The notes under the pieces were generated by a model. That model saw only the letters and a list, made by a program, of their open reading frames with translations. It made no database searches and was not told the origin of the DNA. The position numbers and the translations under genes were made by a program. DNA of 64,000 nucleotides from positions 1 through 64,000 of IMG/VR virus record IMGVR_UViG_3300044640_001869; one strand, 5' to 3'. This stretch comes from an uncultured virus (IMG/VR IMGVR_UViG_3300044640_001869). Lineage: Duplodnaviria; Heunggongvirae; Uroviricota; Caudoviricetes. How positions within the stretch are numbered: position 1 is the stretch's first letter; the number at the start of each line of letters is the position of its first letter. This document shows, piece after piece, positions 1 to 64,000 of this stretch.

Positions 1-1
1 T

Positions 2-565
2 AATAATATTGGAGCTCACCAACTACATAATCATAACCATATATTATATGACATCTGTAATTCAATTGAACATGATGATGTAACATACTTTGAAATTGGT
101 TCATATGCAGGTGCTTCGGCGTCATTAATGTCAAGTAACCCTAAAGTTAAAAAGTCGTATAGTTTAGATAACGGAGACTCAATCAATAAAGAAGTCCCAA
201 TAAATAATGTTAATAGATTTAAACATAATGATTGTGTTTATGAACATATTGAAGGGGATTCGGCAAATGATGAAATTGTTAAATTAGTTAATGAGAAGGT
301 AAATAATGTTGATATCTTATATATTGACGGAGACCATAGTGAGAGTTACGTTATTAATGATTTTAATAATTATGAAAAAATTGTTAAAAAAAATGGTTAT
401 ATTGTTTTTGATGATTATATGGATAATGTGTATTGTCCTCAAGTCTTCGGGGCGGTTAATGATATTGTTAGAAATTTAAATCCAAATGAATATAAAATAA
501 TAGGTAGTATTCAATATGATTTAAAATATGATAACTGTTATATATTCAACTCACAAAGACTCTGA
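2..565 (+). CDS. Class I SAM-dependent methyltransferase (Methyltransf_24-like), 5'-truncated
   Basis: Frame open from the window start; EIGSYAGAS SAM motif upstream of the ORF-track Met; DILYIDGDHS and IVFDDY motifs. Confidence 0.8.
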   Translation, partial: NNIGAHQLHNHNHILYDICNSIEHDDVTYFEIGSYAGASASLMSSNPKVKKSYSLDNGDSINKEVPINNVNRFKHNDCVYEHIEGDSANDEIVKLVNEKVNNVDILYIDGDHSESYVINDFNNYEKIVKKNGYIVFDDYMDNVYCPQVFGAVNDIVRNLNPNEYKIIGSIQYDLKYDNCYIFNSQRL

Positions 566-2042
566 GTATAATAAAAAATTTAAAAAACATATTTTAGAAT
601 CTATCGGTGTTAAAAATCCTCAGATTTTAGAAGTCGAAAATCGAAATGAATATTCATTGTCGACAGTTTATAATTTAGGGTTAGAAATCTCGGAAAATAA
701 TATTATCGTTTGTTGTCATAATGACATTAAACTTGAGAAAAATTGGGGAAAAAGATTATTAGAGGATTTCAATAGTAATCCCGATTATGGGATTATTGGT
801 AAGGCGGGTAGTTGTTATTTTCCTGAGTCAGGTGTTTATTGGGAAAGGATGAATCAAACAATGGTCGGTCAAGTTTATCATCACCCTGATGGGTCTAAAA
901 AATGGTTAAGTAAATACTCTCCAAAATTACCATTTTTAATTCCAGTAGTAACTATTGATGGTTTATTTATATCGTTTGATAAAACAAAAATTAAACATCA
1001 ATTCGATGAATCAATTGGTAGATTTCATTTCTACGACCATTTATTTTGTTTACCAAATTATTTGTCAGGTGTTAAAATTGGTGTCACATCGTCCTTTGAA
1101 ATAACACATCAATCAGTCGGTCAACCAAATCAAGAATTTTTTCAATCAAAAGAATTATTCCTTAAAAAATATGGTAAAAACCTACCCTTAGAATTAAAAC
1201 CTGAAACTATTTTCGTACCAACAATTAATGAAAAACCATTAAAAAATATTGGTAAAATGGCGGTTATTATACCAACAAAAGGTAAAGTTGATATGTTACT
1301 TAATTGTGTTAATTCTTTTTATCAGTATTGTAATTCTGACTTATTTGATATCTACATTGCTGACACAGGGTCAACTAACGAAGAAAAAGATTGGATTAGA
1401 AATAATATTTTAAATATGGGTAACATCAAATTACTTGAGTTTGATTATTATAATTTTGCCAAAATTAATAATGAAGTGGTTAAAAATCATATTGGTGATG
1501 AATATGAGTTTTTATTGTTTTGTAACAACGATATCAAATTATTAAATAATGTTGTTTATGGTATGTTAAAAACGTTTAAAGAAAAACTTAAAACCGGTAC
1601 AATTGGTTGTCGATTACATTTTGAGGATAATACAGTACAACACGACGGTGTAAGAATATTTTTCAATCAAAAAAATAATAGCTTAGGTTTAACACATTAT
1701 GGGTTAGGTAATTATTTTAATTACACAATTAGTAATAAAAACGGTATCGGGTCAACAGGTGCATTATTGGGTGTTAGAAGAAAATCATTTATAAATGCCG
1801 GAATGTTTAATGAAGATTATAATAATTGTTTTGAAGACGTTGAATTAAATTTAAAATTAATAATTTTAGGTTTTGAAAATGTTTTTGACGGTTCTTTAGT
1901 TGCATATCATTACGAAAGTCAGACAAGAAAAGAATTAAGTAATCATAATGAAACTATGGGTAAAGACTTAAATAATACGTTATTACCTTTTATTTATAAA
2001 AACAATAAATATTTTAAACAATTTATTGACGTTGTACAATAA
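528..2042 (+). CDS. Two-domain GT-A/GT2 glycosyltransferase
   Basis: N-domain CHNDI, TIDGLF, FHFYD; C-domain IIPTKG, IADTGS, NNDI, FEDVELNL, YHYES. Confidence 0.85.
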   Translation: MITVIYSTHKDSEYNKKFKKHILESIGVKNPQILEVENRNEYSLSTVYNLGLEISENNIIVCCHNDIKLEKNWGKRLLEDFNSNPDYGIIGKAGSCYFPESGVYWERMNQTMVGQVYHHPDGSKKWLSKYSPKLPFLIPVVTIDGLFISFDKTKIKHQFDESIGRFHFYDHLFCLPNYLSGVKIGVTSSFEITHQSVGQPNQEFFQSKELFLKKYGKNLPLELKPETIFVPTINEKPLKNIGKMAVIIPTKGKVDMLLNCVNSFYQYCNSDLFDIYIADTGSTNEEKDWIRNNILNMGNIKLLEFDYYNFAKINNEVVKNHIGDEYEFLLFCNNDIKLLNNVVYGMLKTFKEKLKTGTIGCRLHFEDNTVQHDGVRIFFNQKNNSLGLTHYGLGNYFNYTISNKNGIGSTGALLGVRRKSFINAGMFNEDYNNCFEDVELNLKLIILGFENVFDGSLVAYHYESQTRKELSNHNETMGKDLNNTLLPFIYKNNKYFKQFIDVVQ

Positions 2043-2126
2043 TAAATAAGAATCAAAAATTGATGAATTTAAATAGTTATTGTATTTTTAATATATTAAC
2101 TATTTATTGTTATAAAAAAAAATTAT

Positions 2127-2900
2127 ATGGGTAGAGGTAGAAAACCAATTACAACCCCAACATCTGAGGTTGAGAAATTACCAACAAAAGTTTTAGTAGT
2201 TGATAAAAAAGAATTTGATACTGCTAAACTTTTAGACCACATCAGTGTGAGAGTCCAATGTAAAAACGAGACTCAAAAAAAATTAATCAAAACTATTAAG
2301 GAAAAAGAAATTACAATCGTCTCAGGTTTACCTGGAACGGGTAAGACTTTCTTAGCGTGTGCTGAAGCTCTTAAAATGGTTAAAAATCACGAATTTAAAC
2401 AAATCATTTTAGTTAAGTCAGTAACACAATTAAAAGGTGAAGAAACAGGTTTCTTACCCGGTGATATTAAAGAAAAGTTAGAACCATTTATGATTTCATT
2501 TATTGATAACTTTGAGAAAATTGTTGGTGAAGAAATTACTAATAAGTTAAGGGAATCCGGTATTATAAAAATACAACCATTAGCTTTTATTAGGGGACGT
2601 TCAATTGATAATTCAATTATCATTGCGGATGAGTGTCAAAATATAACATTAGAAAATATGAAGACATTACTAACTAGAATTGGTGATAATTCTAAAATGG
2701 TAATTCTTGGTGATACAAAACAAAAAGACATCAGAAATAAAAAAGAATCTTCATTAGAAATTGTCTATAAAATGTTTGAAGACGAGTCTGAGTTTGGTTG
2801 TGTTTCATTAAATAATCCTGATGAAATTGTAAGAAACAAGATTATAAAAATCATCGAACAAAAATTCGACGATTACGAAGAAAATAAAGGTAAATTATAA
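2127..2900 (+). CDS. phoH: PhoH-family ATPase
   Basis: Walker A GLPGTGKT, GFLPGD, RGRS, DECQN, TRIG, GDTKQ. Confidence 0.93.
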   Translation: MGRGRKPITTPTSEVEKLPTKVLVVDKKEFDTAKLLDHISVRVQCKNETQKKLIKTIKEKEITIVSGLPGTGKTFLACAEALKMVKNHEFKQIILVKSVTQLKGEETGFLPGDIKEKLEPFMISFIDNFEKIVGEEITNKLRESGIIKIQPLAFIRGRSIDNSIIIADECQNITLENMKTLLTRIGDNSKMVILGDTKQKDIRNKKESSLEIVYKMFEDESEFGCVSLNNPDEIVRNKIIKIIEQKFDDYEENKGKL

Positions 2901-2939
2901 TATTGTTTACAAATTTAATATTCTAAATATATTGGTATT

Positions 2940-3557
2940 ATGGAAAAGCCAAAATTTAGAATCGGATTTGATATTAATGGTGTTTTAAGAAATACCATTG
3001 GTAAAATAGAACAAACCTATGAGAAATATTATTTATCAAAAACCGACGGTATTGACGATGATGAAAGTTTCGAATATGAAATGAATTTACCGGTAACTTC
3101 GTTAGAGTTAAAAGAACATTTTAAATTTAAAAACGATGAAGAACTTTATTCTTTTTTGTATGAAGAATTTGCTATGGAAATTTTTGGACATGCACAATCT
3201 ACTGAATATTCAACATTTAATGATTTACACAATTTATATTTAACATATCGGGACAATAATGATTTAGTTATTGTTTCTGATGAAATTGGTAAATCAAAAC
3301 CGGCAACACTATTTTTCCTATCTAAGTTTATTTGTCAGATTGAAAAAATAAAATTCTATAGTAATATAACAATAAATTCAATGTGGGATGAGATAGATGT
3401 TTTACTTACGTCTAATCCTATATTATTATTAGATAAACCTTCAGATAAGATTGTGGTTAAGTATGAGACAGAATATAACAAAAATGTTGATTGTGAACAT
3501 ACCGTTAAAACATTAAACGAGTTTGATGATAAATTAAAACAACTATTAAAATGTTAA
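2940..3557 (+). CDS. HAD-like / 5'(3')-deoxyribonucleotidase-like protein
   Basis: N-terminal IGFDINGVL resembles HAD motif I. Confidence 0.55.
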   Translation: MEKPKFRIGFDINGVLRNTIGKIEQTYEKYYLSKTDGIDDDESFEYEMNLPVTSLELKEHFKFKNDEELYSFLYEEFAMEIFGHAQSTEYSTFNDLHNLYLTYRDNNDLVIVSDEIGKSKPATLFFLSKFICQIEKIKFYSNITINSMWDEIDVLLTSNPILLLDKPSDKIVVKYETEYNKNVDCEHTVKTLNEFDDKLKQLLKC

Positions 3558-3811
3558 AAGTATTAAATGAACATTATTATTTAGATGTTGACAGATTGGA
3601 AGAATGTGTTAACATTGAAAAATCATCGTCAACAGGTGAAACACAAGTTAACTTAGTTAAATATGAAATGTATAAAACTATGGTTGAAATTCTTGTGACA
3701 GAAAGTGATGAGGTTGACGAAACATTAGGAGCTAAAAGTTCTGAATTATCTATCCCTTTTAAACTCGCGTTTAATACGCTAATAAATAAAAAAATAATAA
3801 ATAAGTACTAG
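3551..3811 (+). CDS. Hypothetical protein
   Basis: ORF coupled to neighbours. Confidence 0.7.
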   Translation: MLKVLNEHYYLDVDRLEECVNIEKSSSTGETQVNLVKYEMYKTMVEILVTESDEVDETLGAKSSELSIPFKLAFNTLINKKIINKY

Positions 3812-3812
3812 T

Positions 3813-4874
3813 ATGAATCAAGAACAAATTTCAAAGGTCGAACAATCTATTGAAAACTTAAAAAACAAAACATCTAAAATTTATTTTATTGTACAAGACA
3901 CTAAAGGAAATGCTAAAGCATCTGTTGAGTACATATATAATTTTGCTTTAGCATTACAAGAAAATGATTACAACCCCGTTATTTTACACGAAAAATCGGA
4001 TTATTTAGGTGTATCATCTTGGTTAGGTAATAAGTATGAATCATTACCTCATCAACCAATTGAAGGTGGTACTTTACAAGTCGCACCTGATGATTTCATT
4101 GTGGTTCCTGAATTATTTGGTTTTGTTATGGAACAAATTAAACAATTACCATGCGGTAAAATTGTATTATCACAAGCGTATGATAATATCTTAGAAACTT
4201 TAAAACCAGGTGAGACTTGGGCTCAATTTGGGTTTTTAAAATGTATTACTACGTCAGAAGAACAAAAAGAATACATTCAACAAATTATGAAAAATGTTTC
4301 TTTTGATATTTTAAAACCATTTATTTCTGATGAATTTAAACCTAATTCATTACCGGCAAAACCAATTGTATCGGTTCATTCTAGAGACCAAAGAGATACT
4401 GTTAATTTAATTAAAACATTTTATGTTAAATATCCACAATATAGATGGATAACATTACGAGATTTAAGAGGTTTATCTAAAGATGAATTTGCTGAGAAAT
4501 TAAGTGAAGGGTTTGTTTCTGTTTGGATTGATGAAACAAGTTCATATGGCACATATCCACTAGAATCATTGAAGTCAAATGTTCCTGTAATTGGTTTAGT
4601 ACCTAATATATTACCATCGTGGATTAATGAAAATAACGGTATTTGGGTTAACAATAAAACACATTTAGTTGATGTAATTGCTGACCATTTACAAAATTGG
4701 TTAGAAGACAACATTAGTGATGAATTATTCACTAATATGAATGAAACAGTTAATTCTTTACAATCTAAAGAAGATTTTAATAAACAATCGGTTTCTTTAT
4801 TTGATGAATATTTTTCTATTAGATTAAAATCATTTGAAGACCAAATCTCTAAACTACAAACAATAGAAGAATAA
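3813..4874 (+). CDS. GT-B-like glycosyltransferase
   Basis: FIVVPE and SYGTYPLESLKSNVPVIG (GT4-like E motif). Confidence 0.6.
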   Translation: MNQEQISKVEQSIENLKNKTSKIYFIVQDTKGNAKASVEYIYNFALALQENDYNPVILHEKSDYLGVSSWLGNKYESLPHQPIEGGTLQVAPDDFIVVPELFGFVMEQIKQLPCGKIVLSQAYDNILETLKPGETWAQFGFLKCITTSEEQKEYIQQIMKNVSFDILKPFISDEFKPNSLPAKPIVSVHSRDQRDTVNLIKTFYVKYPQYRWITLRDLRGLSKDEFAEKLSEGFVSVWIDETSSYGTYPLESLKSNVPVIGLVPNILPSWINENNGIWVNNKTHLVDVIADHLQNWLEDNISDELFTNMNETVNSLQSKEDFNKQSVSLFDEYFSIRLKSFEDQISKLQTIEE

Positions 4875-4875
4875 T

Positions 4876-5679
4876 ATGGAAAAATTTGATGTATCAGTAA
4901 TCTTACCTATTAAATCGTCAAAAAATCTTAATTTTGATGAATACTTTAATAAGGCAATTCAATCAATTAAAAATCAAAAATTAGGAATCAATGAATTGAT
5001 TATAGTTCATACAAATGAAACGTCATTAGTTGAATATTTAAACTCATTTGATTTTGGTGATATTAAAGTTGAGAAAGTAGAATGGACTAAAGAACCCAAT
5101 TACGCATCACAAATTAACTACGGTGCTCGTTCAGCAAATTCTAAATGGGTTTCTTTATTCGAATTTGATGATGAGTATTCATCAATTTGGTTTAAAAATG
5201 TTGCAAAATATGTTGAATCATATCCTGAGTATGATGCGTTTTTACCAATAGTTGTTGATACTACAGATAAAGAAATATTTGCGGGGTTTACAAATGAGGC
5301 AACATTTGCAGCTAACTTCAGTAGTGAAATGGGAGTATTAACTAACGAAACGTTACAGTCATATCAGAACTTTCAACCATCAGGTATTGTTATTAAAAAA
5401 GATAAATTTCTTGATTTTGGTTTAATTAAACCTTCAATCAAATTAACGTTTGGTTATGAATTTTTCTTACGTATGACATATAACTCAGTTAAAATTATGT
5501 CAATTCCAAGAATAGGATACAAACACACAAATTTACGTGAGGGGTCTATCTTTTGGAATTACAAAAATGGTGAGAATGTGTTAACTGATGATGAGGTTAG
5601 TTTTTGGGTTGATTCGGCTAAGAAAGAATATTTCTTCATTAATGACAGAGCCATAAAATATGAACCCCAAGAAATTTAA
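4876..5679 (+). CDS. GT2-like glycosyltransferase
   Basis: VSVILPI, SIKNQ, INYG, FEFDDEY. Confidence 0.7.
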   Translation: MEKFDVSVILPIKSSKNLNFDEYFNKAIQSIKNQKLGINELIIVHTNETSLVEYLNSFDFGDIKVEKVEWTKEPNYASQINYGARSANSKWVSLFEFDDEYSSIWFKNVAKYVESYPEYDAFLPIVVDTTDKEIFAGFTNEATFAANFSSEMGVLTNETLQSYQNFQPSGIVIKKDKFLDFGLIKPSIKLTFGYEFFLRMTYNSVKIMSIPRIGYKHTNLREGSIFWNYKNGENVLTDDEVSFWVDSAKKEYFFINDRAIKYEPQEI

Positions 5680-6425
5680 TGAGTACTAATGAAGTAGTAA
5701 ATGAAACAAGTACGGAGTTAAAAAAGAAAGGTAGAAAACCAACACAAGAAAATTATTTTGATGTTAGAGAGGAGTTAGCGGTTATAAATTATTTAACCGC
5801 TTCTTCATTTGAAGAAAAGAATAAAATTTACAATGACTTTTTACGTAAACCTTTAGATAAGATGATATCTTCAATTATTCGAAGATATAAATTATATAGA
5901 AAAGATATGGATTTCTATGAAATACATATAGACACACACTCCTTTTTAATGACCAAAATAGATAAGTTCAAACCTTCAAAAGAAAAGAAGGCATATTCTT
6001 ATTTTGGAACTATCTGTAAAAATTATTTGATGGGTCAAATAATTAAAGACCAAAAAGAGACTAATCGAAAAATTTCATATGAAGATATATCGTATGATTT
6101 AGAAAATAGTAATGATTTTGCGTATCATATTGAAAGTGATGTGATTGATGCCACAACAATAATAAATCAATTTTTAATTGAGTTAGACGAATTTTTAAAG
6201 TCACCTAATTTATCTGAAAATGAAATTAAATTAGGACACGCACTATATGATTTATTTGATAATTATAATGAAGTTTTTATCGGTAATGATAACAATAAAT
6301 TTAATAAAAATATTGTGTTACTATCGTTAAGAGAGATGACAAATTTATCAACAAAAGAAATAAGAAGTTCTATGAAAAAGTTCAAGAACATATATTATTG
6401 CTTAATACAGAAAATGGTTAAATAA
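5679..6425 (+). CDS. Phage late sigma factor (T4 gp55-like)
   Basis: KFKPSKEKKAYSYFGTICKNYL resembles gp55/sigma region 2. Confidence 0.7.
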   Translation: MSTNEVVNETSTELKKKGRKPTQENYFDVREELAVINYLTASSFEEKNKIYNDFLRKPLDKMISSIIRRYKLYRKDMDFYEIHIDTHSFLMTKIDKFKPSKEKKAYSYFGTICKNYLMGQIIKDQKETNRKISYEDISYDLENSNDFAYHIESDVIDATTIINQFLIELDEFLKSPNLSENEIKLGHALYDLFDNYNEVFIGNDNNKFNKNIVLLSLREMTNLSTKEIRSSMKKFKNIYYCLIQKMVK

Positions 6426-6439
6426 GTATTTATGTTATT

Positions 6440-6817
6440 ATGGGAAGACCGGCAAAAAAAGAAATTAATTTAACTAAAGAATCTATCTTATCGTTAATGC
6501 AAGAAATCTACAATGAACTTGTGGAACAAAGAAATACTGCAATCAGAATACAAAATAAAATGTTGTCCTTAATGAAGGAGGTTGAGGATATGACTTTGAT
6601 TGGTCCTATTATTGAAAAACAACAAAAAATCATAAATGAATGTGTCGAGAAAAAACTTTCTCTATCTAAATTACAATCAAGTATTTGGGAAAAAACTAAT
6701 ACAACAACAAACAATGACAATTTTACACTATCAGATATTGATTTAGATGATGATGTTATTAAAAGTTTGATTGATAAAGATACTGACACATCAAAGGGTT
6801 CTTATAAATTAAAATAA
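6440..6817 (+). CDS. Hypothetical coiled-coil protein
   Basis: ORF preceded by TATTTAT (6427-6433). Confidence 0.7.
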   Translation: MGRPAKKEINLTKESILSLMQEIYNELVEQRNTAIRIQNKMLSLMKEVEDMTLIGPIIEKQQKIINECVEKKLSLSKLQSSIWEKTNTTTNNDNFTLSDIDLDDDVIKSLIDKDTDTSKGSYKLK

Positions 6818-6818
6818 T

Positions 6819-8750
6819 ATGGGGTTAGATTTAGATAGTAGTTATAAAGAAGTTAAAGATAAAATTAATTCGGCTAAAGCGTATACTGATTTAAAAAGTC
6901 AATATGATTCCTTAAAGAAAAGTGCGGGTAATTCATTTGATGAACGTAAAGATTTAGCGGAACAAAAAATCAATGATTTAAAGGCGAATGCTAAAAAGTA
7001 TCAAAAAGAATTAAAAAATCAATTCGAACAATTGCTTGATATTAAAAAAGTTCTTTCGGGTAAAGGTGGTAGTACCACAAAATATTTAAAAAGACTTTTA
7101 ATGAGGACTCTACGTAAAGTGGAGCCAAAAATTGCTAACATATTAATGGCGGAATGTTTATCGGTTGTTGGTTGTGACCAACAACAAGCGTTCTCACCAC
7201 AAGTGTTATATATTAAAGTTAGTTCAATTGACTTAGGTAAATTATTAAGAAAAGATTATCAAACAAGTCCGGGTAAAGCGTTGTATGAAAAACAACCATT
7301 AAGTGCAACACAATCGTATCCATATCCAATGAATAAACAATTATACCAACGTATCCAAAGTAACGACCCATATTCAACAGATAATGGGGGTTCATTATAT
7401 ATGGGTAGGTCAGGTCAACCATTATTTGACATTGAGTATACTGAAGTAAATGATTTGGGTGAAACAGGTAGTTTTTATAAAGTAACTTTACAACAAAGGG
7501 TTACGTTGAACCGTTTAAATAATGTCGGAGAATTTATTCAAGATTATTATAAAACAATTAAAGTTGTTGATTTTAATTCAACATTAGCGTGGATTTTAGA
7601 ATGTTTGTTAGGTGCAATCTCAATTCAAGGGGATGTTGGTCTTAAACAAGTTGAAGATGTTAGTAAAGTAATGGCTATAATTCAAAGAATCTTAGGTATC
7701 TGTTTTGACAATAGAAAAACTATTGATGTTAGTGGTGTTGCTAAATTATCTGAAATTGACGATACTGATAATTCATTTTACGAATTAAATAGTATGGATT
7801 TACGTAAGATAGAAGAAAGAGTTAGTAATATTAAGAATGGTGTAGTTAAATTTGTAACCTGTAATAATGTTGCATTACCATTAGATACTAATACAATCTT
7901 TGAAGCGTTAGATAATATCACATTTATTGAGGATGAGGATAAACAAATTGATGCTGCGGATAAACTGACTGACGATATTGTAAATAACCCTGATTGGAAT
8001 GGGTTTGCTCTTGACGGTAGTTTAAAAGCCGAATTAGATTTGAACTTCATAAAAAATATGATAATGGGATTGGCAATATCTTTATTCTCACCCAAAATTT
8101 TATTACCGTTAGCCGTAATGTTAAAAGCGTTAGGTAACACAATTTTAGAATCAATTAAATCTTTTTCAGATTTTGTTAAAAGATTTTCCACATTTTTTAA
8201 AAATGTTGTATCTAAAATTGCCGGAATTTTTATTAAAGAATTATTTAAAGAAATTAAAAAAGATATTCGTAATTTAATACAATCAATTTTAGTTGATTTA
8301 GCAAAAGAAAAAGCATCTAAAAAAATTACTCTAATTTTAAAATTGATTCAGTTATTAATAACTATTGGTCAGTTTATTAGTGATTGGAGAGAATGTAAAA
8401 GTGTGGTTGATGAAATATTATGGTTACTCAAGATAGCCACTTCGTCTTGGGGAGGGTTATCCGCACAAAATGATATTCCATTACCACTATTGTTTGCCGC
8501 CCAATTATTAGATGGGTTCTCAGAAACTAGAGCATTTATTAATACAATTCAGGAGTTACAAAAAGTGGGTATACCAACTGGCCCTATGCCGGATGGTAGT
8601 CCTAATTTAACAGTGTTGAGTATGTATTCGTCAATAAAAGGACAAGGTTCTGAAATGTCAAACTCAAAAATACAAGTGGCGATACCACCATTAACGATGA
8701 CACCGGCTGGATTTACAATACCTTCGGCAGGGTATGGACTTTCAATGTAA
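6819..8750 (+). CDS. Hypothetical, probably virion (baseplate-region) protein
   Basis: 643-aa ORF in late operon upstream of the gp5-like gene. Confidence 0.55.
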   Translation: MGLDLDSSYKEVKDKINSAKAYTDLKSQYDSLKKSAGNSFDERKDLAEQKINDLKANAKKYQKELKNQFEQLLDIKKVLSGKGGSTTKYLKRLLMRTLRKVEPKIANILMAECLSVVGCDQQQAFSPQVLYIKVSSIDLGKLLRKDYQTSPGKALYEKQPLSATQSYPYPMNKQLYQRIQSNDPYSTDNGGSLYMGRSGQPLFDIEYTEVNDLGETGSFYKVTLQQRVTLNRLNNVGEFIQDYYKTIKVVDFNSTLAWILECLLGAISIQGDVGLKQVEDVSKVMAIIQRILGICFDNRKTIDVSGVAKLSEIDDTDNSFYELNSMDLRKIEERVSNIKNGVVKFVTCNNVALPLDTNTIFEALDNITFIEDEDKQIDAADKLTDDIVNNPDWNGFALDGSLKAELDLNFIKNMIMGLAISLFSPKILLPLAVMLKALGNTILESIKSFSDFVKRFSTFFKNVVSKIAGIFIKELFKEIKKDIRNLIQSILVDLAKEKASKKITLILKLIQLLITIGQFISDWRECKSVVDEILWLLKIATSSWGGLSAQNDIPLPLLFAAQLLDGFSETRAFINTIQELQKVGIPTGPMPDGSPNLTVLSMYSSIKGQGSEMSNSKIQVAIPPLTMTPAGFTIPSAGYGLSM

Positions 8751-8758
8751 ACAAAATT

Positions 8759-8977
8759 ATGACTAAAGAAGATGTTGCAAAAAAAACAATTGATGTTATA
8801 AATAACCCCTCAAATTCGTCTAATAGTGATTTACAAATGGCTATGGATGTAATTCAAAAAGATTTTGAAACAGTTAAAAATGATATTATAAAATTAACTT
8901 ATCATTTGGATAGTTTAGAAGAGACTTATAATAAAATATTAAAAGAATATAACACAAGAAATGGGGTCAGAAAATAA
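8759..8977 (+). CDS. Hypothetical protein
   Basis: Short coiled-coil ORF in operon. Confidence 0.65.
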   Translation: MTKEDVAKKTIDVINNPSNSSNSDLQMAMDVIQKDFETVKNDIIKLTYHLDSLEETYNKILKEYNTRNGVRK

Positions 8978-10589
8978 TTCATCACAAAATCAAATAATGT
9001 TCCCTGGGTTTGTTTACAAAAACGATGACCCAATGGTTTTGGGTAGACTTAGAGTTTTACCTGAAGGTAAAAAATATGAAGATATGATTCGTGCTATTAC
9101 CGATTGGAATGAAGAAATTGACCCTTGGACTTCAAAAGACCCAATTTTACATTTACCTTTATTACCGTTTTTTATAAGTGTAAACCCTAAACCTAATGAG
9201 TACGTTCATATTATTTATCAGAATAAAGATTTCCCAACTCAAAACCAATTTTATATTCCGGGTGTATTGTCATCACCAATGGCTTCAACATTTGAAAATT
9301 ATGTTGGGAGTAAAAAGTTTTTGTCTTGGGGTGACCGTATTAAACAAACATTATCTTTAAAGGATAATAAGAATGAATATCGTAAAAAGGAAAGTGAAGG
9401 TATATTCCCACAACCTGAAGATAATGCGATGTTGGGTAGAGGAACTTCTGATTTAATATTAAAAGATAATGAAGTTTTATTACGTGCTGGAAAAGTTAAA
9501 AATTTAAACCCAAATGTTTTACCTGTCGGTAATCCTAATCGGGCTTTTTTACAATTAAGTAGATTTGAGCAGAAGAAAATTCAACTACCTAGTGAAACAC
9601 AGGGTAGGGTGAAAACTGAAGTTCAAGTTGTTAAAAAAGCGATTATTTGGAATATTCTAAATTTAGATAATGAACAAGATTCATTCACAGGTGATGTGGG
9701 ATTATATAACGTTAAACCATCAAAAAATGTTAACACATTTAATTTTACCATTGATAGTATTTTGACGTTATCAAATGGTGTTGATTATTCAGGACCAATA
9801 GAAACTGTAAGGTTTGTTGGTAAAACATATCAAGAAACGATTAGTTTAATTAATGATTTTATTAAAGGTGTTATTAATGAATTTACCAATTATAAATTAC
9901 CGGTAAATAACAAAAAAAATGCTGCTCCCGAAACTACATTCCCTTTAATTGTAACCCCATCAAAGACAACTTTTCGGGAATCTCAAAAATTTAAATCTTT
10001 TCAAAACCCGAATAACACTCTTGACATTAATGGACTTAAAACTGATTCGACAGTTGTTACTAACTATACCAAATTTATGGCCGGTATAACACCAGGATTT
10101 TTAAGTACAAAACGAGGGTTTTTTACTGTCTATGGTGTTAAAGATGGAACACCAATTGTAACCCCACCAATAAAACCATTATTTGAAGTTGTTAATCTTT
10201 TTAAATTTAGTCAAACTGAAGATGTTACATACGCAACTTTAGGTGCTCAAAAATTATATTTACTTTCTCACGACTCAGATGGACCTAATGGTAAGATATC
10301 ATTATCCAATACTTTATACGGTATCCCACAAGATATGTTTGTGGGTGGATTAGGTAAATCGGGAACTAAAGATAGTATTAACTCCAAAACTTACCCTATG
10401 GTAAGGGGTGATAAGTTGATGGAATTGTTAACAAAAATTGTGGAATTCTTAGCAGGACACGTTCATTCAATCTCAACATTACCCCCTGTTCCAATATCAT
10501 CAGGTAGTGGACAATCTATTGATGAGATATTTCAAATACTTGCTGACGCAGAAAATCAAGTTCTTAATCAAAATATTAGATTAAATTGA
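8961..10589 (+). CDS. Baseplate hub/spike protein (gp5/VgrG-like)
   Basis: N-terminal DDPMVLGRLRV (gp5 OB-fold-like); C-terminal GHVH. Confidence 0.6.
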   Translation: MGSENNSSQNQIMFPGFVYKNDDPMVLGRLRVLPEGKKYEDMIRAITDWNEEIDPWTSKDPILHLPLLPFFISVNPKPNEYVHIIYQNKDFPTQNQFYIPGVLSSPMASTFENYVGSKKFLSWGDRIKQTLSLKDNKNEYRKKESEGIFPQPEDNAMLGRGTSDLILKDNEVLLRAGKVKNLNPNVLPVGNPNRAFLQLSRFEQKKIQLPSETQGRVKTEVQVVKKAIIWNILNLDNEQDSFTGDVGLYNVKPSKNVNTFNFTIDSILTLSNGVDYSGPIETVRFVGKTYQETISLINDFIKGVINEFTNYKLPVNNKKNAAPETTFPLIVTPSKTTFRESQKFKSFQNPNNTLDINGLKTDSTVVTNYTKFMAGITPGFLSTKRGFFTVYGVKDGTPIVTPPIKPLFEVVNLFKFSQTEDVTYATLGAQKLYLLSHDSDGPNGKISLSNTLYGIPQDMFVGGLGKSGTKDSINSKTYPMVRGDKLMELLTKIVEFLAGHVHSISTLPPVPISSGSGQSIDEIFQILADAENQVLNQNIRLN

Positions 10590-10610
10590 TATTTATATGT
10601 AAAAGATAAG

Positions 10611-12059
10611 ATGTCAATAAATAATTCATATTTTAGTAAGAACAACACCATCATATCAAATAGTTATACGAATACAGGTAGAAACCCTGTTACCGAACTA
10701 TTTTATGGGTCAGTAATAAACACACAATATCCGTATGGTTTTAGTCGTTTTATTTTCGACCTTGACTTAGATTTACTAATCGAAAAATACCAAGATGGTA
10801 CAATTTCAGACCAATGTGGTAATATAACCCACACGTTAAGAATGATTAATACTTCAACATTTAATGATTACTTAAATACAAGTACATCTCAAGGTAGACA
10901 AAGAGCAACATCGTTTGATTTAGTGTTATTTAGAATACCATCACCACAACTTTGGGATGAAGGTGTTGGTTATGATTTCGCAGATTTAATCTATGAAATT
11001 GCTAACGATAAAAATTATTCGATAAGACCAACAAATTGGTTTCAAAGAACAACATTAGATAATTGGAGTCAACAAGGGATTTATAATAATAAAGGTACAG
11101 GTGTTGTTAATTATTCGGATTTAACAATCCTTGATGTTCAACATTTCGAATTTGGAAATGAAAACATTGCATTTGATATGTCAAATGAAATAAACTCAAT
11201 TCTTGATGGGACTTTAACTAACGTTTCAGGTTGGGGAATTGCTTTTAAACCTCAATTAGAAAATCTAACAGGTTTGACTGAAAACTATGAAGTTCAATTC
11301 TTCACTAGACATACCCAAACATTTTATGAACCTTACTTAGAGACATCATATGATGATTTAATTGAAGATGATAGAAATTTATTCACGTTGGGTAAAACTA
11401 ACAAATTATATTTATATGTATATGACGATGGAAATCCAGCTAACTTGGATTCTAACCCCTCAGTTACTATTAGTGACTCAACAGGCACTCCTATACCTGG
11501 TTTAACATCACTTTCTACGTGTAAAAAAACTAAAGGGATATATGAAGTTACAATACCGCCTTTAATTGGTTATAAAACACCTTGTACGTTTTTTGATAAA
11601 TGGAGTGGTTTATATCTAAATGGATTCCCGATATTAGATATCCAAAATGAGTTTACAATTTATCCAACTAAAAATTCAATTCAAATAGGTTCAACCTCAT
11701 CCGCAGACCCAAAATTATATGGATTTGATTTTTATGGTTTAAAACAAGACGAAAAAATTTATAACACGGATATTCGTAAAGTGGGGGTAATAATTAAACA
11801 AGCGTTCACAAAACAAAAATTATTACAAAAAGTCGATGCTTATTATAGAATATATGTGAGAGAAGGTCAAACCGAAGTTGAGGTTCAAGATTGGACTAAA
11901 ATTAACCGAACACCTAATGAGTATTTTTTTATATTCGACACTAGAGATAAAATACCTAACGAATATTATGTTGATATGAAAGTTATTAGTAGTGGTGAAA
12001 TAAACACTTACAAAAAACAAATCAAATTTCAGATAGTTAACATAAAATATTTAGAATAA
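10611..12059 (+). CDS. Putative virion structural protein
   Basis: Beta-rich 482-aa ORF, WDEGVGY motif, TATTTAT upstream. Confidence 0.55.
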   Translation: MSINNSYFSKNNTIISNSYTNTGRNPVTELFYGSVINTQYPYGFSRFIFDLDLDLLIEKYQDGTISDQCGNITHTLRMINTSTFNDYLNTSTSQGRQRATSFDLVLFRIPSPQLWDEGVGYDFADLIYEIANDKNYSIRPTNWFQRTTLDNWSQQGIYNNKGTGVVNYSDLTILDVQHFEFGNENIAFDMSNEINSILDGTLTNVSGWGIAFKPQLENLTGLTENYEVQFFTRHTQTFYEPYLETSYDDLIEDDRNLFTLGKTNKLYLYVYDDGNPANLDSNPSVTISDSTGTPIPGLTSLSTCKKTKGIYEVTIPPLIGYKTPCTFFDKWSGLYLNGFPILDIQNEFTIYPTKNSIQIGSTSSADPKLYGFDFYGLKQDEKIYNTDIRKVGVIIKQAFTKQKLLQKVDAYYRIYVREGQTEVEVQDWTKINRTPNEYFFIFDTRDKIPNEYYVDMKVISSGEINTYKKQIKFQIVNIKYLE

Positions 12060-12087
12060 ACTAATATTTATAATAAAAAACATTAAA

Positions 12088-12255
12088 ATGGCGAATTTAA
12101 GTGCAAATACTGAAAATATTGTGTGTATAGTTAATTGTAGTGGTAATACCGCAACTATAACACCACCACATCCTGTGTATAATGGTATATCAGGAAATAC
12201 TGTCACTCAATTAAATATGATTGAGTTAGGTGGTCAAAACGGATTAAACGCATAA
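12088..12255 (+). CDS. Small protein (55 aa, MANLSANTENIVC...), not in ORF track
   Basis: ATG after TATTTAT and A-rich leader; followed by terminator. Confidence 0.65.
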   Translation: MANLSANTENIVCIVNCSGNTATITPPHPVYNGISGNTVTQLNMIELGGQNGLNA

Positions 12256-12277
12256 TAAAAATTGTATTATTTAATTA

Positions 12278-12307
12278 TAAGGGAGTTATTAACAACTCCC
12301 TTTTTTT
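12278..12307 (+). terminator. Intrinsic terminator
   Basis: AAGGGAGTT-loop-AACTCCCTT followed by T run. Confidence 0.8.
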
Positions 12308-12395
12308 GTTAACAATTTAACAACTTTTTCTCGATTAACTTTATTGAATTGTATCTGAAAAAACGTTATGTTTGTAGTATATAAAAGATACTATT

Positions 12396-12809
12396 ATGAA
12401 CTACATTAAACGATTTATTAAACGATTGTATGCGAAATACCTAAGACATATTAGGTACTCATCTAATCAAACCCTCGAAAATACACAAAATGAGAGGATT
12501 TGTAAGTCTATCTGTTATAAGATGATAAACAACCCACACTCTAAGTTTTTAATAGCTCCACTGTCAGGAAAACGTTATATTAAAAATGAAGTGTTAAAAG
12601 TCTTTATAATATTAGATGATAAAAAAATTACTATAACAAATAACATATATCATTATGACGTTATTTTAAATCAAAGAGATTTTGATAGAATGGTACATAT
12701 GTACGATAATAAAACGGAAGAAATTAGAAATGAGTTTGAAAACGAAATGATGTCTCAAATTATGGTGTCATTATCAACAATACTACATAAAATTTCTGAG
12801 AAGATATAA
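12396..12809 (+). CDS. Hypothetical protein
   Basis: ORF with TATGTTTG promoter box at 12367-12374. Confidence 0.7.
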   Translation: MNYIKRFIKRLYAKYLRHIRYSSNQTLENTQNERICKSICYKMINNPHSKFLIAPLSGKRYIKNEVLKVFIILDDKKITITNNIYHYDVILNQRDFDRMVHMYDNKTEEIRNEFENEMMSQIMVSLSTILHKISEKI

Positions 12810-12811
12810 TT

Positions 12812-12842
12812 AAAAACCCCACTGTTTAGATGGGGTTTTTTT
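12812..12842. terminator. Bidirectional intrinsic terminator
   Basis: AAAACCCCA...TGGGGTTTT between convergent genes. Confidence 0.8.
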
Positions 12843-13269
12843 ATATTATCTCTTTAATAATTTCCTTAATAATCTTTAATAATTGATTTTCACTTAATCT
12901 GATTATTTTTTTATTGTAATTTTCTTTAATAGGTACGATACCTTTTTTATTTTTACCTTTAGGGTATTGATTAATAACATTACCATCTTCATCACTAAAT
13001 GTTGATTCAGGATGTTTCTTAATGTAGTCGGTAACTTTCTTTGCTTGTGACTCAATCTTTTTTATTTGAGACCTTCTCAAATCCATTTTACCATCATAAC
13101 TATCGTATTGTAATAATGGACTATCATAATCAGATATTTCATCAGTAAATGGGGCTAGTGTATTTTTTTTAAATGGTCTCAACCCCAATTGTAAAGGTGC
13201 GATATACGAACCCCTACCACCTGAACTATCAGAAGTTGCTTCACTTATATGTTTTTTTTTACTATTCAT
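12841..13269 (-). CDS. Hypothetical protein with C-terminal IRLSENQL motif
   Basis: ORF; motif shared with putative head-packaged family. Confidence 0.65.
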   Translation of the reverse strand: MNSKKKHISEATSDSSGGRGSYIAPLQLGLRPFKKNTLAPFTDEISDYDSPLLQYDSYDGKMDLRRSQIKKIESQAKKVTDYIKKHPESTFSDEDGNVINQYPKGKNKKGIVPIKENYNKKIIRLSENQLLKIIKEIIKEII

Positions 13270-13288
13270 TATATATAAATATTAAATT

Positions 13289-13522
13289 ATGGAAGAACAA
13301 GAAATATATGGTAAATTATTTAATGTGATACCTTTGATGGATGAGACCCACATTGATGTGTTATTAAACACTATGACTAAAGAAACTGCGATATATTATT
13401 TAACACACGCAGTTAATTTAGCCTATCATAATGGGATGTATTCATTGGGTGAATCTGAAGTCCTTTCTAAATCAATTCGTGTATTGAATAATACCGAAAC
13501 AACCTCATCAGATTCTAATTAA
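13289..13522 (+). CDS. Hypothetical protein
   Basis: 77-aa ORF. Confidence 0.65.
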   Translation: MEEQEIYGKLFNVIPLMDETHIDVLLNTMTKETAIYYLTHAVNLAYHNGMYSLGESEVLSKSIRVLNNTETTSSDSN

Positions 13523-14199
13523 AATTTTGAAAGAACGTCACGACCTTTTTGTTCTTGGTTAGCATCAACAACAGGTGCGTTACCCGGTGTACTTGCAGAT
13601 ACATTTGTTAAGTCAGGTAATTTAATATTCATTAAAGTCTCAATCTGAGTTTTAACCGTATTTATTAAATTTGGGTTAGCTTTTAAAATATCACCAGCCA
13701 ATTCTTGAACTTTTGGAAGTATTTGTTCTGGCGTCATTTTTGATAAATCAATATTTGCAGCTTTTAATTTATCAGCTATTGCTTTAACTTCAGGGATTTT
13801 CATTAATTCGTCAACAACATTAACGCCACCCGGTGTTTGACCGTCTTTTGGTGTTGTATTTGGTGCAGCATTTGGTGTTGCAGATTTTAATGCTGTCATT
13901 AGTGCGTTTAATGTTAATGGACCTAATTTACCATCAACAGTACCATCTTTACTAATTTTGTACCCTAAAGTGATTAGCAAAGACTGAACATCTTTTAAAG
14001 TTGCATTAGTTGTTGGTTGTTGTGTTGCCGGAACTTTAGATTGAGGTGCTTGAATTGTACTTGTCGGTAATTTACCTAAACTATCAAGTGCAGTACCTGT
14101 TTGTTCTGAAATAACATTTAAATATTGTTTTTTTGTTGAAGTTTCGTGTAATCTTAATATAGATTGTCTTTCTTCATCGGTGATGTTAAAATTTCTCAT
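13519..14199 (-). CDS. Peptidoglycan-binding-domain protein
   Basis: VQSLLITLGY...DGKLGPLT; N-terminal ITDEER motif. Confidence 0.6.
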   Translation of the reverse strand: MRNFNITDEERQSILRLHETSTKKQYLNVISEQTGTALDSLGKLPTSTIQAPQSKVPATQQPTTNATLKDVQSLLITLGYKISKDGTVDGKLGPLTLNALMTALKSATPNAAPNTTPKDGQTPGGVNVVDELMKIPEVKAIADKLKAANIDLSKMTPEQILPKVQELAGDILKANPNLINTVKTQIETLMNIKLPDLTNVSASTPGNAPVVDANQEQKGRDVLSKF

Positions 14200-14228
14200 A
14201 TTTTTTTTATTTATAAATATCGTTAAAA

Positions 14229-14258
14229 TAAAAAAGGGACTATTAAAGTCCCTTTTTA
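14229..14258 (-). terminator. Terminator after major capsid gene
   Basis: AAAAAGGGACT-loop-AGTCCCTTTTT. Confidence 0.8.
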
Positions 14259-14275
14259 TATTATGAAATTATTGA

Positions 14276-16087
14276 TTATCTCAATTCTCTCAAGTCAAAT
14301 GTACGAACACCATCAACTGTGATTCTCGCGTAGAAACGGTTGTTAACCATTTTCTTAGCGTATCTCGTCATTATACCTTTGATAGGTGTAAAGTTGAATG
14401 GGTTATACATTGTTGGAGTTAATTGTAGAGGTACATACGGTGCGTAGATGTAACCTGTGTCTAACAATGACGTTCCTTTATGACCCAACAATACTGTGTT
14501 TGGTGGGAAGTAAGGGTCACGGTAAACTTGGTAACGACCAGCTAATGTACCAACTCTTTCAATACCCATATTGTATTGGTCTTGCTCAGGAGACGCGTTA
14601 GATACGTGGAAGTATTCTAAATCGTCAAAGATAGCTGAAACTTCAGAAGAAACAACAATCCAGTTAGCCCCACCTCTTAATGTTGATTTGTGAATTTGTG
14701 CTGATAATTGGTTAATCGCAGTAATCAACGTTTGGTTCCAATCTTTTTGAGTATAAGATGTAGTTAAACCGTTAATTCTTCTCCATCCGTTGTAATCCCA
14801 ACGTAGGTTCCAAGCCGCCCCTTTACGTAAGTCACGTAAAATTTCACGGTCGATTTCAGCCGCAACTTGTTCTGACAATAAAGCTGTTAATTCAGCTTCA
14901 GCATCAATGTTATGGAAAGCAGCAACGTCTTGAGCTAATTCAGGAGACCATTGTGCTCTTAATTTTCTTTCAGTTACAGAAACAGTTACTGATTCTAAAT
15001 CGAAAGAAACCTCACCAATTTTGTCTTCGAATTCTAATTCTTTATATCTTTTGTAAATTGCCACGAAAGAGTTTTCAGTTCCTGCTGATGTAATTGTTGT
15101 ACCTGTATAACCATCTAAAGTGTCAGCACCACATCCAACACAAGCCGGACAAGATAAATCAACTTCTAAATAGATGAAACCTTCAGCATCACAAATATCT
15201 TGGAACGAACCACCACCTGTGTTTGATTGAGCGGCACCAAATGTAGTGTTTCTTCTTTCACCGTATTGAACGATTCCTTTACCGTATTGTTGAGTCACAA
15301 CTCTAAACAATAATGGTGTGTTAGACGCTACTTCACAAGCTGAAGTTGCGGTAATTGATAAACCAGCACCTTTAGTTACAACTAAATCAGATAAGAAAGT
15401 TTCAGTATCCATTTCTTGTCCATCAGGACCGATTAATTTACCAGCACCAACGTTAGAGAAACCTGAAACTTTGATGATAACTTTTCTTACAGTTTCACCA
15501 TCTAATTCTGTTGTTTCATCAACTAAATTAGAACCATTCCAAACTTGAACTCTTGTTGACGCAGTTACTGCTGTGAATTGTCCTTTAGAATAGTCGAATA
15601 AACCTGCTGGATTTAATCCTGGTTCAGAACCTTCGTAGAATAAGTCATACAAGTTTTGGTTAGCATAAGTACTACCAGCACCATAACCATCACCAACGTT
15701 AGCACCGTTAGGAGCACCTACAGGAGCGAAATGTTCGTTGTTTGTGTTATATCCTTGGATTTTAGGTACGAAGTAGAACAATTTACCGATTGGTAAGTTC
15801 ATTGCTTGTACTGATACGATGTCGTTCGCTAATAATTTAGAGAACACACGTCTTACGATTGGGAAAACTACAGTTTCAAACGCTCCGTTTGAACCTTCTG
15901 CAGTAGCCTCATTAATTAAGAAAGACGCTTGGTTTTCATATAATTGAGCTACGTTTTCTTTTAAGTGTCCTTTTAAATCGTCTAGGAAACCTAATTTATC
16001 CCATTTATTAATAGTGTCTTCTTTGATAACTTTTAAATGTTTTAATCCGATGTTACCAACAAGACCTGATTCTAATAATGCACCCAT
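14276..16087 (-). CDS. Major capsid protein (T4 gp23-like)
   Basis: ENQ, RKLRAQWSPELAQD, IDAEAEL, EIDREI, YAPYVPL, GIMTRY motifs. Confidence 0.96.
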   Translation of the reverse strand: MGALLESGLVGNIGLKHLKVIKEDTINKWDKLGFLDDLKGHLKENVAQLYENQASFLINEATAEGSNGAFETVVFPIVRRVFSKLLANDIVSVQAMNLPIGKLFYFVPKIQGYNTNNEHFAPVGAPNGANVGDGYGAGSTYANQNLYDLFYEGSEPGLNPAGLFDYSKGQFTAVTASTRVQVWNGSNLVDETTELDGETVRKVIIKVSGFSNVGAGKLIGPDGQEMDTETFLSDLVVTKGAGLSITATSACEVASNTPLLFRVVTQQYGKGIVQYGERRNTTFGAAQSNTGGGSFQDICDAEGFIYLEVDLSCPACVGCGADTLDGYTGTTITSAGTENSFVAIYKRYKELEFEDKIGEVSFDLESVTVSVTERKLRAQWSPELAQDVAAFHNIDAEAELTALLSEQVAAEIDREILRDLRKGAAWNLRWDYNGWRRINGLTTSYTQKDWNQTLITAINQLSAQIHKSTLRGGANWIVVSSEVSAIFDDLEYFHVSNASPEQDQYNMGIERVGTLAGRYQVYRDPYFPPNTVLLGHKGTSLLDTGYIYAPYVPLQLTPTMYNPFNFTPIKGIMTRYAKKMVNNRFYARITVDGVRTFDLRELR

Positions 16088-16119
16088 TGTTTTTTTTTTA
16101 TTTGTTTTTAGTTTATTTT

Positions 16120-17598
16120 TTATTTAAGTTTACTCATCAAATCTCTCATTCGTAAGAATTGTGGATTTTCATAAGTTTTTGATTCAATTAAGTTAATTGC
16201 TGACCCTGTAGAAGGTGAATTGTCAAAATTTCTCTCAATTGATTCGTTAATTGGTTTTGAAGAATTATCTTTATTTAATTCTTGTTTTATTGTTTGATAT
16301 AAGTTTTTAGATTCTTTAATAGTTTCAACAGAATCAAAACGTTGTAATATGTTGATTTTTTCTTGTTTAGTTGTTGTATGTTCAGTAAACAAACGAGTAG
16401 CATATGCTAAGTTTGAGTTAAACACCGCAACTTCATTCAACTTATCTCTAAATACGTTTAATGCGTTTCTGTATTCGTTATTCTTTTCTCTCAATAAATT
16501 TAACTCACCATCAACAGATTCTTTTCTTAGATGTCTTGGAGCTGCTTTAGGTTTGTCTAAACTATTTTTACCAAATCTTTTTCCAGCACCTAATGTTCTT
16601 GACGCTTCATTAGCCTCAACTTTTTTCTTAGGATTTATTTTAAACTCACCATCTAAATTTTCACCATCTTTGTAAGTAAATTTAGCTTTTCCTGTACCCA
16701 TAGTTTTGTTAGGTGATTTCTTAACAGTTTTAAACCCACCTTCTTGGTTAGGTTTTGAAGAATACTTAAATTTGTTAGGTGAACCAAGACCTTTACCTTT
16801 AGCTTTGAATGATTTAGATTCATATAAGTCATCCATTTCGTCAACCATATATTCATCTTCCTCTAATTCATCCATAGGTACGTCAGTATCATCTAATTCA
16901 AGTTCATACATTAAACTATCGTCTTCATCTATTTCTTCATTTTCCCATTGGTCAGCAGATGATTGTTCGAAAACATCATTAAATACTTTGTCAACCTCAG
17001 ATTCTAAATCATCATCTTCTTCAGCTAAACCATCGTAATCATCAGTTTCGAAAATATCGTCAGGACTTAATTCATCCTCATCAAATTCTTCTTCGTCTAA
17101 ATCTTCCCATTCGAACATTTCTTCATTTTCGAATTCTTCTTCCGATTCTTGTACAATCATATACTCTTTACTTGTTTTTGTATCTTTTAAGTTAATGTTA
17201 CCGTCAGTATTTTTAGTTACAATAACTTCATCTTCAGGACCCATCAATTGGAATACTTTTAGAACCTCTTCGTCAGTAACATCGTCACCTGTCAAATCAA
17301 TTGGTTCTTCGTCGTCCATTTCTTCGTCGTCCATAGAAAATTCGTCATCACCCATACTTAGGTCTTCATCACCTTCAAGATTATCAACGTCTGCGTCCAA
17401 TTCCATTTCAGAATCTTCCACATCAGCATCCATTTCAACCTCATCTTCTTCTTGTTCGAATAGAGATTCTTTTACTAAGTCTTTGATTTCTTGCTTCATT
17501 GTAGATGCAAGTATTCCCTTTGCGTTTTGTGCAACGGCTTCTTCCAAATTCTTCATTTGGATAAAAGTCTCTTCAACTAATGTTTTTTCTTTTGCCAT
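16120..17598 (-). CDS. Prohead scaffold/core protein (gp22-like)
   Basis: Very acidic, coiled-coil; lies between protease and capsid genes. Confidence 0.75.
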   Translation of the reverse strand: MAKEKTLVEETFIQMKNLEEAVAQNAKGILASTMKQEIKDLVKESLFEQEEDEVEMDADVEDSEMELDADVDNLEGDEDLSMGDDEFSMDDEEMDDEEPIDLTGDDVTDEEVLKVFQLMGPEDEVIVTKNTDGNINLKDTKTSKEYMIVQESEEEFENEEMFEWEDLDEEEFDEDELSPDDIFETDDYDGLAEEDDDLESEVDKVFNDVFEQSSADQWENEEIDEDDSLMYELELDDTDVPMDELEEDEYMVDEMDDLYESKSFKAKGKGLGSPNKFKYSSKPNQEGGFKTVKKSPNKTMGTGKAKFTYKDGENLDGEFKINPKKKVEANEASRTLGAGKRFGKNSLDKPKAAPRHLRKESVDGELNLLREKNNEYRNALNVFRDKLNEVAVFNSNLAYATRLFTEHTTTKQEKINILQRFDSVETIKESKNLYQTIKQELNKDNSSKPINESIERNFDNSPSTGSAINLIESKTYENPQFLRMRDLMSKLK

Positions 17599-17765
17599 TT
17601 AAAAAAATGTTTCATTTATTTCTAAATAAATATTAAGAAATTTAAAAAAAACTAATTTTTAAGATTGACAATGTAAAATAAATTAACTATTAATGAATTT
17701 TTAGTGAAAAAAAAAGGGAAGACTAATGTCTCCCCCTTTTAAAATGGTATTATTTTTAAGTTAAA

Positions 17766-17981
17766 TTATTCGATAACTTCATCTATTTTACTCTCAACTA
17801 TCCCTGTGATTCTCCAATCCATAGTATAGTTTTCGTAAAGTTTAGTGACTTTGGCTTCAACGTCAGTTGGTGTATAACCAAGAACTAATTTTTCTTCTCT
17901 CATTTTTTTAACTTTTCCTGATTCAGTGTCTAATAAATCAGAACTAATTTTTGCCACAAAATACTTTTCTCCTTGTTCCAT
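17766..17981 (-). CDS. Small protein, DUF4494-like
   Basis: GKVKKMREEKLV...EAKV resembles Bacteroidetes DUF4494 (from memory). Confidence 0.5.
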   Translation of the reverse strand: MEQGEKYFVAKISSDLLDTESGKVKKMREEKLVLGYTPTDVEAKVTKLYENYTMDWRITGIVESKIDEVIE

Positions 17982-18043
17982 ATTAAATTAATTTTTCTAT
18001 TTACCAAATAATCGTTCAATATTTTCAATAAGTCAAGTGAAAA

Positions 18044-18763
18044 TTATCTCTTACCCAAATATGCGTTTAATTTATTCATAAGGTCAACTTCTTTACTATC
18101 TTTAACATTTAATTCTTGTCTTGATTGTTTTTCTTCTTCAATGTTTTCATCAAATTTCATTCTATCATTTGGGTCTAAGAATAAATAAGCTCCAGGTGTT
18201 GATGGTGAAGATACTAAGTCAAAACAAATTAACTCAAAATCATCTTGAACTTCATTTTGTTCTCCTACTTTTTTAAGTGAACCAACACCTCTTGACGATA
18301 TACCTAACGTAACACCTTGTCTTAGGTAGTTTGCCGCCATATCACCTTTAGTTGATACAATACCTCTTTCGTGGAAACCTGGACTTGTAAGTAATCTTAA
18401 TACACCCATTAATACATTACCTTCCCACCATATCTTAGTGATGATGTGAGATACTCGGTCTAAATCAATTAATGATGATTCGGGGTGATTCAATTCTGAT
18501 AATGAAACACCCTTATCAATCATTTTTTTATAATTTTCAGATTCTCGTTTTAAAATCTTTTCAGGATACACACGACCATTTCTATTTGGTGTGTCGTATT
18601 TTTGTAGAACGGCATAAAATTCAAATGGTTTTGAATGGTCTAAAAAATTAGTAGACTCCATTATGTATTTATTGTGTTCTGTTGTTGGGGAAATATATCC
18701 GGCATCTTGTTCGATTAAGATACCTTTACCCAACTCATATGGTTTTAATATTTTTAAATTCAT
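18044..18763 (-). CDS. Prohead protease (T4 gp21-like)
   Basis: NRNGRVY, ELNHP, VSH, GISSRGVGS, DLVSSPSTPGA; ATG at 18763 chosen. Confidence 0.93.
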   Translation of the reverse strand: MNLKILKPYELGKGILIEQDAGYISPTTEHNKYIMESTNFLDHSKPFEFYAVLQKYDTPNRNGRVYPEKILKRESENYKKMIDKGVSLSELNHPESSLIDLDRVSHIITKIWWEGNVLMGVLRLLTSPGFHERGIVSTKGDMAANYLRQGVTLGISSRGVGSLKKVGEQNEVQDDFELICFDLVSSPSTPGAYLFLDPNDRMKFDENIEEEKQSRQELNVKDSKEVDLMNKLNAYLGKR

Positions 18764-18784
18764 TGTTTCGTTTAACAATAAATA

Positions 18785-19258
18785 TTAAATATTTTCGGTT
18801 TTGACAGTTTTATTGATTGGTTTATTTGTTTTAGAAAGATAAAACTTAAAATATTGGTTATTTTTTAAATTATCTTGAAATATTTTAGTTGTGATATTTT
18901 TTAAGAAATCTTTAATTTCGGTATCTTTAAACGTTAATGGGATATTATCTTTAAGGAAGAAATTAATTTCTAAATTCATAAATGATTTTTTATTTAGTGA
19001 TAACCCGCTTGACCTTAAATCTAAGTCAACTATGAATTTATCATCAAAAAATGAATTTTTTACTTTATCGTAAATTGAGTGTTTAATTGACCTACTCAAG
19101 TTTAAGACGACTCTCGACCAATTTTCTACGTCTTTTTTTGGTTCTACCCAAGTTTGAATGTTAAGATATATTGATTTTAGATTAACAGAATCAACTGTAC
19201 CAAATAAAACTTTCGCAGTTTTAAATCCTTGGATTTTGGAGGTTTTCCCTTTTTTCAT
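18785..19258 (-). CDS. Hypothetical protein
   Basis: 157-aa ORF. Confidence 0.7.
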   Translation of the reverse strand: MKKGKTSKIQGFKTAKVLFGTVDSVNLKSIYLNIQTWVEPKKDVENWSRVVLNLSRSIKHSIYDKVKNSFFDDKFIVDLDLRSSGLSLNKKSFMNLEINFFLKDNIPLTFKDTEIKDFLKNITTKIFQDNLKNNQYFKFYLSKTNKPINKTVKTENI

Positions 19259-19348
19259 TATTTTTCATCGTGAAACAGTTTATTTTTAATAAATGTAAGT
19301 ATATTTACATTAATAGTCAAAAAAACAATAAATCCACATTTTTTTAAT

Positions 19349-19543
19349 ATGATTGTAGTAAAAGTAAATAAAGATAAAAATATCGAAAAAGCCCTTAAAG
19401 AATATAAGAGTAAAGTAATTAAAACAAGACAAATGTCTGAATTGGTTAACCGTAAAGTGTTTGTTAAACCTTCTGTAATAAAAAGAAACGTGCTTAGCAA
19501 GGCTAAACACGTTCAGAAAAACTTTAAATCAAATAACGACTAA
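19349..19543 (+). CDS. rpsU: Ribosomal protein bS21
   Basis: 64 aa, NIEKALKEYK...R..FVKPSV.KR pattern. Confidence 0.9.
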   Translation: MIVVKVNKDKNIEKALKEYKSKVIKTRQMSELVNRKVFVKPSVIKRNVLSKAKHVQKNFKSNND

Positions 19544-20259
19544 AGGTTGTCGTGTAAACTTTTTAATTTATAGTAATTTAATTTATCGTATTTTTCAGAT
19601 GAAATCTTTTCAATTGTCTCATTAATTGAGTTTCTTGTTGGTCTATCGTGGTTTTGATTATACAACGTTTGTAATTTTTCAACCACACTTTCTTTAATAG
19701 ATGAATACTTTGATTCTAACTCAGAGTCATCAACAGATAACATTTGGTTAAATTCTTTTTTATCCGATTCATTTAAACTATCAATATAACTATTAATTGT
19801 TTTGTTTGCCATTGTTACCATAGTACTCAACGGAACATTAACAACTTCTTTCTCAGTTACAGATTTTTTAGTTATAGTTTCAGTAATAATTTTTTTACTA
19901 TTAATTTTTGACTCTAAGTTTAAAACTCCACCACTTAGTAAGTTATCAATAACTTCGTAGTTATTTTTAACCACAGAAGAATTATTCACCCAATCTTTAA
20001 TTTTTTTCAAGTCAGTAGGAATAATTTTATTAATGGTGTTTTCGTAAAGAGTTACCATTTCATTTATGTAGTCACCGGCAACTTCATTAGTTAAACCTTT
20101 ATTAGAACTTAAATCATCATATATGTAGAATAGTCTATTGATGTTTTTATTTTCTAACACTAATTTTTTAAATGTTTTAAGTTCGTTTTTAAATGAACCA
20201 TCTTTATAAGATTCTAATAAAACATTTTCTATTTTTGATTTTAATATTCCAAATTTCAT
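19540..20259 (-). CDS. Hypothetical head-module protein
   Basis: ORF downstream of portal, TATTTAT upstream. Confidence 0.65.
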   Translation of the reverse strand: MKFGILKSKIENVLLESYKDGSFKNELKTFKKLVLENKNINRLFYIYDDLSSNKGLTNEVAGDYINEMVTLYENTINKIIPTDLKKIKDWVNNSSVVKNNYEVIDNLLSGGVLNLESKINSKKIITETITKKSVTEKEVVNVPLSTMVTMANKTINSYIDSLNESDKKEFNQMLSVDDSELESKYSSIKESVVEKLQTLYNQNHDRPTRNSINETIEKISSEKYDKLNYYKLKSLHDNL

Positions 20260-20282
20260 TTTATATATTTTATATATAAATA

Positions 20283-22103
20283 TTAGTCACCTAAAAGTTT
20301 ATTCAAACGATTCTCAATTTCACCTAAATTATTTTTACCTTTGGATAAATCAATGTACTCGTCTTCACCATACATATTATCAGATTCTAACAATATGTTT
20401 AAATTATCTCTCTTCTCAACTGACTCAGGTGTTACACCAGCATCACCACCTGGTTCAGGTCCTGGAGGTGGGGATGGCATACCCATATCACCTCCCATAT
20501 CACCACCCGGAGGAGGTGGAGGTGTAGCCCCTGCGGCGGCAGTTTGTGTTCCACCTGATTTAGAACCATATAGATTATCAACATTGTCGAAAACACCTGT
20601 GTGAGTAATAATTGTTGCTGTATTTGTTAATTCAGCACCAACCGCTTTCTCAACACGTTGTTGTTGTAAATCAAGTTTGATTTCTTCATCTGAGAAACCT
20701 AAAATATGTTTCTTAGCCCAAGTTACTGATGTTGGTGCTATACCTTCAACTGCGGTTACCGCCTCTTTATATAATGCGACTTTTTCTTTCCATGCTTCAA
20801 CTTTTAATAAGTCAGCCTGTGTTGATGGATTTGCCAATGATAAAGTAAAGTTAGACAATTCGTCTTCAAACCCTAAAAGGAATAAATGAATAATCGCAAT
20901 TTTATTTAATTCGGCAATCATACATTTTTGTATTCGGTTAATTGTTCTAGCAAAACGAATATCCATTAATGATAAGTTCTTACCTTCACCCACAGGTTCT
21001 TCAAAACCTAAGAACGCTTTAGGTACACGTAGTGCTGTTAATAATTTCTTTTGGATGTATTCGATATCGGCAATTTCACCTAAGTTAGCGGCTCCCGCTA
21101 GTGTTTCAATTGGGTTAGGTGCTGCCGGGTCACGAACAGGAATAAAATAATCTTGGTCAACCGCCATCTGATTATATCTTAAATCAACGTTACCTGTTTT
21201 ACTATCAACAATTTGGTCACGTTTAAATTTGTTTGCAACACGTTGTACGTATGGTTCAACATCTTTGTCATCCATGTTACCTACGAAAATTTTGAATACC
21301 CTACGTTCAGGGGCTCTTGAGGTTCTATAAATTAACATTGCATCCTCAGATAGTAATAACTGTTTCCAAATACGTCTGGCTTTCTCCAACATAGATGTCC
21401 CATATGGTAATTTTCTATCATCCCCCAATAAACGGAAGTGAGCTATCTCCCAAGAGTTAAATTCCATGTCTTTAACTTTCCATTGGAATCTTAATCCTTT
21501 ACTATGACCTGGTTCTTCAACATTGTTAATTTTAGCTGCCATACCTCTTTCTAGACGTTCAATTTCAATGTTTGGTAATTGCATACAACCAATAACACCT
21601 TTATCAGAATCCAATTTTAGGTAAACAAAGTTGTCCCCGTATTTACAAGTATTTCTAACCCACATAGGTAAGTTAGTATTTAAATCCAAATTGTTATTAA
21701 ACAAATCTGTTAATACCGATTTAATACGTTTTGATTCTGAATAAATTTGTAACATAAAACCATTTTGGTCTACTGTTGTTGATTCTTCACCGTATATATC
21801 TAACGCGGCTGAAATCTCAGGGGTATATTCCATTGATTCATAATCGTAGAATGATGCTAAACGAGTTGGTTCATAATATATTGCTTGAGAATATAAATTA
21901 CTCTCAATTTTCGCCCATTGGTTTGTTAAATAAAAAGTTTGTTGAGCTTGTAATTTTTCTTTTTCATATTCATCTTTTGAAGTTGTTTTAAGTAACTCCT
22001 TCTTATCGAACTTATATGTGGGGTAGTCTTGATTTAATAATGAATTTGGTCCAAATGCGTGAGATAATCGTTGCCAAACCGTTAAATTTTTATTGTTTTC
22101 CAT
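20283..22103 (-). CDS. Portal protein (T4 gp20-like)
   Basis: EDAMLIYRTSRAPERRVF, DYFIPVR, DIEY, ALRVP. Confidence 0.95.
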   Translation of the reverse strand: MENNKNLTVWQRLSHAFGPNSLLNQDYPTYKFDKKELLKTTSKDEYEKEKLQAQQTFYLTNQWAKIESNLYSQAIYYEPTRLASFYDYESMEYTPEISAALDIYGEESTTVDQNGFMLQIYSESKRIKSVLTDLFNNNLDLNTNLPMWVRNTCKYGDNFVYLKLDSDKGVIGCMQLPNIEIERLERGMAAKINNVEEPGHSKGLRFQWKVKDMEFNSWEIAHFRLLGDDRKLPYGTSMLEKARRIWKQLLLSEDAMLIYRTSRAPERRVFKIFVGNMDDKDVEPYVQRVANKFKRDQIVDSKTGNVDLRYNQMAVDQDYFIPVRDPAAPNPIETLAGAANLGEIADIEYIQKKLLTALRVPKAFLGFEEPVGEGKNLSLMDIRFARTINRIQKCMIAELNKIAIIHLFLLGFEDELSNFTLSLANPSTQADLLKVEAWKEKVALYKEAVTAVEGIAPTSVTWAKKHILGFSDEEIKLDLQQQRVEKAVGAELTNTATIITHTGVFDNVDNLYGSKSGGTQTAAAGATPPPPPGGDMGGDMGMPSPPPGPEPGGDAGVTPESVEKRDNLNILLESDNMYGEDEYIDLSKGKNNLGEIENRLNKLLGD

Positions 22104-22141
22104 ATCAGAATTTTAATTATAAATATCAATTTTTAAATAGT

Positions 22142-23914
22142 TTATCTTTGTCCGTAATTTCCAAATAACCAACCATACTTCATATACTCATCTCTTTGAA
22201 TACTCTGATTGGAGTTTGTTTTACCCATCATATCATTATAATTTGGAATAACAGGGTTAAAATCCATATCTTTACCAACTGATGTGTTATTATTGACTGA
22301 CCACGACTCAATCATAGCCTTTGCCTGGTCGGTAACTTTATTTAATTTACTGAACGAAGTCTCACCCACGTATGTTGCCATAGCAATAGACATAAGTAAA
22401 TCGTCGTGTCTCCCTTTTTGGTGGTCAGGTCTACCATTAATATAAATGAATGTATCCATTTCATTGTATAAACGGTGACTGTAAATACGGAAATCGTGTC
22501 TCATAGCCTCTTCATATGATGCAATAATTTGAACACGTTTGTTGTTAAAGTTAATACCGGGTATTTTTTCCGCTGATTTTGGATTATATTTCCAAGAGTT
22601 GTTAACGTCTTCACCGTCAACATATAAATCTTTATATCCTAACTCTTGAAGTTTACGTGAGGTAGAAACACCCATCCCACCCGTGATATCGACTACAATA
22701 TAAGCCGAATACATATTAGCCCATTTAAAACAAATTTCGGCCATCGTATCAGGAGGAAGTTTACCAACAAACTCCGCAACTTGTTCACGAGTATCAAAAT
22801 CAATAATTTGAAATGAACTAAAATCCTCACTATCACCTCGACTGACATCGACACCCATAATGTATTTGTGACCTATTACCGGTTCTTTCCAAATCCATAA
22901 TTGATTACCTAACATTTTATTTTGGGGTTCTAACAGATAATTTTCACGTATCTTTTGCATTAACCTAGAATCGAATACGTTATCACCTGAACCAAGGAAG
23001 TTACACTCTAACTCTTGAGAAACTTTACGTTTGTCGTATTTAAGTTTCTTCACCATTTTTTCAAACCAATCAGAGCAAGGTTTGTATCCGTTATTAATTA
23101 TTTCTTTGGCTTCATCAAAGTTTCTGTCTTTAAATTCTTTGTCCGCCCAACTTATTATTTTCTCAGGTCCGTATTCTTCTTTGTTTAATAAATAATGAAT
23201 AGCGTCATCAGTTTTTACAAAGAATAAATCTTTAGTATAACGAGGGTCACGATACCAATACATTTCCGTAATTTTGAAATCATTCATTCCACGTAACGCT
23301 TGGTCGTAAATCTCATAGTAAATTGGGTCATTACCGTTTGGTGTTGATACTACAATTACTTTACCCCCTGTTGATAGGGATGCCATACACGCTGACCAGA
23401 AATCACTGTCAGCTTCGATAAACGCGGCCTCATCAAATATTAATATTGTTGGGGTAAATCCACGTAAAGCATCCTTTGATGTTGCAACCGCCTTAACCTC
23501 ACAACCATTATTTAATTTCCAATGTTTGGTAGATTTTTTATTGGGGTCAATTTGAACGTTAACCCAACTCGGCCATTGTGTCACAAAGGCTCTAATTTTA
23601 TTCGCCATCTCAATTGAGGTATCCAACTTGTTGGCGATTATCAATATTTTTTCAGGTTTTTCTTTTTTAGCAAATGCTAATTTTTTAGATACCCAAGCTG
23701 ATGTTACTGTCGATACACCCGCCTGACGGTATTTTAATGCAATATTTTCATTATAGTTCTCGTAATCCTGTAATAATGTTATTTGGTCGGGGAATAATTC
23801 TAACGGAACGTATTTTGAAACTGTGTTGTCGTATGTTTGTAGATACGTGTTTAATGCGTATGGAGTATCTTTCATACACTTAACGTATTCTAACAACAAT
23901 TGTTCTTTAGTCAT
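22142..23914 (-). CDS. Terminase large subunit (gp17-like)
   Basis: KYRQAGVST, IFDEAAF, STPNG, QELECNF, GVDVS, HDDLLM. Confidence 0.95.
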   Translation of the reverse strand: MTKEQLLLEYVKCMKDTPYALNTYLQTYDNTVSKYVPLELFPDQITLLQDYENYNENIALKYRQAGVSTVTSAWVSKKLAFAKKEKPEKILIIANKLDTSIEMANKIRAFVTQWPSWVNVQIDPNKKSTKHWKLNNGCEVKAVATSKDALRGFTPTILIFDEAAFIEADSDFWSACMASLSTGGKVIVVSTPNGNDPIYYEIYDQALRGMNDFKITEMYWYRDPRYTKDLFFVKTDDAIHYLLNKEEYGPEKIISWADKEFKDRNFDEAKEIINNGYKPCSDWFEKMVKKLKYDKRKVSQELECNFLGSGDNVFDSRLMQKIRENYLLEPQNKMLGNQLWIWKEPVIGHKYIMGVDVSRGDSEDFSSFQIIDFDTREQVAEFVGKLPPDTMAEICFKWANMYSAYIVVDITGGMGVSTSRKLQELGYKDLYVDGEDVNNSWKYNPKSAEKIPGINFNNKRVQIIASYEEAMRHDFRIYSHRLYNEMDTFIYINGRPDHQKGRHDDLLMSIAMATYVGETSFSKLNKVTDQAKAMIESWSVNNNTSVGKDMDFNPVIPNYNDMMGKTNSNQSIQRDEYMKYGWLFGNYGQR

Positions 23915-23990
23915 AGTTTTTATTTATAAATACCAAAAAACCCCCAATTAATTAAAATTGGAGGTCTTTATCGTTTATTTAGTATGTGTC

Positions 23991-25589
23991 TTAATAGATA
24001 TCGTCATCATCGTCGTCGTCACCAAAATCAAAATCATCATCTTCAGTGTCATCATCATCACCTAAATCAACACCTGAACCATAGTTTTTAGTTGGTTCCG
24101 GTATATCTTTATGTATTTCTTGATATTGTTCCATAGCACCTTCAACTAGTTCATTAATAATTTGAATTACTCGTTCATCTTGTTTATGGATTCCATTTAG
24201 TAATGTTTCTAAATCTTCTTTAGATAAAGTTGCTAAATGTAATTGTAAGAATAACAATATTCTATTTTGAACTTTTTTGTCTTGTAATGCGTATTCATCG
24301 TTTAACGCTTTAAATCTCAACATCAATTCTTTGAAAAATACTTTACCCATATATGAGTTCCATACCTCATTACCAATTGTGTCAGTCGATTGAATAATTA
24401 ATTCTGATTTTTCTTTCCCTTGGATACCTCCTAACCAACTGAAATACTTAGCAACTCCTAATAAAAGTTCGTGAATTAATAATGGTAATGTTGGGGCGTA
24501 AGCTTCAATTGTGTAAGGACCTTGTGGTTCAGACTCTTCTTCATTACCGATTTCTTCATCACCCGTTTCAAAGTTTAAATCATCAGAACCTTCTTCACCA
24601 CCTTCTTCTTCGTCGTTACTACTTTCTTTAGAACCATCAGGTTTAGTGATTTCGTGTTGAGCCAATTGACCTCCACCACCACTCGTCATTTGTTGTAAAT
24701 CAGGATATAACCAATATAGGTGTTCCATTATTGCTTGTGACGCAGCGTATAACTGACTTAATTCAGGATTAATCTTATCAACATATTCATTTAATTCTTC
24801 GTATAACTCACCTAAATTAAACGCAAAACCTTTGTTAATTGAGTTGATAAATCTTCTTTTAGCTTTTTCATCCTCAAATGTTTTTAAAGCCTCTTGTTCT
24901 ATTTTTTTTGTAACAATTTCATCACCTTTAGAATAGTCAAATTCAACACCCATTTCTTCAAACTCTTGTGCAAATTTTTCTAATTCTTCTTTGTGTTTGT
25001 CGGCATCTTTAAATGCTTTTTTAATATCTTCTTCAGAAAATTGTTTAGGTGAAGTTCTCATATTTGGTAACGCACGTTGTGGTCCAAATGATGTAAGATG
25101 TGGAATTAATCTAATAGCGTCTTCAGGTAAATTAAAATATTGTTGAACTAAGTTAGCCGCTAGTTGTTCGATTTGTTTAGAACTACGTTGTTGTAACGAA
25201 GATATTCTACCACCTAATGACATAGCATTATTCATTAACGCCATAAATGCACTACGTGGGTCACCCTCGGCAATTCGTGAATTATCACCTAATACTTTTT
25301 GTAGTTTTTTAACTGAGTCAACAAAACTTTTACTCGCTAAAAATTCTATAGTTTCAGTACTAATACCTAAATCATTAAAATCGGTTTGTCCTCTTTCAAT
25401 TTTAGATTGTAATTGTTGTGACATTCTAGCACCACCCGCACCTGTATAATCAATCGGTGCTTCAACTAATTGAATTCTAACTTTATCTAAAATAGTTTTT
25501 TCAGACCTTGTTAAACCTTCATTCATCAATTTTTTTTCTAAAGTATTTTTAATCTTTAATATTTTTTCTACTTTATTGTTTAAACTCAT
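23991..25589 (-). CDS. Hypothetical late protein with acidic tail
   Basis: 532-aa ORF in late operon. Confidence 0.65.
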   Translation of the reverse strand: MSLNNKVEKILKIKNTLEKKLMNEGLTRSEKTILDKVRIQLVEAPIDYTGAGGARMSQQLQSKIERGQTDFNDLGISTETIEFLASKSFVDSVKKLQKVLGDNSRIAEGDPRSAFMALMNNAMSLGGRISSLQQRSSKQIEQLAANLVQQYFNLPEDAIRLIPHLTSFGPQRALPNMRTSPKQFSEEDIKKAFKDADKHKEELEKFAQEFEEMGVEFDYSKGDEIVTKKIEQEALKTFEDEKAKRRFINSINKGFAFNLGELYEELNEYVDKINPELSQLYAASQAIMEHLYWLYPDLQQMTSGGGGQLAQHEITKPDGSKESSNDEEEGGEEGSDDLNFETGDEEIGNEEESEPQGPYTIEAYAPTLPLLIHELLLGVAKYFSWLGGIQGKEKSELIIQSTDTIGNEVWNSYMGKVFFKELMLRFKALNDEYALQDKKVQNRILLFLQLHLATLSKEDLETLLNGIHKQDERVIQIINELVEGAMEQYQEIHKDIPEPTKNYGSGVDLGDDDDTEDDDFDFGDDDDDDDIY

Positions 25590-25610
25590 TTTTACTTATT
25601 TTAGATAAAA

Positions 25611-26348
25611 TTATTTTTTAGTTATATTTTCCCAACGTAACCAAGATGGTAATCCCATTTCGTCTTCCGACTCTTCATTCATTTCAGATTCTCTTGCAAC
25701 AATAAGATTGTTTTCAATTATATTCATAAAATCTTTCTTAGTCATCTTTGGTGATAAATGTTTTTCAACTATTCTTGTAATTTCTTTTTCTAATTGAGAT
25801 TCACCAATTTCACCAATACGAGGTACACTTTTTTGAGCAACTTTAGTTAGATAATTAGCAGCGTGTTTTTCAAACGCATCACCTAAATCATATTTTTCTT
25901 CTTCGTTAGTCTCAACTTTATTAGGTAAACCTTTATGTTTTGTGGATGCAAAGTCTTCTAAATCCGACTTAGACATTTTTTTCGCCATATCTTTAACTGA
26001 CTTAGACACTTTAGATTTTGGTGTATCACCTTTCTTAACAGAAAGTGCTAACCCCATCAATTTTTGTTGTTGTTTAGAAACTGATTTTTCATTTATTTCT
26101 TCAGTTTCATCTATTGGGATTGCAGTAACAGTTTTATCGTTATTTTGTTTGATGTCGTAACCTTTAGTGTTTGGGGGAATATTACCACCTTGACTACCAA
26201 TCATATATTGAGTTTTACCCTGTACTTTTGTTACTTGTTCTACTAAACGAGTATACAATGTATTAATTTGTGATTCATTTAATTTAGTTAGATTAGTTGC
26301 TTTAAGACCGTGTTTAACTAAACGTAATATTTTATCGTTAATTTTCAT
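25611..26348 (-). CDS. Protein with DUF3008-like segment
   Basis: SKQQQKLMGLAL...MSKSDLEDFASTKHKGLP. Confidence 0.55.
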   Translation of the reverse strand: MKINDKILRLVKHGLKATNLTKLNESQINTLYTRLVEQVTKVQGKTQYMIGSQGGNIPPNTKGYDIKQNNDKTVTAIPIDETEEINEKSVSKQQQKLMGLALSVKKGDTPKSKVSKSVKDMAKKMSKSDLEDFASTKHKGLPNKVETNEEEKYDLGDAFEKHAANYLTKVAQKSVPRIGEIGESQLEKEITRIVEKHLSPKMTKKDFMNIIENNLIVARESEMNEESEDEMGLPSWLRWENITKK

Positions 26349-26748
26349 AAACTATTTTTTTTTCAAATTCTAAAACGATATCTCGTTCATATAATTTATT
26401 TTTTACTGATTGTTCAGTTTCACCAAATCTAAAAACTAATCGTTTTTTAATTGTGAAATCAATTTCATCCAATTCATTTTCCCAAGCTAACGATATTACG
26501 TCGTCCATACAATCGGTCATTGAGAAATAATCTGATTTTTGAATTACGGATAACGTAACTTCATTACTCTTTAAAGTCCCAACCTTGTTAATAAATTCTA
26601 AATCAGGTGGGGAAGGGTATCCATTCGCAGGATTGGATTCCCAACTGTCCCCCCAAATATCTTCTAAACTATTAGAGAAAATAAACTCATACGTGTTATC
26701 CCCTTTATAGTTTGGACCTAATTCATTAACATAGATTAAATAACTCAT
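26338..26748 (-). CDS. Hypothetical protein
   Basis: 136-aa ORF overlapping neighbours. Confidence 0.7.
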   Translation of the reverse strand: MSYLIYVNELGPNYKGDNTYEFIFSNSLEDIWGDSWESNPANGYPSPPDLEFINKVGTLKSNEVTLSVIQKSDYFSMTDCMDDVISLAWENELDEIDFTIKKRLVFRFGETEQSVKNKLYERDIVLEFEKKIVYEN

Positions 26749-28184
26749 ATAATATCACCTTTAGGTGTAATACGTATTGTTCTATTATTATGTTCGAAAA
26801 CTAAATTATCTTTATTTGTTTTACCAACAAATTTAGAGTTTGGATATTTTTTCTTAAATTTAACCGACATCATTTCTTGAATTACATTAACTGAATAGTT
26901 TCTGTAATTTTCATTGACTGGTTTTTTTGTATTAGTTTTATTTTCATTAATAAAATATTTAGATAGTACTTTATCAACTTTAGATTCATTAATCTCTAAA
27001 TCCTCAACATCATAAGGTCTTTTACGATTTTCGATACCTACTTCATAAAAATGTTTTTGTCTCTCACCTCCACCGTGAACTTCAGGGGTGTTTCTACCTC
27101 GTCTAGCTTCAGGGTTTGGTAATTCTTCTTCTCTCTTACCTGGTTTGTAAGGATTTGGAACTCTTCTGATAGGTTTTTCAGTTTCTCTTTCACGTTCTCT
27201 TTCACGTTCTCTCTCAGGTGTTTTAATACGTTCTCTTTCTCTTGTTGGTGCGTCCGTATCAAAATCGTCGATGAATCCATAATCATCTTCATAATCAACA
27301 TCAAATTCATCGTCACCAAAGTTGAATTCAGATTCTTCAGCAACTTCACCTGTTGGTTCTTCAGGTGTCATACCTTCTACGTCACCCATTTCGTCACCCA
27401 TTTCATCACCCATACCTTCTTCGTCTTCAACACCTTCAAGCTTATTCATAATATCTTCTCTATCTTCTTCATCTATTGATTCAATATCAACAGCTGATAA
27501 TACAGAATTAATTACATATTTAATATCTTTAGATGTCATAGGTTCTTCATTGTTTTCTTCAAAACCTCTTAATTTCTGAGCTAATTTACCTGTTAACTTT
27601 TGAATAACTTTTAATGTGATTGGTTCATCATCTTGTTCCTCATCTTCCATACCCATATCACCATCCAAACCTAAATCATCTGTTGGTTCGGGAGCGGGAG
27701 CTGCCGTAGCGTCAGGAGCGGGTGCAGGAGCGGGAGCGGGAGCAGGTGCGGGAGCAGGAGCGGGAGCCGCTTGTTCGTTTGTTTCACCAACACTTAAAAC
27801 GTATTTAGTCGTGTCTTTTTTCTCATCCTCATTAAAAAGTGACATACCATTAGAATAACCTGAATTAGTATTAACTTCTTTAACAATTAAATTTAATCGT
27901 TTTAATGCTTGAGAATATGATGAATAATATTTTCTATTTTTCATCGGCTCAACATAGTCAAATTCACTTGTAGATTCCGAAATAGTTTTTTTAATTACAT
28001 AACCATTTTTTTCTTTATCAATACGATAAGTTTTACCATCGGCTAATGTTTTAGTATATTCTACTGATTTATCTTCGTTAATAGGGTTTGGTCTATTTTC
28101 GTTATAACGAGATATTTCAATAATACGATTAATTTTATCCATTCCTTGTAGTTTTTCACTACCAATTGGTCTTAAATTTCCCAT
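26745..28184 (-). CDS. Hypothetical low-complexity late protein with (PA)n and (RE)n tracts
   Basis: 479-aa ORF, TATTTAT upstream. Confidence 0.7.
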   Translation of the reverse strand: MGNLRPIGSEKLQGMDKINRIIEISRYNENRPNPINEDKSVEYTKTLADGKTYRIDKEKNGYVIKKTISESTSEFDYVEPMKNRKYYSSYSQALKRLNLIVKEVNTNSGYSNGMSLFNEDEKKDTTKYVLSVGETNEQAAPAPAPAPAPAPAPAPAPDATAAPAPEPTDDLGLDGDMGMEDEEQDDEPITLKVIQKLTGKLAQKLRGFEENNEEPMTSKDIKYVINSVLSAVDIESIDEEDREDIMNKLEGVEDEEGMGDEMGDEMGDVEGMTPEEPTGEVAEESEFNFGDDEFDVDYEDDYGFIDDFDTDAPTRERERIKTPERERERERERETEKPIRRVPNPYKPGKREEELPNPEARRGRNTPEVHGGGERQKHFYEVGIENRKRPYDVEDLEINESKVDKVLSKYFINENKTNTKKPVNENYRNYSVNVIQEMMSVKFKKKYPNSKFVGKTNKDNLVFEHNNRTIRITPKGDII

Positions 28185-28250
28185 TTTATAATTTTAGTTA
28201 TTAAGTTATTTTTATTTATAAATATATAGATAAAAAAAAATGTCTTTTTT

Positions 28251-29615
28251 TTATTTAAATCCTACCATTTTTAATAATTGACCCATCATACCGTAATCTT
28301 CAGGTTCATCAGGAATTTTTGATGTTTCAGTATTACCTGAGTCTAAAACAGAGTCAATTTTAGATTTGATATCATCACTATCAATTTTGGTATCAACTTT
28401 GGTATCATCAGTTTCCTTATTATTGTTGTGAGAACCGGTCTCAAATTTCTTCATATTAATTTTATTTTGACTTACCAATTCACCTAAATCTTTACCATAC
28501 GGTAAACCTATGTGAACGTGACTACCTGATGGACTTGCTGGCCATCTAGTTATCTTACCAATATAATCACCAACTTTCACTTTATCACCTACTTTTATTT
28601 TTACACCTTCTAAGTGGGTGTAAAAAATATTTGGATTACCATTAACGCCTTTTATACTAACTTGTGTACCAAATATTTTTGGATTTCCAGGTGATGATTG
28701 TTTAATGTGACTTACAATACCATTTGTAAAAGAATAAATAGAAGTCCCAATAGGTGCTTTTAAATCCCAAGCATTGTCAGATTCCCAATTTTTTAATTTT
28801 CTACCTCCATGACCTTTTAAAGTATTGTCGGATATAATAGTAAACTGTCCTAACTTACTACCGTTATTTAAACTTTCTTTAAGTGATAGTTTTTTATCAA
28901 CTATTTTGTCACTTAAACTTCTTATTTTTTGTAAATAACCGTTACGTCTTAAAACTTTAAATACCAAATTTTCTTCAGAATACTCACCACCATCGTGTAA
29001 TCCACTCTCCCTATACTTACCTAATTTTTCATTACATTTTTTAATGATATTTTTAGAGGTTTCAACATCTTCATCTTTAGTATTATCAACAATACCGTCA
29101 ATAATTTTCATCCATTGTTTTACTTTTGATGAAATTTGTTCGTAGTTAATATCAACTAGTTCACGACTAGGTTTTGATAACCATTCATTATTTAATAATG
29201 AATAAATCCCAATACCTTTAACATTTTTTTGTGTTGACCCATCCTCAACATAATTTTCAACATCATACCCAAAAATTTTCAAGTCGTGTTTATCATTATA
29301 TAAGGATTTTTTCAAATAAAATAGTTCTTCATATAAAGGTTTTTCAATTTCACTAAATTGGTTAAAATCAATTAAGATATGAATATCAACATCGGAATAT
29401 TTCGACCAATTATAATTGGCTAATGAACCTGTCATTACTATGTCAGATATTAAAATATCAAGATTTAAAAATTCAATAAAATCGTTGGCAATCTCTAATA
29501 AACGAGTTCTAACTTTAGAATCCATAACTATAGTCCTTTCAGATTTTTTCCAAATCTTAGGATTTAATTTTCCTTGAACTTTAAAACTTTTTAGAATACT
29601 CTTTAAATCATCCAT
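28251..29615 (-). CDS. Pol-beta-family nucleotidyltransferase fused to M23 peptidase
   Basis: GSLANYNWSKYSDVDIH; C-terminal WDLKAPIGT, YTHL, HVH. Confidence 0.7.
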   Translation of the reverse strand: MDDLKSILKSFKVQGKLNPKIWKKSERTIVMDSKVRTRLLEIANDFIEFLNLDILISDIVMTGSLANYNWSKYSDVDIHILIDFNQFSEIEKPLYEELFYLKKSLYNDKHDLKIFGYDVENYVEDGSTQKNVKGIGIYSLLNNEWLSKPSRELVDINYEQISSKVKQWMKIIDGIVDNTKDEDVETSKNIIKKCNEKLGKYRESGLHDGGEYSEENLVFKVLRRNGYLQKIRSLSDKIVDKKLSLKESLNNGSKLGQFTIISDNTLKGHGGRKLKNWESDNAWDLKAPIGTSIYSFTNGIVSHIKQSSPGNPKIFGTQVSIKGVNGNPNIFYTHLEGVKIKVGDKVKVGDYIGKITRWPASPSGSHVHIGLPYGKDLGELVSQNKINMKKFETGSHNNNKETDDTKVDTKIDSDDIKSKIDSVLDSGNTETSKIPDEPEDYGMMGQLLKMVGFK

Positions 29616-29635
29616 AATAATAAATACCTAAATAC

Positions 29636-29878
29636 TTATATTTTTTTGTATTTGTATGATTTTGATATCTTAGTACTAAAGAATTTACCTTGAGATTCAT
29701 TTATTCTCATTTGGGTAAATACTTGATGGGGAACGTCATAGTATTCGTATTTATGACCGTTATTGAATTCCACCATTAATGTTTTAGATTCAGTATCGTA
29801 TTCCGACTTTTTTAAATTACTTGATTTAATTTCACAAATAATTTTACTCCCCTTTATTTCTTCTTTTGTAATTGCCAT
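29636..29878 (-). CDS. KTSC-domain protein
   Basis: SSNL...YD....L.VEF.NG..YEY.DVP...SQGKFF. Confidence 0.85.
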   Translation of the reverse strand: MAITKEEIKGSKIICEIKSSNLKKSEYDTESKTLMVEFNNGHKYEYYDVPHQVFTQMRINESQGKFFSTKISKSYKYKKI

Positions 29879-29882
29879 AATT

Positions 29883-30356
29883 TTAGTTTACTTTAATTAA
29901 TTTCACAGGGTCAAAAAAATTTGAAATCTCTTTTTCACCTTTTAATAAATCCTGTACGTAATCTTTTAATTTTTCTAATTTGATAAGTTTGTTTTTAGTT
30001 TTCGCTTTTTTAGTTAACTCATCTCTTTCACCTGTAAAATACGAAATTAATATTTCATTATTATCACTAGGTTTAATAAAATTAATATTAAATGGTTTCC
30101 CTAACAAATAAACCAAATAATCATTCACAACCCCTTTATTATTTGTAACCGAAATTACACTATGTTTATTTTTTGAGTATTTTGTGTTTTTAGATATGTT
30201 TAATATATTTTTACTATTAGGGGTTGCAAATTTAAGTTCATTAGTGTCAATACCTATTTCAATAGACAATGACTCGGTAATTAATAAATTTTCATTAATA
30301 ACTCGTTTAACTATTTTAATTAAATCACCTTCCGTGAGTTTAATGACTTTTTTCAT
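29883..30356 (-). CDS. Putative head-packaged protein
   Basis: N-terminal MKKVIKLTEGDLIKIVKRVINE. Confidence 0.6.
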   Translation of the reverse strand: MKKVIKLTEGDLIKIVKRVINENLLITESLSIEIGIDTNELKFATPNSKNILNISKNTKYSKNKHSVISVTNNKGVVNDYLVYLLGKPFNINFIKPSDNNEILISYFTGERDELTKKAKTKNKLIKLEKLKDYVQDLLKGEKEISNFFDPVKLIKVN

Positions 30357-30430
30357 TTAGAGTTTTTAAATATAAATATTCGTTGAGTTTTAAATATAAT
30401 TATCATATACTTAATTAAAAAAGAAAGATT

Positions 30431-32482
30431 ATGATTGAATCTGTAGACAACGAAGGTAAAGGAAAAAAATCAGCTGATTCCTCAACACCTGTATTAGATA
30501 ATTTTAGTAAAGATTTAATTAAACTAGCGGAACAAGGTAAAATTGACCCTGTTATTGGACGTGAACGTGAGATTAACCGTATTGCTCAAATATTATCAAG
30601 ACGTAAGAAAAATAACCCAATTGTTATTGGTGAACCAGGTTGTGGTAAAACCGCAATCGTAGAAGGTTTGGCTATCAAAATTTATAATGGGGAATGTCCA
30701 AGAAATTTAATGGATAAAAGAATAGTATCATTAGATATGACATCAATTGTTGCCGGCACTAAATATAGAGGACAGTTTGAGGAGAGAATGAAGGTAATTA
30801 TCGAAGAATTACAAAACAACTCCAATATCATCGTATTCATTGATGAAATCCACACAATTGTTGGTGCTGGTAACTCATCAGGTTCTATGGATGCGTCTAA
30901 CATCTTTAAACCCGCATTAGCAAGAGGTGAGATTCAATGTGTCGGAGCAACAACATTAGATGAATACCGTAAAAACTTTGAGAAAGATGGAGCGTTAGAA
31001 AGACGTTTCCAAAAAGTGATAGTTGATTCTGCAACTAAAGATGAAACATTACAAATCCTTAAAAACGCAAAAGATAGATACGAAAATTTCCATAAAGTTA
31101 TATACTCAGAAGAAGTACTAAATCTATGTGTTGATTTAGCGGAACGATATATTACAGATAGAGAATTTCCTGATAAAGCATTTGACATTATTGATGAGGT
31201 AGGTGCTCGTAGTCAAGTGGATGTTAAAATCCCCGAAGAAATAGAAACTTTAAAAGCTGAGGCTCAACAAATTAAATTAGATAAACTTGAAGTTGTTAAA
31301 AAACAAGATTATGAAGAGGCTGCTAATTTACGTGATAAAGAAAAACGAGTACTTAATAAACTTGAACAAGAGAAAAAGAAATTTGAAGAATCATTAAACT
31401 CTCAACGTAAAGAAATTAATATCGAACTTGTTTACGATGTAGTGTCAAATATGACAAAAATTCCAATCTCCAAATTAAACGCTGATGAAACAAAATCATT
31501 GAGTGAAATGGAGGGGAACTTAAATGAAAAAGTTATTGGTCAAGAAGAAGCTGTTTCAAAAATTGCTAAATCAATTAGACGTAATCGTTTAGGTATTAAA
31601 GACCCTAACAAACCAATTGGTTCGTTTATATTCTTAGGTTCTACAGGTATTGGTAAAACACACTTGGCAAAACAATTGGCTAAACAAATATTTGGTACTG
31701 AAGATGCGTTAATTAGAATTGATATGTCTGAATATCAAGAGAAACATAATATCTCAAGATTAATCGGTTCACCTCCGGGGTATGTTGGTCACGAAGAAGG
31801 TGGTCAATTAACTGAACAAGTTAAAAACAAACCATATTCTGTTATATTATTTGATGAGGTTGAAAAAGCGAATAAAGACATTTTCTCAACATTACTTCAA
31901 GTGTTGGATGACGGACATCTTACAGATAGTTTAGGTAGAAAAATTAACTTCAAAAACTGTATCATTATTATGACATCTAATATTGGGGTTAGAAAACTAC
32001 AAGACTTTGGAACTGGTATTGGATTTGGAACAACGGCAAAATCCTATGTTGAAGAAGAACAAAAACGAGATATGTTGAAAAAAGAACTTCAAAAGTTTTT
32101 CGCACCTGAGTTCTTAAACCGTATTGATGAGGTGATTGTCTTCAAAACATTAGGTAGAGAAAACGTTAAGAAAATTGTTAATCTTGAAATTGATAGATTA
32201 AAAACAAGATTGTCAGGTCTTAAATATGATTTCACATTTGATGATTCAGTAATTGAATTAATTTCAGAAGTGGGTTATGATGAATTATATGGTGCTAGAC
32301 CATTAAAAAGAGCAATACAAGATAAAATTGAAGATTTTATATCTGAAGAAGTTCTTAAAGGTTCTTTATCTGAGAATACACCATATAAATTAATTGCGGT
32401 GGATAAAGAGGTGAAGATTGAAACAATTGATGTAATTGAAGAAAAACCTAAAAGAGGTAGAAAGAAAAAAGGGGTTGAATAA
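30431..32482 (+). CDS. clpC: ClpC/ClpA-like AAA+ ATPase lacking the N-terminal domain
   Basis: Two Walker A motifs ([16 protein letters not shown]), UVR-like coiled coil, IGF ClpP-docking loop, GARPL. Confidence 0.92.
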
Positions 32483-32496
32483 CCCCTTTTTTTTTT
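32465..32496. terminator. Bidirectional terminator
   Basis: AAAAAAGGGGTT-GAAT-AACCCCTTTTTT. Confidence 0.8.
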
Positions 32497-32896
32497 AACT
32501 TAAAATATTGTTAGTGATATTTTCTATGTTGACTATATAACTTGAATAGGTATTGAAGTTATAGATTGCTCCGTCAATATTATCTATTAATTCTTTTTTT
32601 CTATCAGGTGGCATTGAAGACGATTGAACTTTAGTTCTTAATACGGATAATTCAGTCATAATACCAGCGTTAGGTTCATCTAATTTACGTAATCTTCTTA
32701 CTAAACCACGTAATGTACTAGCATGTTTTGAGAAATCATAACCATAACCTCTCCATACACCTTTTAATCCGTTGTATGCGTCCCTAACACTGCTAAATAA
32801 CCCTTCATCAACTTCTTCTTTTTCGTTAATTAATCGTTTTTCTAATAGTTTATTAGATTCTTGTATATGTTTAATTTTATTAATCTTTGGATTCAT
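32495..32896 (-). CDS. Hypothetical late protein
   Basis: 133-aa ORF, TATTTAT upstream. Confidence 0.65.
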   Translation of the reverse strand: MNPKINKIKHIQESNKLLEKRLINEKEEVDEGLFSSVRDAYNGLKGVWRGYGYDFSKHASTLRGLVRRLRKLDEPNAGIMTELSVLRTKVQSSSMPPDRKKELIDNIDGAIYNFNTYSSYIVNIENITNNILS

Positions 32897-32922
32897 AATA
32901 TTTTTTTTTAATAAATATATTA

Positions 32923-33708
32923 TTATTTTGTTTTGTACAAATCACAACCTAATGATTCGATAATCCTTCTACCCGCATTAATACCGTTAAACACATCTTC
33001 TATCACGACATACTCATTTTTAGTGTGATAATCATAATAACCAATTGCGAAATTGATACAAGAAAAATCAAACTGTTTCTTTAATGCGTATACGTCAGTA
33101 TAAGGGTGTGATTCATAATGATTTCTACCATTAAAACTCTCAGTTAATACTTTATCACAAGTTTTAAAGAATTTACTATTCTTTTTGAATAATTGAGTTC
33201 CCCAACAATATTCAGTAACCATTGAGTTACCAGGTGCATCAAATTGAATTACGTAACCGACGTTTTCAAAAAATTTAGGGTCAGCTTTTAATGAACCGTG
33301 ACAACCTGTTTCTTCCGACACAAAGAACGCAACTTTTAAGTTCGGTAATTCCTCTAATAATGTCAAACAAGCGAATACCCCACATTTATCATCACCACCA
33401 ATACCTGTTGGTTTACCATCGTTATTGTAGGCTTTTAATGATAGTTTGAGTTCATCTTGTTCGTTAGGTAACATTTCTTCACGAATATTGATTATATCCA
33501 AATTATGGACAGTATCAGTATGTGCGACTACACAGGGGAAATATTTCACTTCATCAGTTTGTTTTGTGATGTAGATATTTTGATGTTCATCAAGATAAAA
33601 GTCATATTGTTTTTCAGTTAAATAATTAACCAAAAACTCAATCATAAGTTTTTCCTGATATGTTTTTGTCGGAACTGACAATACTGATTTTAAAAAATTT
33701 GTTTCCAT
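32923..33708 (-). CDS. M20/M28-like zinc peptidase
   Basis: AHTD, GGDDKCG, SEETG, QFD, YH ligand motifs. Confidence 0.8.
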   Translation of the reverse strand: METNFLKSVLSVPTKTYQEKLMIEFLVNYLTEKQYDFYLDEHQNIYITKQTDEVKYFPCVVAHTDTVHNLDIINIREEMLPNEQDELKLSLKAYNNDGKPTGIGGDDKCGVFACLTLLEELPNLKVAFFVSEETGCHGSLKADPKFFENVGYVIQFDAPGNSMVTEYCWGTQLFKKNSKFFKTCDKVLTESFNGRNHYESHPYTDVYALKKQFDFSCINFAIGYYDYHTKNEYVVIEDVFNGINAGRRIIESLGCDLYKTK

Positions 33709-33731
33709 ACTGTAAATGTATGAAAACTTTT

Positions 33732-35087
33732 TTATAATCGTTTCAATAATTGAATTATTTTATTTTCGAATAATTCGTAGTTATTTAAGAATGTGTTAAA
33801 ATCATCCAATGTTGCTCGTCTTCTTTCGGGTCTATACCCAACATAGTCTTCCCCTTTACTAAAAGTGTAATCAATAGTTCCATTATTTAAATCATAACTA
33901 TTAATACGGAACGCACCTTTTGGTGTTTTAACATTCTTTCTTACTCCGTATTTTTTAATAATTTCTTTAATTTTTCCAGAATTTTCATCCATTTCAGATT
34001 CAGAATCCGAAACCATTTTATCTAATTCCGAACTAGCATTACGGTTAAATTGTTCGGTATCAACCTGTTGATATTCGTATCTATATTCTTGAAGATTTTG
34101 GTCAAAACTAACACCACGGTCTTCAAAATATTTTTGTAATACTTCAGGAAGTGATAATTCAGGGATACCAACCTCATCATATATTTGTTTCAATTTAGTT
34201 ACTGATACAAGATATTTACTCATACAACTAGACATAATAATACCGTATCTAAATAATGGATTACAATAATACTTATTAATATCTGCTTTAGCCTCCTTAT
34301 CGGACTCCTCATCCATAGCATAACCATATTCACGAATAATCCTATCGACCTCATCAGGATATAAATCCTCCAACATTCTAACAGCTTTACGAACCGCATC
34401 GTCATCAATTAATTGTGATAATTCTTCTTCACCATTATTTATTAATACCGTTTTAATCTTATTCAAATTTTCAACATTTAAACCTCCCATTATATAACCC
34501 TCATCCCATTCAGATTGTAAATCCGCAGATTCGGACCATTGATACCCGTAATAAGAATAAACACTATTTAAAAAATATCTTTCATCCTCATCTAAATTTA
34601 ATATCTGAAAGTATTCGTCATCGTCAAATTTTAACACAAAAATAGACCTACTAGGATTTTTTTCAGATATTTTAACATCACTAATGTTATCGTTATACAG
34701 TCTCAGATAACTTTTATTAATAGGTATGTTTTTAGATAGTTTTAAAACGGCATCATAAATATCAGTATTATCACTACCTATATTCTCATTGATATATCTA
34801 AGAGCACCTGTAAATCCAGCATCTTTCAAATTTGTCTTGAAATCAACCACACTTACCTTATTAAATTCTTCATCAAAGTAATCCATATTAGAGATTGATT
34901 GTTGGAAAATGTAATATTGATGTTGTCGATTCTTATGTATTAAATACAAATCACCATCATCTTTATAATCCTCAAAGTACTCAACTACATTATCAACAAA
35001 TTCAACATCTGTGTATTGTTTAATATCTTCTACGTTATCTACTAATATAACTTTTGATAGGTCATCTTGATATAGGATTTCACTCAT
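33732..35087 (-). CDS. Hypothetical acidic protein
   Basis: 451-aa ORF. Confidence 0.7.
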   Translation of the reverse strand: MSEILYQDDLSKVILVDNVEDIKQYTDVEFVDNVVEYFEDYKDDGDLYLIHKNRQHQYYIFQQSISNMDYFDEEFNKVSVVDFKTNLKDAGFTGALRYINENIGSDNTDIYDAVLKLSKNIPINKSYLRLYNDNISDVKISEKNPSRSIFVLKFDDDEYFQILNLDEDERYFLNSVYSYYGYQWSESADLQSEWDEGYIMGGLNVENLNKIKTVLINNGEEELSQLIDDDAVRKAVRMLEDLYPDEVDRIIREYGYAMDEESDKEAKADINKYYCNPLFRYGIIMSSCMSKYLVSVTKLKQIYDEVGIPELSLPEVLQKYFEDRGVSFDQNLQEYRYEYQQVDTEQFNRNASSELDKMVSDSESEMDENSGKIKEIIKKYGVRKNVKTPKGAFRINSYDLNNGTIDYTFSKGEDYVGYRPERRRATLDDFNTFLNNYELFENKIIQLLKRL

Positions 35088-35144
35088 TTCTAAAAACTTT
35101 TATTATAAATATTAGACCTTCTTGATATATATCAATATTTATTC

Positions 35145-35179
35145 TATATTTGTATAGAGAAACAAACAAAGTTCTTTGA
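35145..35179 (+). promoter_or_regulatory. Bacteroidetes-type -7 promoter plus boxA-like element for tmRNA
   Basis: TATATTTG 35145-35152; GTTCTTTGA 35171-35179. Confidence 0.7.
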
Positions 35180-35184
35180 TTTAT

Positions 35185-35573
35185 GGGGATAACTTGGAAT
35201 TGACCGACATGGTTAACTATTCGGGGCACGCAGTGAGACGATATCTATCACTTAAATCTATGGTATCGAAGTACAAACGGCAACGTTTTAAATACTCTTT
35301 CTAAAATCGGATTAATCCGTGAAGAAGAAGTTGTTGTAGCTTAAGAAGTTACGACGACGCGGGTCGATGGACATATAACCCAGGAACAGAAGTCTTTAAA
35401 AAGACGGAAAAACGATTGAGTCCGTAAATCGAATCGTCCATTGGTTGTTATTTTTACGATGGTGAAGAACAAAAATAACTATTTTCGGAACATTAGAAAA
35501 TGTTGACCTAAGCGTGTAGTCCTTAATACTTAAAATGTACGACACGAGGGTTCGAGTCCCTCTATCTCCACCA
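35185..35573 (+). ncRNA. ssrA: tmRNA
   Basis: 5' GGGGATA pairs with TATCTCC-ACCA including G3:U70; T-arm GAGGGTTCGAGTCCCTC; tag ORF 35279-35344 GNVLNTLSKIGLIREEEVVVA*. Confidence 0.93.
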
Positions 35574-35576
35574 AAT

Positions 35577-35611
35577 AAAAAACCCCACCTTTTTAGGAAT
35601 GGGGTTTTTTT
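35577..35611. terminator. Bidirectional terminator
   Basis: AAAAAACCCCA...TGGGGTTTTTT. Confidence 0.8.
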
Positions 35612-35618
35612 ATTTATA

Positions 35619-36305
35619 TTATTTTTGACAAGAAAAAGAACTACATTTTTGTATCTGACTTTTATCTAATGAAAAAGAAACAACACCTAAAGTATTACTA
35701 CCCGCTTTATAGAATTTTTTAGGGTCATTAAGAACTTCCACGCATTCATTTTTAGAATTTTTAATTGTGATGAATCTACCTATTTTACAAACGGTCCCAT
35801 AAAATGTAACAACTTCACTTGGGTCATTTACCGGCATAAATCCGGTTCTACGTTCTTGATTAATAACATCAATACTCATACCAACTTTTAATTGGGGTAT
35901 GTTTTTGGTATTATCTTGTTCATTCATCACGACCCTATTAAAATATTTCTCAACACTTTTAATAACGTCATACATATTAGCGTTAGATGGGCTCCACGAT
36001 TTAACAAGTTTGTTGTTAACAATTAATTCCACCACATTTTTTTTATTACTTAATTGGTGCATAGGACTATTATAACGAACAAGAATACCTTTATGACTAT
36101 CAACATCACCTTTAGTTAATTGTATAACACCCATTGATTTTGTCATACTAGTATCTTTTTTAAAACCTTTAGGTGTTAAGGCCTTTATAACTGTATCAAA
36201 ATGTGTTGATGGGTCTTGAGGGTCAAGTCCACCTTCTTGTTCTCTAATAACTCTTTTAACTATACGAACCAAATCCGATTCTGTTAATCTTATTACTTTT
36301 TTCAT
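35619..36305 (-). CDS. Putative head-packaged protein
   Basis: N-terminal MKKVIRLTESDLVRIVKRVIRE. Confidence 0.6.
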   Translation of the reverse strand: MKKVIRLTESDLVRIVKRVIREQEGGLDPQDPSTHFDTVIKALTPKGFKKDTSMTKSMGVIQLTKGDVDSHKGILVRYNSPMHQLSNKKNVVELIVNNKLVKSWSPSNANMYDVIKSVEKYFNRVVMNEQDNTKNIPQLKVGMSIDVINQERRTGFMPVNDPSEVVTFYGTVCKIGRFITIKNSKNECVEVLNDPKKFYKAGSNTLGVVSFSLDKSQIQKCSSFSCQK

Positions 36306-36369
36306 AAATTTAATTTTATTAATAAATATGTTATAGAAAAAAAAAAACCACCAATTATGGTGGTTTTAA

Positions 36370-36630
36370 TTACTTCTTATCAACGTAATTTCTTAATTGG
36401 TCGTATCGACTATCTATTTGTCGATTTAACCCTGAGACCTCATCTTGGATGTTTCTATAGATATTCTCAATATCACGTCTAAAATCATCATTAACATGTC
36501 TCCTAACTTCACGTTCTTCACGTAAATCTTGTAGAACATTCTTTAACCTAATTGCACCTATAACAACAACTGTAATTAATATTACAACCATCACCGTTAG
36601 AGCCCCTAAACCAAAATAAACTGTTTCCAT
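36370..36630 (-). CDS. Small membrane-anchored coiled-coil protein
   Basis: Hydrophobic N-terminal helix. Confidence 0.65.
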   Translation of the reverse strand: METVYFGLGALTVMVVILITVVVIGAIRLKNVLQDLREEREVRRHVNDDFRRDIENIYRNIQDEVSGLNRQIDSRYDQLRNYVDKK

Positions 36631-36693
36631 ATTTTTAAGATTAAAAGTTTATGAAACAAAAAAAGGGAAAGATAACTTTCCCTTATTGTATCG

Positions 36694-36766
36694 TAGCAAC
36701 GGACCGGAATCGAACCAGCTTGGGTCGGCTTATGAGACCGATGAGATACCTTACCTCCCCCCTGCT
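36694..36766 (-). tRNA. tRNA (CAT anticodon), irregular acceptor stem
   Basis: TCGGT-CTCATAA-GCCGA anticodon arm; GCTGG-TTCGATT-CCGGT T-arm. Confidence 0.7.
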
Positions 36767-36777
36767 ATATATAAAAA

Positions 36778-37660
36778 AACGCTGAGATTATACGTATTAT
36801 TGAGAACCTTTTGAAGGATTATTGTTTCCCTTCTTATCCACTTCCTTTTGAGAAGTATTCCTCAGTGACGGTTTTTTAGGTGAACCACTCCTTGAGATAA
36901 TAGTTACTCTCTCATTACTCAACTCTCTTCGAGAATGCCTTCCCAATTAATCCTTGCGAGATTAGAGGTTTTTGGTAAGAATTTAGGTCGACTTGCGGTC
37001 TTCCTAGGCAATGAACTGCTCATTACTATGTAGTCACCTTTCACTATTACCTGACGAACACTTTTGCTTAAATTTATAATTTAATTTTTACATTAACCTT
37101 GTAAATTAAAGTTTTTGTGTTGTGGATGAATCAAAGTAGTGGTCCGTCTTTTAGATTCGTCGTCTTTTGAACAACGAAATACCAAACTACTCTGTGAAGT
37201 ATCCCTACCTCAATATTTTAAGATTACTTCGAGAAAATTCTTTTGGTAAAGAATAATCAAGGAAAATGTCAGCACCACCTGTTTGTTTTCATACCTTTCG
37301 GTTTTAAGTCACCTCTTATATTGGAACTCGTAATAATAATATCGGATAACACTATTTCTCACATAATTCCTACGAGTTATTCCTATTGGTGTTCCCACCT
37401 CAATTTGATGACCCACATCACCAAATCATATAACCACTTTCTCTACATCGTTGACCTCGATACTAAAGGTTATACGGTATCCCGCTTGTGTACTCGACCT
37501 CAGTTTCCCAAGACGCAGACCCGTTACACTTGGGGGTCCACTTTATCCTACTTTCGTAGTTTATTTAATGACCATACACGGCCAAATATCTTTATCAGTT
37601 TGTTACTCAAAATCAACCACAAGGGTCTCATCATCAAACATTCTGAACGGATAATTCAAT
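36778..37660 (-). ncRNA. Large structured ncRNA candidate (GOLLD-like)
   Basis: ~880 nt with no credible ORF, many hairpins, promoter and boxA upstream, tRNA and terminator downstream. Confidence 0.65.
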
Positions 37661-37663
37661 TTT

Positions 37664-37708
37664 TCAAAGAACTCTTTCGGACTTTTCCGATTTTGTTTTA
37701 CAAATTTA
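37664..37708 (-). promoter_or_regulatory. -7 promoter and boxA-like element
   Basis: TAAATTTG 37701-37708; GTTCTTTGA 37664-37672. Confidence 0.7.
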
Positions 37709-37749
37709 AGACTTTCTTTTTGATTTGTCAAGTCTTTTTTAAAACTTTT

Positions 37750-37917
37750 TTAGTTGTTTTCAGATAACAATGTATCTACTTTGTGTGCGTAAACATCGTC
37801 AGTTCCGAAGTAATACGCTCTAGCCTCAGCTAATTTAGCGTTAGGTGTGAATAATACACCACCTTTGTTATTCTTATAAGAATAGATTAATTCAATTGGG
37901 TTTGTTTCGTTTTCCAT
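37750..37917 (-). CDS. Small protein (55 aa, MENETNPIELIYSY...), not in ORF track
   Basis: ATG downstream of TAGATTTG (37939-37946). Confidence 0.6.
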   Translation of the reverse strand: MENETNPIELIYSYKNNKGGVLFTPNAKLAEARAYYFGTDDVYAHKVDTLLSENN

Positions 37918-37976
37918 ATTTAAATTTTAATTACTCTACAAATCTAAATATTTAATCTTGAACAGTCAACAGGTGG

Positions 37977-38669
37977 TTACAATAATTTTTTGATTCTTTT
38001 AATATCTTCGTTAAGAGTTTCTTCATCTTCTTTATTCTTAGTGGTTTTAAAATCGAAAATACCTTTTGCTGATTTTTTAATTTCTTTACCAGCATTTTTG
38101 GCTATTTTTTTTGTTTGTTTACTAATAAAGTCAAATGGTGATAACGCTAAACTCAAAAATAGATTATTATCGGCTGGTACAACATTTCTTTCTTTATAAT
38201 CATCCTTATCATCATTTGATGATTTTTTTTCTTTTGACTGTTTTTTAGGTGTAGAATAGTTAGGTGTGTTATTTGATGTGGTGTTATTTGGTGTTGTATT
38301 TTTAACACTAAATCCTTTAAAAAATGGTCTTGGGTCAAGTTTATTATGATTTAAACTATATAATGTGTATTCAACATTATCAGTATCATTTAAAAAATAT
38401 CCAATAGTTTGACCTTTTCTAATCGTATCATTTTTACCAACAAATACTTTTGGAATACCACAAAATTCTGAATAATACATATCGTTATTAATTTTATGAC
38501 CAATTAACAAATATCCGGAACAATTAGTACTGTACGTACCAATAACAACACCATCATACGGACAAAATAATTTACCCATACTTTTTGATTGAATTACCGA
38601 TTTTTTAGTTTTAAGTGAATAATCACCATTAGGGTTTGAACTATTGGTTAAGTTATCGAACTTTATCAT
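37977..38669 (-). CDS. Degenerate M23-like protein
   Basis: PYDGVV...GQTIG fold motifs without Zn-binding His residues. Confidence 0.55.
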   Translation of the reverse strand: MIKFDNLTNSSNPNGDYSLKTKKSVIQSKSMGKLFCPYDGVVIGTYSTNCSGYLLIGHKINNDMYYSEFCGIPKVFVGKNDTIRKGQTIGYFLNDTDNVEYTLYSLNHNKLDPRPFFKGFSVKNTTPNNTTSNNTPNYSTPKKQSKEKKSSNDDKDDYKERNVVPADNNLFLSLALSPFDFISKQTKKIAKNAGKEIKKSAKGIFDFKTTKNKEDEETLNEDIKRIKKLL

Positions 38670-39319
38670 TTTAGTAATTGTTTAATACGTTTAATATCTT
38701 CCATAATGGTATTTTGATTTTCTGTTGTGTAATTTTCTTTAAACCCTACCATTTTTAATAATTGACCCATTAATCCGTAGTCTTCAGGTTCTTCAGGTTT
38801 TTCTATTTCACTGTTAGTTTTTTCATCATCAGGTTTTTCATCATCAGGTTTTTCACCGTCAGTTTTTTCATCATTAGTTTCTTTCCCTAAAATGGTTGAT
38901 GAAAGTTCGCTACCTGTCAAATATGGTTTTGGGTCTATTTGAGACCCATTTTCAGATTTACGTATTTCAAAATGTAAATGTGGACCTGTTGATAAACCTG
39001 TGCTACCAACTAAACCAATTAATTGACCTTTTTTAACCGTATCACCTTTATTAACTTCTCTTTTTGATAAGTGACCATAGGCACTATAAAAATCTTTATG
39101 TTTAATAACAATAAAATTACCATACCCACCACCTTGAGCAACAGGTGATGACCTAACAACCACACCATCATCAACTGATTTAACTTTAGTTCCTGTCGGT
39201 GCTGCAATATCTTGCCCCTTATGATTGTGAGCTTTTATACGACCACCGGCTAAAGAACCTCTCGGACCAAAACCTGAACCTAATGGGAATTTTTTTTCTA
39301 ATGGAAATTCTAATTTCAT
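38666..39319 (-). CDS. M23 family peptidase
   Basis: HKGQD, YGHL, STGPHLHFE. Confidence 0.92.
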   Translation of the reverse strand: MKLEFPLEKKFPLGSGFGPRGSLAGGRIKAHNHKGQDIAAPTGTKVKSVDDGVVVRSSPVAQGGGYGNFIVIKHKDFYSAYGHLSKREVNKGDTVKKGQLIGLVGSTGLSTGPHLHFEIRKSENGSQIDPKPYLTGSELSSTILGKETNDEKTDGEKPDDEKPDDEKTNSEIEKPEEPEDYGLMGQLLKMVGFKENYTTENQNTIMEDIKRIKQLLK

Positions 39320-39377
39320 ATGATTTTCTATATCATATAAATAGTTAGGTTATAAAAAAAAGTGGGTTTCCCCACTT

Positions 39378-40433
39378 TTATAACTTTTTGAATTCCGGTC
39401 TTATTAGTTTCCATATAGTTTCATCGTAATCTTTTTTATCCCACATCTGAAACATTACACCTCTAAGACCTTCTTTTATGTTTTTCATAACAAACTCTGC
39501 GTATTCTTTCTTAGATGGTTCAGGGTCAACGTCACCATATTTTCCGTATCTAAATCCGTCGTGCATTTTACCACAGTATTCGGATATTGAGTAGTGAGCG
39601 TATCTCAAGTCTTTAACGTAAGATTTTATTTTTTTGTAGAATTCGTCAGGAACTTCTTTCATCAATTCTAAAACATCATCACCATTTTTTAAACATTCCC
39701 ATATACCAGTAGTTGATACGTTAGTCATTATTTTGTGTAGACGTAAGTATTCAACACCTTTAACTTTCATTCTATTACCATTTGAGAAGTGAACTATAAA
39801 CCCCTCAGCATCGTCTCTAACCATCTCTTTTAACACTGAATAGTCTGATATACCATCATAACGTTTAACTACATTAAGACCTATGTTTTTCACTAAGTTT
39901 TGTATTCTTATATCTGAGTCACCGTGTAAACTAACTTCGTAATCGTCTTTAGTGTTTACCGCACCAAGTAAAACAACATCTTCAAAATCATAAGAACAAA
40001 CTATTCTGTTGTCAGAATATATTATTTCAAATAAGTAAGTGAAATCTTTATGTAATTTGTTGTAGTCGTATTTAGATAACATTTCCATACCTTTTACCGA
40101 TTGGTCAGAAGTAAATGACCCACGAGTTGCCATCACCCATTCACCTTCATAGTGGAAAAATATACCCAATGAACCATCCATTTTTTCATAGACTTTGAAT
40201 TCATCAGTTGAAGTATGTTTCCCTTCTTCCATATTGAAGAATTTTCTGAATGGTCTTGCAACTATATTACCGTTATCGTCAGTTACTAAACCACGGCACA
40301 TCAAGGTTACCTCATCCCATAAGTCTTCAAACTGAACTTTCTCAGTGTAATTCCATATAGTTAATGGTAAAGTTGAATGTACTTGTTTGTACAATAATCC
40401 ATCGTTGTAATATTTTTCTAACGTTGCTTTCAT
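39378..40433 (-). CDS. RNA ligase, T4 Rnl1-like
   Basis: CRGL, KFFN, EKMDGS, TRGSF, FEII, EGFIV, KVK. Confidence 0.88.
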   Translation of the reverse strand: MKATLEKYYNDGLLYKQVHSTLPLTIWNYTEKVQFEDLWDEVTLMCRGLVTDDNGNIVARPFRKFFNMEEGKHTSTDEFKVYEKMDGSLGIFFHYEGEWVMATRGSFTSDQSVKGMEMLSKYDYNKLHKDFTYLFEIIYSDNRIVCSYDFEDVVLLGAVNTKDDYEVSLHGDSDIRIQNLVKNIGLNVVKRYDGISDYSVLKEMVRDDAEGFIVHFSNGNRMKVKGVEYLRLHKIMTNVSTTGIWECLKNGDDVLELMKEVPDEFYKKIKSYVKDLRYAHYSISEYCGKMHDGFRYGKYGDVDPEPSKKEYAEFVMKNIKEGLRGVMFQMWDKKDYDETIWKLIRPEFKKL

Positions 40434-40445
40434 ACAACAAATATA

Positions 40446-41387
40446 CTAAATTCTTTTTATAATAGTACCGTCTGAATAGTGAAAAAATTTAACACCGGGT
40501 GAATCTAATGTAACTTCTTGACCTAAAAGATTTGTTATCTTAATTAATACTGGTGTGATGTTACGATTGTCTATAGATATAATTTCAAAATTTTTAGTTT
40601 TACCGTCAAAATCGGTTTGAGTTAAATAATAATATGAAATGTCATTAAAATAATCTCTTTCTAAATACTTGTAATAATGTTGAAATGGTGAAGTTCCAAC
40701 ACCATCAACTTTAGCAATTTCTTTCCAATTAATTGGATAATACGTTTTATAGATTGTAAAATATTGATTATTAGTTTCAGTTGCAGTTGCCCATTCAAGT
40801 AAATTACCTTCTTCAGTTTGTTTACCTTTAAAGTATAACAAATCAATCGGTAAGGATACCGGTGGTGACTCATATATTGATAAATCATCTAAATATACCG
40901 ATGTTGGACCACCATACACAGTTTTAATCCATATTTGAAAATAACCTGAACCTGTATAAGATGGAACTACAGTAAATGACCATTTATACCAGGTGTTCCA
41001 ATTTGAATTACAGTTTGAGTTAGTTTGAGTATCAGTTGTTAATAATGTTGTTTGATTTGGTAATTCATTAGTGTTAACCGTAACTGAGCAGGCTCTTTTA
41101 GTGTAAAAAGTAATTGTGTAACTATTACTATTAACAAAATTAATAGGTATGTAAATATAAATTGAATTACCATTAGCTGCCGATGAAAATCTTGCCGAAT
41201 ATTTTGTCGCGTCAAACACACCTCGATAATTACCTGTGGCCGTCTCATTTCGGTTAAACACCCACACATTAGAGGTTGACGACCACCCTGTTGGTGATAC
41301 ATTTGAAAAGTGTTGGTCAACAAGATATGTTTGCCCGTGAACAACCACAGACAAACATAACATTAATAAAAATATTAAAAATTTCAT
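40446..41387 (-). CDS. Secreted beta-rich protein with LPxxL motif and T9SS-CTD-like tail
   Basis: Signal peptide, LPIDLLYF, WATATETNN, YYYLTQTDFDG, ITNLLGQEV. Confidence 0.65.
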   Translation of the reverse strand: MKFLIFLLMLCLSVVVHGQTYLVDQHFSNVSPTGWSSTSNVWVFNRNETATGNYRGVFDATKYSARFSSAANGNSIYIYIPINFVNSNSYTITFYTKRACSVTVNTNELPNQTTLLTTDTQTNSNCNSNWNTWYKWSFTVVPSYTGSGYFQIWIKTVYGGPTSVYLDDLSIYESPPVSLPIDLLYFKGKQTEEGNLLEWATATETNNQYFTIYKTYYPINWKEIAKVDGVGTSPFQHYYKYLERDYFNDISYYYLTQTDFDGKTKNFEIISIDNRNITPVLIKITNLLGQEVTLDSPGVKFFHYSDGTIIKRI

Positions 41388-42418
41388 TTTTCATTTAATA
41401 AAAATTTATTAGAAATCACCTTAAAACTGATTTTTCTATCGTGAGAACGAATTACAATTCCTTCTCTATCGAACTTTTCATTCAATACTGATTTACTATC
41501 GGCATAAGATAATAACTCATCAATTGTGTCAGGTAATCTAAATTCTAAATCTAAGATTGGAACTGTTTTTACCTCTAACCATTTAGATAATTTAAGTAAA
41601 TCATCCAAAGATAAATATTCATACTTATCAATATCAAAACCATTAAACAATCTAACAGTTTGTCCGATGATTTTATATGGGTTACCTTGAATACCCTCAC
41701 CAATGATTTCCCCTTGGACCGCAATGTTTCTATCTAACGCTAGTAAACGTTCTTTTAATCCACTTGTGATTGCAAATTTCCACATTGAGTTACCTTCACT
41801 CTCAACTAAATCTAAGTTACGAGAACATACACCAAACACACCGTCTTTAACGTAGTAAGTTACACTAGAACCATCTAACTTTTCAGTCACATAAAACACT
41901 TCGTTCTTGTACCCTTCAAACTCTCTTGTCAAGTTTTGAATTCTTTCCTCATCAGTTTTCTTTAAAAAAGATGGGAACATACCTTTAACTTGTCCTGATA
42001 ATTGTGCAGGAACAGGTGGTTCGTATTTTACAATGTTTAACATTTCAGTTACTTCTAAACCTTCAAACCAATCCATATCTATATTGGGAGTGTTTCTTTT
42101 GAAAACTTCGTAAGCATCTTTTAATGGTAAAATTAAACCTTGAGAAACTTGTCCTCTTAATTTAATAGTTTTTAATCTGAAACCTTCAGTACCGTCGGCC
42201 ATTTTCTTGTAAGAACTTTTACGTAAAAATTCAAACTCAGGTTCGATTGGTAAAAAAGAGTCAATCTCACAGTAAACAACTAAATCCCCAACTTTGTGGT
42301 TAACATTTTTTGCAACTACGACTTTCCACCCCCCAACGGTTGCTAATTCAATCATATCCGCACCTTCGATTGGTTGGATGTTGTCAATTTGTCTAATCGT
42401 TGCTAATTTTCTTTCCAT
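41384..42418 (-). CDS. RNA ligase, DRB0094 family
   Basis: PIEGADMIE OB-like N-terminus, KTDEERIQN, TEKLDGSS, QGE, REGIV, FKVISN. Confidence 0.9.
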   Translation of the reverse strand: MERKLATIRQIDNIQPIEGADMIELATVGGWKVVVAKNVNHKVGDLVVYCEIDSFLPIEPEFEFLRKSSYKKMADGTEGFRLKTIKLRGQVSQGLILPLKDAYEVFKRNTPNIDMDWFEGLEVTEMLNIVKYEPPVPAQLSGQVKGMFPSFLKKTDEERIQNLTREFEGYKNEVFYVTEKLDGSSVTYYVKDGVFGVCSRNLDLVESEGNSMWKFAITSGLKERLLALDRNIAVQGEIIGEGIQGNPYKIIGQTVRLFNGFDIDKYEYLSLDDLLKLSKWLEVKTVPILDLEFRLPDTIDELLSYADSKSVLNEKFDREGIVIRSHDRKISFKVISNKFLLNEK

Positions 42419-42593
42419 ATGATATTTTATTAAATTCTATAATACTTTGTTTTCTCATATCTCTATATTGAGACATCATAAAATTACTAATTCTATCTGA
42501 ATTATCACTATGTAAATCAATCATTTTTTGTGTTGATGATATTTCATCTAAACAATCTAATAACTGATATTTTTTGTAATTAAATTTTTTCAT
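42393..42593 (-). CDS. Hypothetical protein
   Basis: 66-aa ORF in operon. Confidence 0.55.
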   Translation of the reverse strand: MKKFNYKKYQLLDCLDEISSTQKMIDLHSDNSDRISNFMMSQYRDMRKQSIIEFNKISYGKKISND

Positions 42594-42940
42594 ACATTAT
42601 CTTTATCAATTCGTTTAACCATATCTGAACTAGTGTATACTTCTTCACCCGTTTCAAATCTAATCAATAAATCAAGAATCACTAATTTTTCAATCAATGG
42701 TTCAAAATGGTTTATATCACAGTTTGTTTGAATAACAATACCGGGGTTTTGAAATAATTTATCAATACCACTACGATGTTTTGAGGTGTTTTTATCTATG
42801 TTATAACTACCATCCCAAACAATAACTCTATCACCAATTTCTTTGACTCTATTGTCTTTGTTTTCTTCTTGTATTTTTCTTAGTTCTTCTAACATTTTGA
42901 TAGACTCTAAAAATAAATCTCTTTTGTCGTAATCTTCCAT
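42590..42940 (-). CDS. Hypothetical protein
   Basis: 116-aa ORF in operon. Confidence 0.65.
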   Translation of the reverse strand: MEDYDKRDLFLESIKMLEELRKIQEENKDNRVKEIGDRVIVWDGSYNIDKNTSKHRSGIDKLFQNPGIVIQTNCDINHFEPLIEKLVILDLLIRFETGEEVYTSSDMVKRIDKDNV

Positions 42941-42946
42941 AATCTT

Positions 42947-43615
42947 TTATCCTACTACGTTTAACATTTCTTCTGTATGGTGGTCGTGTTCCAAATGTGA
43001 ATGAATTGGTTGTTTTGACATTATTGGTAGAATGTCATCAACAATGTGGTATGGTCTAAATTCAGGATGTCCGTCCATACCAACATCCATTCGTTTTCCT
43101 TTCCCTAATTTAATATCATTAGGTAAGTGACAGTGACCGTGTAGATGTATTTCACCTTTATTCAATCCATTCCAAGAATCAATCGGGTAGTGAAACAATC
43201 TAATATTAATTTTACCCAATACCAATGTGTTATATTGTGAAACACTTGAGAATAACGATTGAATGTTTTCTTTGTTATTCTCAATGTGGTGGTCGTGGTT
43301 ACCCAAAATTAAGTGTATGTTTTTACATATAATTCTTTCTCTGAATTTTCTAATGAATTCAAAACCACCAAATGACCAATCACCCAAGTGAATTAACACA
43401 TCATCTTGTTTAACATATTGGTTTATATTATCCACAATCATATCGTTCATTATATCCAACGATTTGAAGTCACGAGTTTCTTTGATTGGAACTGAACCAT
43501 CAGGTTTTCTCCAATTAGTAGTCCCACGACAAATGTTTGAGTGATTGTAGTGAGTATCTGATGTTATCCAAACATCAGGTAAATTTCCTTTTCTATCTTT
43601 TTCAATTTTTATCAT
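42947..43615 (-). CDS. Calcineurin-like metallophosphoesterase
   Basis: SDTH, LGD, GNHD, HYP, HGHCH. Confidence 0.9.
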   Translation of the reverse strand: MIKIEKDRKGNLPDVWITSDTHYNHSNICRGTTNWRKPDGSVPIKETRDFKSLDIMNDMIVDNINQYVKQDDVLIHLGDWSFGGFEFIRKFRERIICKNIHLILGNHDHHIENNKENIQSLFSSVSQYNTLVLGKINIRLFHYPIDSWNGLNKGEIHLHGHCHLPNDIKLGKGKRMDVGMDGHPEFRPYHIVDDILPIMSKQPIHSHLEHDHHTEEMLNVVG

Positions 43616-44094
43616 ACTAATTCTAATTCTTTATACCATTCAGGAACTTCTCTGTTTTTCCATACCGCAAATCCTGATTTGGCTCCTTTATAATAATTTC
43701 TATACGAATCGACAACACTGTCAACTTTATATTCGTCAGGCATTGCCTTTGGGGGTTCAGTAAATCCTTTGTCAACGATATTTGGTTTTTTATCTAAACA
43801 CCACTCAATAACATCTTGTGATTTATGACGTTTACCATATCTGTATGTGTATTCATAACATAACTCTAAACCTAACTCACACAAATATAGATAATTAGAT
43901 AACGACTCTCTCGACCATATCGCACTTGGGTGGTTCTTATGAGATAACCTATAAGGTATCTCAGTTTGAGTCTCAATTACGTGATGAACACCACATAAAA
44001 GTTGTGCAGTCTCAAGTATCATTTTAACTACGTGCTTATCACAATGATATTCAGCACATTTCTTAACATCGAAATCTAATATAAAAACGTTCAT
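43612..44094 (-). CDS. Pyrimidine-dimer glycosylase (DenV)-like protein
   Basis: DKHVVKMILETAQLL, HKNHP, YTYRYGKRH. Confidence 0.7.
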   Translation of the reverse strand: MNVFILDFDVKKCAEYHCDKHVVKMILETAQLLCGVHHVIETQTEIPYRLSHKNHPSAIWSRESLSNYLYLCELGLELCYEYTYRYGKRHKSQDVIEWCLDKKPNIVDKGFTEPPKAMPDEYKVDSVVDSYRNYYKGAKSGFAVWKNREVPEWYKELELV

Positions 44095-44116
44095 AAGGCT
44101 AATATATAAAAAAAAA

Positions 44117-44575
44117 TTAAACAGTGTGTTCTATTTTAACTCTAACGCAAGTTTGTTCTTGTCCCTCATTCATTAGGAAGTTATTGATATAACCCATAAT
44201 GTTTGCTGACCCAATCGGATTTGCCGAGTGAACTACAACATCAGGAAATTTGATAGGTTTTTGTTTCTTATCAAATCTTGACATATTAATACGGTTTTCG
44301 TTTATCTCGTAAAATTCTGTTACTAACCATTTAGCAGCATCATATCCGGTTTTTTCCTCAATATTTTCATAATCTAATTTATAATTTTTAGATACGTTAT
44401 TGAAGTATTCTTTCATCGCAGTATCACCTAAATCGTGGTCCAATGAGATTAATGATATATTAGTTAAACCAACTTTATTTACCAAATTAATAAACTCGTG
44501 AAAATTTCTAACAACTAACCAATCTTTATCAACCGGTGTTCTCACATCATCTAAATATATTCTTACTTTTTCCAT
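44117..44575 (-). CDS. Cyclic-phosphate-processing receiver-like domain protein
   Basis: YLDDVR, ISLDHDLG, TGYD, HSANPIG. Confidence 0.7.
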   Translation of the reverse strand: MEKVRIYLDDVRTPVDKDWLVVRNFHEFINLVNKVGLTNISLISLDHDLGDTAMKEYFNNVSKNYKLDYENIEEKTGYDAAKWLVTEFYEINENRINMSRFDKKQKPIKFPDVVVHSANPIGSANIMGYINNFLMNEGQEQTCVRVKIEHTV

Positions 44576-44637
44576 ACCACAAATATAAAAAAAAAGAGGG
44601 ATTTAAAAACCCCTCTTAACTTATTATCTATTAAATT

Positions 44638-44943
44638 TTATTTTTTCTCTTTAGGTTTCTTACACGCCGGTTTACCGTCACTTCCTTTAAAGACTAGAAA
44701 TTCTTTAGTTTCTTCACCTTTAGTAAGTTTGTTTGTTGATTTAGAACCTGTTGAATTATAGTCGGCACAATCTCTTAATTTGTCAAGGTCTTTTTGTGTT
44801 ATTTTAGTCTCAGCAGGTGGTGTTGTTGCTGGTGTAGTCGTACCCGTCGTGGGTGTTGTTGTACCTGTTGTTTGTTCACTAATAACCACACCGGGTTTAT
44901 AACCGAACAAATATTTAATTTTATCAATTTCTTCGTTAATCAT
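44638..44943 (-). CDS. Hypothetical late protein (Thr-rich)
   Basis: INEEIDKIK..F..K motif, TATTTAT upstream. Confidence 0.6.
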   Translation of the reverse strand: MINEEIDKIKYLFGYKPGVVISEQTTGTTTPTTGTTTPATTPPAETKITQKDLDKLRDCADYNSTGSKSTNKLTKGEETKEFLVFKGSDGKPACKKPKEKK

Positions 44944-44955
44944 ATTAATAAATAT

Positions 44956-45300
44956 CTAGTAATTAACAATATGAACTATTAATCCTAATTTATTGGCATT
45001 CTCAATCATATTTTTAGTACCACTACTTTTACCATCCCAAAATGCTATCAACATTTCACCATAATCGGCCATTTGTTTATTTCTAATATGCCCCGCTTTT
45101 CTTCCGTGAGTTTTCCAATCCGCAGGAAACAACTTAACGTCAAATCCTCGTTCTTTGGCATATCTCTCACCTAATGTGTCAGCACCTTTAGCACGACCAC
45201 TAACAATTTCTGTTAGGTTTGAATTAATCAACTTATCACACTTTTCTCGTAGTAGATTATAATCTTCAAAATCTCTACCTCCAGCTATAATTGTTTTCAT
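44956..45300 (-). CDS. SLOG/DUF2493 (YspA-like) protein
   Basis: AGGRDF, SGRAKGAD, RNKQMA, FWDGKSSGT. Confidence 0.85.
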   Translation of the reverse strand: MKTIIAGGRDFEDYNLLREKCDKLINSNLTEIVSGRAKGADTLGERYAKERGFDVKLFPADWKTHGRKAGHIRNKQMADYGEMLIAFWDGKSSGTKNMIENANKLGLIVHIVNY

Positions 45301-45369
45301 AAAAAAATAATAATAAATGGTTTTTGTATTGTCAAATCTTTATTTATCTTTGTAAGAAATATTGGTGTT

Positions 45370-46077
45370 ATGAAAAATGTAAATAAATTTTCTTTAGTAA
45401 TTGTAGGATTATTAATTATGAGTATTGTCGGATGTGGATTACCCAAATCAATTCATATGTCTCAAATTCAATCAAATGAGAATTATAACGTTTTAATTCT
45501 TAAAAAAGATGAGATGTCTTTTGGAGTTTCAACTGAAAAACCAAGTGATGCTGATTTTTATGTTAACAGTAATTTTTTCACTAAAAGTAATACCTCAATT
45601 GGTCTTGTAGTTATTAATCGTTTAAGACATAGTAAAAGACAACGTGGTGGTGGTTATTTTTATGTTGTTAATGGCATACCTCACGTAGCGTCAGGGTTTT
45701 GTCCTTTAATGACCGATTACGCATCACAAAGTATTCTTTGGGCGATTGATAACGGTATTAAAAATGAAGGTTTACTTAATACAAGACACGCTAATGAAAC
45801 CGCATATAGAACAATTATGGGTGAAAATCGTGACGGGGACATTATGATTATATCATCTAATAGAGTTGGTTTAGTTACTATTAGAGAAATTGTTGAGTTT
45901 GCCGAAAATCAAGGTATGGTTGAAGGTATATTATTAGATGGTGGGTCGTCAGTTGATTATAAATTCTCAGATGATTCTGATGAAATAGTTTTTCAATCAG
46001 TTCCTGACATTGTTAAATCAGCAATGGATATTAATCAACCAACAACTTATATCTACGGTAACTTTAAAAACAATTAA
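45370..46077 (+). CDS. Phosphodiester glycosidase (NAGPA)-like putative lipoprotein
   Basis: Lipobox-like IVGC, NSNFF, RTIMG, LDGGSS; TATCTTTG upstream. Confidence 0.65.
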   Translation: MKNVNKFSLVIVGLLIMSIVGCGLPKSIHMSQIQSNENYNVLILKKDEMSFGVSTEKPSDADFYVNSNFFTKSNTSIGLVVINRLRHSKRQRGGGYFYVVNGIPHVASGFCPLMTDYASQSILWAIDNGIKNEGLLNTRHANETAYRTIMGENRDGDIMIISSNRVGLVTIREIVEFAENQGMVEGILLDGGSSVDYKFSDDSDEIVFQSVPDIVKSAMDINQPTTYIYGNFKNN

Positions 46078-46822
46078 ACCCTTTTATTCTGTTAGCAACC
46101 TCATCAACATATCCGTAAGTTGTTAATTTATTAATCGGAATATTTGGTAAATAGTTTTTAACTAATTGATTTGAAACTTTAAACTTAGTTTTTTTAACAT
46201 TATCATTGGGGTTACTTTTTTGTCCGGTAACCCCCATATTTGGTGCTCCGACTACTGATTGTTCTACGATTTTTCCTGCCTTAGAACAAGGTCTTTTAAT
46301 ATTAGGGTCATCAGTTTTACAATATTTAACAATCCTACCAAATCCAATATTATATGACGCAATTGAAATATCTAAAGCTGCGTTACCTGTACTTGTTTTT
46401 GGGGTTGTTGAAGGTTGTGATGTTGAATAACCTTCTTGAATTGCCTTTTTGTAACTTCGGTCCAAAAACTTATATATCGCAATTAACGCACCTGTAACCG
46501 TATTAATATCTTCTTTAATGTTAAGACTTTCCTTAGTACTATTTTTCATTTGTGCTAATCCTGCAGAAGTATCAAACCCTAAGTAAGCACCTATATTTTT
46601 TAAAGGTGATAATATTTTATAACGAAGACTATTACCGTATGATGTTTCACGACCAATCATACCCAATGCCGCCTTTAATAATAAAGGGTTATAACCTTTT
46701 TTAATTAATTGAGATATTGATGGTTTAAATCCGTTAGGAACACAAGAATATTGTTTATATTTTATGTTTTCTTCTTGAGCGTTTTTATATATGTTATAAT
46801 AGTTATCACTTTGTCCCGGCAT
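46064..46822 (-). CDS. Lysozyme-like/SLT domain protein (possibly 3' part of a frameshifted gene)
   Basis: GRETSYG, GLAQMK, ASYNIG. Confidence 0.6.
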   Translation of the reverse strand: MPGQSDNYYNIYKNAQEENIKYKQYSCVPNGFKPSISQLIKKGYNPLLLKAALGMIGRETSYGNSLRYKILSPLKNIGAYLGFDTSAGLAQMKNSTKESLNIKEDINTVTGALIAIYKFLDRSYKKAIQEGYSTSQPSTTPKTSTGNAALDISIASYNIGFGRIVKYCKTDDPNIKRPCSKAGKIVEQSVVGAPNMGVTGQKSNPNDNVKKTKFKVSNQLVKNYLPNIPINKLTTYGYVDEVANRIKGFNCF

Positions 46823-46842
46823 TAAATTGTCGTTCTGTTCAA

Positions 46843-48111
46843 CTAAAGTTTTTTTTTTAATCCACTGTTTGTGATTTCTTCAGTAATTGACCCAGGACCT
46901 TTAACTTTATTTAAAGCTATTGGTGATGAGTTACCCGCACGTCTAACCCAAGCAATTTTACCACCATCTAATAACCTATTATAAGGGTCGGCATAAACTT
47001 GTCCGTGAACGTTATGGAATATAATTGGAACACCATCTTTAATCGCACCTACTATACCTACGTGAGTATTCATACCCCAAGCATTACCTGATTTAAGAGT
47101 ATTACCTGGAACGTATTTACCATTATTTTTTAGAATATATGGTTTATTACCTGATATGGCGTTTTTACCCCCAAGATAAAAAGCTTTTTCGTGATTTTCT
47201 GAAGTTGGGTAGTATATACCAACAACATCATTAAGTTGTAATTTAGGCGGTGCTGATTTAATCAAACTTCTTACTAAATTTCTAGCATCATTAATATAAT
47301 TACCTTTAGCACCACCTGATTTATCTATTTTAACCCATAAATCAGTGATTCTTTTAACATCATCAGGTGATAAACCTCTAAATGACGTAAAAATACGTGG
47401 ACCTATTTGGTCTTTACTATGAGCTAACCAAGCATCCCCAACGGATTCAAGTTTAGTATCAAAATCGTTAACAAACTGAGCACATTCACGTTGACCCGCA
47501 CCAAAGACAGGTGTTGATTTACCCGTACTAATTTTAGGACCAACTTTAACTATTTTTGATAAAAAATTAGGATTAGTTGTTTTACTAACAATAGTGTCTG
47601 ATTTATCAATTGGATTTGGAACAGGTTTTTCACCACATTTAAACCCACTTGATTTATATTCAATCCAAGAATTGAACCCACAAGATTTCGCTCTCATTAA
47701 TTTTTGTTGTGGGGTTAATTTAGTGTCATCTTCAGGTTTTGGTTTTGGCTCAGGAATAGGTTTTGGTTTTGGTTTTGGTTTTGGCTCAGGAATAGGTTTT
47801 GGTTTTGGGTCAGGAATAGGTCTTGGGTCAGGAATAGGTTTTGGAGTAGGTTCAACATCAGGTACAACATTAATACCTGTTTTATTATTTAATATAGTTA
47901 TGGCTTTAGGATATCCTGATAAATCCACCCATTCAGTTCCATTTTTTAGTTTAGCGTACCAAGTGTTATTTGATATTTTGTAATCGTATTTTCTATCAAT
48001 ATTGTCAAATATTTGTTCAACAGAATCTTCAAAAAGATAGTTATTTTCTTTGATTATTGAATTAACAACATTTATTAAATCTGTTTCTTTTAAACGAATT
48101 GTTTTTTTCAT
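46843..48111 (-). CDS. Putative virion protein with Pro-Lys repeats and CHAP/NlpC-like domain
   Basis: IRLKETDL N-terminus, CAQFV...GDAW...THVGIV. Confidence 0.6.
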   Translation of the reverse strand: MKKTIRLKETDLINVVNSIIKENNYLFEDSVEQIFDNIDRKYDYKISNNTWYAKLKNGTEWVDLSGYPKAITILNNKTGINVVPDVEPTPKPIPDPRPIPDPKPKPIPEPKPKPKPKPIPEPKPKPEDDTKLTPQQKLMRAKSCGFNSWIEYKSSGFKCGEKPVPNPIDKSDTIVSKTTNPNFLSKIVKVGPKISTGKSTPVFGAGQRECAQFVNDFDTKLESVGDAWLAHSKDQIGPRIFTSFRGLSPDDVKRITDLWVKIDKSGGAKGNYINDARNLVRSLIKSAPPKLQLNDVVGIYYPTSENHEKAFYLGGKNAISGNKPYILKNNGKYVPGNTLKSGNAWGMNTHVGIVGAIKDGVPIIFHNVHGQVYADPYNRLLDGGKIAWVRRAGNSSPIALNKVKGPGSITEEITNSGLKKKL

Positions 48112-48174
48112 CTTAAAATTGTTTATTAATAAATATTCTTAAATGAAAAAAAAAACATATTGGTTTAGAATTAC

Positions 48175-48283
48175 GTTATCAATACAGGATTCGAACCTGT
48201 GAGTCCCCGTGTATAGGTATCATACATACCACATTCCCAGACTTTATGTATGCTCAACCTTAAACCACTCGGTCAATAAATAA
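48175..48283 (-). ncRNA. tRNA-like element with expanded anticodon arm
   Basis: D-arm TGACCGAGTGGTTTAAGGT and T-arm ACAGGTTCGAATCCTGT; CATACATA/TATGTATG stem with 16-nt loop. Confidence 0.55.
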
Positions 48284-48284
48284 A

Positions 48285-48454
48285 CCCCTCCTGAGATTAC
48301 GGAGAGTAGATATTCACAGTTTTCTTATGCAAAACCCAACGCGTCTTACCGCTTAAAAATCAACTCTTACTTGGGGGATAGGAGAGTCTTCCTTCCGATT
48401 CCCAATGAATACCCCGTAACGTGGATGGTATCAGTTCCGTTAAGTTTTGAGGGA
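48285..48454 (-). ncRNA. ~170-nt structured RNA candidate
   Basis: Ends pair (CCCTC/GAGGG, TTAACGGA/TCCGTAA, GATA/TATC); internal hairpins. Confidence 0.45.
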
Positions 48455-48489
48455 CTCTTAAAAACCCATTGAGTTTCTCGAACTCATTG

Positions 48490-48515
48490 TTGCCCCACAG
48501 GGATTCAAACCCTGA
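48490..48515 (-). pseudogene. tRNA 3' fragment (Gln-like acceptor GGGGCA-A)
   Basis: CAGGG-TTTGAAT-CCCTG-TGGGGCAA with no 5' half. Confidence 0.6.
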
Positions 48516-48558
48516 TTATGGAATTAGTCTTTTTGATACTATCCACATATTTATTGTT

Positions 48559-48921
48559 ATGGAAACTAAAATTTGTACTTCGTGTAATGAAGAAAAATCA
48601 GTAACTGAATTCTATCAACAAAACGATAGACCTTCAAAACAATCAAAATGTAAAGTCTGCTTCAATAAATATTGTTCTGAACGTTGGATTAAAACAAAAA
48701 TAAAAGCTATTGAGTATAAAGGTGGTAAATGTTTAGATTGTTCTAATTCATACCCTAAATCACCATATGTTATTTTTGATTTTCATCATCGTGACCCATC
48801 ACAAAAAGATGTTGAATGGACTCACTTACGAAAACGTTCTTGGGATAAAATAATTAAAGAACTTGATAAATGTGATTTACTTTGTTCAAATTGTCATCGT
48901 ATCCGTCATCACAACGAGTAG
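48559..48921 (+). mobile_element. Free-standing HNH endonuclease inserted antisense in the tRNA cluster
   Basis: CxxC pairs, FDFHH, LLCSNCHRIRH; flanked by a 16-bp direct repeat of tRNA T-arms. Confidence 0.8.
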
Positions 48922-48991
48922 TCCTACAGGGATTCAAACCCCAACGAAACCCTTAGAAGGGGCTTATGCTATTCAGTTACATCATAGGACC
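48919..48991 (-). tRNA. tRNA-Arg(TCT)
   Basis: Cloverleaf, loop CTTCTAA; T-loop TTTGAAT. Confidence 0.8.
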
Positions 48992-48997
48992 AAAATA

Positions 48998-49073
48998 TGG
49001 TGGAGGTACTGGTAATCGAAACCAGATTTGTAAATTGCAAATCTACCGTAATAAGCCATTATACGATACCCCC
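48998..49073 (-). tRNA. tRNA-Ala(TGC)
   Basis: Loop TTTGCAA, G3:U70, encoded CCA. Confidence 0.88.
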
Positions 49074-49188
49074 ATAATAAAAAGACAACAGGTAATACTC
49101 ACATTTATTATTACCCAACTCAACGACCTTTATAGTTGTGAATCTGTTTTAAAGGTTTTCCTCGGTGAAGAGTTTGTTGTCTATTTTG

Positions 49189-49261
49189 AGCGGGTGGAGG
49201 GAATCGAACCCTCGTCTTTAAATTGGAAGTCTAATATAATAATCCACTATACGACACCCGC
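49189..49261 (-). tRNA. tRNA-Gly(TCC)
   Basis: Loop CTTCCAA. Confidence 0.88.
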
Positions 49262-49347
49262 TAATTTGGGTAGAATCAGACGCGTTCTGTCTACCGAGAC
49301 CTCATCGTTAATAAGTTACCTTATCAGAGCGTTCTGAGACACTATTG

Positions 49348-49427
49348 TGAACCTGGTGGGAGTCGAACCCACAATCCTAAGAACTTCCGCTTAAAGAAAG
49401 CGTGTATACCAATTTCACCACAGGTCC
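49348..49427 (-). tRNA. tRNA-Leu(TAA)
   Basis: Loop TTTAAGC, variable arm. Confidence 0.85.
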
Positions 49428-49486
49428 TTGAGTGTAGTAGGGCAGCAGTCCCTTGAGGCACCTACACAAGTTTTTCCTCTTTTTTG

Positions 49487-49558
49487 CGGACCATGAAGGA
49501 TTCGAACCTACGACCTATCGGTTAACAGCCGATTGCTCTACCGCTGAGCTAATAGTCC
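49487..49558 (-). tRNA. tRNA-Asn(GTT)
   Basis: Loop CTGTTAA. Confidence 0.9.
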
Positions 49559-49564
49559 ATTGTG

Positions 49565-49637
49565 AGGTCCCTAACGGATTCGAACCGTTATCTCTGGGTT
49601 ACAAAGCCAGAATAATAAGCCATTATACTAAGAGACC
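49565..49637 (-). tRNA. tRNA-Thr(TGT)
   Basis: Loop TTTGTAA. Confidence 0.85.
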
Positions 49638-49661
49638 AATTAAGAGTGTTATTTCTCTTTG

Positions 49662-49733
49662 CTGAATAATAAGGAATTGAACCTTAATCTTGAATCCGTA
49701 TTACCATCATCCGTGCACCGTACACCATACTCA
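49662..49733 (-). pseudogene. Degenerate tRNA-like element
   Basis: Acceptor, D-like and T-arm (TAAGG-TTCAATT-CCTTA) present; anticodon arm irregular. Confidence 0.45.
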
Positions 49734-49783
49734 ATCGGATGTTTCGAACCATCCATATAAAGGGTTATAACTCCTTTATTTTG

Positions 49784-49856
49784 AGCGGTAGAGAGGAATC
49801 GAACCTCCGTCCTAACCTTGGCAAGGTTATATAATAAACCATTATACGACTACCGC
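49784..49856 (-). tRNA. tRNA-Gly(GCC)
   Basis: Loop TTGCCAA. Confidence 0.9.
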
Positions 49857-50077
49857 AAGTTGTGATTACTCCATTGGGTATGTTTCATCACATTAACGTG
49901 ATGAGGCGGCCAAACCTACTAATATCACGAAGAAATTTTATATCGACTTAAAATTTCTCAAAAAATCGTCAGTTTTTATCGGTCAAAACTGAATAAACGG
50001 TTTGATACCTTGTAACCTCATTTTAAAGTGCGTGTTACAATCCTCTCTCAAACAGAACTCTACTGTGTACACTCCCG

Positions 50078-50149
50078 CGGTCTATGCGAGAATCGAACTC
50101 GCGGCACATCCGTGACAGGGATGTATGTTAGCCACTACACTAATAGACC
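50078..50149 (-). tRNA. tRNA-Asp(GTC)
   Basis: Loop CTGTCAC. Confidence 0.9.
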
Positions 50150-50348
50150 ATTTTAAAAAAACAAGTTTTTCGTGACCATTACACATCATAACCAATTTTA
50201 CTCGGTGATTACATTTTCGTCATTTGGGTAGCTAATCCCAGACTTATAGTAATTCTACCCTCAATAACTTTACTACCGCGAATCAAGTACCGTCTTGGGA
50301 TTTATAGACAGTGAGGGTTTACTCACCGTCCTCACTTGTTTTATTTAG

Positions 50349-50420
50349 TAGCGGGAACAGGATTCGAACCTGTGTCTCAGGGTTATGAGCCCAGCGGGGT
50401 GACCACTCCCCCATCCCGCG
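50349..50420 (-). tRNA. Initiator tRNA-fMet(CAT)
   Basis: C1:U72 mismatch, GGG/CCC anticodon stem. Confidence 0.88.
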
Positions 50421-50425
50421 ATATG

Positions 50426-50499
50426 TATCGCGTACGGGATTCGAACCCGTGATTTTCACCTTGAAAGGGTGACGACTTAAACCACTCGTCTAACGCGAC
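50426..50499 (-). tRNA. tRNA-Glu(TTC)
   Basis: Loop CTTTCAA. Confidence 0.9.
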
Positions 50500-50518
50500 A
50501 TTTTATTTTTTCTATTCC

Positions 50519-50561
50519 GATATGTCAAAGACCTTTTGTTTTCTTTTGTCTTACAAATCTA
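50519..50561 (-). promoter_or_regulatory. Internal -7 promoter and boxA-like element
   Basis: TAGATTTG 50554-50561; GGTCTTTGACATAT. Confidence 0.65.
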
Positions 50562-50592
50562 AGTATTTACTTTTGATTATACAAGACTTTTT

Positions 50593-51108
50593 TTAAAGTA
50601 ATTTATCCTTATATAATTCAAACAATTCGTTTATATTACTAGAACATAAAATTGGGGTTATTCTATTTATCTCATCATCATTAAAATCCCACCATTTTAA
50701 TTTTAAAAGTTTTTGAATTGTTTCATCATCAAATCTTTTACGGATAGGTTTAGCTGGATTACCTCCAACAATAGTGTAAGGTTCAACATTTTTTACTACG
50801 TGAGAATTATTTGCAATAACGGCACCATCACCAATAATAACACCTGACATTATTGTTGCATTAGCACCAATCCAAACATCATTACCAATTATAACATCAC
50901 CATTAGATGACGGATGACCCACACTAAACGAATGTGGAAATGGGAATGTTGTAATCCAATCAGGTCTATGATTACCCCCAATAAAAATTTGAATATTTGT
51001 TGCTATTGAACAAAAAGACCCTATTTTAATTGTTTTACCTTCACCCCATTCGTAAATTTTAATATTTTCAGAACCGTAAGTTTTTCTACCAACACTATAT
51101 ATTGACAT
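50593..51108 (-). CDS. CatB/Vat-related hexapeptide-repeat O-acetyltransferase
   Basis: IGSFCSIA, NH, TTFPF, IGNDVWIG, VGGNPAK, WWD. Confidence 0.9.
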   Translation of the reverse strand: MSIYSVGRKTYGSENIKIYEWGEGKTIKIGSFCSIATNIQIFIGGNHRPDWITTFPFPHSFSVGHPSSNGDVIIGNDVWIGANATIMSGVIIGDGAVIANNSHVVKNVEPYTIVGGNPAKPIRKRFDDETIQKLLKLKWWDFNDDEINRITPILCSSNINELFELYKDKLL

Positions 51109-51139
51109 AATTTTTATTTTTTATTTTTTATTTTTTCAG

Positions 51140-51213
51140 TAGTTCAGGAGGGATTTGAACCCCCAACCTTGACGATATAAGCGTCCTGCTCTCACCTGTT
51201 GAGCTACTGAACC
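51140..51213 (-). tRNA. tRNA-Ile(TAT)
   Basis: Loop CTTATAT. Confidence 0.85.
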
Positions 51214-51219
51214 ATTATG

Positions 51220-51292
51220 TATCCTCGGTGGGATTCGAACCCACAAAACCTTGTTTCTAAGACAAGGACGTATACCTTTCCGTCACGAGGAT
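51220..51292 (-). tRNA. tRNA-Leu(TAG), short variable loop
   Basis: Loop CTTAGAA; 5-nt variable region. Confidence 0.85.
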
Positions 51293-51298
51293 ATTAAC

Positions 51299-51347
51299 TT
51301 CTAAACCAATATGTCAAAGAACTTTTTTCTTTTGTCTGACAAATCTA
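51299..51347 (-). promoter_or_regulatory. -7 promoter, boxA-like element and leader helix strand (operon A)
   Basis: TAGATTTG 51340-51347; GTTCTTTGACATATTGGTTTAGAA. Confidence 0.7.
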
Positions 51348-51381
51348 ATGCTTTTATTTTGATTTACCAAACGTAGGTAAC

Positions 51382-51413
51382 AAAAAAAACCCCTCTCTTT
51401 TGGAGAAGGGTTT
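51382..51413 (-). terminator. Attenuator terminator A
   Basis: AAACCCTTCTC-CAAAA-GAGAGGGG followed by T8. Confidence 0.85.
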
Positions 51414-51437
51414 CATTTAAATTTTATGTTTAATGAA

Positions 51438-51512
51438 TTAACACACCTTCTCCGATACACAAGGATTGTCTCCCTCCGTTCTCGCTATTAGTATGTTATT
51501 CAAGTTTTGCAT
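51438..51512 (-). CDS. Leader peptide A (24 aa, MQNLNNILIARTEGDNPCVSEKVC)
   Basis: Codons match downstream tRNAs; contains GGAGAAGG (51446-51453), complementary to the terminator 5' arm. Confidence 0.8.
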   Translation of the reverse strand: MQNLNNILIARTEGDNPCVSEKVC

Positions 51513-51590
51513 AATTTTGTTATTCTTTACTAATTAAATATATCAAAGTTTTGAAAAGTGTCAACAATTGGTTTAAATTTTTTTTTATTG

Positions 51591-51673
<83 letters not shown>

Positions 51674-51744
51674 GAATATATCGTAGATTGTCCTTCACAA
51701 TTTAACGGCGGGTTTGAACTTAATCAACTCTCCTACGATATTTG

Positions 51745-51816
51745 CGCACCACCAAGGACTCGAACCCTGACCAAATGGGTTGGAACCATTTATGCTAGCC
51801 ATTACACCAATGATGC
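51745..51816 (-). tRNA. tRNA-Trp(CCA)
   Basis: Loop TTCCAAC. Confidence 0.85.
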
Positions 51817-51842
51817 AAATAATGAAACAATATATTTCATTG

Positions 51843-51916
51843 AGGACAGAGAGGGATTCGAACCCCCGGATAGTGGATTTGCAGTCCACCCCTTTAAACC
51901 ACTCAGGCATCTGTCC
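51843..51916 (-). tRNA. tRNA-Cys(GCA)
   Basis: Loop CTGCAAA, U73. Confidence 0.9.
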
Positions 51917-52026
51917 AATTAAATATTAAGTCGCGAGTAATCCATCTGTCGCTTATTACTAGAATCTTGTGGCTTACTTACTATAGTTCATACCGTTACC
52001 ACTAGGAAACCCAACTTAACATTTTG

Positions 52027-52098
52027 TAGCCCCTGTAGGACTCGAACCTACACTATCTTGTATGTAAAACAAGTACTTCACCTTTAAGCTAAAGGGCT
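52027..52098 (-). tRNA. tRNA-Val(TAC)
   Basis: Loop TTTACAT. Confidence 0.85.
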
Positions 52099-52106
52099 AA
52101 TTATTG

Positions 52107-52181
52107 TGACCCCGGTGAGAATCGAACTCACGACCCGTACATTAAAAGTGTACTGCTCTAAACCAACTGAGCTACGAAGTC
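52107..52181 (-). tRNA. tRNA-Lys(TTT)
   Basis: Loop CTTTTAA. Confidence 0.9.
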
Positions 52182-52307
52182 AAAAATAGAAGGTCACCGA
52201 TAACACCTTCCGTGGTGGGTTATTTAATGTCATTTTCTCTAATTACACCTAAGTGTCATAGTCGCAGGGTCCCACTTTACTGACAAACCCGATTCGGTAT
52301 TAAGTAG

Positions 52308-52381
52308 TCGGAATGGTAGGGTTCGAACCTACGACCTTTCACGTATCAGGCGAATGCTCTTACCAGCTGAGCTACATTCCG
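52308..52381 (-). tRNA. tRNA-Ile(GAT)
   Basis: Loop CTGATAC. Confidence 0.88.
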
Positions 52382-52389
52382 TTAATTTT

Positions 52390-52464
52390 TGGTCGGGGTG
52401 GCAGGTGTCGAACCTGCCGCCTCTTGGTCCCAAACCAAGCGTCTCACCCCAAGACTACACCCCG
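52390..52464 (-). tRNA. tRNA-Pro(TGG)
   Basis: Loop TTTGGGA, encoded CCA. Confidence 0.88.
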
Positions 52465-52474
52465 TTATTTCTTT

Positions 52475-52519
52475 CTAAACCAATATGTCAAAGACCTTTT
52501 CTTTTGTCTAACAAAGATA
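52475..52519 (-). promoter_or_regulatory. Internal -7 promoter and boxA-like element
   Basis: TATCTTTG 52512-52519; GGTCTTTGACATATTGGTTTAG. Confidence 0.65.
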
Positions 52520-52563
52520 AGTAATCATTTCCATTCTCACAATACCTTTGTAATATTTTTTTG

Positions 52564-52633
52564 TACCGAGTATGGGTTTCGAACCCACTTGACCATCCTT
52601 ATGAGAGATAGTTCTTTTCCTCTAAGCCTCGGT
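52564..52633 (-). tRNA. tRNA (CAT; elongator Met or Ile2) with atypical D-arm
   Basis: Loop CTCATAA; T-arm GTGGG-TTCGAAA-CCCAT. Confidence 0.65.
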
Positions 52634-52640
52634 GTTTCTG

Positions 52641-52728
52641 CGGAAGATGTGGGGCTCGAACCCACGCGTCATATTTCAGACCTATCACGTTAGCAATGTG
52701 ACCCCTTCACCAACTTGGGTAATCTTCC
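52641..52728 (-). tRNA. tRNA-Ser(GCT)
   Basis: Loop TTGCTAA, long variable arm. Confidence 0.9.
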
Positions 52729-52768
52729 AAATTACACCGACCTAGCTCGGTATCACACATCGGATACG

Positions 52769-52840
52769 TAGTCCCCCAAGGACTCGAACCTTGACATTAT
52801 CGTCCGTAGCGATAGGTGCTATCCATTACACCAAGGAACC
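52769..52840 (-). tRNA. tRNA-Arg(ACG)
   Basis: Loop CTACGGA. Confidence 0.88.
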
Positions 52841-52933
52841 AAATAATAAGGTTGGAGACTTATAATCGACCATTATAAGGTTCCAGCCTTATATTCATCA
52901 ATTATTAGGTTTTAACCTAATATTCACCCATTA

Positions 52934-53131
52934 TTAGGTTATTACCTTATATTGAGTTTTTCTGTAGTGTTTCCAAGTCTTATACATTCTAACTTGATAA
53001 CTCATTTTGTTTCCGTAGAAAGTAATTCCGTCATCCCAATAAATTGGATAAAAGTCATTTATCAATCTATTTCGGTATTCTCTACCATTTTGTGCTTTGT
53101 TCAGTTTTGCTCTGTTGATGTTTGTACTCAT
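52934..53131 (-). CDS. Small basic protein (65 aa) within tRNA operon
   Basis: MSTNINRAKLNKAQ...TWKHYRKTQYK. Confidence 0.6.
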   Translation of the reverse strand: MSTNINRAKLNKAQNGREYRNRLINDFYPIYWDDGITFYGNKMSYQVRMYKTWKHYRKTQYKVIT

Positions 53132-53157
53132 AGTTGTGGTTTTTAACCTACAACTTG

Positions 53158-53370
53158 TCAAATTTTTTCTTCATTTTGTTTAATGTAATCTAATGCAATG
53201 TGTATCAAACCATTGAGATATTGCCATTTAGGACTTGCGTTCGGATAATGACCGAATATCTCAACTAATTTTTCTTCTTGCCATTTCCTTTCACTTACGA
53301 TTGGAGATAACCATCGACCATTTTCTAAGTCGGAACTGATAAATGTTTTTTCTGTCTCTGTGATTTCTAA
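53158..53370 (-). pseudogene. 70-codon open frame lacking a canonical start
   Basis: LEITETEKTF...EEKI*, protein-like composition, stop two codons upstream. Confidence 0.35.
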
Positions 53371-53387
53371 GTTTTAAAAATTAATTG

Positions 53388-53462
53388 GGTGACTATTGGG
53401 ATTCGAACCCAACCTATAAGAACCACAAACTTACGTGCTCGACCACTAACACTATAGCCACC
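53388..53462 (-). tRNA. tRNA-His(GTG)
   Basis: G-1 and C73, loop TTGTGGT. Confidence 0.88.
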
Positions 53463-53542
53463 ATATAAAAACCCCACTTCATCAGCTTAACGGACTGACT
53501 GCCATATCGGAGGTGGGGGTATCCTGTTAATTCAGGACCTCG

Positions 53543-53615
53543 TGGGACAGGAGGGAATCGAACCCCCATTGCTTGTTCTTCAGACAAGTGCCTTGACCAA
53601 CTTGGCAACTGACCC
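53543..53615 (-). tRNA. tRNA-Phe(GAA)
   Basis: Loop CTGAAGA. Confidence 0.85.
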
Positions 53616-53698
53616 AATTTATTAGTTATTGATGTTGACACGGCCTTCGTGAGCCTATAAGACCATCTTTTAACGTGAAATAACTAATTGTTTTATTG

Positions 53699-53773
53699 TT
53701 GTCCCGGCAGGAATCGAACCTGCGATATCCACATTCAAAGTGTGGTGGCTCTGCCAACGTCGCCTACAGGACA
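53699..53773 (-). tRNA. tRNA-Gln(TTG)
   Basis: U1-A72, loop CTTTGAA. Confidence 0.88.
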
Positions 53774-53780
53774 ATAATGG

Positions 53781-53906
53781 TTACTTATGTAACCTTTTGA
53801 TTAATTTTCTAATTAATCTGAATTTTAGTTTAACCTCTTTAGGCTCTTGTCTTAAAAATCTTTTACTTGACTCAAATGTTCCCGTCAATACTTCTCTTTT
53901 TACCAT
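53781..53906 (-). CDS. Small basic peptide (41 aa, MVKREVLTGTFESSKRF...)
   Basis: Fills the spacer between tRNA-Ser and tRNA-Gln. Confidence 0.45.
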   Translation of the reverse strand: MVKREVLTGTFESSKRFLRQEPKEVKLKFRLIRKLIKRLHK

Positions 53907-53921
53907 AACTCTATTTTTTTG

Positions 53922-54008
53922 AGGAGAGTGTGGGACTCGAACCCACAAGACCCATTACACGTCTTACTACTTTTCAAGAGTAGCTCTTCATCCTGCCAGA
54001 TACTCTCC
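53922..54008 (-). tRNA. tRNA-Ser(TGA)
   Basis: Loop CTTGAAA, long variable arm. Confidence 0.85.
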
Positions 54009-54013
54009 TTATT

Positions 54014-54057
54014 TATCTAAACCAATATGTCAATGAACTTTTCTGTTGTCAAAGGTA
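54014..54057 (-). promoter_or_regulatory. -7 promoter, boxA-like element and leader helix strand (operon B)
   Basis: TACCTTTG 54050-54057; GTTCATTGACATATTGGTTTAGAT. Confidence 0.7.
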
Positions 54058-54091
54058 CGAATTTCATTTCGTAACTTCCAAATTTTATTTC

Positions 54092-54124
54092 AAAAAAAAA
54101 CCCCCGAACTTTTGGTTCAGGGGT
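54092..54124 (-). terminator. Attenuator terminator B
   Basis: CCCCTGAAC-CAAAA-GTTCGGGGG followed by T9. Confidence 0.85.
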
Positions 54125-54150
54125 CTTATCAAATTGTTATACGTTTATAA

Positions 54151-54270
54151 CTAACTTAATATGTTTTCTGAACCATATGACGTGATAAACCACATCGGAT
54201 ACGATACGCTACACACGCGAATCTGTTTCGATTGACTTACTTGTTTAATATGTTGTTCAGTTGTTCTCAT
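54151..54270 (-). CDS. Leader peptide B (39 aa, MRTTEQHIKQVSQSKQIRVCSVSYPMWFITSYGSENILS)
   Basis: Codons 6-29 match downstream tRNAs; TGGTTCAG (54168-54175) complementary to terminator; TAAATTTG promoter at 54297-54304. Confidence 0.85.
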   Translation of the reverse strand: MRTTEQHIKQVSQSKQIRVCSVSYPMWFITSYGSENILS

Positions 54271-54332
54271 TTTTTAATTCTTTTAATATATATCAACAAA
54301 TTTAGTAAAAGTTCTTTAGTAGTCAAGTTTTT

Positions 54333-54881
54333 TTAAAACTTTTTTTGACAATCGTCACAAAAATTTAATTTTAAGTTATCATTTTCACGAGTTTGTGACA
54401 TAACACACGTTGGGTTTTCACAGTGGTCAAGACCATAACAGTGACCCATTTCGTGTATTAATACTCGTTCAGTTGTGTTAGCTGGGTTTTTACCAATTAT
54501 AATAAGATTACCACCCAATTCACCAACACCACCAACAGGTCTTTTTTCTACCGTTGAATAACACTTGGTGTTGGTTACCAAAATTTTATTTGTGTTATCG
54601 TCAAAATCCATTAAAGACTTTTCAATATTAAGTTTACCTTCATAACATTTGTCAGGTGTTAATTCGAGTGGTTCACCAATTTTAGTTGGGATGTGACATC
54701 TTCTTTCAAGAATGTCTTTAATTCTTAACACCTCTAATTGATTGAAATCACCCAAACCTTGTATTACAATTGTGTCCCCATCACTCATACATTTCATATC
54801 AAACACATCTAAATTAGATGAATTATTTTCACAACTAAATAACGATAAACCAATCAAACCAAACATTAATAATTTTTTCAT
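54333..54881 (-). CDS. Archaemetzincin-like (M54) zinc metalloprotease lipoprotein
   Basis: Lipobox LFSC; HEMGHCYGLDHC...CVM...FCDDC. Confidence 0.85.
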   Translation of the reverse strand: MKKLLMFGLIGLSLFSCENNSSNLDVFDMKCMSDGDTIVIQGLGDFNQLEVLRIKDILERRCHIPTKIGEPLELTPDKCYEGKLNIEKSLMDFDDNTNKILVTNTKCYSTVEKRPVGGVGELGGNLIIIGKNPANTTERVLIHEMGHCYGLDHCENPTCVMSQTRENDNLKLNFCDDCQKKF

Positions 54882-54925
54882 ATCTCTTTTTTTTAATTTT
54901 AACGAAGATACTAATTATAATTCAA

Positions 54926-55123
54926 TCACACCAAATTGTTATCACTATTTTTCCATTCTTTCCAATAATCAAAATCTTTTAGGTCCTCAATAAATTTTTT
55001 AGGAACTGAAACATATTCTTCCGAATCATTAATTTCACTCATCATATTCATATATGATTGACCATCTAATGAATTACAGAATTTTCTGTGTTCTTCTTCT
55101 AACATTTCGTGAAAACTTCCCAT
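54926..55123 (-). CDS. Hypothetical protein
   Basis: 65-aa ORF. Confidence 0.6.
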   Translation of the reverse strand: MGSFHEMLEEEHRKFCNSLDGQSYMNMMSEINDSEEYVSVPKKFIEDLKDFDYWKEWKNSDNNLV

Positions 55124-55124
55124 C

Positions 55125-55301
55125 TTAGATTTTTTTAACTAAATATGTATGACCTGAATCTGAGTTAGTTTCGAAAATATCTTTCATTTTTTCGGCTGCT
55201 TCGTAAGTATCAAATTCCCAAACTTCGTGGTCTGAATTCAAAATAATAACAGGAATTGAGATTCCTTTTTTGTTCTTTACATTCTTAATTATTACGTACA
55301 T
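55125..55301 (-). CDS. Hypothetical protein
   Basis: 58-aa ORF from MYVIIK. Confidence 0.6.
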   Translation of the reverse strand: MYVIIKNVKNKKGISIPVIILNSDHEVWEFDTYEAAEKMKDIFETNSDSGHTYLVKKI

Positions 55302-55409
55302 ATTTTTTTGTTTTAAAAAGTTATAGGACAAACATAAATATAAATCCACATAAAAACAAAATTTGAGTTTTATTTTTTTTTGTCTATATTAGTTGTAAAA
55401 TTATTTAGA

Positions 55410-55901
55410 ATGGACAAAGTATTAGTATTAAATGCTGATTACACACCGATTAATGTAACTACAACAATACGAGGTTTTAATTTAGTTACTAAAGGTAAAG
55501 CCGAAATATTGAAATCAGGTGAATCACCTATTATTGCCGGGTCAACTACTCTTGTTAGACCTTTGATAATTAGATTATTATCTTATGTTAGATTTAGAGT
55601 ACGGACTTTAAAAATAAATAGACACAGGGTCTTTAGACGTGATAATCATAAATGTGCGTATTGTGGTAGTTCTAAAAACTTAACCATTGACCACGTATTA
55701 CCTAAATCAAGAGGTGGGGGAAATACTTGGAGTAATTTAGTTACTTGTTGTAAAAGTTGTAATCGAGTTAAGGATAATAAAACACCTGATGAAGCGGGTA
55801 TGAAATTATTAATTAAACCATTTGAACCATCAATATTTTCTAATGTAATTAATCCTAATATTGAAGAAATTTGGGTTGAATTTCAAAAAACTTTCTATTA
55901 A
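55410..55901 (+). CDS. HNH endonuclease (McrA/HNH_5-like)
   Basis: [37 protein letters not shown]. Confidence 0.9.
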
Positions 55902-55990
55902 AACAAAAAGGTGTCTCACGACACCCTTTTGTTAGATTTGCTCTCCTTTCTTTTGAAGTGTTAAGCCTTTTAGACAAATCTAAAAGATTT

Positions 55991-57676
55991 TTATTTACTT
56001 GGTATTATTTCTTGTTTAAGTTCAGAACCTAAACTACCAAAAAGTCCTCCTAAAGCACCTTTAAGTTTACCTAATGTCGGACATAAAACAGTTGATAACC
56101 CATTTTGAATACTATCAACAAATGGAACGTCATCAACAACTTCAATCACTGAATTTCTCAATACGTCGTAAAACCCACCTGTTAATCCTTTTTTATCTGC
56201 AAATTGGTTGATAGCATTTTCACCAATACCTTTTGCTAATTCAGGAACTAAAAATTCACATTTTAAAACGTTACCATTTAAAAAATCCCCTATTTTAATG
56301 TTACCTATTGTTGTTGATACAACACCACCTAACCAAGTTTTTGAACCACCAGGGACAAATTTGTCAATAATACTTTTAACTAATTTTTCTTTAAAATAAC
56401 TTATAATACCTTCACCCCCATAACCTAACGCTCCTGATAACATATCTTTAAGACCATCTTCATTAATTCTTTTTTTACCTGAATTTAATGATTCAAACGC
56501 CTCATCAATTGTTCTTATATAATTTTTAAATTCTTTAGTTGTTATTACGCTTTTTTTTTTACTCTCAGATAAGACAAATAATTTTTTTCGTAACACGGAT
56601 TTTAAATAATCATCAACTGATTCGTTCATATTTCCTTGATTTTGAGCCGTATTAACTTTATTTAATAAACCAAACGGTGAAGAATCACGTTTCAATCTAG
56701 CAATCTCATCTCCAACACCTAAAGCCCCTGTTAAAAACTTTTTCAAATCACAATTCATTGCATAATCTGTCATTTTATTTAATAATGTTGAATTAATGTT
56801 TTGTACTAAAACAGGATTTTTTCTAAATAACTGTGACATTTCGGACAAAGACTTAACAACACTTCTACACGTTTGTCTTTCAATTTTTTGAGAATCTAAT
56901 TCACCCGCAAGTTTATTAAACTTATCCAAAGGTTTTATACCTCCTAAATTTTGAAGTTTGATGTTATATACATTAATCTCACTTCTCTTTTTACCTAACT
57001 CACCTTCAATTTTTGGAATAAATGCGGCACTACCCGGTACATTTTGTAATGCAACAACTAAAGGTTGTTGAGTTTTCCATCTTTCAATATCATCCTTTTT
57101 TTCACCTGTTGGTTCGTCTAATGTAAAATTATTATCCGATAACCAATTTGCGATTTGAGGACTAACATTTGCTACAACACCTCCAATACCTTTTTGTCTA
57201 TATAAAAAGTATTTGTTTGGTACAGTAAATATTTTTTTACTTTCGGCATTCAAAGTATTCAAATCAACAGGTACAAATGTACCGGTTACAATACCTTCTC
57301 TAACACCCTTATCTTCAATTCTCATTAAAGTTTTGTCTTTAGCAATTAAACCATTAACCGCAGCTGCCATATCGGGACCCATAGGTGCGGTTACTTTCTC
57401 AGTAAATGCTTGACATTTTGCTAATCTACCTCTACCGTTTTCTTTTTTCTCGGTGTTATCAGGTAAGTTATATTTAACAAAAGTAAAATCAGGTTTGATT
57501 ATCATATAACCTTGACCAGGAAATTCTTTTTTTAAGACTTCTTGTCCATTCATAGATACAAAGGATAATCCTTGTGCATCTTCAGGACATAAACTTAAAA
57601 ATGATTTCAAATCACCTGAAGCTGTTACTGGAGTACCACCTACGTCTGTGGTTTCTTTTAAAATTATTTTTCTCAT
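55991..57676 (-). CDS. Hypothetical virion-associated protein
   Basis: Long ORF in late operon. Confidence 0.65.
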   Translation of the reverse strand: MRKIILKETTDVGGTPVTASGDLKSFLSLCPEDAQGLSFVSMNGQEVLKKEFPGQGYMIIKPDFTFVKYNLPDNTEKKENGRGRLAKCQAFTEKVTAPMGPDMAAAVNGLIAKDKTLMRIEDKGVREGIVTGTFVPVDLNTLNAESKKIFTVPNKYFLYRQKGIGGVVANVSPQIANWLSDNNFTLDEPTGEKKDDIERWKTQQPLVVALQNVPGSAAFIPKIEGELGKKRSEINVYNIKLQNLGGIKPLDKFNKLAGELDSQKIERQTCRSVVKSLSEMSQLFRKNPVLVQNINSTLLNKMTDYAMNCDLKKFLTGALGVGDEIARLKRDSSPFGLLNKVNTAQNQGNMNESVDDYLKSVLRKKLFVLSESKKKSVITTKEFKNYIRTIDEAFESLNSGKKRINEDGLKDMLSGALGYGGEGIISYFKEKLVKSIIDKFVPGGSKTWLGGVVSTTIGNIKIGDFLNGNVLKCEFLVPELAKGIGENAINQFADKKGLTGGFYDVLRNSVIEVVDDVPFVDSIQNGLSTVLCPTLGKLKGALGGLFGSLGSELKQEIIPSK

Positions 57677-57687
57677 ATTTTTTTTTA

Positions 57688-58878
57688 TTACCAAGTTATT
57701 TCATTCGCTCTAACGTCCAATTGTTGGAATTCAGGAGCTGGTACTGTTGTTGTCGTGGTTGTACCACCTGTACCACATTTTTCTTTTATTTTATCGTAAA
57801 CTTCTTTAGTTATTTCAGTACCGTATCCACCAGCAGTTAATGCTTGTTCTGTTTTTGAACCGAATTTACCATCAGCACTTAAACCTAAACATTTTTGAAC
57901 TTCAGAGACTACAGAACTACTACATCCTTTTTTATATGGGAAATCAGTACATTCTTTAAAAGCAGAACCTCCTGTTCCACCTCCAGAACCTCCTGTTCCA
58001 CCTCCAGAACCTCCTGTTCCACCACCTGTGTCAGTATTATCAATTGGTACTCCATTTTTATTTAACAAATCTTTTAAAACGTTATATCCAACACCAATAG
58101 CTACCGCCCAAAGTGCAACTTTTTTCCAAGAAATTTTTCCCGCACTATTTAAAAACCCTTTTTGTTTCCATCGTTGAAGTGTTTCTTTTGAGATACCACC
58201 ACTTTTTAATCTACTGTATAAATCAGTGAAGTATTTTTTCTTTTTAGCGAAGAAAGAATCTTGTTTAATTAATTGTTTAATTTCTTTTTCCGACTTTCCT
58301 GATGCTGCAACAATTTCTTCAGTTGCTTTAATATTTATTTTTGGGTTTATTTTAATATCACGACTTTTTTGAAGTGAATCCTTTAACATTTGTTCAACTT
58401 CTTTAGCTTCAATTCCAAATTTTTTATAATATCTTTGGGCGATTTCTAATGATTTAGCTTCGGCACCCATAACCGCACCATTTGGATATACTTTTTTAGC
58501 AATATCTAAAATAGCATCTGACTTACCAATCATACCTTTTAATTTCGAAGCAATTTCAGGTGAAATTGTTTTTAACTTTGCTGCGATATTAATCATATCA
58601 GTATTTTTTAATACTGAACCATCTTTACCTACTGTCTCAAGAGCTTTTAGTAATTCATCAGCATTCTTAAATCTACTAAATGCAGGTATATCATTTTTAA
58701 ATTGTGAAAATAAACCTTTCTCACTTGATAAAATGTCTTTAAAAGTTTGGGCAACTGACATTGCAGTTTCCGCCATACCTTCAACAACTAATATTGATTC
58801 AATATTTTCAGTTAAAGTTTTATTTGGTTGATAACCACTTAAAAGTTTAAAGTTGGTTATAAATTCATTATTTTTCAT
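57688..58878 (-). CDS. Protein with hydrophobic segment, Gly-rich linker and PG-binding domain
   Basis: VQKCLGLSADGKFGSKTEQAL; GGTGGSG repeats. Confidence 0.65.
   Translation of the reverse strand: MKNNEFITNFKLLSGYQPNKTLTENIESILVVEGMAETAMSVAQTFKDILSSEKGLFSQFKNDIPAFSRFKNADELLKALETVGKDGSVLKNTDMINIAAKLKTISPEIASKLKGMIGKSDAILDIAKKVYPNGAVMGAEAKSLEIAQRYYKKFGIEAKEVEQMLKDSLQKSRDIKINPKINIKATEEIVAASGKSEKEIKQLIKQDSFFAKKKKYFTDLYSRLKSGGISKETLQRWKQKGFLNSAGKISWKKVALWAVAIGVGYNVLKDLLNKNGVPIDNTDTGGGTGGSGGGTGGSGGGTGGSAFKECTDFPYKKGCSSSVVSEVQKCLGLSADGKFGSKTEQALTAGGYGTEITKEVYDKIKEKCGTGGTTTTTTVPAPEFQQLDVRANEITW
57965..58027. repeat. 21-bp tandem repeat (about 3 copies) encoding GGTGGSG
   Basis: GAACCTCCTGTTCCACCTCCA units. 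Confidence 0.8.
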
Positions 58879-58879
58879 A

Positions 58880-60094
58880 TTATACGTTATTTAATTGTTG
58901 TAATAAATTGTTATTTATACTATTAGCTAGATTAGGATTACTAACAATTTTATCAGCGAGTTGAATTTTTGTGTTAGTAACTTTTTCTTTATTATATTCA
59001 TCATAAGTACCAATTCCACCAACTAATGCGGCAGTACCAACACCAGCTCTAGTTCCTTTAGCGAGTTTAGAAGTTGAACCAAACACTTTCGCTAAAAAAT
59101 CAGTCATTTGTTTAATAACATTACCAAGACCATTAAGGATTCCGTCAATAAATTTGGCTGCCGGTTTAAACTTTTTTGATAAATATTCTGAGGCTTGTTT
59201 CAACAAACCTGGAACACTATCTAAACCACTTTTAATTTTTAATAAAAGATTCTTTAACCAAGAATTTTTAGTTACGGCAACCGCAACTTGTTCGGTGGTT
59301 TCTAAACCTTGAAGGGCGGTTTTAAGTGGTGCTTTAGCTGATTTTGCTGCGGCACCTGCAAATACTAGTCCTAAGATATCGACACCTAAAAATAAAAGTC
59401 TTTGCCATATTGGTAATTGTTCTTCGTAATTACCTGTAATTATTTCATAAACATCTAATGCTACAATAATACCCCAAACCACTTTTTGAACACCAATACC
59501 AATTTGAGATGCTATTAATATAGCGTCTAAAATCATACCTATTGGGTTATACATTGCACTTCTCAATTTTCTGGCTAAATAAAGAACACCCTTACCTATA
59601 ATTGAAAACGCTTCTTTCCATTGACCTTTAGAGATTTTATCAAAAAAATCACCAGTTCCTTTATAAACACTTTTCCCAAATTCTTTAAACCCTTCCCAAC
59701 TTGATTTACCTGTTTCTACCGCCCAATTTTTAAAACTACTCCATAACCCTTCAGTCATTAATTGTTTAAAATCATTTTTTAATTCAATAATGTTTTGAAT
59801 GTTCTCGGTAATTAATACTTTATCAAAAGACAGGTTAAAATCTTCTTTAATTTGTTTTGGTAAGTTAGATACGTCAAATGAATGTTTAAGGAATAATTTA
59901 AAATTATCAAAGTTTTCCCAAATATTACCTAATTTAGTTTTAGTTTCAATATCGTAAAGTTCGTCAAGAAAGATTGCGTATTTTTCGTCAGGTGATAACC
60001 AATCGGTAAACACGATACTTTCATCTATAATTTGGTTATTATATAATGATAAAATATTTTTCTTTTCCGATTCTGTAATTAATAATTTACCCAT
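58880..60094 (-). CDS. Putative head-packaged protein with hydrophobic helices
   Basis: ITESEKKNILSLY N-terminus; hydrophobic segments. Confidence 0.6.
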   Translation of the reverse strand: MGKLLITESEKKNILSLYNNQIIDESIVFTDWLSPDEKYAIFLDELYDIETKTKLGNIWENFDNFKLFLKHSFDVSNLPKQIKEDFNLSFDKVLITENIQNIIELKNDFKQLMTEGLWSSFKNWAVETGKSSWEGFKEFGKSVYKGTGDFFDKISKGQWKEAFSIIGKGVLYLARKLRSAMYNPIGMILDAILIASQIGIGVQKVVWGIIVALDVYEIITGNYEEQLPIWQRLLFLGVDILGLVFAGAAAKSAKAPLKTALQGLETTEQVAVAVTKNSWLKNLLLKIKSGLDSVPGLLKQASEYLSKKFKPAAKFIDGILNGLGNVIKQMTDFLAKVFGSTSKLAKGTRAGVGTAALVGGIGTYDEYNKEKVTNTKIQLADKIVSNPNLANSINNNLLQQLNNV

Positions 60095-60133
60095 CTGAAT
60101 TTTTATAAATAAATATTAGTAAAAACAAAAAAA

Positions 60134-60394
60134 TTATAATAAAGTGTTGGCTTTACCTCTATTTATTTTAACAATGTCGGCCCATTTAGTTAACCCTATT
60201 TGATTTGCAGGTCCTCTTGTCACACCTGACTCCCATTTAGTAACTGTTGGGTACGGTGGTTTACCTCCACCACCACTTGAACTAGAGGGGGCGGCCGCAG
60301 CTTCCTCCTGTTCCCCTAATTCATCATAATCAGATTCGTCATTAAAAAATGTATGGGAATTTAATATATCTATGATTTTATCAATTTTATTCAT
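60134..60394 (-). CDS. Hypothetical late protein
   Basis: Repeated KW...RG.AN motif. Confidence 0.6.
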   Translation of the reverse strand: MNKIDKIIDILNSHTFFNDESDYDELGEQEEAAAAPSSSSGGGGKPPYPTVTKWESGVTRGPANQIGLTKWADIVKINRGKANTLL

Positions 60395-60456
60395 ATCCGA
60401 AGACTTTATTTATAAATATTCGAAAATTTTCATATTTTTGTGTAAACAATAAAATT

Positions 60457-60966
60457 ATGAGACATCTATTAATAATTCCATTATTACTTATTTTAACATC
60501 TTGTTATAAACAATACTCACAACCAAAGACATTATCATTAAGTGGTGAGTATATTATAGATAAGATAACCTATTCTAACATTGAAAATTCAAACCCTAAC
60601 GAACAGGTTTATTATAGTGGGGATATTTTTATAAACCCAAATGAATCATTCCCAATGGATAGTATTGCAATTGGATTTACTAGATGGCATTTAGATTATA
60701 GTGTCATTTCTTTTAATCCTAATATATTACCAAGTGGAACTGTGATATGGGGTGATAGATACGTTTATTCGGTGATTAATCACTACACTAACTACGATTT
60801 AGGTTATATAGATATTACTATGGATAATGGTGGAAGACGTATCTTTAAAATTATTGACGATGGTGTTGAAAGTTTAGTATTAAGAACTACTAATAATTGG
60901 GGTGTCTACGGTGGTTCAGGTCCCGCTCAATCCGCAACCATTTATTTAACAAGAATAGGTCCGTGA
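60457..60966 (+). CDS. Putative lipoprotein
   Basis: Lipobox LTSC; TATTTTTG upstream. Confidence 0.65.
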   Translation: MRHLLIIPLLLILTSCYKQYSQPKTLSLSGEYIIDKITYSNIENSNPNEQVYYSGDIFINPNESFPMDSIAIGFTRWHLDYSVISFNPNILPSGTVIWGDRYVYSVINHYTNYDLGYIDITMDNGGRRIFKIIDDGVESLVLRTTNNWGVYGGSGPAQSATIYLTRIGP

Positions 60967-60971
60967 ATTTA

Positions 60972-61208
60972 TTAGTGTTGAACCAACATAATTGTTGTGT
61001 CGTTACCAACATTAACATTCTCTACCGTCTTATAGGTGTTATAAGTTACCTTCAACACTTTCTCATCATTTGGAATGGTAACATAACCATCAAAATTTGA
61101 GTAGTAAACTTTTTTATCTGTGGTTACTTTAACGGCTGGTAAAGTTTCTTTGGTTTGAACATCTAAAAACCAAATTTTAATCATCAACGCAAATAATACT
61201 GTTTTCAT
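60972..61208 (-). CDS. Small carboxypeptidase-regulatory-like domain protein
   Basis: D..TKETLPAV.V.....YSNFDG pattern. Confidence 0.5.
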   Translation of the reverse strand: MKTVLFALMIKIWFLDVQTKETLPAVKVTTDKKVYYSNFDGYVTIPNDEKVLKVTYNTYKTVENVNVGNDTTIMLVQH

Positions 61209-61295
61209 ATCAATACGTATATTAAATTTTACTCAAATAAGGTTAAATTTGATTTGTTAACGTTTTATTAATATATTTAATAATAAAGTAGCATT

Positions 61296-61637
61296 ATGAA
61301 AAAATATATTATCTCAGTAATGTTTCTTCTAATCAGTTATGTTTTATTGGCACAAGAAGAAATAACAATGGTTGTGTTAAAATATGATAATAACACAATT
61401 GAACAAGTTGGTTATTTAGACCAAAACGGTAAAAAGGATTCGATATGGACTCAATACAATGAATCAGGAAAAGTCGTTGGTGAAGGTTCTTATTCACATG
61501 GAGTTAAAAATGGTTATTGGTATTGTTATAATGACAATGGTAGAAAAGTCTTTGAAGTCCTTTATATCAACGGTGAAAAAAGAAAGGGTAAACAATGGGA
61601 TGATGAAGGTCATCTAATTGACAAACGAAAATGGTAA
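61296..61637 (+). CDS. Secreted MORN-variant repeat (YwqK-like) protein
   Basis: Signal peptide; W..Y.E.G....G.Y..G.K.G.W repeats. Confidence 0.7.
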   Translation: MKKYIISVMFLLISYVLLAQEEITMVVLKYDNNTIEQVGYLDQNGKKDSIWTQYNESGKVVGEGSYSHGVKNGYWYCYNDNGRKVFEVLYINGEKRKGKQWDDEGHLIDKRKW

Positions 61638-61671
61638 AAAAAATAAACCCCCTTAATTGGGGGTTTTTAAT

Positions 61672-61986
61672 TTAAAATAATTCAGGTTTTGGTAGTCTTT
61701 TAGGGTTTACCATATAATATTCATTTAAAAAACTGATAACCTCATCCTCATCGACTTCTAAATCACTTTCATAACTTCTAATCATTTCCGCAAAATAATC
61801 ATCGTCATCAGAATCAAATGGGTCTGTATTATTGTTTTCTAAACCTAAACCAAACGATTCTGCTTCATCTAAATCAATTTGGTCTGTTCTTATGATATCT
61901 TCATTATCTGTAATAAGTCTAAACGTCACATCTAATGTTTGACTTGTGTCATTTACATAATATCCTACGAGTTCTTTAATTTCCAT
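61672..61986 (-). CDS. Hypothetical acidic protein
   Basis: 104-aa ORF. Confidence 0.65.
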   Translation of the reverse strand: MEIKELVGYYVNDTSQTLDVTFRLITDNEDIIRTDQIDLDEAESFGLGLENNNTDPFDSDDDDYFAEMIRSYESDLEVDEDEVISFLNEYYMVNPKRLPKPELF

Positions 61987-62039
61987 AAGTTATTTTATAA
62001 CATATATATAACAATATCAATTAAAAGTTAAGAAAACAA

Positions 62040-62603
62040 TTAATTATATTTATTAAAACGTAAGAACATTTCACGAGTTTTATCTAATTGTTCCTGTAAA
62101 GGTTCAATTAAATCTTCATCAAAATCACTATCTAAATGTAATACAACTTCTTCATCGTCATTTTCATCTTCAGGAAAATAAATATCAAAACTACCCTCAT
62201 AATCTTCATCCTCAAACGGTAACACATCACCTAAATCAAAAAATTCGATATCATCTTCAAAATCTACAGTTCCGTGTTTAACATCATCTTGTCTATCGGC
62301 AATCATATCCAAAGGTGCTCCCACACTCATATAGTTGTTTTCTTCTTCTTGAAATAAACCTGTTGATTTACCATCATGTCTCATTTCATTGATTGACTCA
62401 TTAATTCCAAAGTTTTTATACCCACTAACTTCACCTCTACTGTTAACGGTTATACCTTGTTTATCATTTGCCAGGTCTTGAACTGTAATTGGGTATGTAT
62501 TACCTTGTCCGTATTCAGTAACATAACCATCGTAGATTGTTTTATGTTTATCTAAAATATTTTCACGTTCTTCGTTTGTTACTTTAAAAAAATATTGGTT
62601 CAT
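62040..62603 (-). CDS. Putative head-packaged acidic protein
   Basis: VTNEERENILDKH N-terminus. Confidence 0.6.
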   Translation of the reverse strand: MNQYFFKVTNEERENILDKHKTIYDGYVTEYGQGNTYPITVQDLANDKQGITVNSRGEVSGYKNFGINESINEMRHDGKSTGLFQEEENNYMSVGAPLDMIADRQDDVKHGTVDFEDDIEFFDLGDVLPFEDEDYEGSFDIYFPEDENDDEEVVLHLDSDFDEDLIEPLQEQLDKTREMFLRFNKYN

Positions 62604-62636
62604 AATTTTTGTTTTCTTATAAATATCGTTTATTGA

Positions 62637-63482
62637 TTAATAATCATCTTCGTCCTCATCATCTTCATACCCATCTTCGTAGTAATCTTCATCATCCTCA
62701 ATATCATCGTATTCCGGGTAATCTTGTTGTTTAATAGGTAATGTCATATATAATAACAAGAACTGTTGTGCATCCCTCCTCATAAGTCTCTCAACAGATT
62801 CAGGTGTGATTTCTTTATTAGTCTCTTCAAGACTCTTCATAGCCCCACGTATCATAATATCTCTAACTTCGCCCGCATTATCCAAAACATATTGATATGC
62901 TTTTTTATTGGTCTTATTAGTGTATCTTGTTTCGTGTTCGGCTCTTTCCTCACCACAAATTAAAAAATACGAAGCTTGTAACATATTGGTAAAACTAGCA
63001 TCTCTAACTGCGGTTAAATACTTTATCAATTTAGAAACCTCGTAATTCTTAAACTTATCTTTACTCTTTTTTAGTATGTTAACAACATCTTTGGCTCCCT
63101 CAGTTATTGATTTAACTTTGTTTTTTAAATTATCAAAATCCTCTTCAAACATCCAAACATCGTGGTCACTTTCAATATTTTTAATAGTTTTCATATGGTT
63201 CTCAATTTGAGATTCATTATTTGAATTATTAATCATATTATCTAAATCTTTAAGAGTGTCAATGTTTGAAATAATGTTTAATGACCCTGATTTATCCCAT
63301 CTAATTGAATAAATTGTTTCATCAACAAAGTTAACCCCATCTTTTAATACTGTCCCTCTCGATTTTGGTGGTATAGGACTAATTGGGTCAGACATTCTGA
63401 TTAATACGATTCTATCCCCTTTTTTTAAATCGGGACAAATATTGTTATTTAAATGTCTATCTAATAATCTTGAATGACTCAT
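62637..63482 (-). CDS. DUF4314-like domain protein
   Basis: GDRIVLIRMSDP...GTV...WDKSGSL. Confidence 0.55.
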   Translation of the reverse strand: MSHSRLLDRHLNNNICPDLKKGDRIVLIRMSDPISPIPPKSRGTVLKDGVNFVDETIYSIRWDKSGSLNIISNIDTLKDLDNMINNSNNESQIENHMKTIKNIESDHDVWMFEEDFDNLKNKVKSITEGAKDVVNILKKSKDKFKNYEVSKLIKYLTAVRDASFTNMLQASYFLICGEERAEHETRYTNKTNKKAYQYVLDNAGEVRDIMIRGAMKSLEETNKEITPESVERLMRRDAQQFLLLYMTLPIKQQDYPEYDDIEDDEDYYEDGYEDDEDEDDY

Positions 63483-63529
63483 TTTTTTTTGTTTTAATAA
63501 TAAATATATATAATAAAGTATTTATTAGT

Positions 63530-64000
63530 ATGAGAACAATAATAATCACTGAACAACAAAGGAGAGTTATTTTACGAGAAATGGCCAATGAAGAAATGGA
63601 TAAAACAATTGGTGAAAATGACAATTTAATGAAACGTATTACTAAAGAGGCCTCGGACCAAATTAAATTTGACCTATCAATATTAGCAACATTTAGTATG
63701 TCTATTGGGGGTCTAATGGGTCCTGTTGAACAGTTTTTATCGGGGGAATATCCAACCGTCTCTCCTATGGAAAGAAGTTTAATATTGGCAGGTATCGCCT
63801 TTCAGTATATTATTGATAATAAAAAACCATTAAGATTATTAATTTCAAAAATCAAAGAGAAAGGTTTATATGAGACTTATAAAGCCGGACTTCAGAAAGC
63901 CGAATTATTAAAAGATTCTTTCTTATCTTTTGTTGAAAGTTTAGGTGTTAGTGTAAAAAAAACTTCAAACATAATCGGTTACACATTTTTAATACCTTTA
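63530..64000 (+). CDS. Hypothetical protein, 3'-truncated
   Basis: MRTIIITEQQ..., open to window end; TATTTAT upstream. Confidence 0.65.
   Translation, partial: MRTIIITEQQRRVILREMANEEMDKTIGENDNLMKRITKEASDQIKFDLSILATFSMSIGGLMGPVEQFLSGEYPTVSPMERSLILAGIAFQYIIDNKKPLRLLISKIKEKGLYETYKAGLQKAELLKDSFLSFVESLGVSVKKTSNIIGYTFLIPL

What the first reader, a model, noticed from the sequence alone, without database searches (positions are those of the whole stretch)
48146..54038. Both tRNA operons are bracketed by long-range leader/trailer helices, as in pre-rRNA
Seen: a perfect 16-bp inverted repeat joins 51299-51314 (just after the boxA of operon A) to 48155-48170 (end of the cluster), where the transcript continues into a U10 run. 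The operon B leader TTGACATATTGGTTTAGAT (~54015-54033) can pair with ATTTAAACCAATTGTTGA (~51561-51578) just after tRNA-Tyr. Inference: Nus-assisted looping and RNase III-type processing, or a long-range terminator formed only by full-length transcripts.
Basis: partly seen in the sequence, partly recalled or inferred. Interest (0 to 1): 0.75.

Follow-up and report, generated by a model that had tools for sequence, protein, structure and literature searches.

The report
rRNA-style helix framing phage tRNA operons
A lake phage of Bacteroidota starts its tRNA gene blocks with the same signal and stem strand that its host phylum puts in front of 23S ribosomal RNA, and places the matching strand just after the last tRNA, so the tRNA precursor is probably made and closed like a ribosomal RNA precursor.

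Summary
A perfect 16-bp complement joins 51314-51299 to 48170-48155, and 54033-54015 pairs imperfectly with 51578-51561. The leader arm is not unique. It belongs to a promoter-leader module present four times (54.0, 52.5, 51.3, 50.5 kb). Each module has a Bacteroidota-type promoter, an A-rich stretch, a boxA-like 11-mer and the arm, with the first tRNA 6-11 nt later.

In eight related phage lineages the arms stay complementary through compensatory changes, in 3 columns of helix A and 4 of helix B. Each type-1 to type-4 leader's best partner within 5.6-18 kb is a trailer arm, and 8 of 9 full-length operon folds contain the helix.

The boxA-like element and the first ~10 nt of the arm are identical to the 16S-23S spacer of many Bacteroidota rrn operons. 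There that strand opens the pre-23S leader-trailer stalk. The phage therefore frames its tRNA arrays like a pre-23S rRNA.

Nus loading, RNase III cleavage and termination remain inferred. A U-run follows the arm in only 4 of 8 rows. The window's helix B is a degenerate remnant.

This scan has noted the same layout in other phages. Six literature searches found no description.

The parts
54050..54081 (-). promoter-like site of the first tRNA block (Bacteroidota type, TTG, 21-nt spacer, TAnnTTTG)
   Evidence: strict pattern match; the same site stands upstream of the leader in relatives
54028..54038 (-). boxA-like 11-mer of leader B (one T-to-A variant)
   Evidence: the same variant occurs in a host rrn spacer (L200)
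54015..54033 (-). leader arm B; the first tRNA (Ser) starts 7 nt later at 54008
   Evidence: (I14)
52512..52542 (-). promoter-like site of the second block (before tRNA-Pro)
52473..52496 (-). boxA-like 11-mer (52496-52486) overlapping leader arm B2 (52488-52473); tRNA-Pro starts at 52464
   Evidence: (I11)
51561..51578 (-). trailer arm B, 13 nt after tRNA-Tyr. It is degenerate in this lineage: about 20 nt are missing relative to L040, and it now overlaps the promoter-like site of a small ORF.
51340..51370 (-). promoter-like site of the third block (before tRNA-Leu(tag))
51299..51322 (-). boxA-like 11-mer (51322-51312) overlapping leader arm A (51314-51299); tRNA-Leu starts at 51292
   Evidence: (I10)
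50554..50584 (-). promoter-like site of the fourth block (before tRNA-Glu)
50510..50533 (-). boxA-like 11-mer (50533-50523) overlapping leader arm A2 (50525-50510). This is the 'type 2' variant with no matching trailer in this window; in L037 and L053 it pairs with trailer A.
48918..54008 (-). 25 tRNA genes enclosed by the arms
48171..48292 (-). conserved tRNA-like remnant (T-arm consensus) that ends 5 nt before trailer arm A. It is not called as a tRNA.
   Evidence: (z 0.93)
48155..48170 (-). trailer arm A, the perfect complement of three leader arms
48146..48155 (-). T10 run directly after trailer arm A. There is no local hairpin. The next gene starts at 48111.

Best explanation
The tRNA blocks of this phage are built like a pre-23S rRNA transcription unit of its host phylum (Bacteroidota).

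Each block starts with a host-type promoter. This gives a leader of roughly 40-45 nt: an A-rich stretch, a boxA-like 11-mer, and directly overlapping its last three bases a 14-16-nt arm. The first tRNA follows 6-11 nt later. A complementary arm sits 4-13 nt after the last tRNA or tRNA-like gene, or after an inserted ORF in some relatives. In the primary transcript the two arms pair and close the whole tRNA array (1.6-3.3 kb, or 5.9 kb from the first leader) into a loop.

Shown: the complementarity, its syntenic position, its maintenance by compensatory changes, and its identity with the boxA-proximal base of host pre-23S stalks.

Inferred, by analogy with rrn operons:
- boxA loads NusB/S10 and the other Nus factors. 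This protects a long untranslated transcript from Rho and keeps the leader at the RNA exit of the polymerase.
- The trailer pairs with the leader as it emerges.
- The duplex then marks the ends of the array for host double-strand-specific processing (RNase III type) and/or shields the ends, while RNase P and 3' trimming release the tRNAs.
For: Anatomy:
- Four leader copies lie 6-11 nt before the first tRNA of a block.
- Each copy is preceded by a strict TTG-N20/21-TAnnTTTG match (4 of the 17 minus-strand matches in 126 kb).

Specificity:
- In the window and 9 relatives, 22 type-1 to type-4 leader arms were scanned over 5.6-18 kb of sense strand.
- For 21 of the 22 the best duplex partner is a trailer arm, about 5 to 8 sd below the scan mean. 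In 17 of these it is the arm of the leader's own operon. In the window and L038, leaders B and B2 prefer trailer A.
- Exceptions: the window's A2 variant has no partner, and the second leader of L188 has none within its contig.

Covariation (coordinate-only script):
- Helix A, 8 rows: column 5 is A-U x4, G-C x3, G.U x1. Columns 12 and 13 are U-A x2, A-U x6.
- Helix B, 9 rows: columns 13 and 14 are U-A x7, A-U x2. Column 16 is G-C x4, G.U x2, A-U x1. Column 18 also changes on both sides.
- In 5 of 7 genomes with both operons, each leader prefers its own operon's trailer.

Folding: the helix is in the minimum-energy fold of the whole operon transcript in 8 of 9 cases.

Homology to rrn:
- The 80-nt promoter+leader was searched in 401 sampled Bacteroidota genomes. 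It hits the boxA-like element plus arm start at 95-100% over 18-26 nt in at least 30 of them.
- In 5 of 8 loci examined this block lies between the spacer tRNAs and the 23S gene.
- In 3 of 3 host genomes tested the strand starting at the same base pairs with a partner about 3040 nt downstream, after 23S, at -35 to -44 kcal/mol.
- boxA-like elements with the same core also stand 80-200 nt before 16S in 25 of 78 Bacteroidota loci. In 4 of 5 host 16S leaders examined, a leader-trailer pairing starts a few nt after it.

Literature: the gamma-proteobacterial boxA consensus GYTCTTTAANA (PMC5725501, passages read) is matched at 10 of 11 positions. The rrn model of boxA-anchored leader meeting the trailer is in PMC10250234 (passages read).
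Against: - No RNA data.
- The helix is short: 14-17 bp against about 40 bp in host stalks. It corresponds to the part of the stalk farthest from the mature ends, so RNase III cutting is not implied.
- The pairing is not always kept. The window's helix B is decayed (-15.1 kcal/mol). L037, L053 and L185 have one or two U.U mismatches in helix B. All 'type 2' helix-A trailers lack one base. L036 helix A is barely better than the cross-pairing (-15.4 against -14.8).
- The window's fourth leader has no partner, and the first sub-block (Ser to Ser(gct)) has no trailer of its own.
- The lineages are few and related, so the compensatory columns may reflect only four or five events.
- A 16-bp perfect inverted repeat alone arose in 3 of 100 shuffles.
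- RNase P should cut the leader from the first tRNA quickly. Pairing in cis over kilobases would then need tethering, which is assumed, not shown.
Confidence: 0.65

Rival explanations
1. Long-range intrinsic terminator. At the end of the cluster the trailer arm, paired with a leader that the polymerase still carries, takes the place of a terminator hairpin. Together with the U-run that follows, it ends transcription only of polymerases that started at a tRNA promoter.
For: - In the window the arm is followed at once by a T-run (7 of the next 8 bases after the extended duplex).
- No local hairpin terminator stands at the cluster end, while ordinary ones stand at 54127-54097 and 51414-51386.
- L038, L036 and L052 have the same layout (7-8 of 8 T).
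Against: - Only 4 of 8 helix-A rows have a U-tract after the arm. L040, L037 and L053 have 2 of 8, and L057 has 4 of 8.
- Helix-B trailers have 1-5 of 8.
- The T-run goes with the downstream gene. It appears with the same following letters wherever the homologue of the 422-aa ORF follows, so it may belong to that gene's upstream region.
- In L040, L037 and L053 the T-run lies before the arm instead.
Confidence: 0.2
2. Inherited, not selected. The phage once copied both flanks of a host 23S gene together with boxA, and the complementarity is a leftover of that capture without a present role.
For: - The arm start is letter-identical to host rrn spacers.
- The helix is much shorter than the host stalk.
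- Trailer B in the window has decayed, and leader A2 is an orphan.
Against: - The variable outer part of the arms differs between lineages and between the two operons of one genome, yet stays complementary through changes on both sides.
- The position next to the first and last tRNA is kept even where ORFs were inserted.
- A distant relative (L188) with a different tRNA order keeps a matched pair.
Confidence: 0.1
3. A DNA-level element. The inverted copies are sites for a recombinase (invertible or mobile tRNA cassette) or for a DNA-binding regulator that reads both orientations.
For: - Inverted repeats that co-vary are also expected of recombination sites.
- An HNH endonuclease gene lies inside the cluster.
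Against: - All contigs examined have the tRNA blocks in the same orientation relative to their promoters: the window and 13 related contigs.
- Three of the five departures from Watson-Crick pairing are G.U on the tRNA-sense strand and none is A.C, which fits RNA and not DNA.
- The type-2 trailers differ from their leaders by one missing base, which does not suit a crossover site.
- The arm start is an RNA-level rrn signal in hosts.
Confidence: 0.05

Closest known systems
Pre-23S leader-trailer helix (processing stalk) with the 16S-23S spacer boxA of Bacteroidota rrn operons
   Same: - The same boxA-like element.
- The same first ~10 nt of the 5' strand, starting at the same base inside boxA.
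- A partner strand just after the enclosed RNA, ending in nearly the same letters.
   Different: - It encloses 2-25 tRNAs instead of 23S rRNA.
- It is 14-17 bp instead of about 40.
- It has its own promoter directly upstream instead of lying in a spacer.
- Several leaders can share one trailer.
E. coli rrn leader (boxB-boxA-boxC), leader-trailer helix hLT and the rrn antitermination complex (PMC10250234, passages read; PMC4807359 and PMC5725501, abstract and passages)
   Same: - boxA upstream of the 5' strand of a helix that closes the mature RNA into a loop.
- The helix is supported by covariation.
- The proposed anchoring of the leader at the polymerase until the trailer emerges.
   Different: - There is no boxB hairpin in the tRNA leaders.
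- boxA and the arm overlap instead of being 18-19 nt apart.
- Factor binding and RNase III cutting are not tested here.
Lambda nut sites (boxA used by a phage for antitermination; PMC2800207, abstract in a search listing)
   Same: A phage uses the host's boxA signal on its own transcripts.
   Different: Lambda needs its N protein and boxB and acts on mRNA operons. Here no phage factor is known and the units encode stable RNAs.
Phage T4 tRNA cluster precursor, processed by RNase P, 3' trimming enzymes and, at one site, RNase III
   Same: A polycistronic phage tRNA precursor that host RNases process.
   Different: No boxA and no leader-trailer helix around the T4 cluster is known to me. My search for it returned only reviews.
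Notes of this scan on other phages (e1-5690792, e1-5771671, e1-5731144, e1-5742077, e1-5708932, e1-5731158)
   Same: boxA in front of a phage tRNA array, with the bases after it complementary to a site after the last tRNA. One note names the 23S stalk.
   Different: They concern other phages and host phyla. They are unchecked AI notes, and I did not test them on their own DNA.

Membership tests
rrn-type leader-trailer helix with boxA (pre-rRNA processing stalk) | boxA element matching the host's rrn boxA in the 5' leader | tested here: met
   - The core is identical to the one in 25 of 78 Bacteroidota 16S leaders.
- It is identical to 16S-23S spacers of at least 30 of 401 sampled genomes.
- It matches 10 of 11 positions of the consensus quoted in PMC5725501.
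rrn-type leader-trailer helix with boxA (pre-rRNA processing stalk) | complementary strands directly flank the 5' and 3' ends of the enclosed mature RNAs | tested here: met
   - The leader arm ends 6-11 nt before the first tRNA.
- The trailer arm starts 4-13 nt after the last tRNA or tRNA-like gene in the window, L040, L036 and L188.
- It follows an inserted ORF in L038, L037 and L185.
rrn-type leader-trailer helix with boxA (pre-rRNA processing stalk) | pairing kept by compensatory change | tested here: met
   3 of 20 columns in helix A (8 rows) and 4 of 20 in helix B (9 rows) change on both sides and stay paired. The rows are related, so the events are few.
rrn-type leader-trailer helix with boxA (pre-rRNA processing stalk) | long helix (25-40 bp in Enterobacteriaceae per PMC10250234; about 40 bp in the Bacteroidota stalks) | tested here: not met
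   14-17 bp, -15 to -24 kcal/mol, against -35 to -44 kcal/mol in hosts.
rrn-type leader-trailer helix with boxA (pre-rRNA processing stalk) | encloses a ribosomal RNA | tested here: not met
   It encloses tRNA genes only.
rrn-type leader-trailer helix with boxA (pre-rRNA processing stalk) | cleavage by RNase III; binding of NusB-S10 to boxA | not testable with these tools
No RNase III gene was found in the 126 kb held, so a host enzyme would be needed.
intrinsic (hairpin plus U-tract) terminator | G+C-rich local hairpin directly before a U-tract | tested here: not met
   No terminator-like site at 48146-48200. The stem would have to be the long-range helix. A U-tract is present in 4 of 8 rows.
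invertible DNA segment flanked by inverted repeats | both orientations found among copies | tested here: not met
   Only one orientation in the window and 13 related contigs.

The most novel reading that the evidence does not exclude
Self-limiting antitermination. The leader stays bound through boxA to the Nus-modified polymerase even after RNase P has cut it from the first tRNA. When the trailer arm emerges it pairs with the arm, which includes the last three bases of boxA. This pulls boxA off NusB-S10 and dismantles the antitermination complex exactly at the end of the tRNA array. In lineages with a U-run after the arm, the same helix acts as a terminator stem supplied in trans by the polymerase's own cargo. 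The phage would thus switch host rrn-type antitermination on and off within a few kilobases, using 30 nt of RNA and no protein of its own.
Probability: 0.15. Interest if true: 0.85.

Novelty: new variant of a known kind. Interest (0 to 1): 0.72.

Why it matters
Phage tRNA clusters are usually treated as plain gene arrays. Here the array carries the host's rRNA-operon grammar: a promoter, boxA, and one strand of the 23S stalk in front with the other strand behind.

If this works as in rrn operons, three things follow:
- The phage enrols the host's Nus antitermination and rRNA-processing machinery to make kilobases of untranslated RNA safe from Rho, and to define its ends.
- It offers a small natural system, a 16-bp helix with tRNA read-outs, for testing what leader-trailer closure does. 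In rRNA that question is entangled with ribosome assembly.
- The identity of the leader with rrn spacers is a host-phylum marker for uncultured phages.

The same boxA-like signal also precedes the phage's tmRNA and GOLLD RNA genes. The strategy therefore seems to cover all its stable RNAs.

Tried and rejected
- Leader motif as a promoter. I first read it as a sigma-70 or extended -10 promoter, or a phage-specific promoter. I rejected this because the conserved block would put the start inside the tRNA, and a canonical Bacteroidota promoter stands upstream of every copy.
- The copy at 43410-43427 lies in a coding region and was dropped.
- DNA search of the phage collection gave only tRNA-level and acetyltransferase matches, no relatives.
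- Relatives by protein (182-aa neighbour) gave only the two closest contigs.
- The terminator-pattern scan brought three contigs (L042, L044, L046) that share only the terminator. I left them out of all counts. L186 and L190 lack the cluster layout and were left out too.
There is therefore no read evidence on RNA ends, expression or inversion.
- A second, inverted partner for the second leader of L188 was not found in its contig, which ends 2.9 kb after that leader.
- A tRNA reading of 48171-48292 is not supported.
- No long-range partner was found for the boxA leaders of tmRNA and GOLLD.
- The count of structure pairs was not used, because a row holding both arms would exceed the size limits. 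The tabulation was done in a script.
- Literature: searches found no paper describing boxA or leader-trailer helices on phage tRNA operons. One apparent hit was a PCR primer name. Subscription journals are not covered.


Full report
**What the window is.**
- The window is the first 64 kb of a 126-kb IMG/VR virus record, estimated 42% complete, with 30.7% G+C. Lake-water metagenomes hold it.
- ARAGORN finds 25 tRNA genes on the minus strand between 48918 and 54008, and Rfam agrees.

**The observation.**
- The repeat finder lists 48155-48170 and 51299-51314 as a 16-nt, 100% complementary pair (I10).
- The same downstream arm is just as complementary to 52473-52488 and, over 15 nt, to 54016-54030 (I11, I14).
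- The reason is that the upstream arm is part of a repeated unit of 40-75 nt (D8, D12, D13). The unit occurs four times, ending 6-11 nt before tRNA-Ser (54008), tRNA-Pro (52464), tRNA-Leu(tag) (51292) and tRNA-Glu (50499). The fourth copy is a variant with three differences.
- The exact 14-mer occurs only four times in the 126-kb record, all here.
- A perfect inverted repeat of 16 or more arose in 3 of 100 dinucleotide shuffles of the region. Length alone proves little.

**What the repeated unit is.**
- I first tried to read it as a promoter. That fails, because the start would fall inside the tRNA.
- Instead, each copy is preceded by a strict match to the promoter pattern known for Bacteroidota: TTG, 19-21 nt, TAnnTTTG (the consensus is recalled; the matches are). 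The matches end at 54050, 52512, 51340 and 50554.
- The strict pattern occurs 28 times on both strands of the record, against 10.1 +/- 3.2 in shuffles and 19 in the reversed-sequence control. The pattern is therefore only mildly enriched overall. The four sites count because of their fixed place and their conservation in relatives.
- The repeated unit is thus a transcribed leader of about 40-45 nt: an A-rich stretch, an 11-mer, then the arm.
- The 11-mer matches the boxA consensus quoted for gamma-proteobacteria (GYTCTTTAANA; PMC5725501, passages read) at 10 of 11 positions. Two copies carry one further change.

**Relatives.**
- Exact-pattern scans of IMG/VR and of the metagenome collection brought 13 contigs with the same cluster. 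The scans were, with regions fetched.
- L039 is nearly identical to the window.
- The other contigs are L038, L040, L037 (nearly the same as L041), L036 (nearly the same as L049), L052-L057, L185 and the more distant L188.
- Contigs that shared only a terminator (L042, L044, L046) or lacked the layout (L186, L190) were left out.
- All have the tRNA blocks in one orientation relative to the promoters.

**Two helices, each with its own matched arms.**
- In L040, L037, L036, L053 and L057 the leader before the Ser/Gln block (or its second copy before tRNA-Pro) is complementary to a site after the last tRNA-Tyr ('helix B').
- In the same contigs the leader before tRNA-Leu(tag), which differs in sequence, is complementary to a site 4-12 nt after a conserved tRNA-like remnant at the end of the cluster ('helix A').
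- I scanned each 20-nt leader arm against every 30-nt window of 5.6-18 kb of sense strand.
- For 21 of 22 type-1 to type-4 leader arms the best partner is a trailer arm, at -15 to -24 kcal/mol against scan means of about -5 +/- 2.
- In 17 of these it is the arm of the leader's own operon. In the window and L038 the B-type leaders prefer trailer A.
- Exceptions: the window's fourth leader has no partner, and the second leader of L188 has none within its contig.
- Within a genome, each leader prefers its own operon's trailer in 5 of 7 cases.

**Covariation (a script that used coordinates only).**
- Helix A, 8 rows: column 5 is A-U in 4 rows, G-C in 3 and G.U in 1. Columns 12 and 13 are U-A in 2 rows and A-U in 6.
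- Helix B, 9 rows: columns 13 and 14 are U-A in 7 rows and A-U in 2. Column 16 is G-C in 4, G.U in 2 and A-U in 1. Column 18 also changes on both sides.
- Against the pairing: L037, L053 and L185 carry one or two U.U mismatches in helix B. All 'type 2' trailers of helix A lack one base, so one U bulges and the neighbouring position is A, G or U. L036's helix A is weak.
- The rows are related, so the events behind these columns are few, perhaps four or five.
- Of five departures from Watson-Crick pairing, three are G.U on the tRNA-sense strand and none is A.C. This fits RNA rather than DNA.

**Whole-transcript folds.** For nine operon transcripts of 1.6-3.3 kb, the minimum-energy fold contains the leader-trailer helix in eight. 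In L037 operon A the trailer pairs elsewhere, probably with the third leader, which fits it better.

**The link to host rRNA operons: boxA before 16S.**
- A scan of species genomes for a Cytophaga-Flavobacterium 16S probe site gave 78 loci with a 16S 5' end. Twenty-five of them carry the same boxA-like core within 400 nt upstream.
- In four of five genomes examined, a 16S leader-trailer pairing begins a few nt after it.

**The link to host rRNA operons: the 23S stalk.**
- I searched the phage's 80-nt promoter+leader in 401 sampled genomes of that phylum.
- In at least 30 genomes in the listed rows, it matched at 95-100% over 18-26 nt. The matched part was exactly the boxA-like element and the first ~10 nt of the arm, often twice per genome.
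- One search shows 20 identical letters in four of the loci, and the same T-to-A boxA variant as leader B in another.
- Rfam places the block between the spacer tRNAs and the 23S gene, 120-170 nt before 23S, in 5 of 8 loci. The other three show no rRNA within reach.
- In 3 of 3 genomes tested, the strand that starts at the same base as the phage arm pairs with a partner about 3040 nt downstream, just after 23S. The energies are -35 to -44 kcal/mol, and the partner ends in nearly the same letters as the phage trailers.
- The phage helix is therefore the boxA-proximal base of the host phylum's pre-23S stalk, with tRNAs in place of 23S.

**The window's own state.**
- Three leaders (54.0, 52.5 and 51.3 kb) share one arm type, and all fit trailer A perfectly.
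- Trailer B has lost about 20 nt relative to L040, so its distal half is gone. What is left overlaps the promoter-like site of a small ORF.
- The fourth leader keeps the other arm type, whose trailer this lineage no longer has.
In the window it is partly rearranged.

**How it works.**
- Shown: the anatomy, the selection on pairing and the rrn homology.
- Inferred from rrn operons (PMC10250234, passages; PMC4807359, abstract): boxA loads Nus factors, which protect a long untranslated transcript from Rho and hold the leader near the RNA exit until the trailer appears. The duplex then defines the ends of the array.
- RNase III cutting is possible but not implied. The helix is 14-17 bp, and it corresponds to the part of the host stalk farthest from the mature ends. 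The 126 kb held encode no RNase III.
- The long-range terminator idea fits the window. There is no hairpin terminator at the cluster end, and 7 of 8 T follow the duplex.
- It does not fit generally. Only 4 of 8 helix-A rows and no helix-B row have this. The T-run also travels with the downstream gene.

**Novelty.**
- Six full-text searches found no paper that describes boxA or leader-trailer helices on phage tRNA operons. Subscription journals are not covered.
- This scan's own earlier notes report the same layout in at least six other phages of other hosts. They are unchecked AI notes, and I did not test them.
- I file the feature as a new variant of a known kind. It works like, and is derived from, the rrn stalk with boxA. 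It fails two defining features of that family: its length, and enclosing an rRNA.

Noticed in passing
window 35100-35620 (+): A phage-encoded tmRNA (Rfam RF00023, 74.5 bits, 35185-35573) that ARAGORN did not call. It is preceded by a Bacteroidota-type promoter-like site and, 6 nt before its 5' end, by the same boxA-like core (35169-35179). A terminator follows at about 35575-35610. I found no long-range partner for its leader.
   Followed up: partly
window 36695-37735 (-): A GOLLD RNA (RF02032, 314 bits, 36779-37194) followed by tRNA-Met (36695-36768) and a terminator. Upstream lie a promoter-like site (37731-37701), a small hairpin and a boxA-like element (37672-37662). All stable-RNA units of the window therefore start with the rrn-type signal.
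   Followed up: partly
window 51386-51570 (-): Between the two operons, in all relatives, there is a promoter-like site, a 24-codon ORF (start about 51511) and a strong terminator (51414-51386). Upstream segments can pair with the terminator's 5' arm, so it looks like an attenuator placed just before the third tRNA promoter.
   Followed up: no
window 48469-48921 (+): An HNH endonuclease ORF (phrog_2255, E 3e-33) lies antisense inside the last tRNA block. It is absent from L038, where leader and trailer are 693 nt closer.
   Followed up: partly
window 50593-51108 (-): A 171-aa hexapeptide-repeat acetyltransferase ORF (phrog_16087) sits inside the tRNA cluster. It is 71-75% identical in DNA to genes annotated as Vat-family streptogramin O-acetyltransferases in Streptococcus phages.
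   Followed up: no
window 48293-48470 (-), also L188: About 180-230 nt between the HNH gene and the tRNA-like remnant are conserved even in the distant relative L188. They have no Rfam match at E<=1 and could be an unknown structured RNA.
   Followed up: no
window 48482-48515, 52564-52633, 48171-48292 (-): These are tRNA-like remnants with a T-arm consensus. One is a weak Rfam tRNA hit of 23 bits. ARAGORN does not call any of them as genes.
   Followed up: partly
window 52842-52953: Three tandem 29-nt units, each an imperfect palindrome, lie just upstream of tRNA-Arg(acg) (D10 and I9). They are conserved in relatives.
   Followed up: no
L036 6610-6640, L049, L054, L056, L057: In this lineage an ORF (methyltransferase-like by eye) was inserted right after trailer arm B, and its ATG lies inside the arm. 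The helix would therefore cover the start codon.
   Followed up: no
L198 (genome handle G339): A copy of the boxA-like element plus arm start, 96% over 26 nt, has no rRNA or tRNA within 1.5 kb. boxA may therefore also serve other genes in Bacteroidota.
   Followed up: no

Follow-up and report, generated by a model that had tools for sequence, protein, structure and literature searches.

A candidate leader-peptide attenuator written in the codons of its downstream tRNA genes in an uncultured phage

Upstream of a block of 12 tRNA genes (block A) in the uncultured phage IMGVR_UViG_3300044640_001869, we find a short open reading frame (ORF), leader A, that likely forms part of a ribosome-mediated (leader-peptide) transcription attenuator, in which ribosome progress over block-A codons would decide on read-through into the block-A tRNAs. 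Because the leader is written in the codons that those tRNAs read, the phage probably makes more block-A tRNAs when ribosomes decode the matching codons slowly. The first-pass annotation of the window (positions 1 to 64,000 of the 126-kb record) had proposed a second codon-matched leader-peptide attenuator here, complementary to leader B, and this proposal is supported by the uniqueness of the codon match, the predicted hairpins, a ribosome footprint model, related contigs and unrelated phages. The sequence itself shows the ORF and its codon match, as well as the competing helices and the conservation of those helices.

Table 1. Positions of the leader units and their tRNA blocks in the window.
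Feature	Position	Strand	Description
Promoter-like site of leader A	51537..51564	(-)	TTGACA-16-TATATT, 11/12 matches
Leader ORF A	51438..51512	(-)	24 codons + TAA, product MQNLNNILIARTEGDNPCVSEKVC
Proposed sensing stretch of leader A, codons 3-16	51465..51506	(-)	14 consecutive codons read by block-A tRNAs
Segment 1 of leader A, codons 4-8	51491..51503	(-)	Predicted to pair with segment 2 as anti-antiterminator (MFE folds)
Segment 2 of leader A	51432..51453	(-)	GGAGAAGG + GTGTGTTAATTCATT; codons 20-24, stop codon and beyond
Segment 3 of leader A	51402..51417	(-)	AATGAA + CCTTCTCC; terminator 5' arm and predicted antiterminator partner of segment 2
Predicted intrinsic terminator A	51378..51414	(-)	12-pair stem 51414-51386, loop CAAAA, T-run, hairpin -16.3 kcal/mol
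Promoter-like module after terminator A	51340..51370	(-)	TTG-N20-TAGATTTG, palindrome TTTGT-N3-ACAAA
Repeated element CTTTGACATATTGGTTTAGA	51300..51319	(-)	Directly upstream of first block-A tRNA
tRNA block A	48918..51292	(-)	Leu-UAG, Ile-UAU, Glu, initiator-like Met, Asp, Gly-GCC, Thr, Asn, Leu-UAA, Gly-UCC, Ala, Arg-UCU
Hexapeptide acetyltransferase ORF	50593-51108		Inside block A, between Ile-UAU and Glu
Sister unit B	54088..54326	(-)	Whole promoter-leader-terminator unit
Promoter-like site B	54326-54297	(-)	
Leader B, 39 codons	54270-54151	(-)	
Segment 2 of leader B, TGGTTCAG	54175-54168	(-)	
Terminator B	54127-54097	(-)	Loop CAAAA as in terminator A
tRNA block B	51590..54008	(-)	13 tRNAs
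Degenerate CAU tRNA-like element in block B	52564-52633	(-)	

Leader ORF A lies between a promoter-like site and a predicted intrinsic terminator, with its start codon 3' of the former and the tRNA genes following the latter; both the 24-codon frame and the list of 12 downstream tRNAs are as first annotated. The promoter-like site can alternatively be read as TTG-N19-TATATTTA, which we take to be the Bacteroidota-type promoter consensus and which is kept in 5/5 aligned sequences. With wobble rules applied strictly, block-A tRNAs read codon 1 and every codon from 3 to 16, so that the leader is enriched in codons tied to the product it is proposed to regulate. The earlier statement that codons 1-16 cover 11 of the 12 block-A tRNAs, with Gly-GCC missing, holds under these rules. 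The match of ATA-CTA-ATA to the first two tRNAs is not kept in relatives, which read ata-ctt-tta. The suggestion that the leaders favour G-ending wobble codons is borne out by a moderate enrichment (4/7 against 0.21 expected, P=0.04; 5/12 against 0.17 expected, P=0.036); the attached idea, that these codons might also sense loss of U34 modification, is speculative. Codon 2 (CAA) is a B-class codon and is AAA in the relative L003. It had been linked to a supposed tRNA-Gln remnant, the "Gln-like 3' fragment" next to the HNH gene, and we reject this explanation: the fragment best matches tRNA-Arg-UCU, in its T-arm and 3' end (21/24), and it aligns with the 3' end of that tRNA in the relative without the HNH gene, the kind of relative in which an intact tRNA-Gln was to be sought. 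By sequence, it derives from the 3' end of a tRNA-Arg and has been displaced.

The stretch of codons 1-16 was picked post hoc, which lends some weight to the reading that the codon match is a coincidence within an AT-rich spacer. Scanning the 126-kb record in six frames over stop-free windows, with no preset window position, still picks out both leaders. Windows of 16 codons reach 11 block-A tRNAs in 2 of 94,737 cases, both inside leader ORF A, and windows of 24 codons cover 13/13 block-B tRNAs in 3 of 68,725 cases, all inside leader B; leaders A and B are genome-wide unique extremes for their respective downstream tRNA sets. In a set of 200,000 ORFs randomized according to the phage's own codon usage, a run of at least 14 matched codons has a probability of 1.9e-4 and coverage of at least 11 tRNAs one of 3.0e-3 for leader A, the corresponding values for leader B are 5e-6 (run) and 2e-4 (cover), and the joint probability is 1e-5. 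The same design is also replicated in unrelated phages, described below. A coincidence spanning two leaders had been called unlikely at the outset, and after the scan, the random ORFs and the unrelated phages we give it next to no credence.

Folding in silico gives leader A a trp-like set of three competing hairpins, 1:2, 2:3 and 3:4. The predicted 1:2 helix (12 pairs) has 95.8% of cells paired in 4 distinct sequences. The antiterminator had been described as complementary to the terminator arm, and GGAGAAGG (51453-51446) is indeed the exact 8-nt complement of CCTTCTCC (51409-51402); the predicted 2:3 helix comprises 8+6 pairs at -15.8 kcal/mol and excludes the terminator (-16.3 kcal/mol), and vice versa. 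In these folds, the 1:2 anti-antiterminator overlaps the sensing codons. Fold Z-scores are -6.3 for leader A and -5.1 for leader B, with 0 of 200 shuffles folding equally well, and the two terminators share the loop CAAAA, as first noted. When the RNA up to the terminator loop is folded at equilibrium with no ribosome, the antiterminator has a slight advantage (-25.3 vs -24.4 kcal/mol), so default termination would rest on folding kinetics. The helices show no compensatory covariation among the 4 distinct sequences, with pairs either invariant or changed on one side only (the eighth antiterminator pair is lost in 2/4); because the helices barely vary, these counts lend no covariation support and are uninformative. 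In the footprint model, the 2:3 helix of leader A is possible only with the P site at codon 15-16 or earlier, and the matched run ends at codon 16; for leader B the limit is codon 27-28, and the run ends at codon 29. In both leaders, the modelled boundary of productive stalling coincides with the end of the matched run.

From these features we infer leader translation, stalling, regulated read-through, a trigger and the size of the effect relative to the promoter-like module downstream. Transcription would start at the promoter-like site of leader A or arrive from block B, and the 24 codons would be translated without a Shine-Dalgarno sequence. A ribosome reaching the stop codon would cover segment 2, allowing the terminator to form and transcription to stop. 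When a usable block-A tRNA is lacking, a ribosome stalled within codons 3-16 would instead hold segment 1, segment 2 would pair with the 5' arm of the terminator, and RNA polymerase would continue toward the tRNAs. The natural trigger would be tRNA depletion during infection. Each single stall may be weak, because most cognate codons in leader A occur once or twice each and not in runs. The host's own tRNAs also decode the leader codons, which counts against the attenuator reading.

Leader B is located upstream of leader A, and the 25 tRNAs of the repertoire are divided over blocks A and B. It has a run of 20 block-B codons and covers 13/13 block-B tRNAs; a single ATG breaks the run, which is accounted for by the canonical tRNA-Met present in block B of the relatives L007 and L011. 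Leader B would act as leader A does, for the other 13 tRNAs, so that the two halves of the repertoire would be sensed separately. The first-pass annotation had the leaders splitting the amino acids exactly as the operons do. Each leader is the unique maximum for its own block, but the split is imperfect: codon 2 of leader A belongs to the other class, as do codons 2-5 of leader B (A-class), which occupy positions that the footprint model rates productive.

A fixed leader-plus-terminator rule, run over the tRNA sub-clusters of the unrelated huge phages LR756502.1 and LR756504.1, returned 14 units among 29 sub-clusters. These units contain 65 codons cognate to their own cluster, compared with 22.3 for permuted pairings, and 0 of 100,000 permutations reach 65. 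For example, MTTSFQQQQQQQINRTD, with seven Gln codons, precedes four tRNA-Gln genes, and NIAIVEIAVIGGAEEGV precedes Glu-Ala-Ile-Val-Gly tRNAs. The architecture is the same as in our phage and the N-termini are similar (MKN, MRT, MKT); the LR756502.1 leader before Ile-UAU/Gly starts MKNLHNI, compared with M(Q/K)NLNNI in leader A. By contrast, leaders A and B show much greater multivalence and precede a promoter-like spacer of ~90 nt, whereas in the two huge phages each leader targets one to five amino acids, and in most cases the tRNA comes immediately after it. In LR756508.1, whose tRNAs are scattered singly, 3 of 23 sub-clusters pass the leader rule, none convincingly.

These comparisons bear on the possibility that leader A is a real attenuator that senses overall translation speed or amino-acid starvation and not the supply of particular block-A tRNAs. 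The leader samples ~11 tRNA species, mostly once each, so ribosomes would stall in it whenever elongation slowed overall. A general sensor, however, needs no partition of codons between two leaders along the lines of the tRNA blocks, and the LR756502.1 and LR756504.1 leaders match the tRNAs adjacent to them; we consider general sensing improbable.

The promoter-like module that follows terminator A, between it and tRNA-Leu, has a core that is invariant in relatives. Homologous copies precede tRNA-Pro and tRNA-Glu, a similar one follows terminator B, and a variant precedes tRNA-Ser-UGA. Because of this module, the leader-A attenuator may top up tRNA transcription rather than act as its gate, and the block-A tRNAs may be transcribed regardless. 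Taken further, terminator A would merely end the block-B unit, block A would be driven solely by the module behind it, and the ORF would be an unrelated micro-gene or unexpressed. The recurrence of the module (TTG-N20-TAnnTTTG) before three other tRNA sub-blocks fits this account, as does the lack of a terminator between tRNA-Tyr and leader A. It leaves unexplained, however, why both leaders are genome-wide extremes for their own tRNA sets, why competing helices exist at all, and why the unit stays fixed to the tRNAs in relatives. Nor does it explain the same design in the unrelated phages, where the terminator ends 8-15 nt from the first tRNA in 9/14 units, a gap that leaves no room for a promoter in between. 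We judge this account unlikely.

Both leaders are kept in five related contigs (L003, L006, L007, L011 and L025), in two of which (L007 and L011) the neighbouring 561-aa protein is down to 33% identity, and leader B is also kept in L030 and L035. The inserted cargo genes, which differ among relatives (YqeY-like, DOT1-like, DUF805), all sit on the upstream side of the leader's promoter and never between leader and tRNAs. A metagenome scan with the 561-aa neighbour returned 10 contigs, with tRNAs in 0/10; L030 and L035, two of these, end inside or just after leader B. Megablast and blastn searches of GenBank phages gave only tRNA-sized or acetyltransferase matches and no close relative. Judged by its capsid protein, the phage is closest among cultured viruses to Flavobacterium phage immuto (39% identity over 66% of the protein), which has too few tRNAs to test the idea (3 over the Rfam cut-off, 4 annotated).

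The nucleotide sequence of the leader is conserved in relatives, at synonymous sites too, as might be expected if the RNA of the terminated leader, or else its 24-aa peptide, had a trans-acting role (small RNA or micropeptide, respectively), with the codon match secondary. There is precedent for this in a trp attenuator whose RNA and peptide are described as acting in trans (PMC7968998, 10.1101/606483). Such activity would be compatible with attenuation in cis, and it has no known target. Amino-acid changes within the matched runs are tolerated where the new codon stays in the same class (leader A: I to L, and an extra Ala or Asn codon; leader B: Q to P, I to S), which argues against the codon match being secondary, and we find a trans-acting product very unlikely as the main explanation.

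Leader-peptide attenuators are familiar from amino-acid operons, as in trpL, hisL, pheL and leuL and the multivalent thrL and ilvL. Leader A resembles the trpL type in its promoter-like site, its short ORF rich in the codons concerned, its predicted competing 1:2, 2:3 and 3:4 hairpins and intrinsic terminator, and a stop codon sited so that a finishing ribosome would cover segment 2. Unlike that type, it would regulate tRNAs and not biosynthetic enzymes, samples 11 tRNA species once or twice and not through single-codon runs, divides a 25-tRNA repertoire with leader B, and is phage-encoded, with no Shine-Dalgarno sequence and a promoter-like module 3' of the terminator. The E. coli pheST operon, attenuated via the pheM leader, is a case of a translation-machinery gene controlled through Phe codons. 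Both systems would control a component of the decoding apparatus by the reading of its own codons, but the pheST target is an aminoacyl-tRNA synthetase, for a single amino acid, and is cellular and not viral. T-box riboswitches likewise choose between terminator and antiterminator according to tRNA status, but by binding uncharged tRNA directly and with no ORF. We rejected a T-box here, as an Rfam scan of 47000-56000 returned no T-box match at E<=1, and no family except tRNA came near the gathering threshold.

We found no published account of leader-peptide attenuation before tRNA genes in the openly searchable full-text literature; as far as we found, such attenuation has been described only for amino-acid and related operons. 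The finding bears on the question of what phages gain from tRNA genes and by what means they regulate them. Here the attenuation logic seems to act back on the supply of tRNAs, the leader reading like a checklist of the tRNAs behind it. Such leaders would offer a natural sensor of per-codon decoding capacity, and a leader codon set equal to the downstream tRNA set is a signature that can be searched for in viral metagenomes. On a broader conjecture, which we think could equally prove right or wrong, a tRNA homeostat operates in large phages of Bacteroidota-type hosts, with multivalent leaders testing each block codon by codon and raising transcription only of the block that is lacking. Were that so, these would be the first tRNA genes under leader-peptide attenuation, and this the first genome in which two complementary sensors share out the entire decoding set. 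Host anticodon nucleases or infection-induced tRNA decay could be the trigger. Two RNA-ligase genes lie 6-9 kb away, and their proximity would fit a trigger of this kind.

Leader A lies where the first-pass annotation had placed it, as a 24-codon ORF ahead of tRNA block A, and the 12 tRNAs that ARAGORN calls downstream of it are those of the earlier list. The ORF is preceded by a promoter-like site (TTGACA-16-TATATT, matching at 11 of 12 positions) and followed by intrinsic terminator A, a hairpin of 12 pairs with a CAAAA loop and a T-run. The sister unit, in which 39-codon leader B precedes the 13 tRNAs of block B, has the same loop in its terminator, as had been noted, and the complementarity reported for leader A between GGAGAAGG and CCTTCTCC is exact.

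Coordinates of the leader units, tRNA cluster and neighboring features
Feature	Coordinates	Strand	Remark
Promoter-like site 5' of leader A	51564-51537		
Leader A ORF	51512-51438	-	
Leader A segment 1	51503-51491		codons 4-8; pairs with 51446-51434
Leader A segment 2	51453-51432		
GGAGAAGG	51453-51446		
Leader A segment 3	51417-51402		terminator A 5' arm
CCTTCTCC	51409-51402		
Terminator A	51414-51386		
Leader B ORF	54270-54151	-	
Terminator B	54127-54097		
Promoter-like module, four copies (~70-90 nt)	51370-51300, 50584-50508, 52542-52470, 54081-54016	-	each directly ahead of a tRNA sub-block
tRNA cluster (25 genes)	54008-48918	-	
CAU tRNA in block A	50348-50420		
Lone 26th tRNA (CAU anticodon)	36695-36768	-	12 kb off cluster
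Degenerate CAU tRNA-like element	52564-52633	-	Rfam 23 bits, E=0.37
Long inter-tRNA gaps, block A	50150-50347, 49857-50076, 49638-49782, 49074-49187	-	relatively GC-rich
tRNA-like element in block-A gap	49661-49733		ARAGORN, relaxed threshold
Acetyltransferase gene	50593-51108	-	within tRNA cluster
HNH endonuclease gene	48469-48921	+	abuts tRNA-Arg-UCU
tRNA-like 3' piece	about 48490-48520	-	within start of HNH ORF
RNA ligase genes	39378-40433, 41384-42418	-	

We assigned codons by strict wobble rules to the block whose tRNAs read them; of the 28,837 codons in 97 long ORFs from the record, 46.6% are A-class, 40.6% B-class and 12.8% neither. The longest own-class run spans 14 codons in leader A (codons 3-16) and 20 in leader B. 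Leader A covers 11 of its own 12 tRNAs and 5 of the other block's 13; leader B covers all 13 of its own and 8 of the other 12. Among 200,000 random ORFs, the probability of a run this long was 1.9e-4 for leader A and 5e-6 for leader B, and that of coverage this high 3.0e-3 and 2e-4, respectively. A six-frame scan of the whole record, in which no place was chosen beforehand, found 11 block-A tRNAs covered by only 2 of 94,737 stop-free 16-codon windows, both inside leader A, and all 13 block-B tRNAs by 3 of 68,725 24-codon windows, all inside leader B. The run in leader B is the longest single-class run of the record; apart from it, only three runs, all at 27.4-27.8 kb and drawing on 3-6 tRNA species, are longer than that of leader A. 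The two leaders were said to split the amino acids as the blocks do, and each record-wide extreme indeed directly precedes its matching block. The G-ending wobble codons that both were said to favor are moderately enriched (4/7 with 0.21 expected, and 5/12 with 0.17 expected; P ~0.04 each).

Both leader regions fold much better than shuffled sequences (Z of -6.3 for A and -5.1 for B; 0 of 200 shuffles as good). In leader A, folding pairs segment 1 with part of segment 2 (1:2, the anti-antiterminator), and segment 2 alternatively with segment 3 (2:3, the antiterminator; -15.8 kcal/mol), which doubles as the 5' arm of the terminator (-16.3 kcal/mol). Leader B has a like layout, with CTGAAC at codons 4-6, TGGTTCAG at codons 32-35 and, within the terminator, CTGAACCA. 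A stalled ribosome was modeled as a mask on the RNA reaching 12 nt beyond the P-site codon, a footprint that is an approximation, and the transcript was folded as far as the terminator loop. The 2:3 helix of leader A forms in full up to P-site codon 15, keeps 7 pairs at codon 16 and is lost from codon 18; that of leader B forms up to codon 27, keeps 7 pairs at 28 and is lost from 30. Own-class runs stop at codons 16 and 29. Subject to the approximate footprint, these limits coincide, so that the stalls predicted to cause read-through fall on codons that each unit's own tRNAs decode. Most of the eight codons that close leader A, where a stall would cover segment 2 in the model, belong to the other class.

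We applied a fixed rule to two public huge-phage genomes rich in tRNAs, LR756502.1 and LR756504.1: tRNAs separated by 150 nt or less form a sub-cluster; its terminator is taken as the closest hairpin with a T-run in the 330 nt upstream, and its leader as the longest ORF, of 8 codons or more, that ends within 90 nt on the 5' side of that hairpin. Leader-terminator units precede 14 of 29 sub-clusters, the other 15 lacking them, and for 9 of these units a gap of 8-15 nt separates the end of the terminator from the tRNA. Two units appear spurious (0 cognate codons) and were retained in the permutation test, in which own-cluster cognate codons totaled 65 versus 22.3 in permuted pairings (0 of 100,000 permutations reached 65). 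MTTSFQQQQQQQINRTD precedes four tRNA-Gln genes, MRTILIIKKKKRDAIPIKIE precedes three tRNA-Lys genes, and the leader ahead of Glu-Ala-Ile-Val-Gly tRNAs contains an unbroken run of sixteen Ile, Ala, Val, Glu and Gly codons. The footprint model shows a like agreement in several of these leaders: the terminator arm is sequestered up to P-site codon 12-13 in the Gln leader (cognate codons 6-12), 23-24 in the Pro/Asp leader (19-24), 17 in the Ile/Gly leader (7-17), 20 in the Glu/Tyr leader (8-21) and 12-13 in the Arg-UCU leader (9-14). For the Phe/His, Tyr/Gln and Lys leaders, the agreement is uneven or fails. The same rule selects leaders A and B and nothing more in the window, and passes 3 of 23 sub-clusters in LR756508.1, none of them convincing; the design, though common, is thus not universal. 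Certain N-termini (MKN, MRT, MKT) reappear among the leaders of these phages: the Ile-UAU/Gly leader of LR756502.1 starts MKNLHNI, and window-type leader A starts M(Q/K)NLNNI. In LR756502.1 and LR756504.1, tRNAs are sorted by amino acid into small clusters, many of which have a short leader and a terminator to themselves; codons of the next downstream cluster also turn up in several leaders, and one leader rich in Ser and Arg codons precedes Arg-ACG, Ser-UGA and Arg-UCG.

Searching with a DNA motif and, in two further scans, with proteins yielded relatives that carry one or both leaders: six contigs from IMG/VR and two from metagenomes. Identity to the window is 84-96% over the leader A region and 88-96% over that of leader B; for the neighboring 561-aa protein it is just 33% in L007 and L011. 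In leader A, codon 2 is CAA or AAA, codons 8-10 read cta-ata, ctt-tta-gca or ctt-tta-aat (all A-class or CTT), and the 3' part has two further variable codons. Changes within the leader B run (Q to P, I to S) remain B-class. Three substitutions in terminator B of contig L006 retain all terminator and antiterminator pairs through G-U or A-U. No helix pair is changed on both sides among the relatives (four distinct sequences for A), so covariation counts neither for nor against the helices; the eighth antiterminator pair of leader A is absent in two of those four. A lone ATG interrupts the run of leader B, explained by a canonical tRNA-Met(CAU) in block B of L007 and L011; at that position the window has a degenerate CAU element, which could represent a tRNA that is atypical or in decay. 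L007 also has a divergent tRNA-Ala visible solely at a relaxed ARAGORN threshold. The interval from tRNA-Tyr to the leader A promoter holds a different cargo gene in L003 (DOT1-like methyltransferase, 13273-13836), L007 (YqeY-like, 2979-3377) and L025 (DUF805, 16426-16869), and L011 also carries a YqeY-like gene. This interval appears to be a hot spot of gene gain; cargo is always 5' of the leader's promoter, leaving the unit of leader, terminator and tRNAs unbroken.

Together, these data confirm the leader, terminator and codon match of the first-pass annotation, and both the in silico results and the independent genomes give good support to reading the two units as attenuators. An Rfam scan of 47000-56000 at E<=1 gave no T-box hit, and we reject a T-box identity. 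Classical leader-peptide attenuators, which include the multivalent thr and ilv leaders, share this anatomy, those two being nearest; the window's units differ in having tRNA genes as target, a phage setting, a breadth of 11-13 tRNA species, two complementary leaders paired and a promoter-like spacer. The text returned by full-text literature searches held no description of leader-peptide attenuation of tRNA genes.

That spacer, between terminator A and tRNA-Leu, is a conserved module, TTG-N20-TAGATTTG followed by CTTTGACATATTGGTTTAGA, with homologues ahead of tRNA-Pro and tRNA-Glu and a variant, TTG-N21-TACCTTTG, after terminator B. All four copies have TTG-N20/21-TAnnTTTG and (C/A)TTGACATAT(T/C)GG(T/A)(T/A)TAGA; three have the palindrome TTTGT-N3-ACAAA, held in TAGATTTG, which could be an operator. 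The module appears to resemble the Bacteroidota promoter consensus. TTG-N18-21-TAnnTTTG occurs 35 times in the record versus 17.5 +/- 3.8 in Markov shuffles, and five of these sites fall within the cluster on the tRNA strand, with a sixth a short way upstream. If the modules are active promoters, the attenuators would add to tRNA transcription rather than gate it.

A Gln-like 3' fragment beside the HNH gene had been linked to the CAA codon of leader A. The best match of this piece is tRNA-Arg-UCU (21 of 24 positions); it is a displaced copy of that tRNA's 3' end, separated from the tRNA by the HNH gene. Contig L003 lacks the HNH gene and has an uninterrupted junction, where the homologous DNA is the 3' end of its tRNA-Arg-UCU; no relative has a tRNA-Gln in block A. 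The Gln suggestion is therefore unsupported. The arrangement resembles a homing-type insertion in which the HNH gene restored the end of the tRNA.

The full virus record, whose opening 64 kb make up the window, is 126,190 bp (42% complete by CheckV estimate; GC ~30%) and encodes a T4-type major head protein, portal, large terminase and two RNA ligases; by capsid protein, its closest cultured relative is a Flavobacterium phage (39% identity over 66% of the protein). The CAU tRNA of block A has, as read off the sequence, a 1:72 mismatch and three G:C pairs adjoining the anticodon loop, features that would mark a putative initiator; the lone 26th tRNA is a candidate elongator Met or Ile2. The acetyltransferase gene, of the hexapeptide-repeat type, is ~75% identical over 190 nt to Vat-type streptogramin acetyltransferase genes of Streptococcus phages and is missing at this position in L003, L006 and L007. 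The four long block-A gaps contain no convincing ORF and may hold other structured RNAs. The RNA ligases are Rnl1-like (PF09511) and Rnl2-like with a PHA02142 OB domain, and with the unannotated 313-aa ORF between them they may form a tRNA-repair kit, which, if real, would be consistent with a phage that monitors its own tRNA supply.
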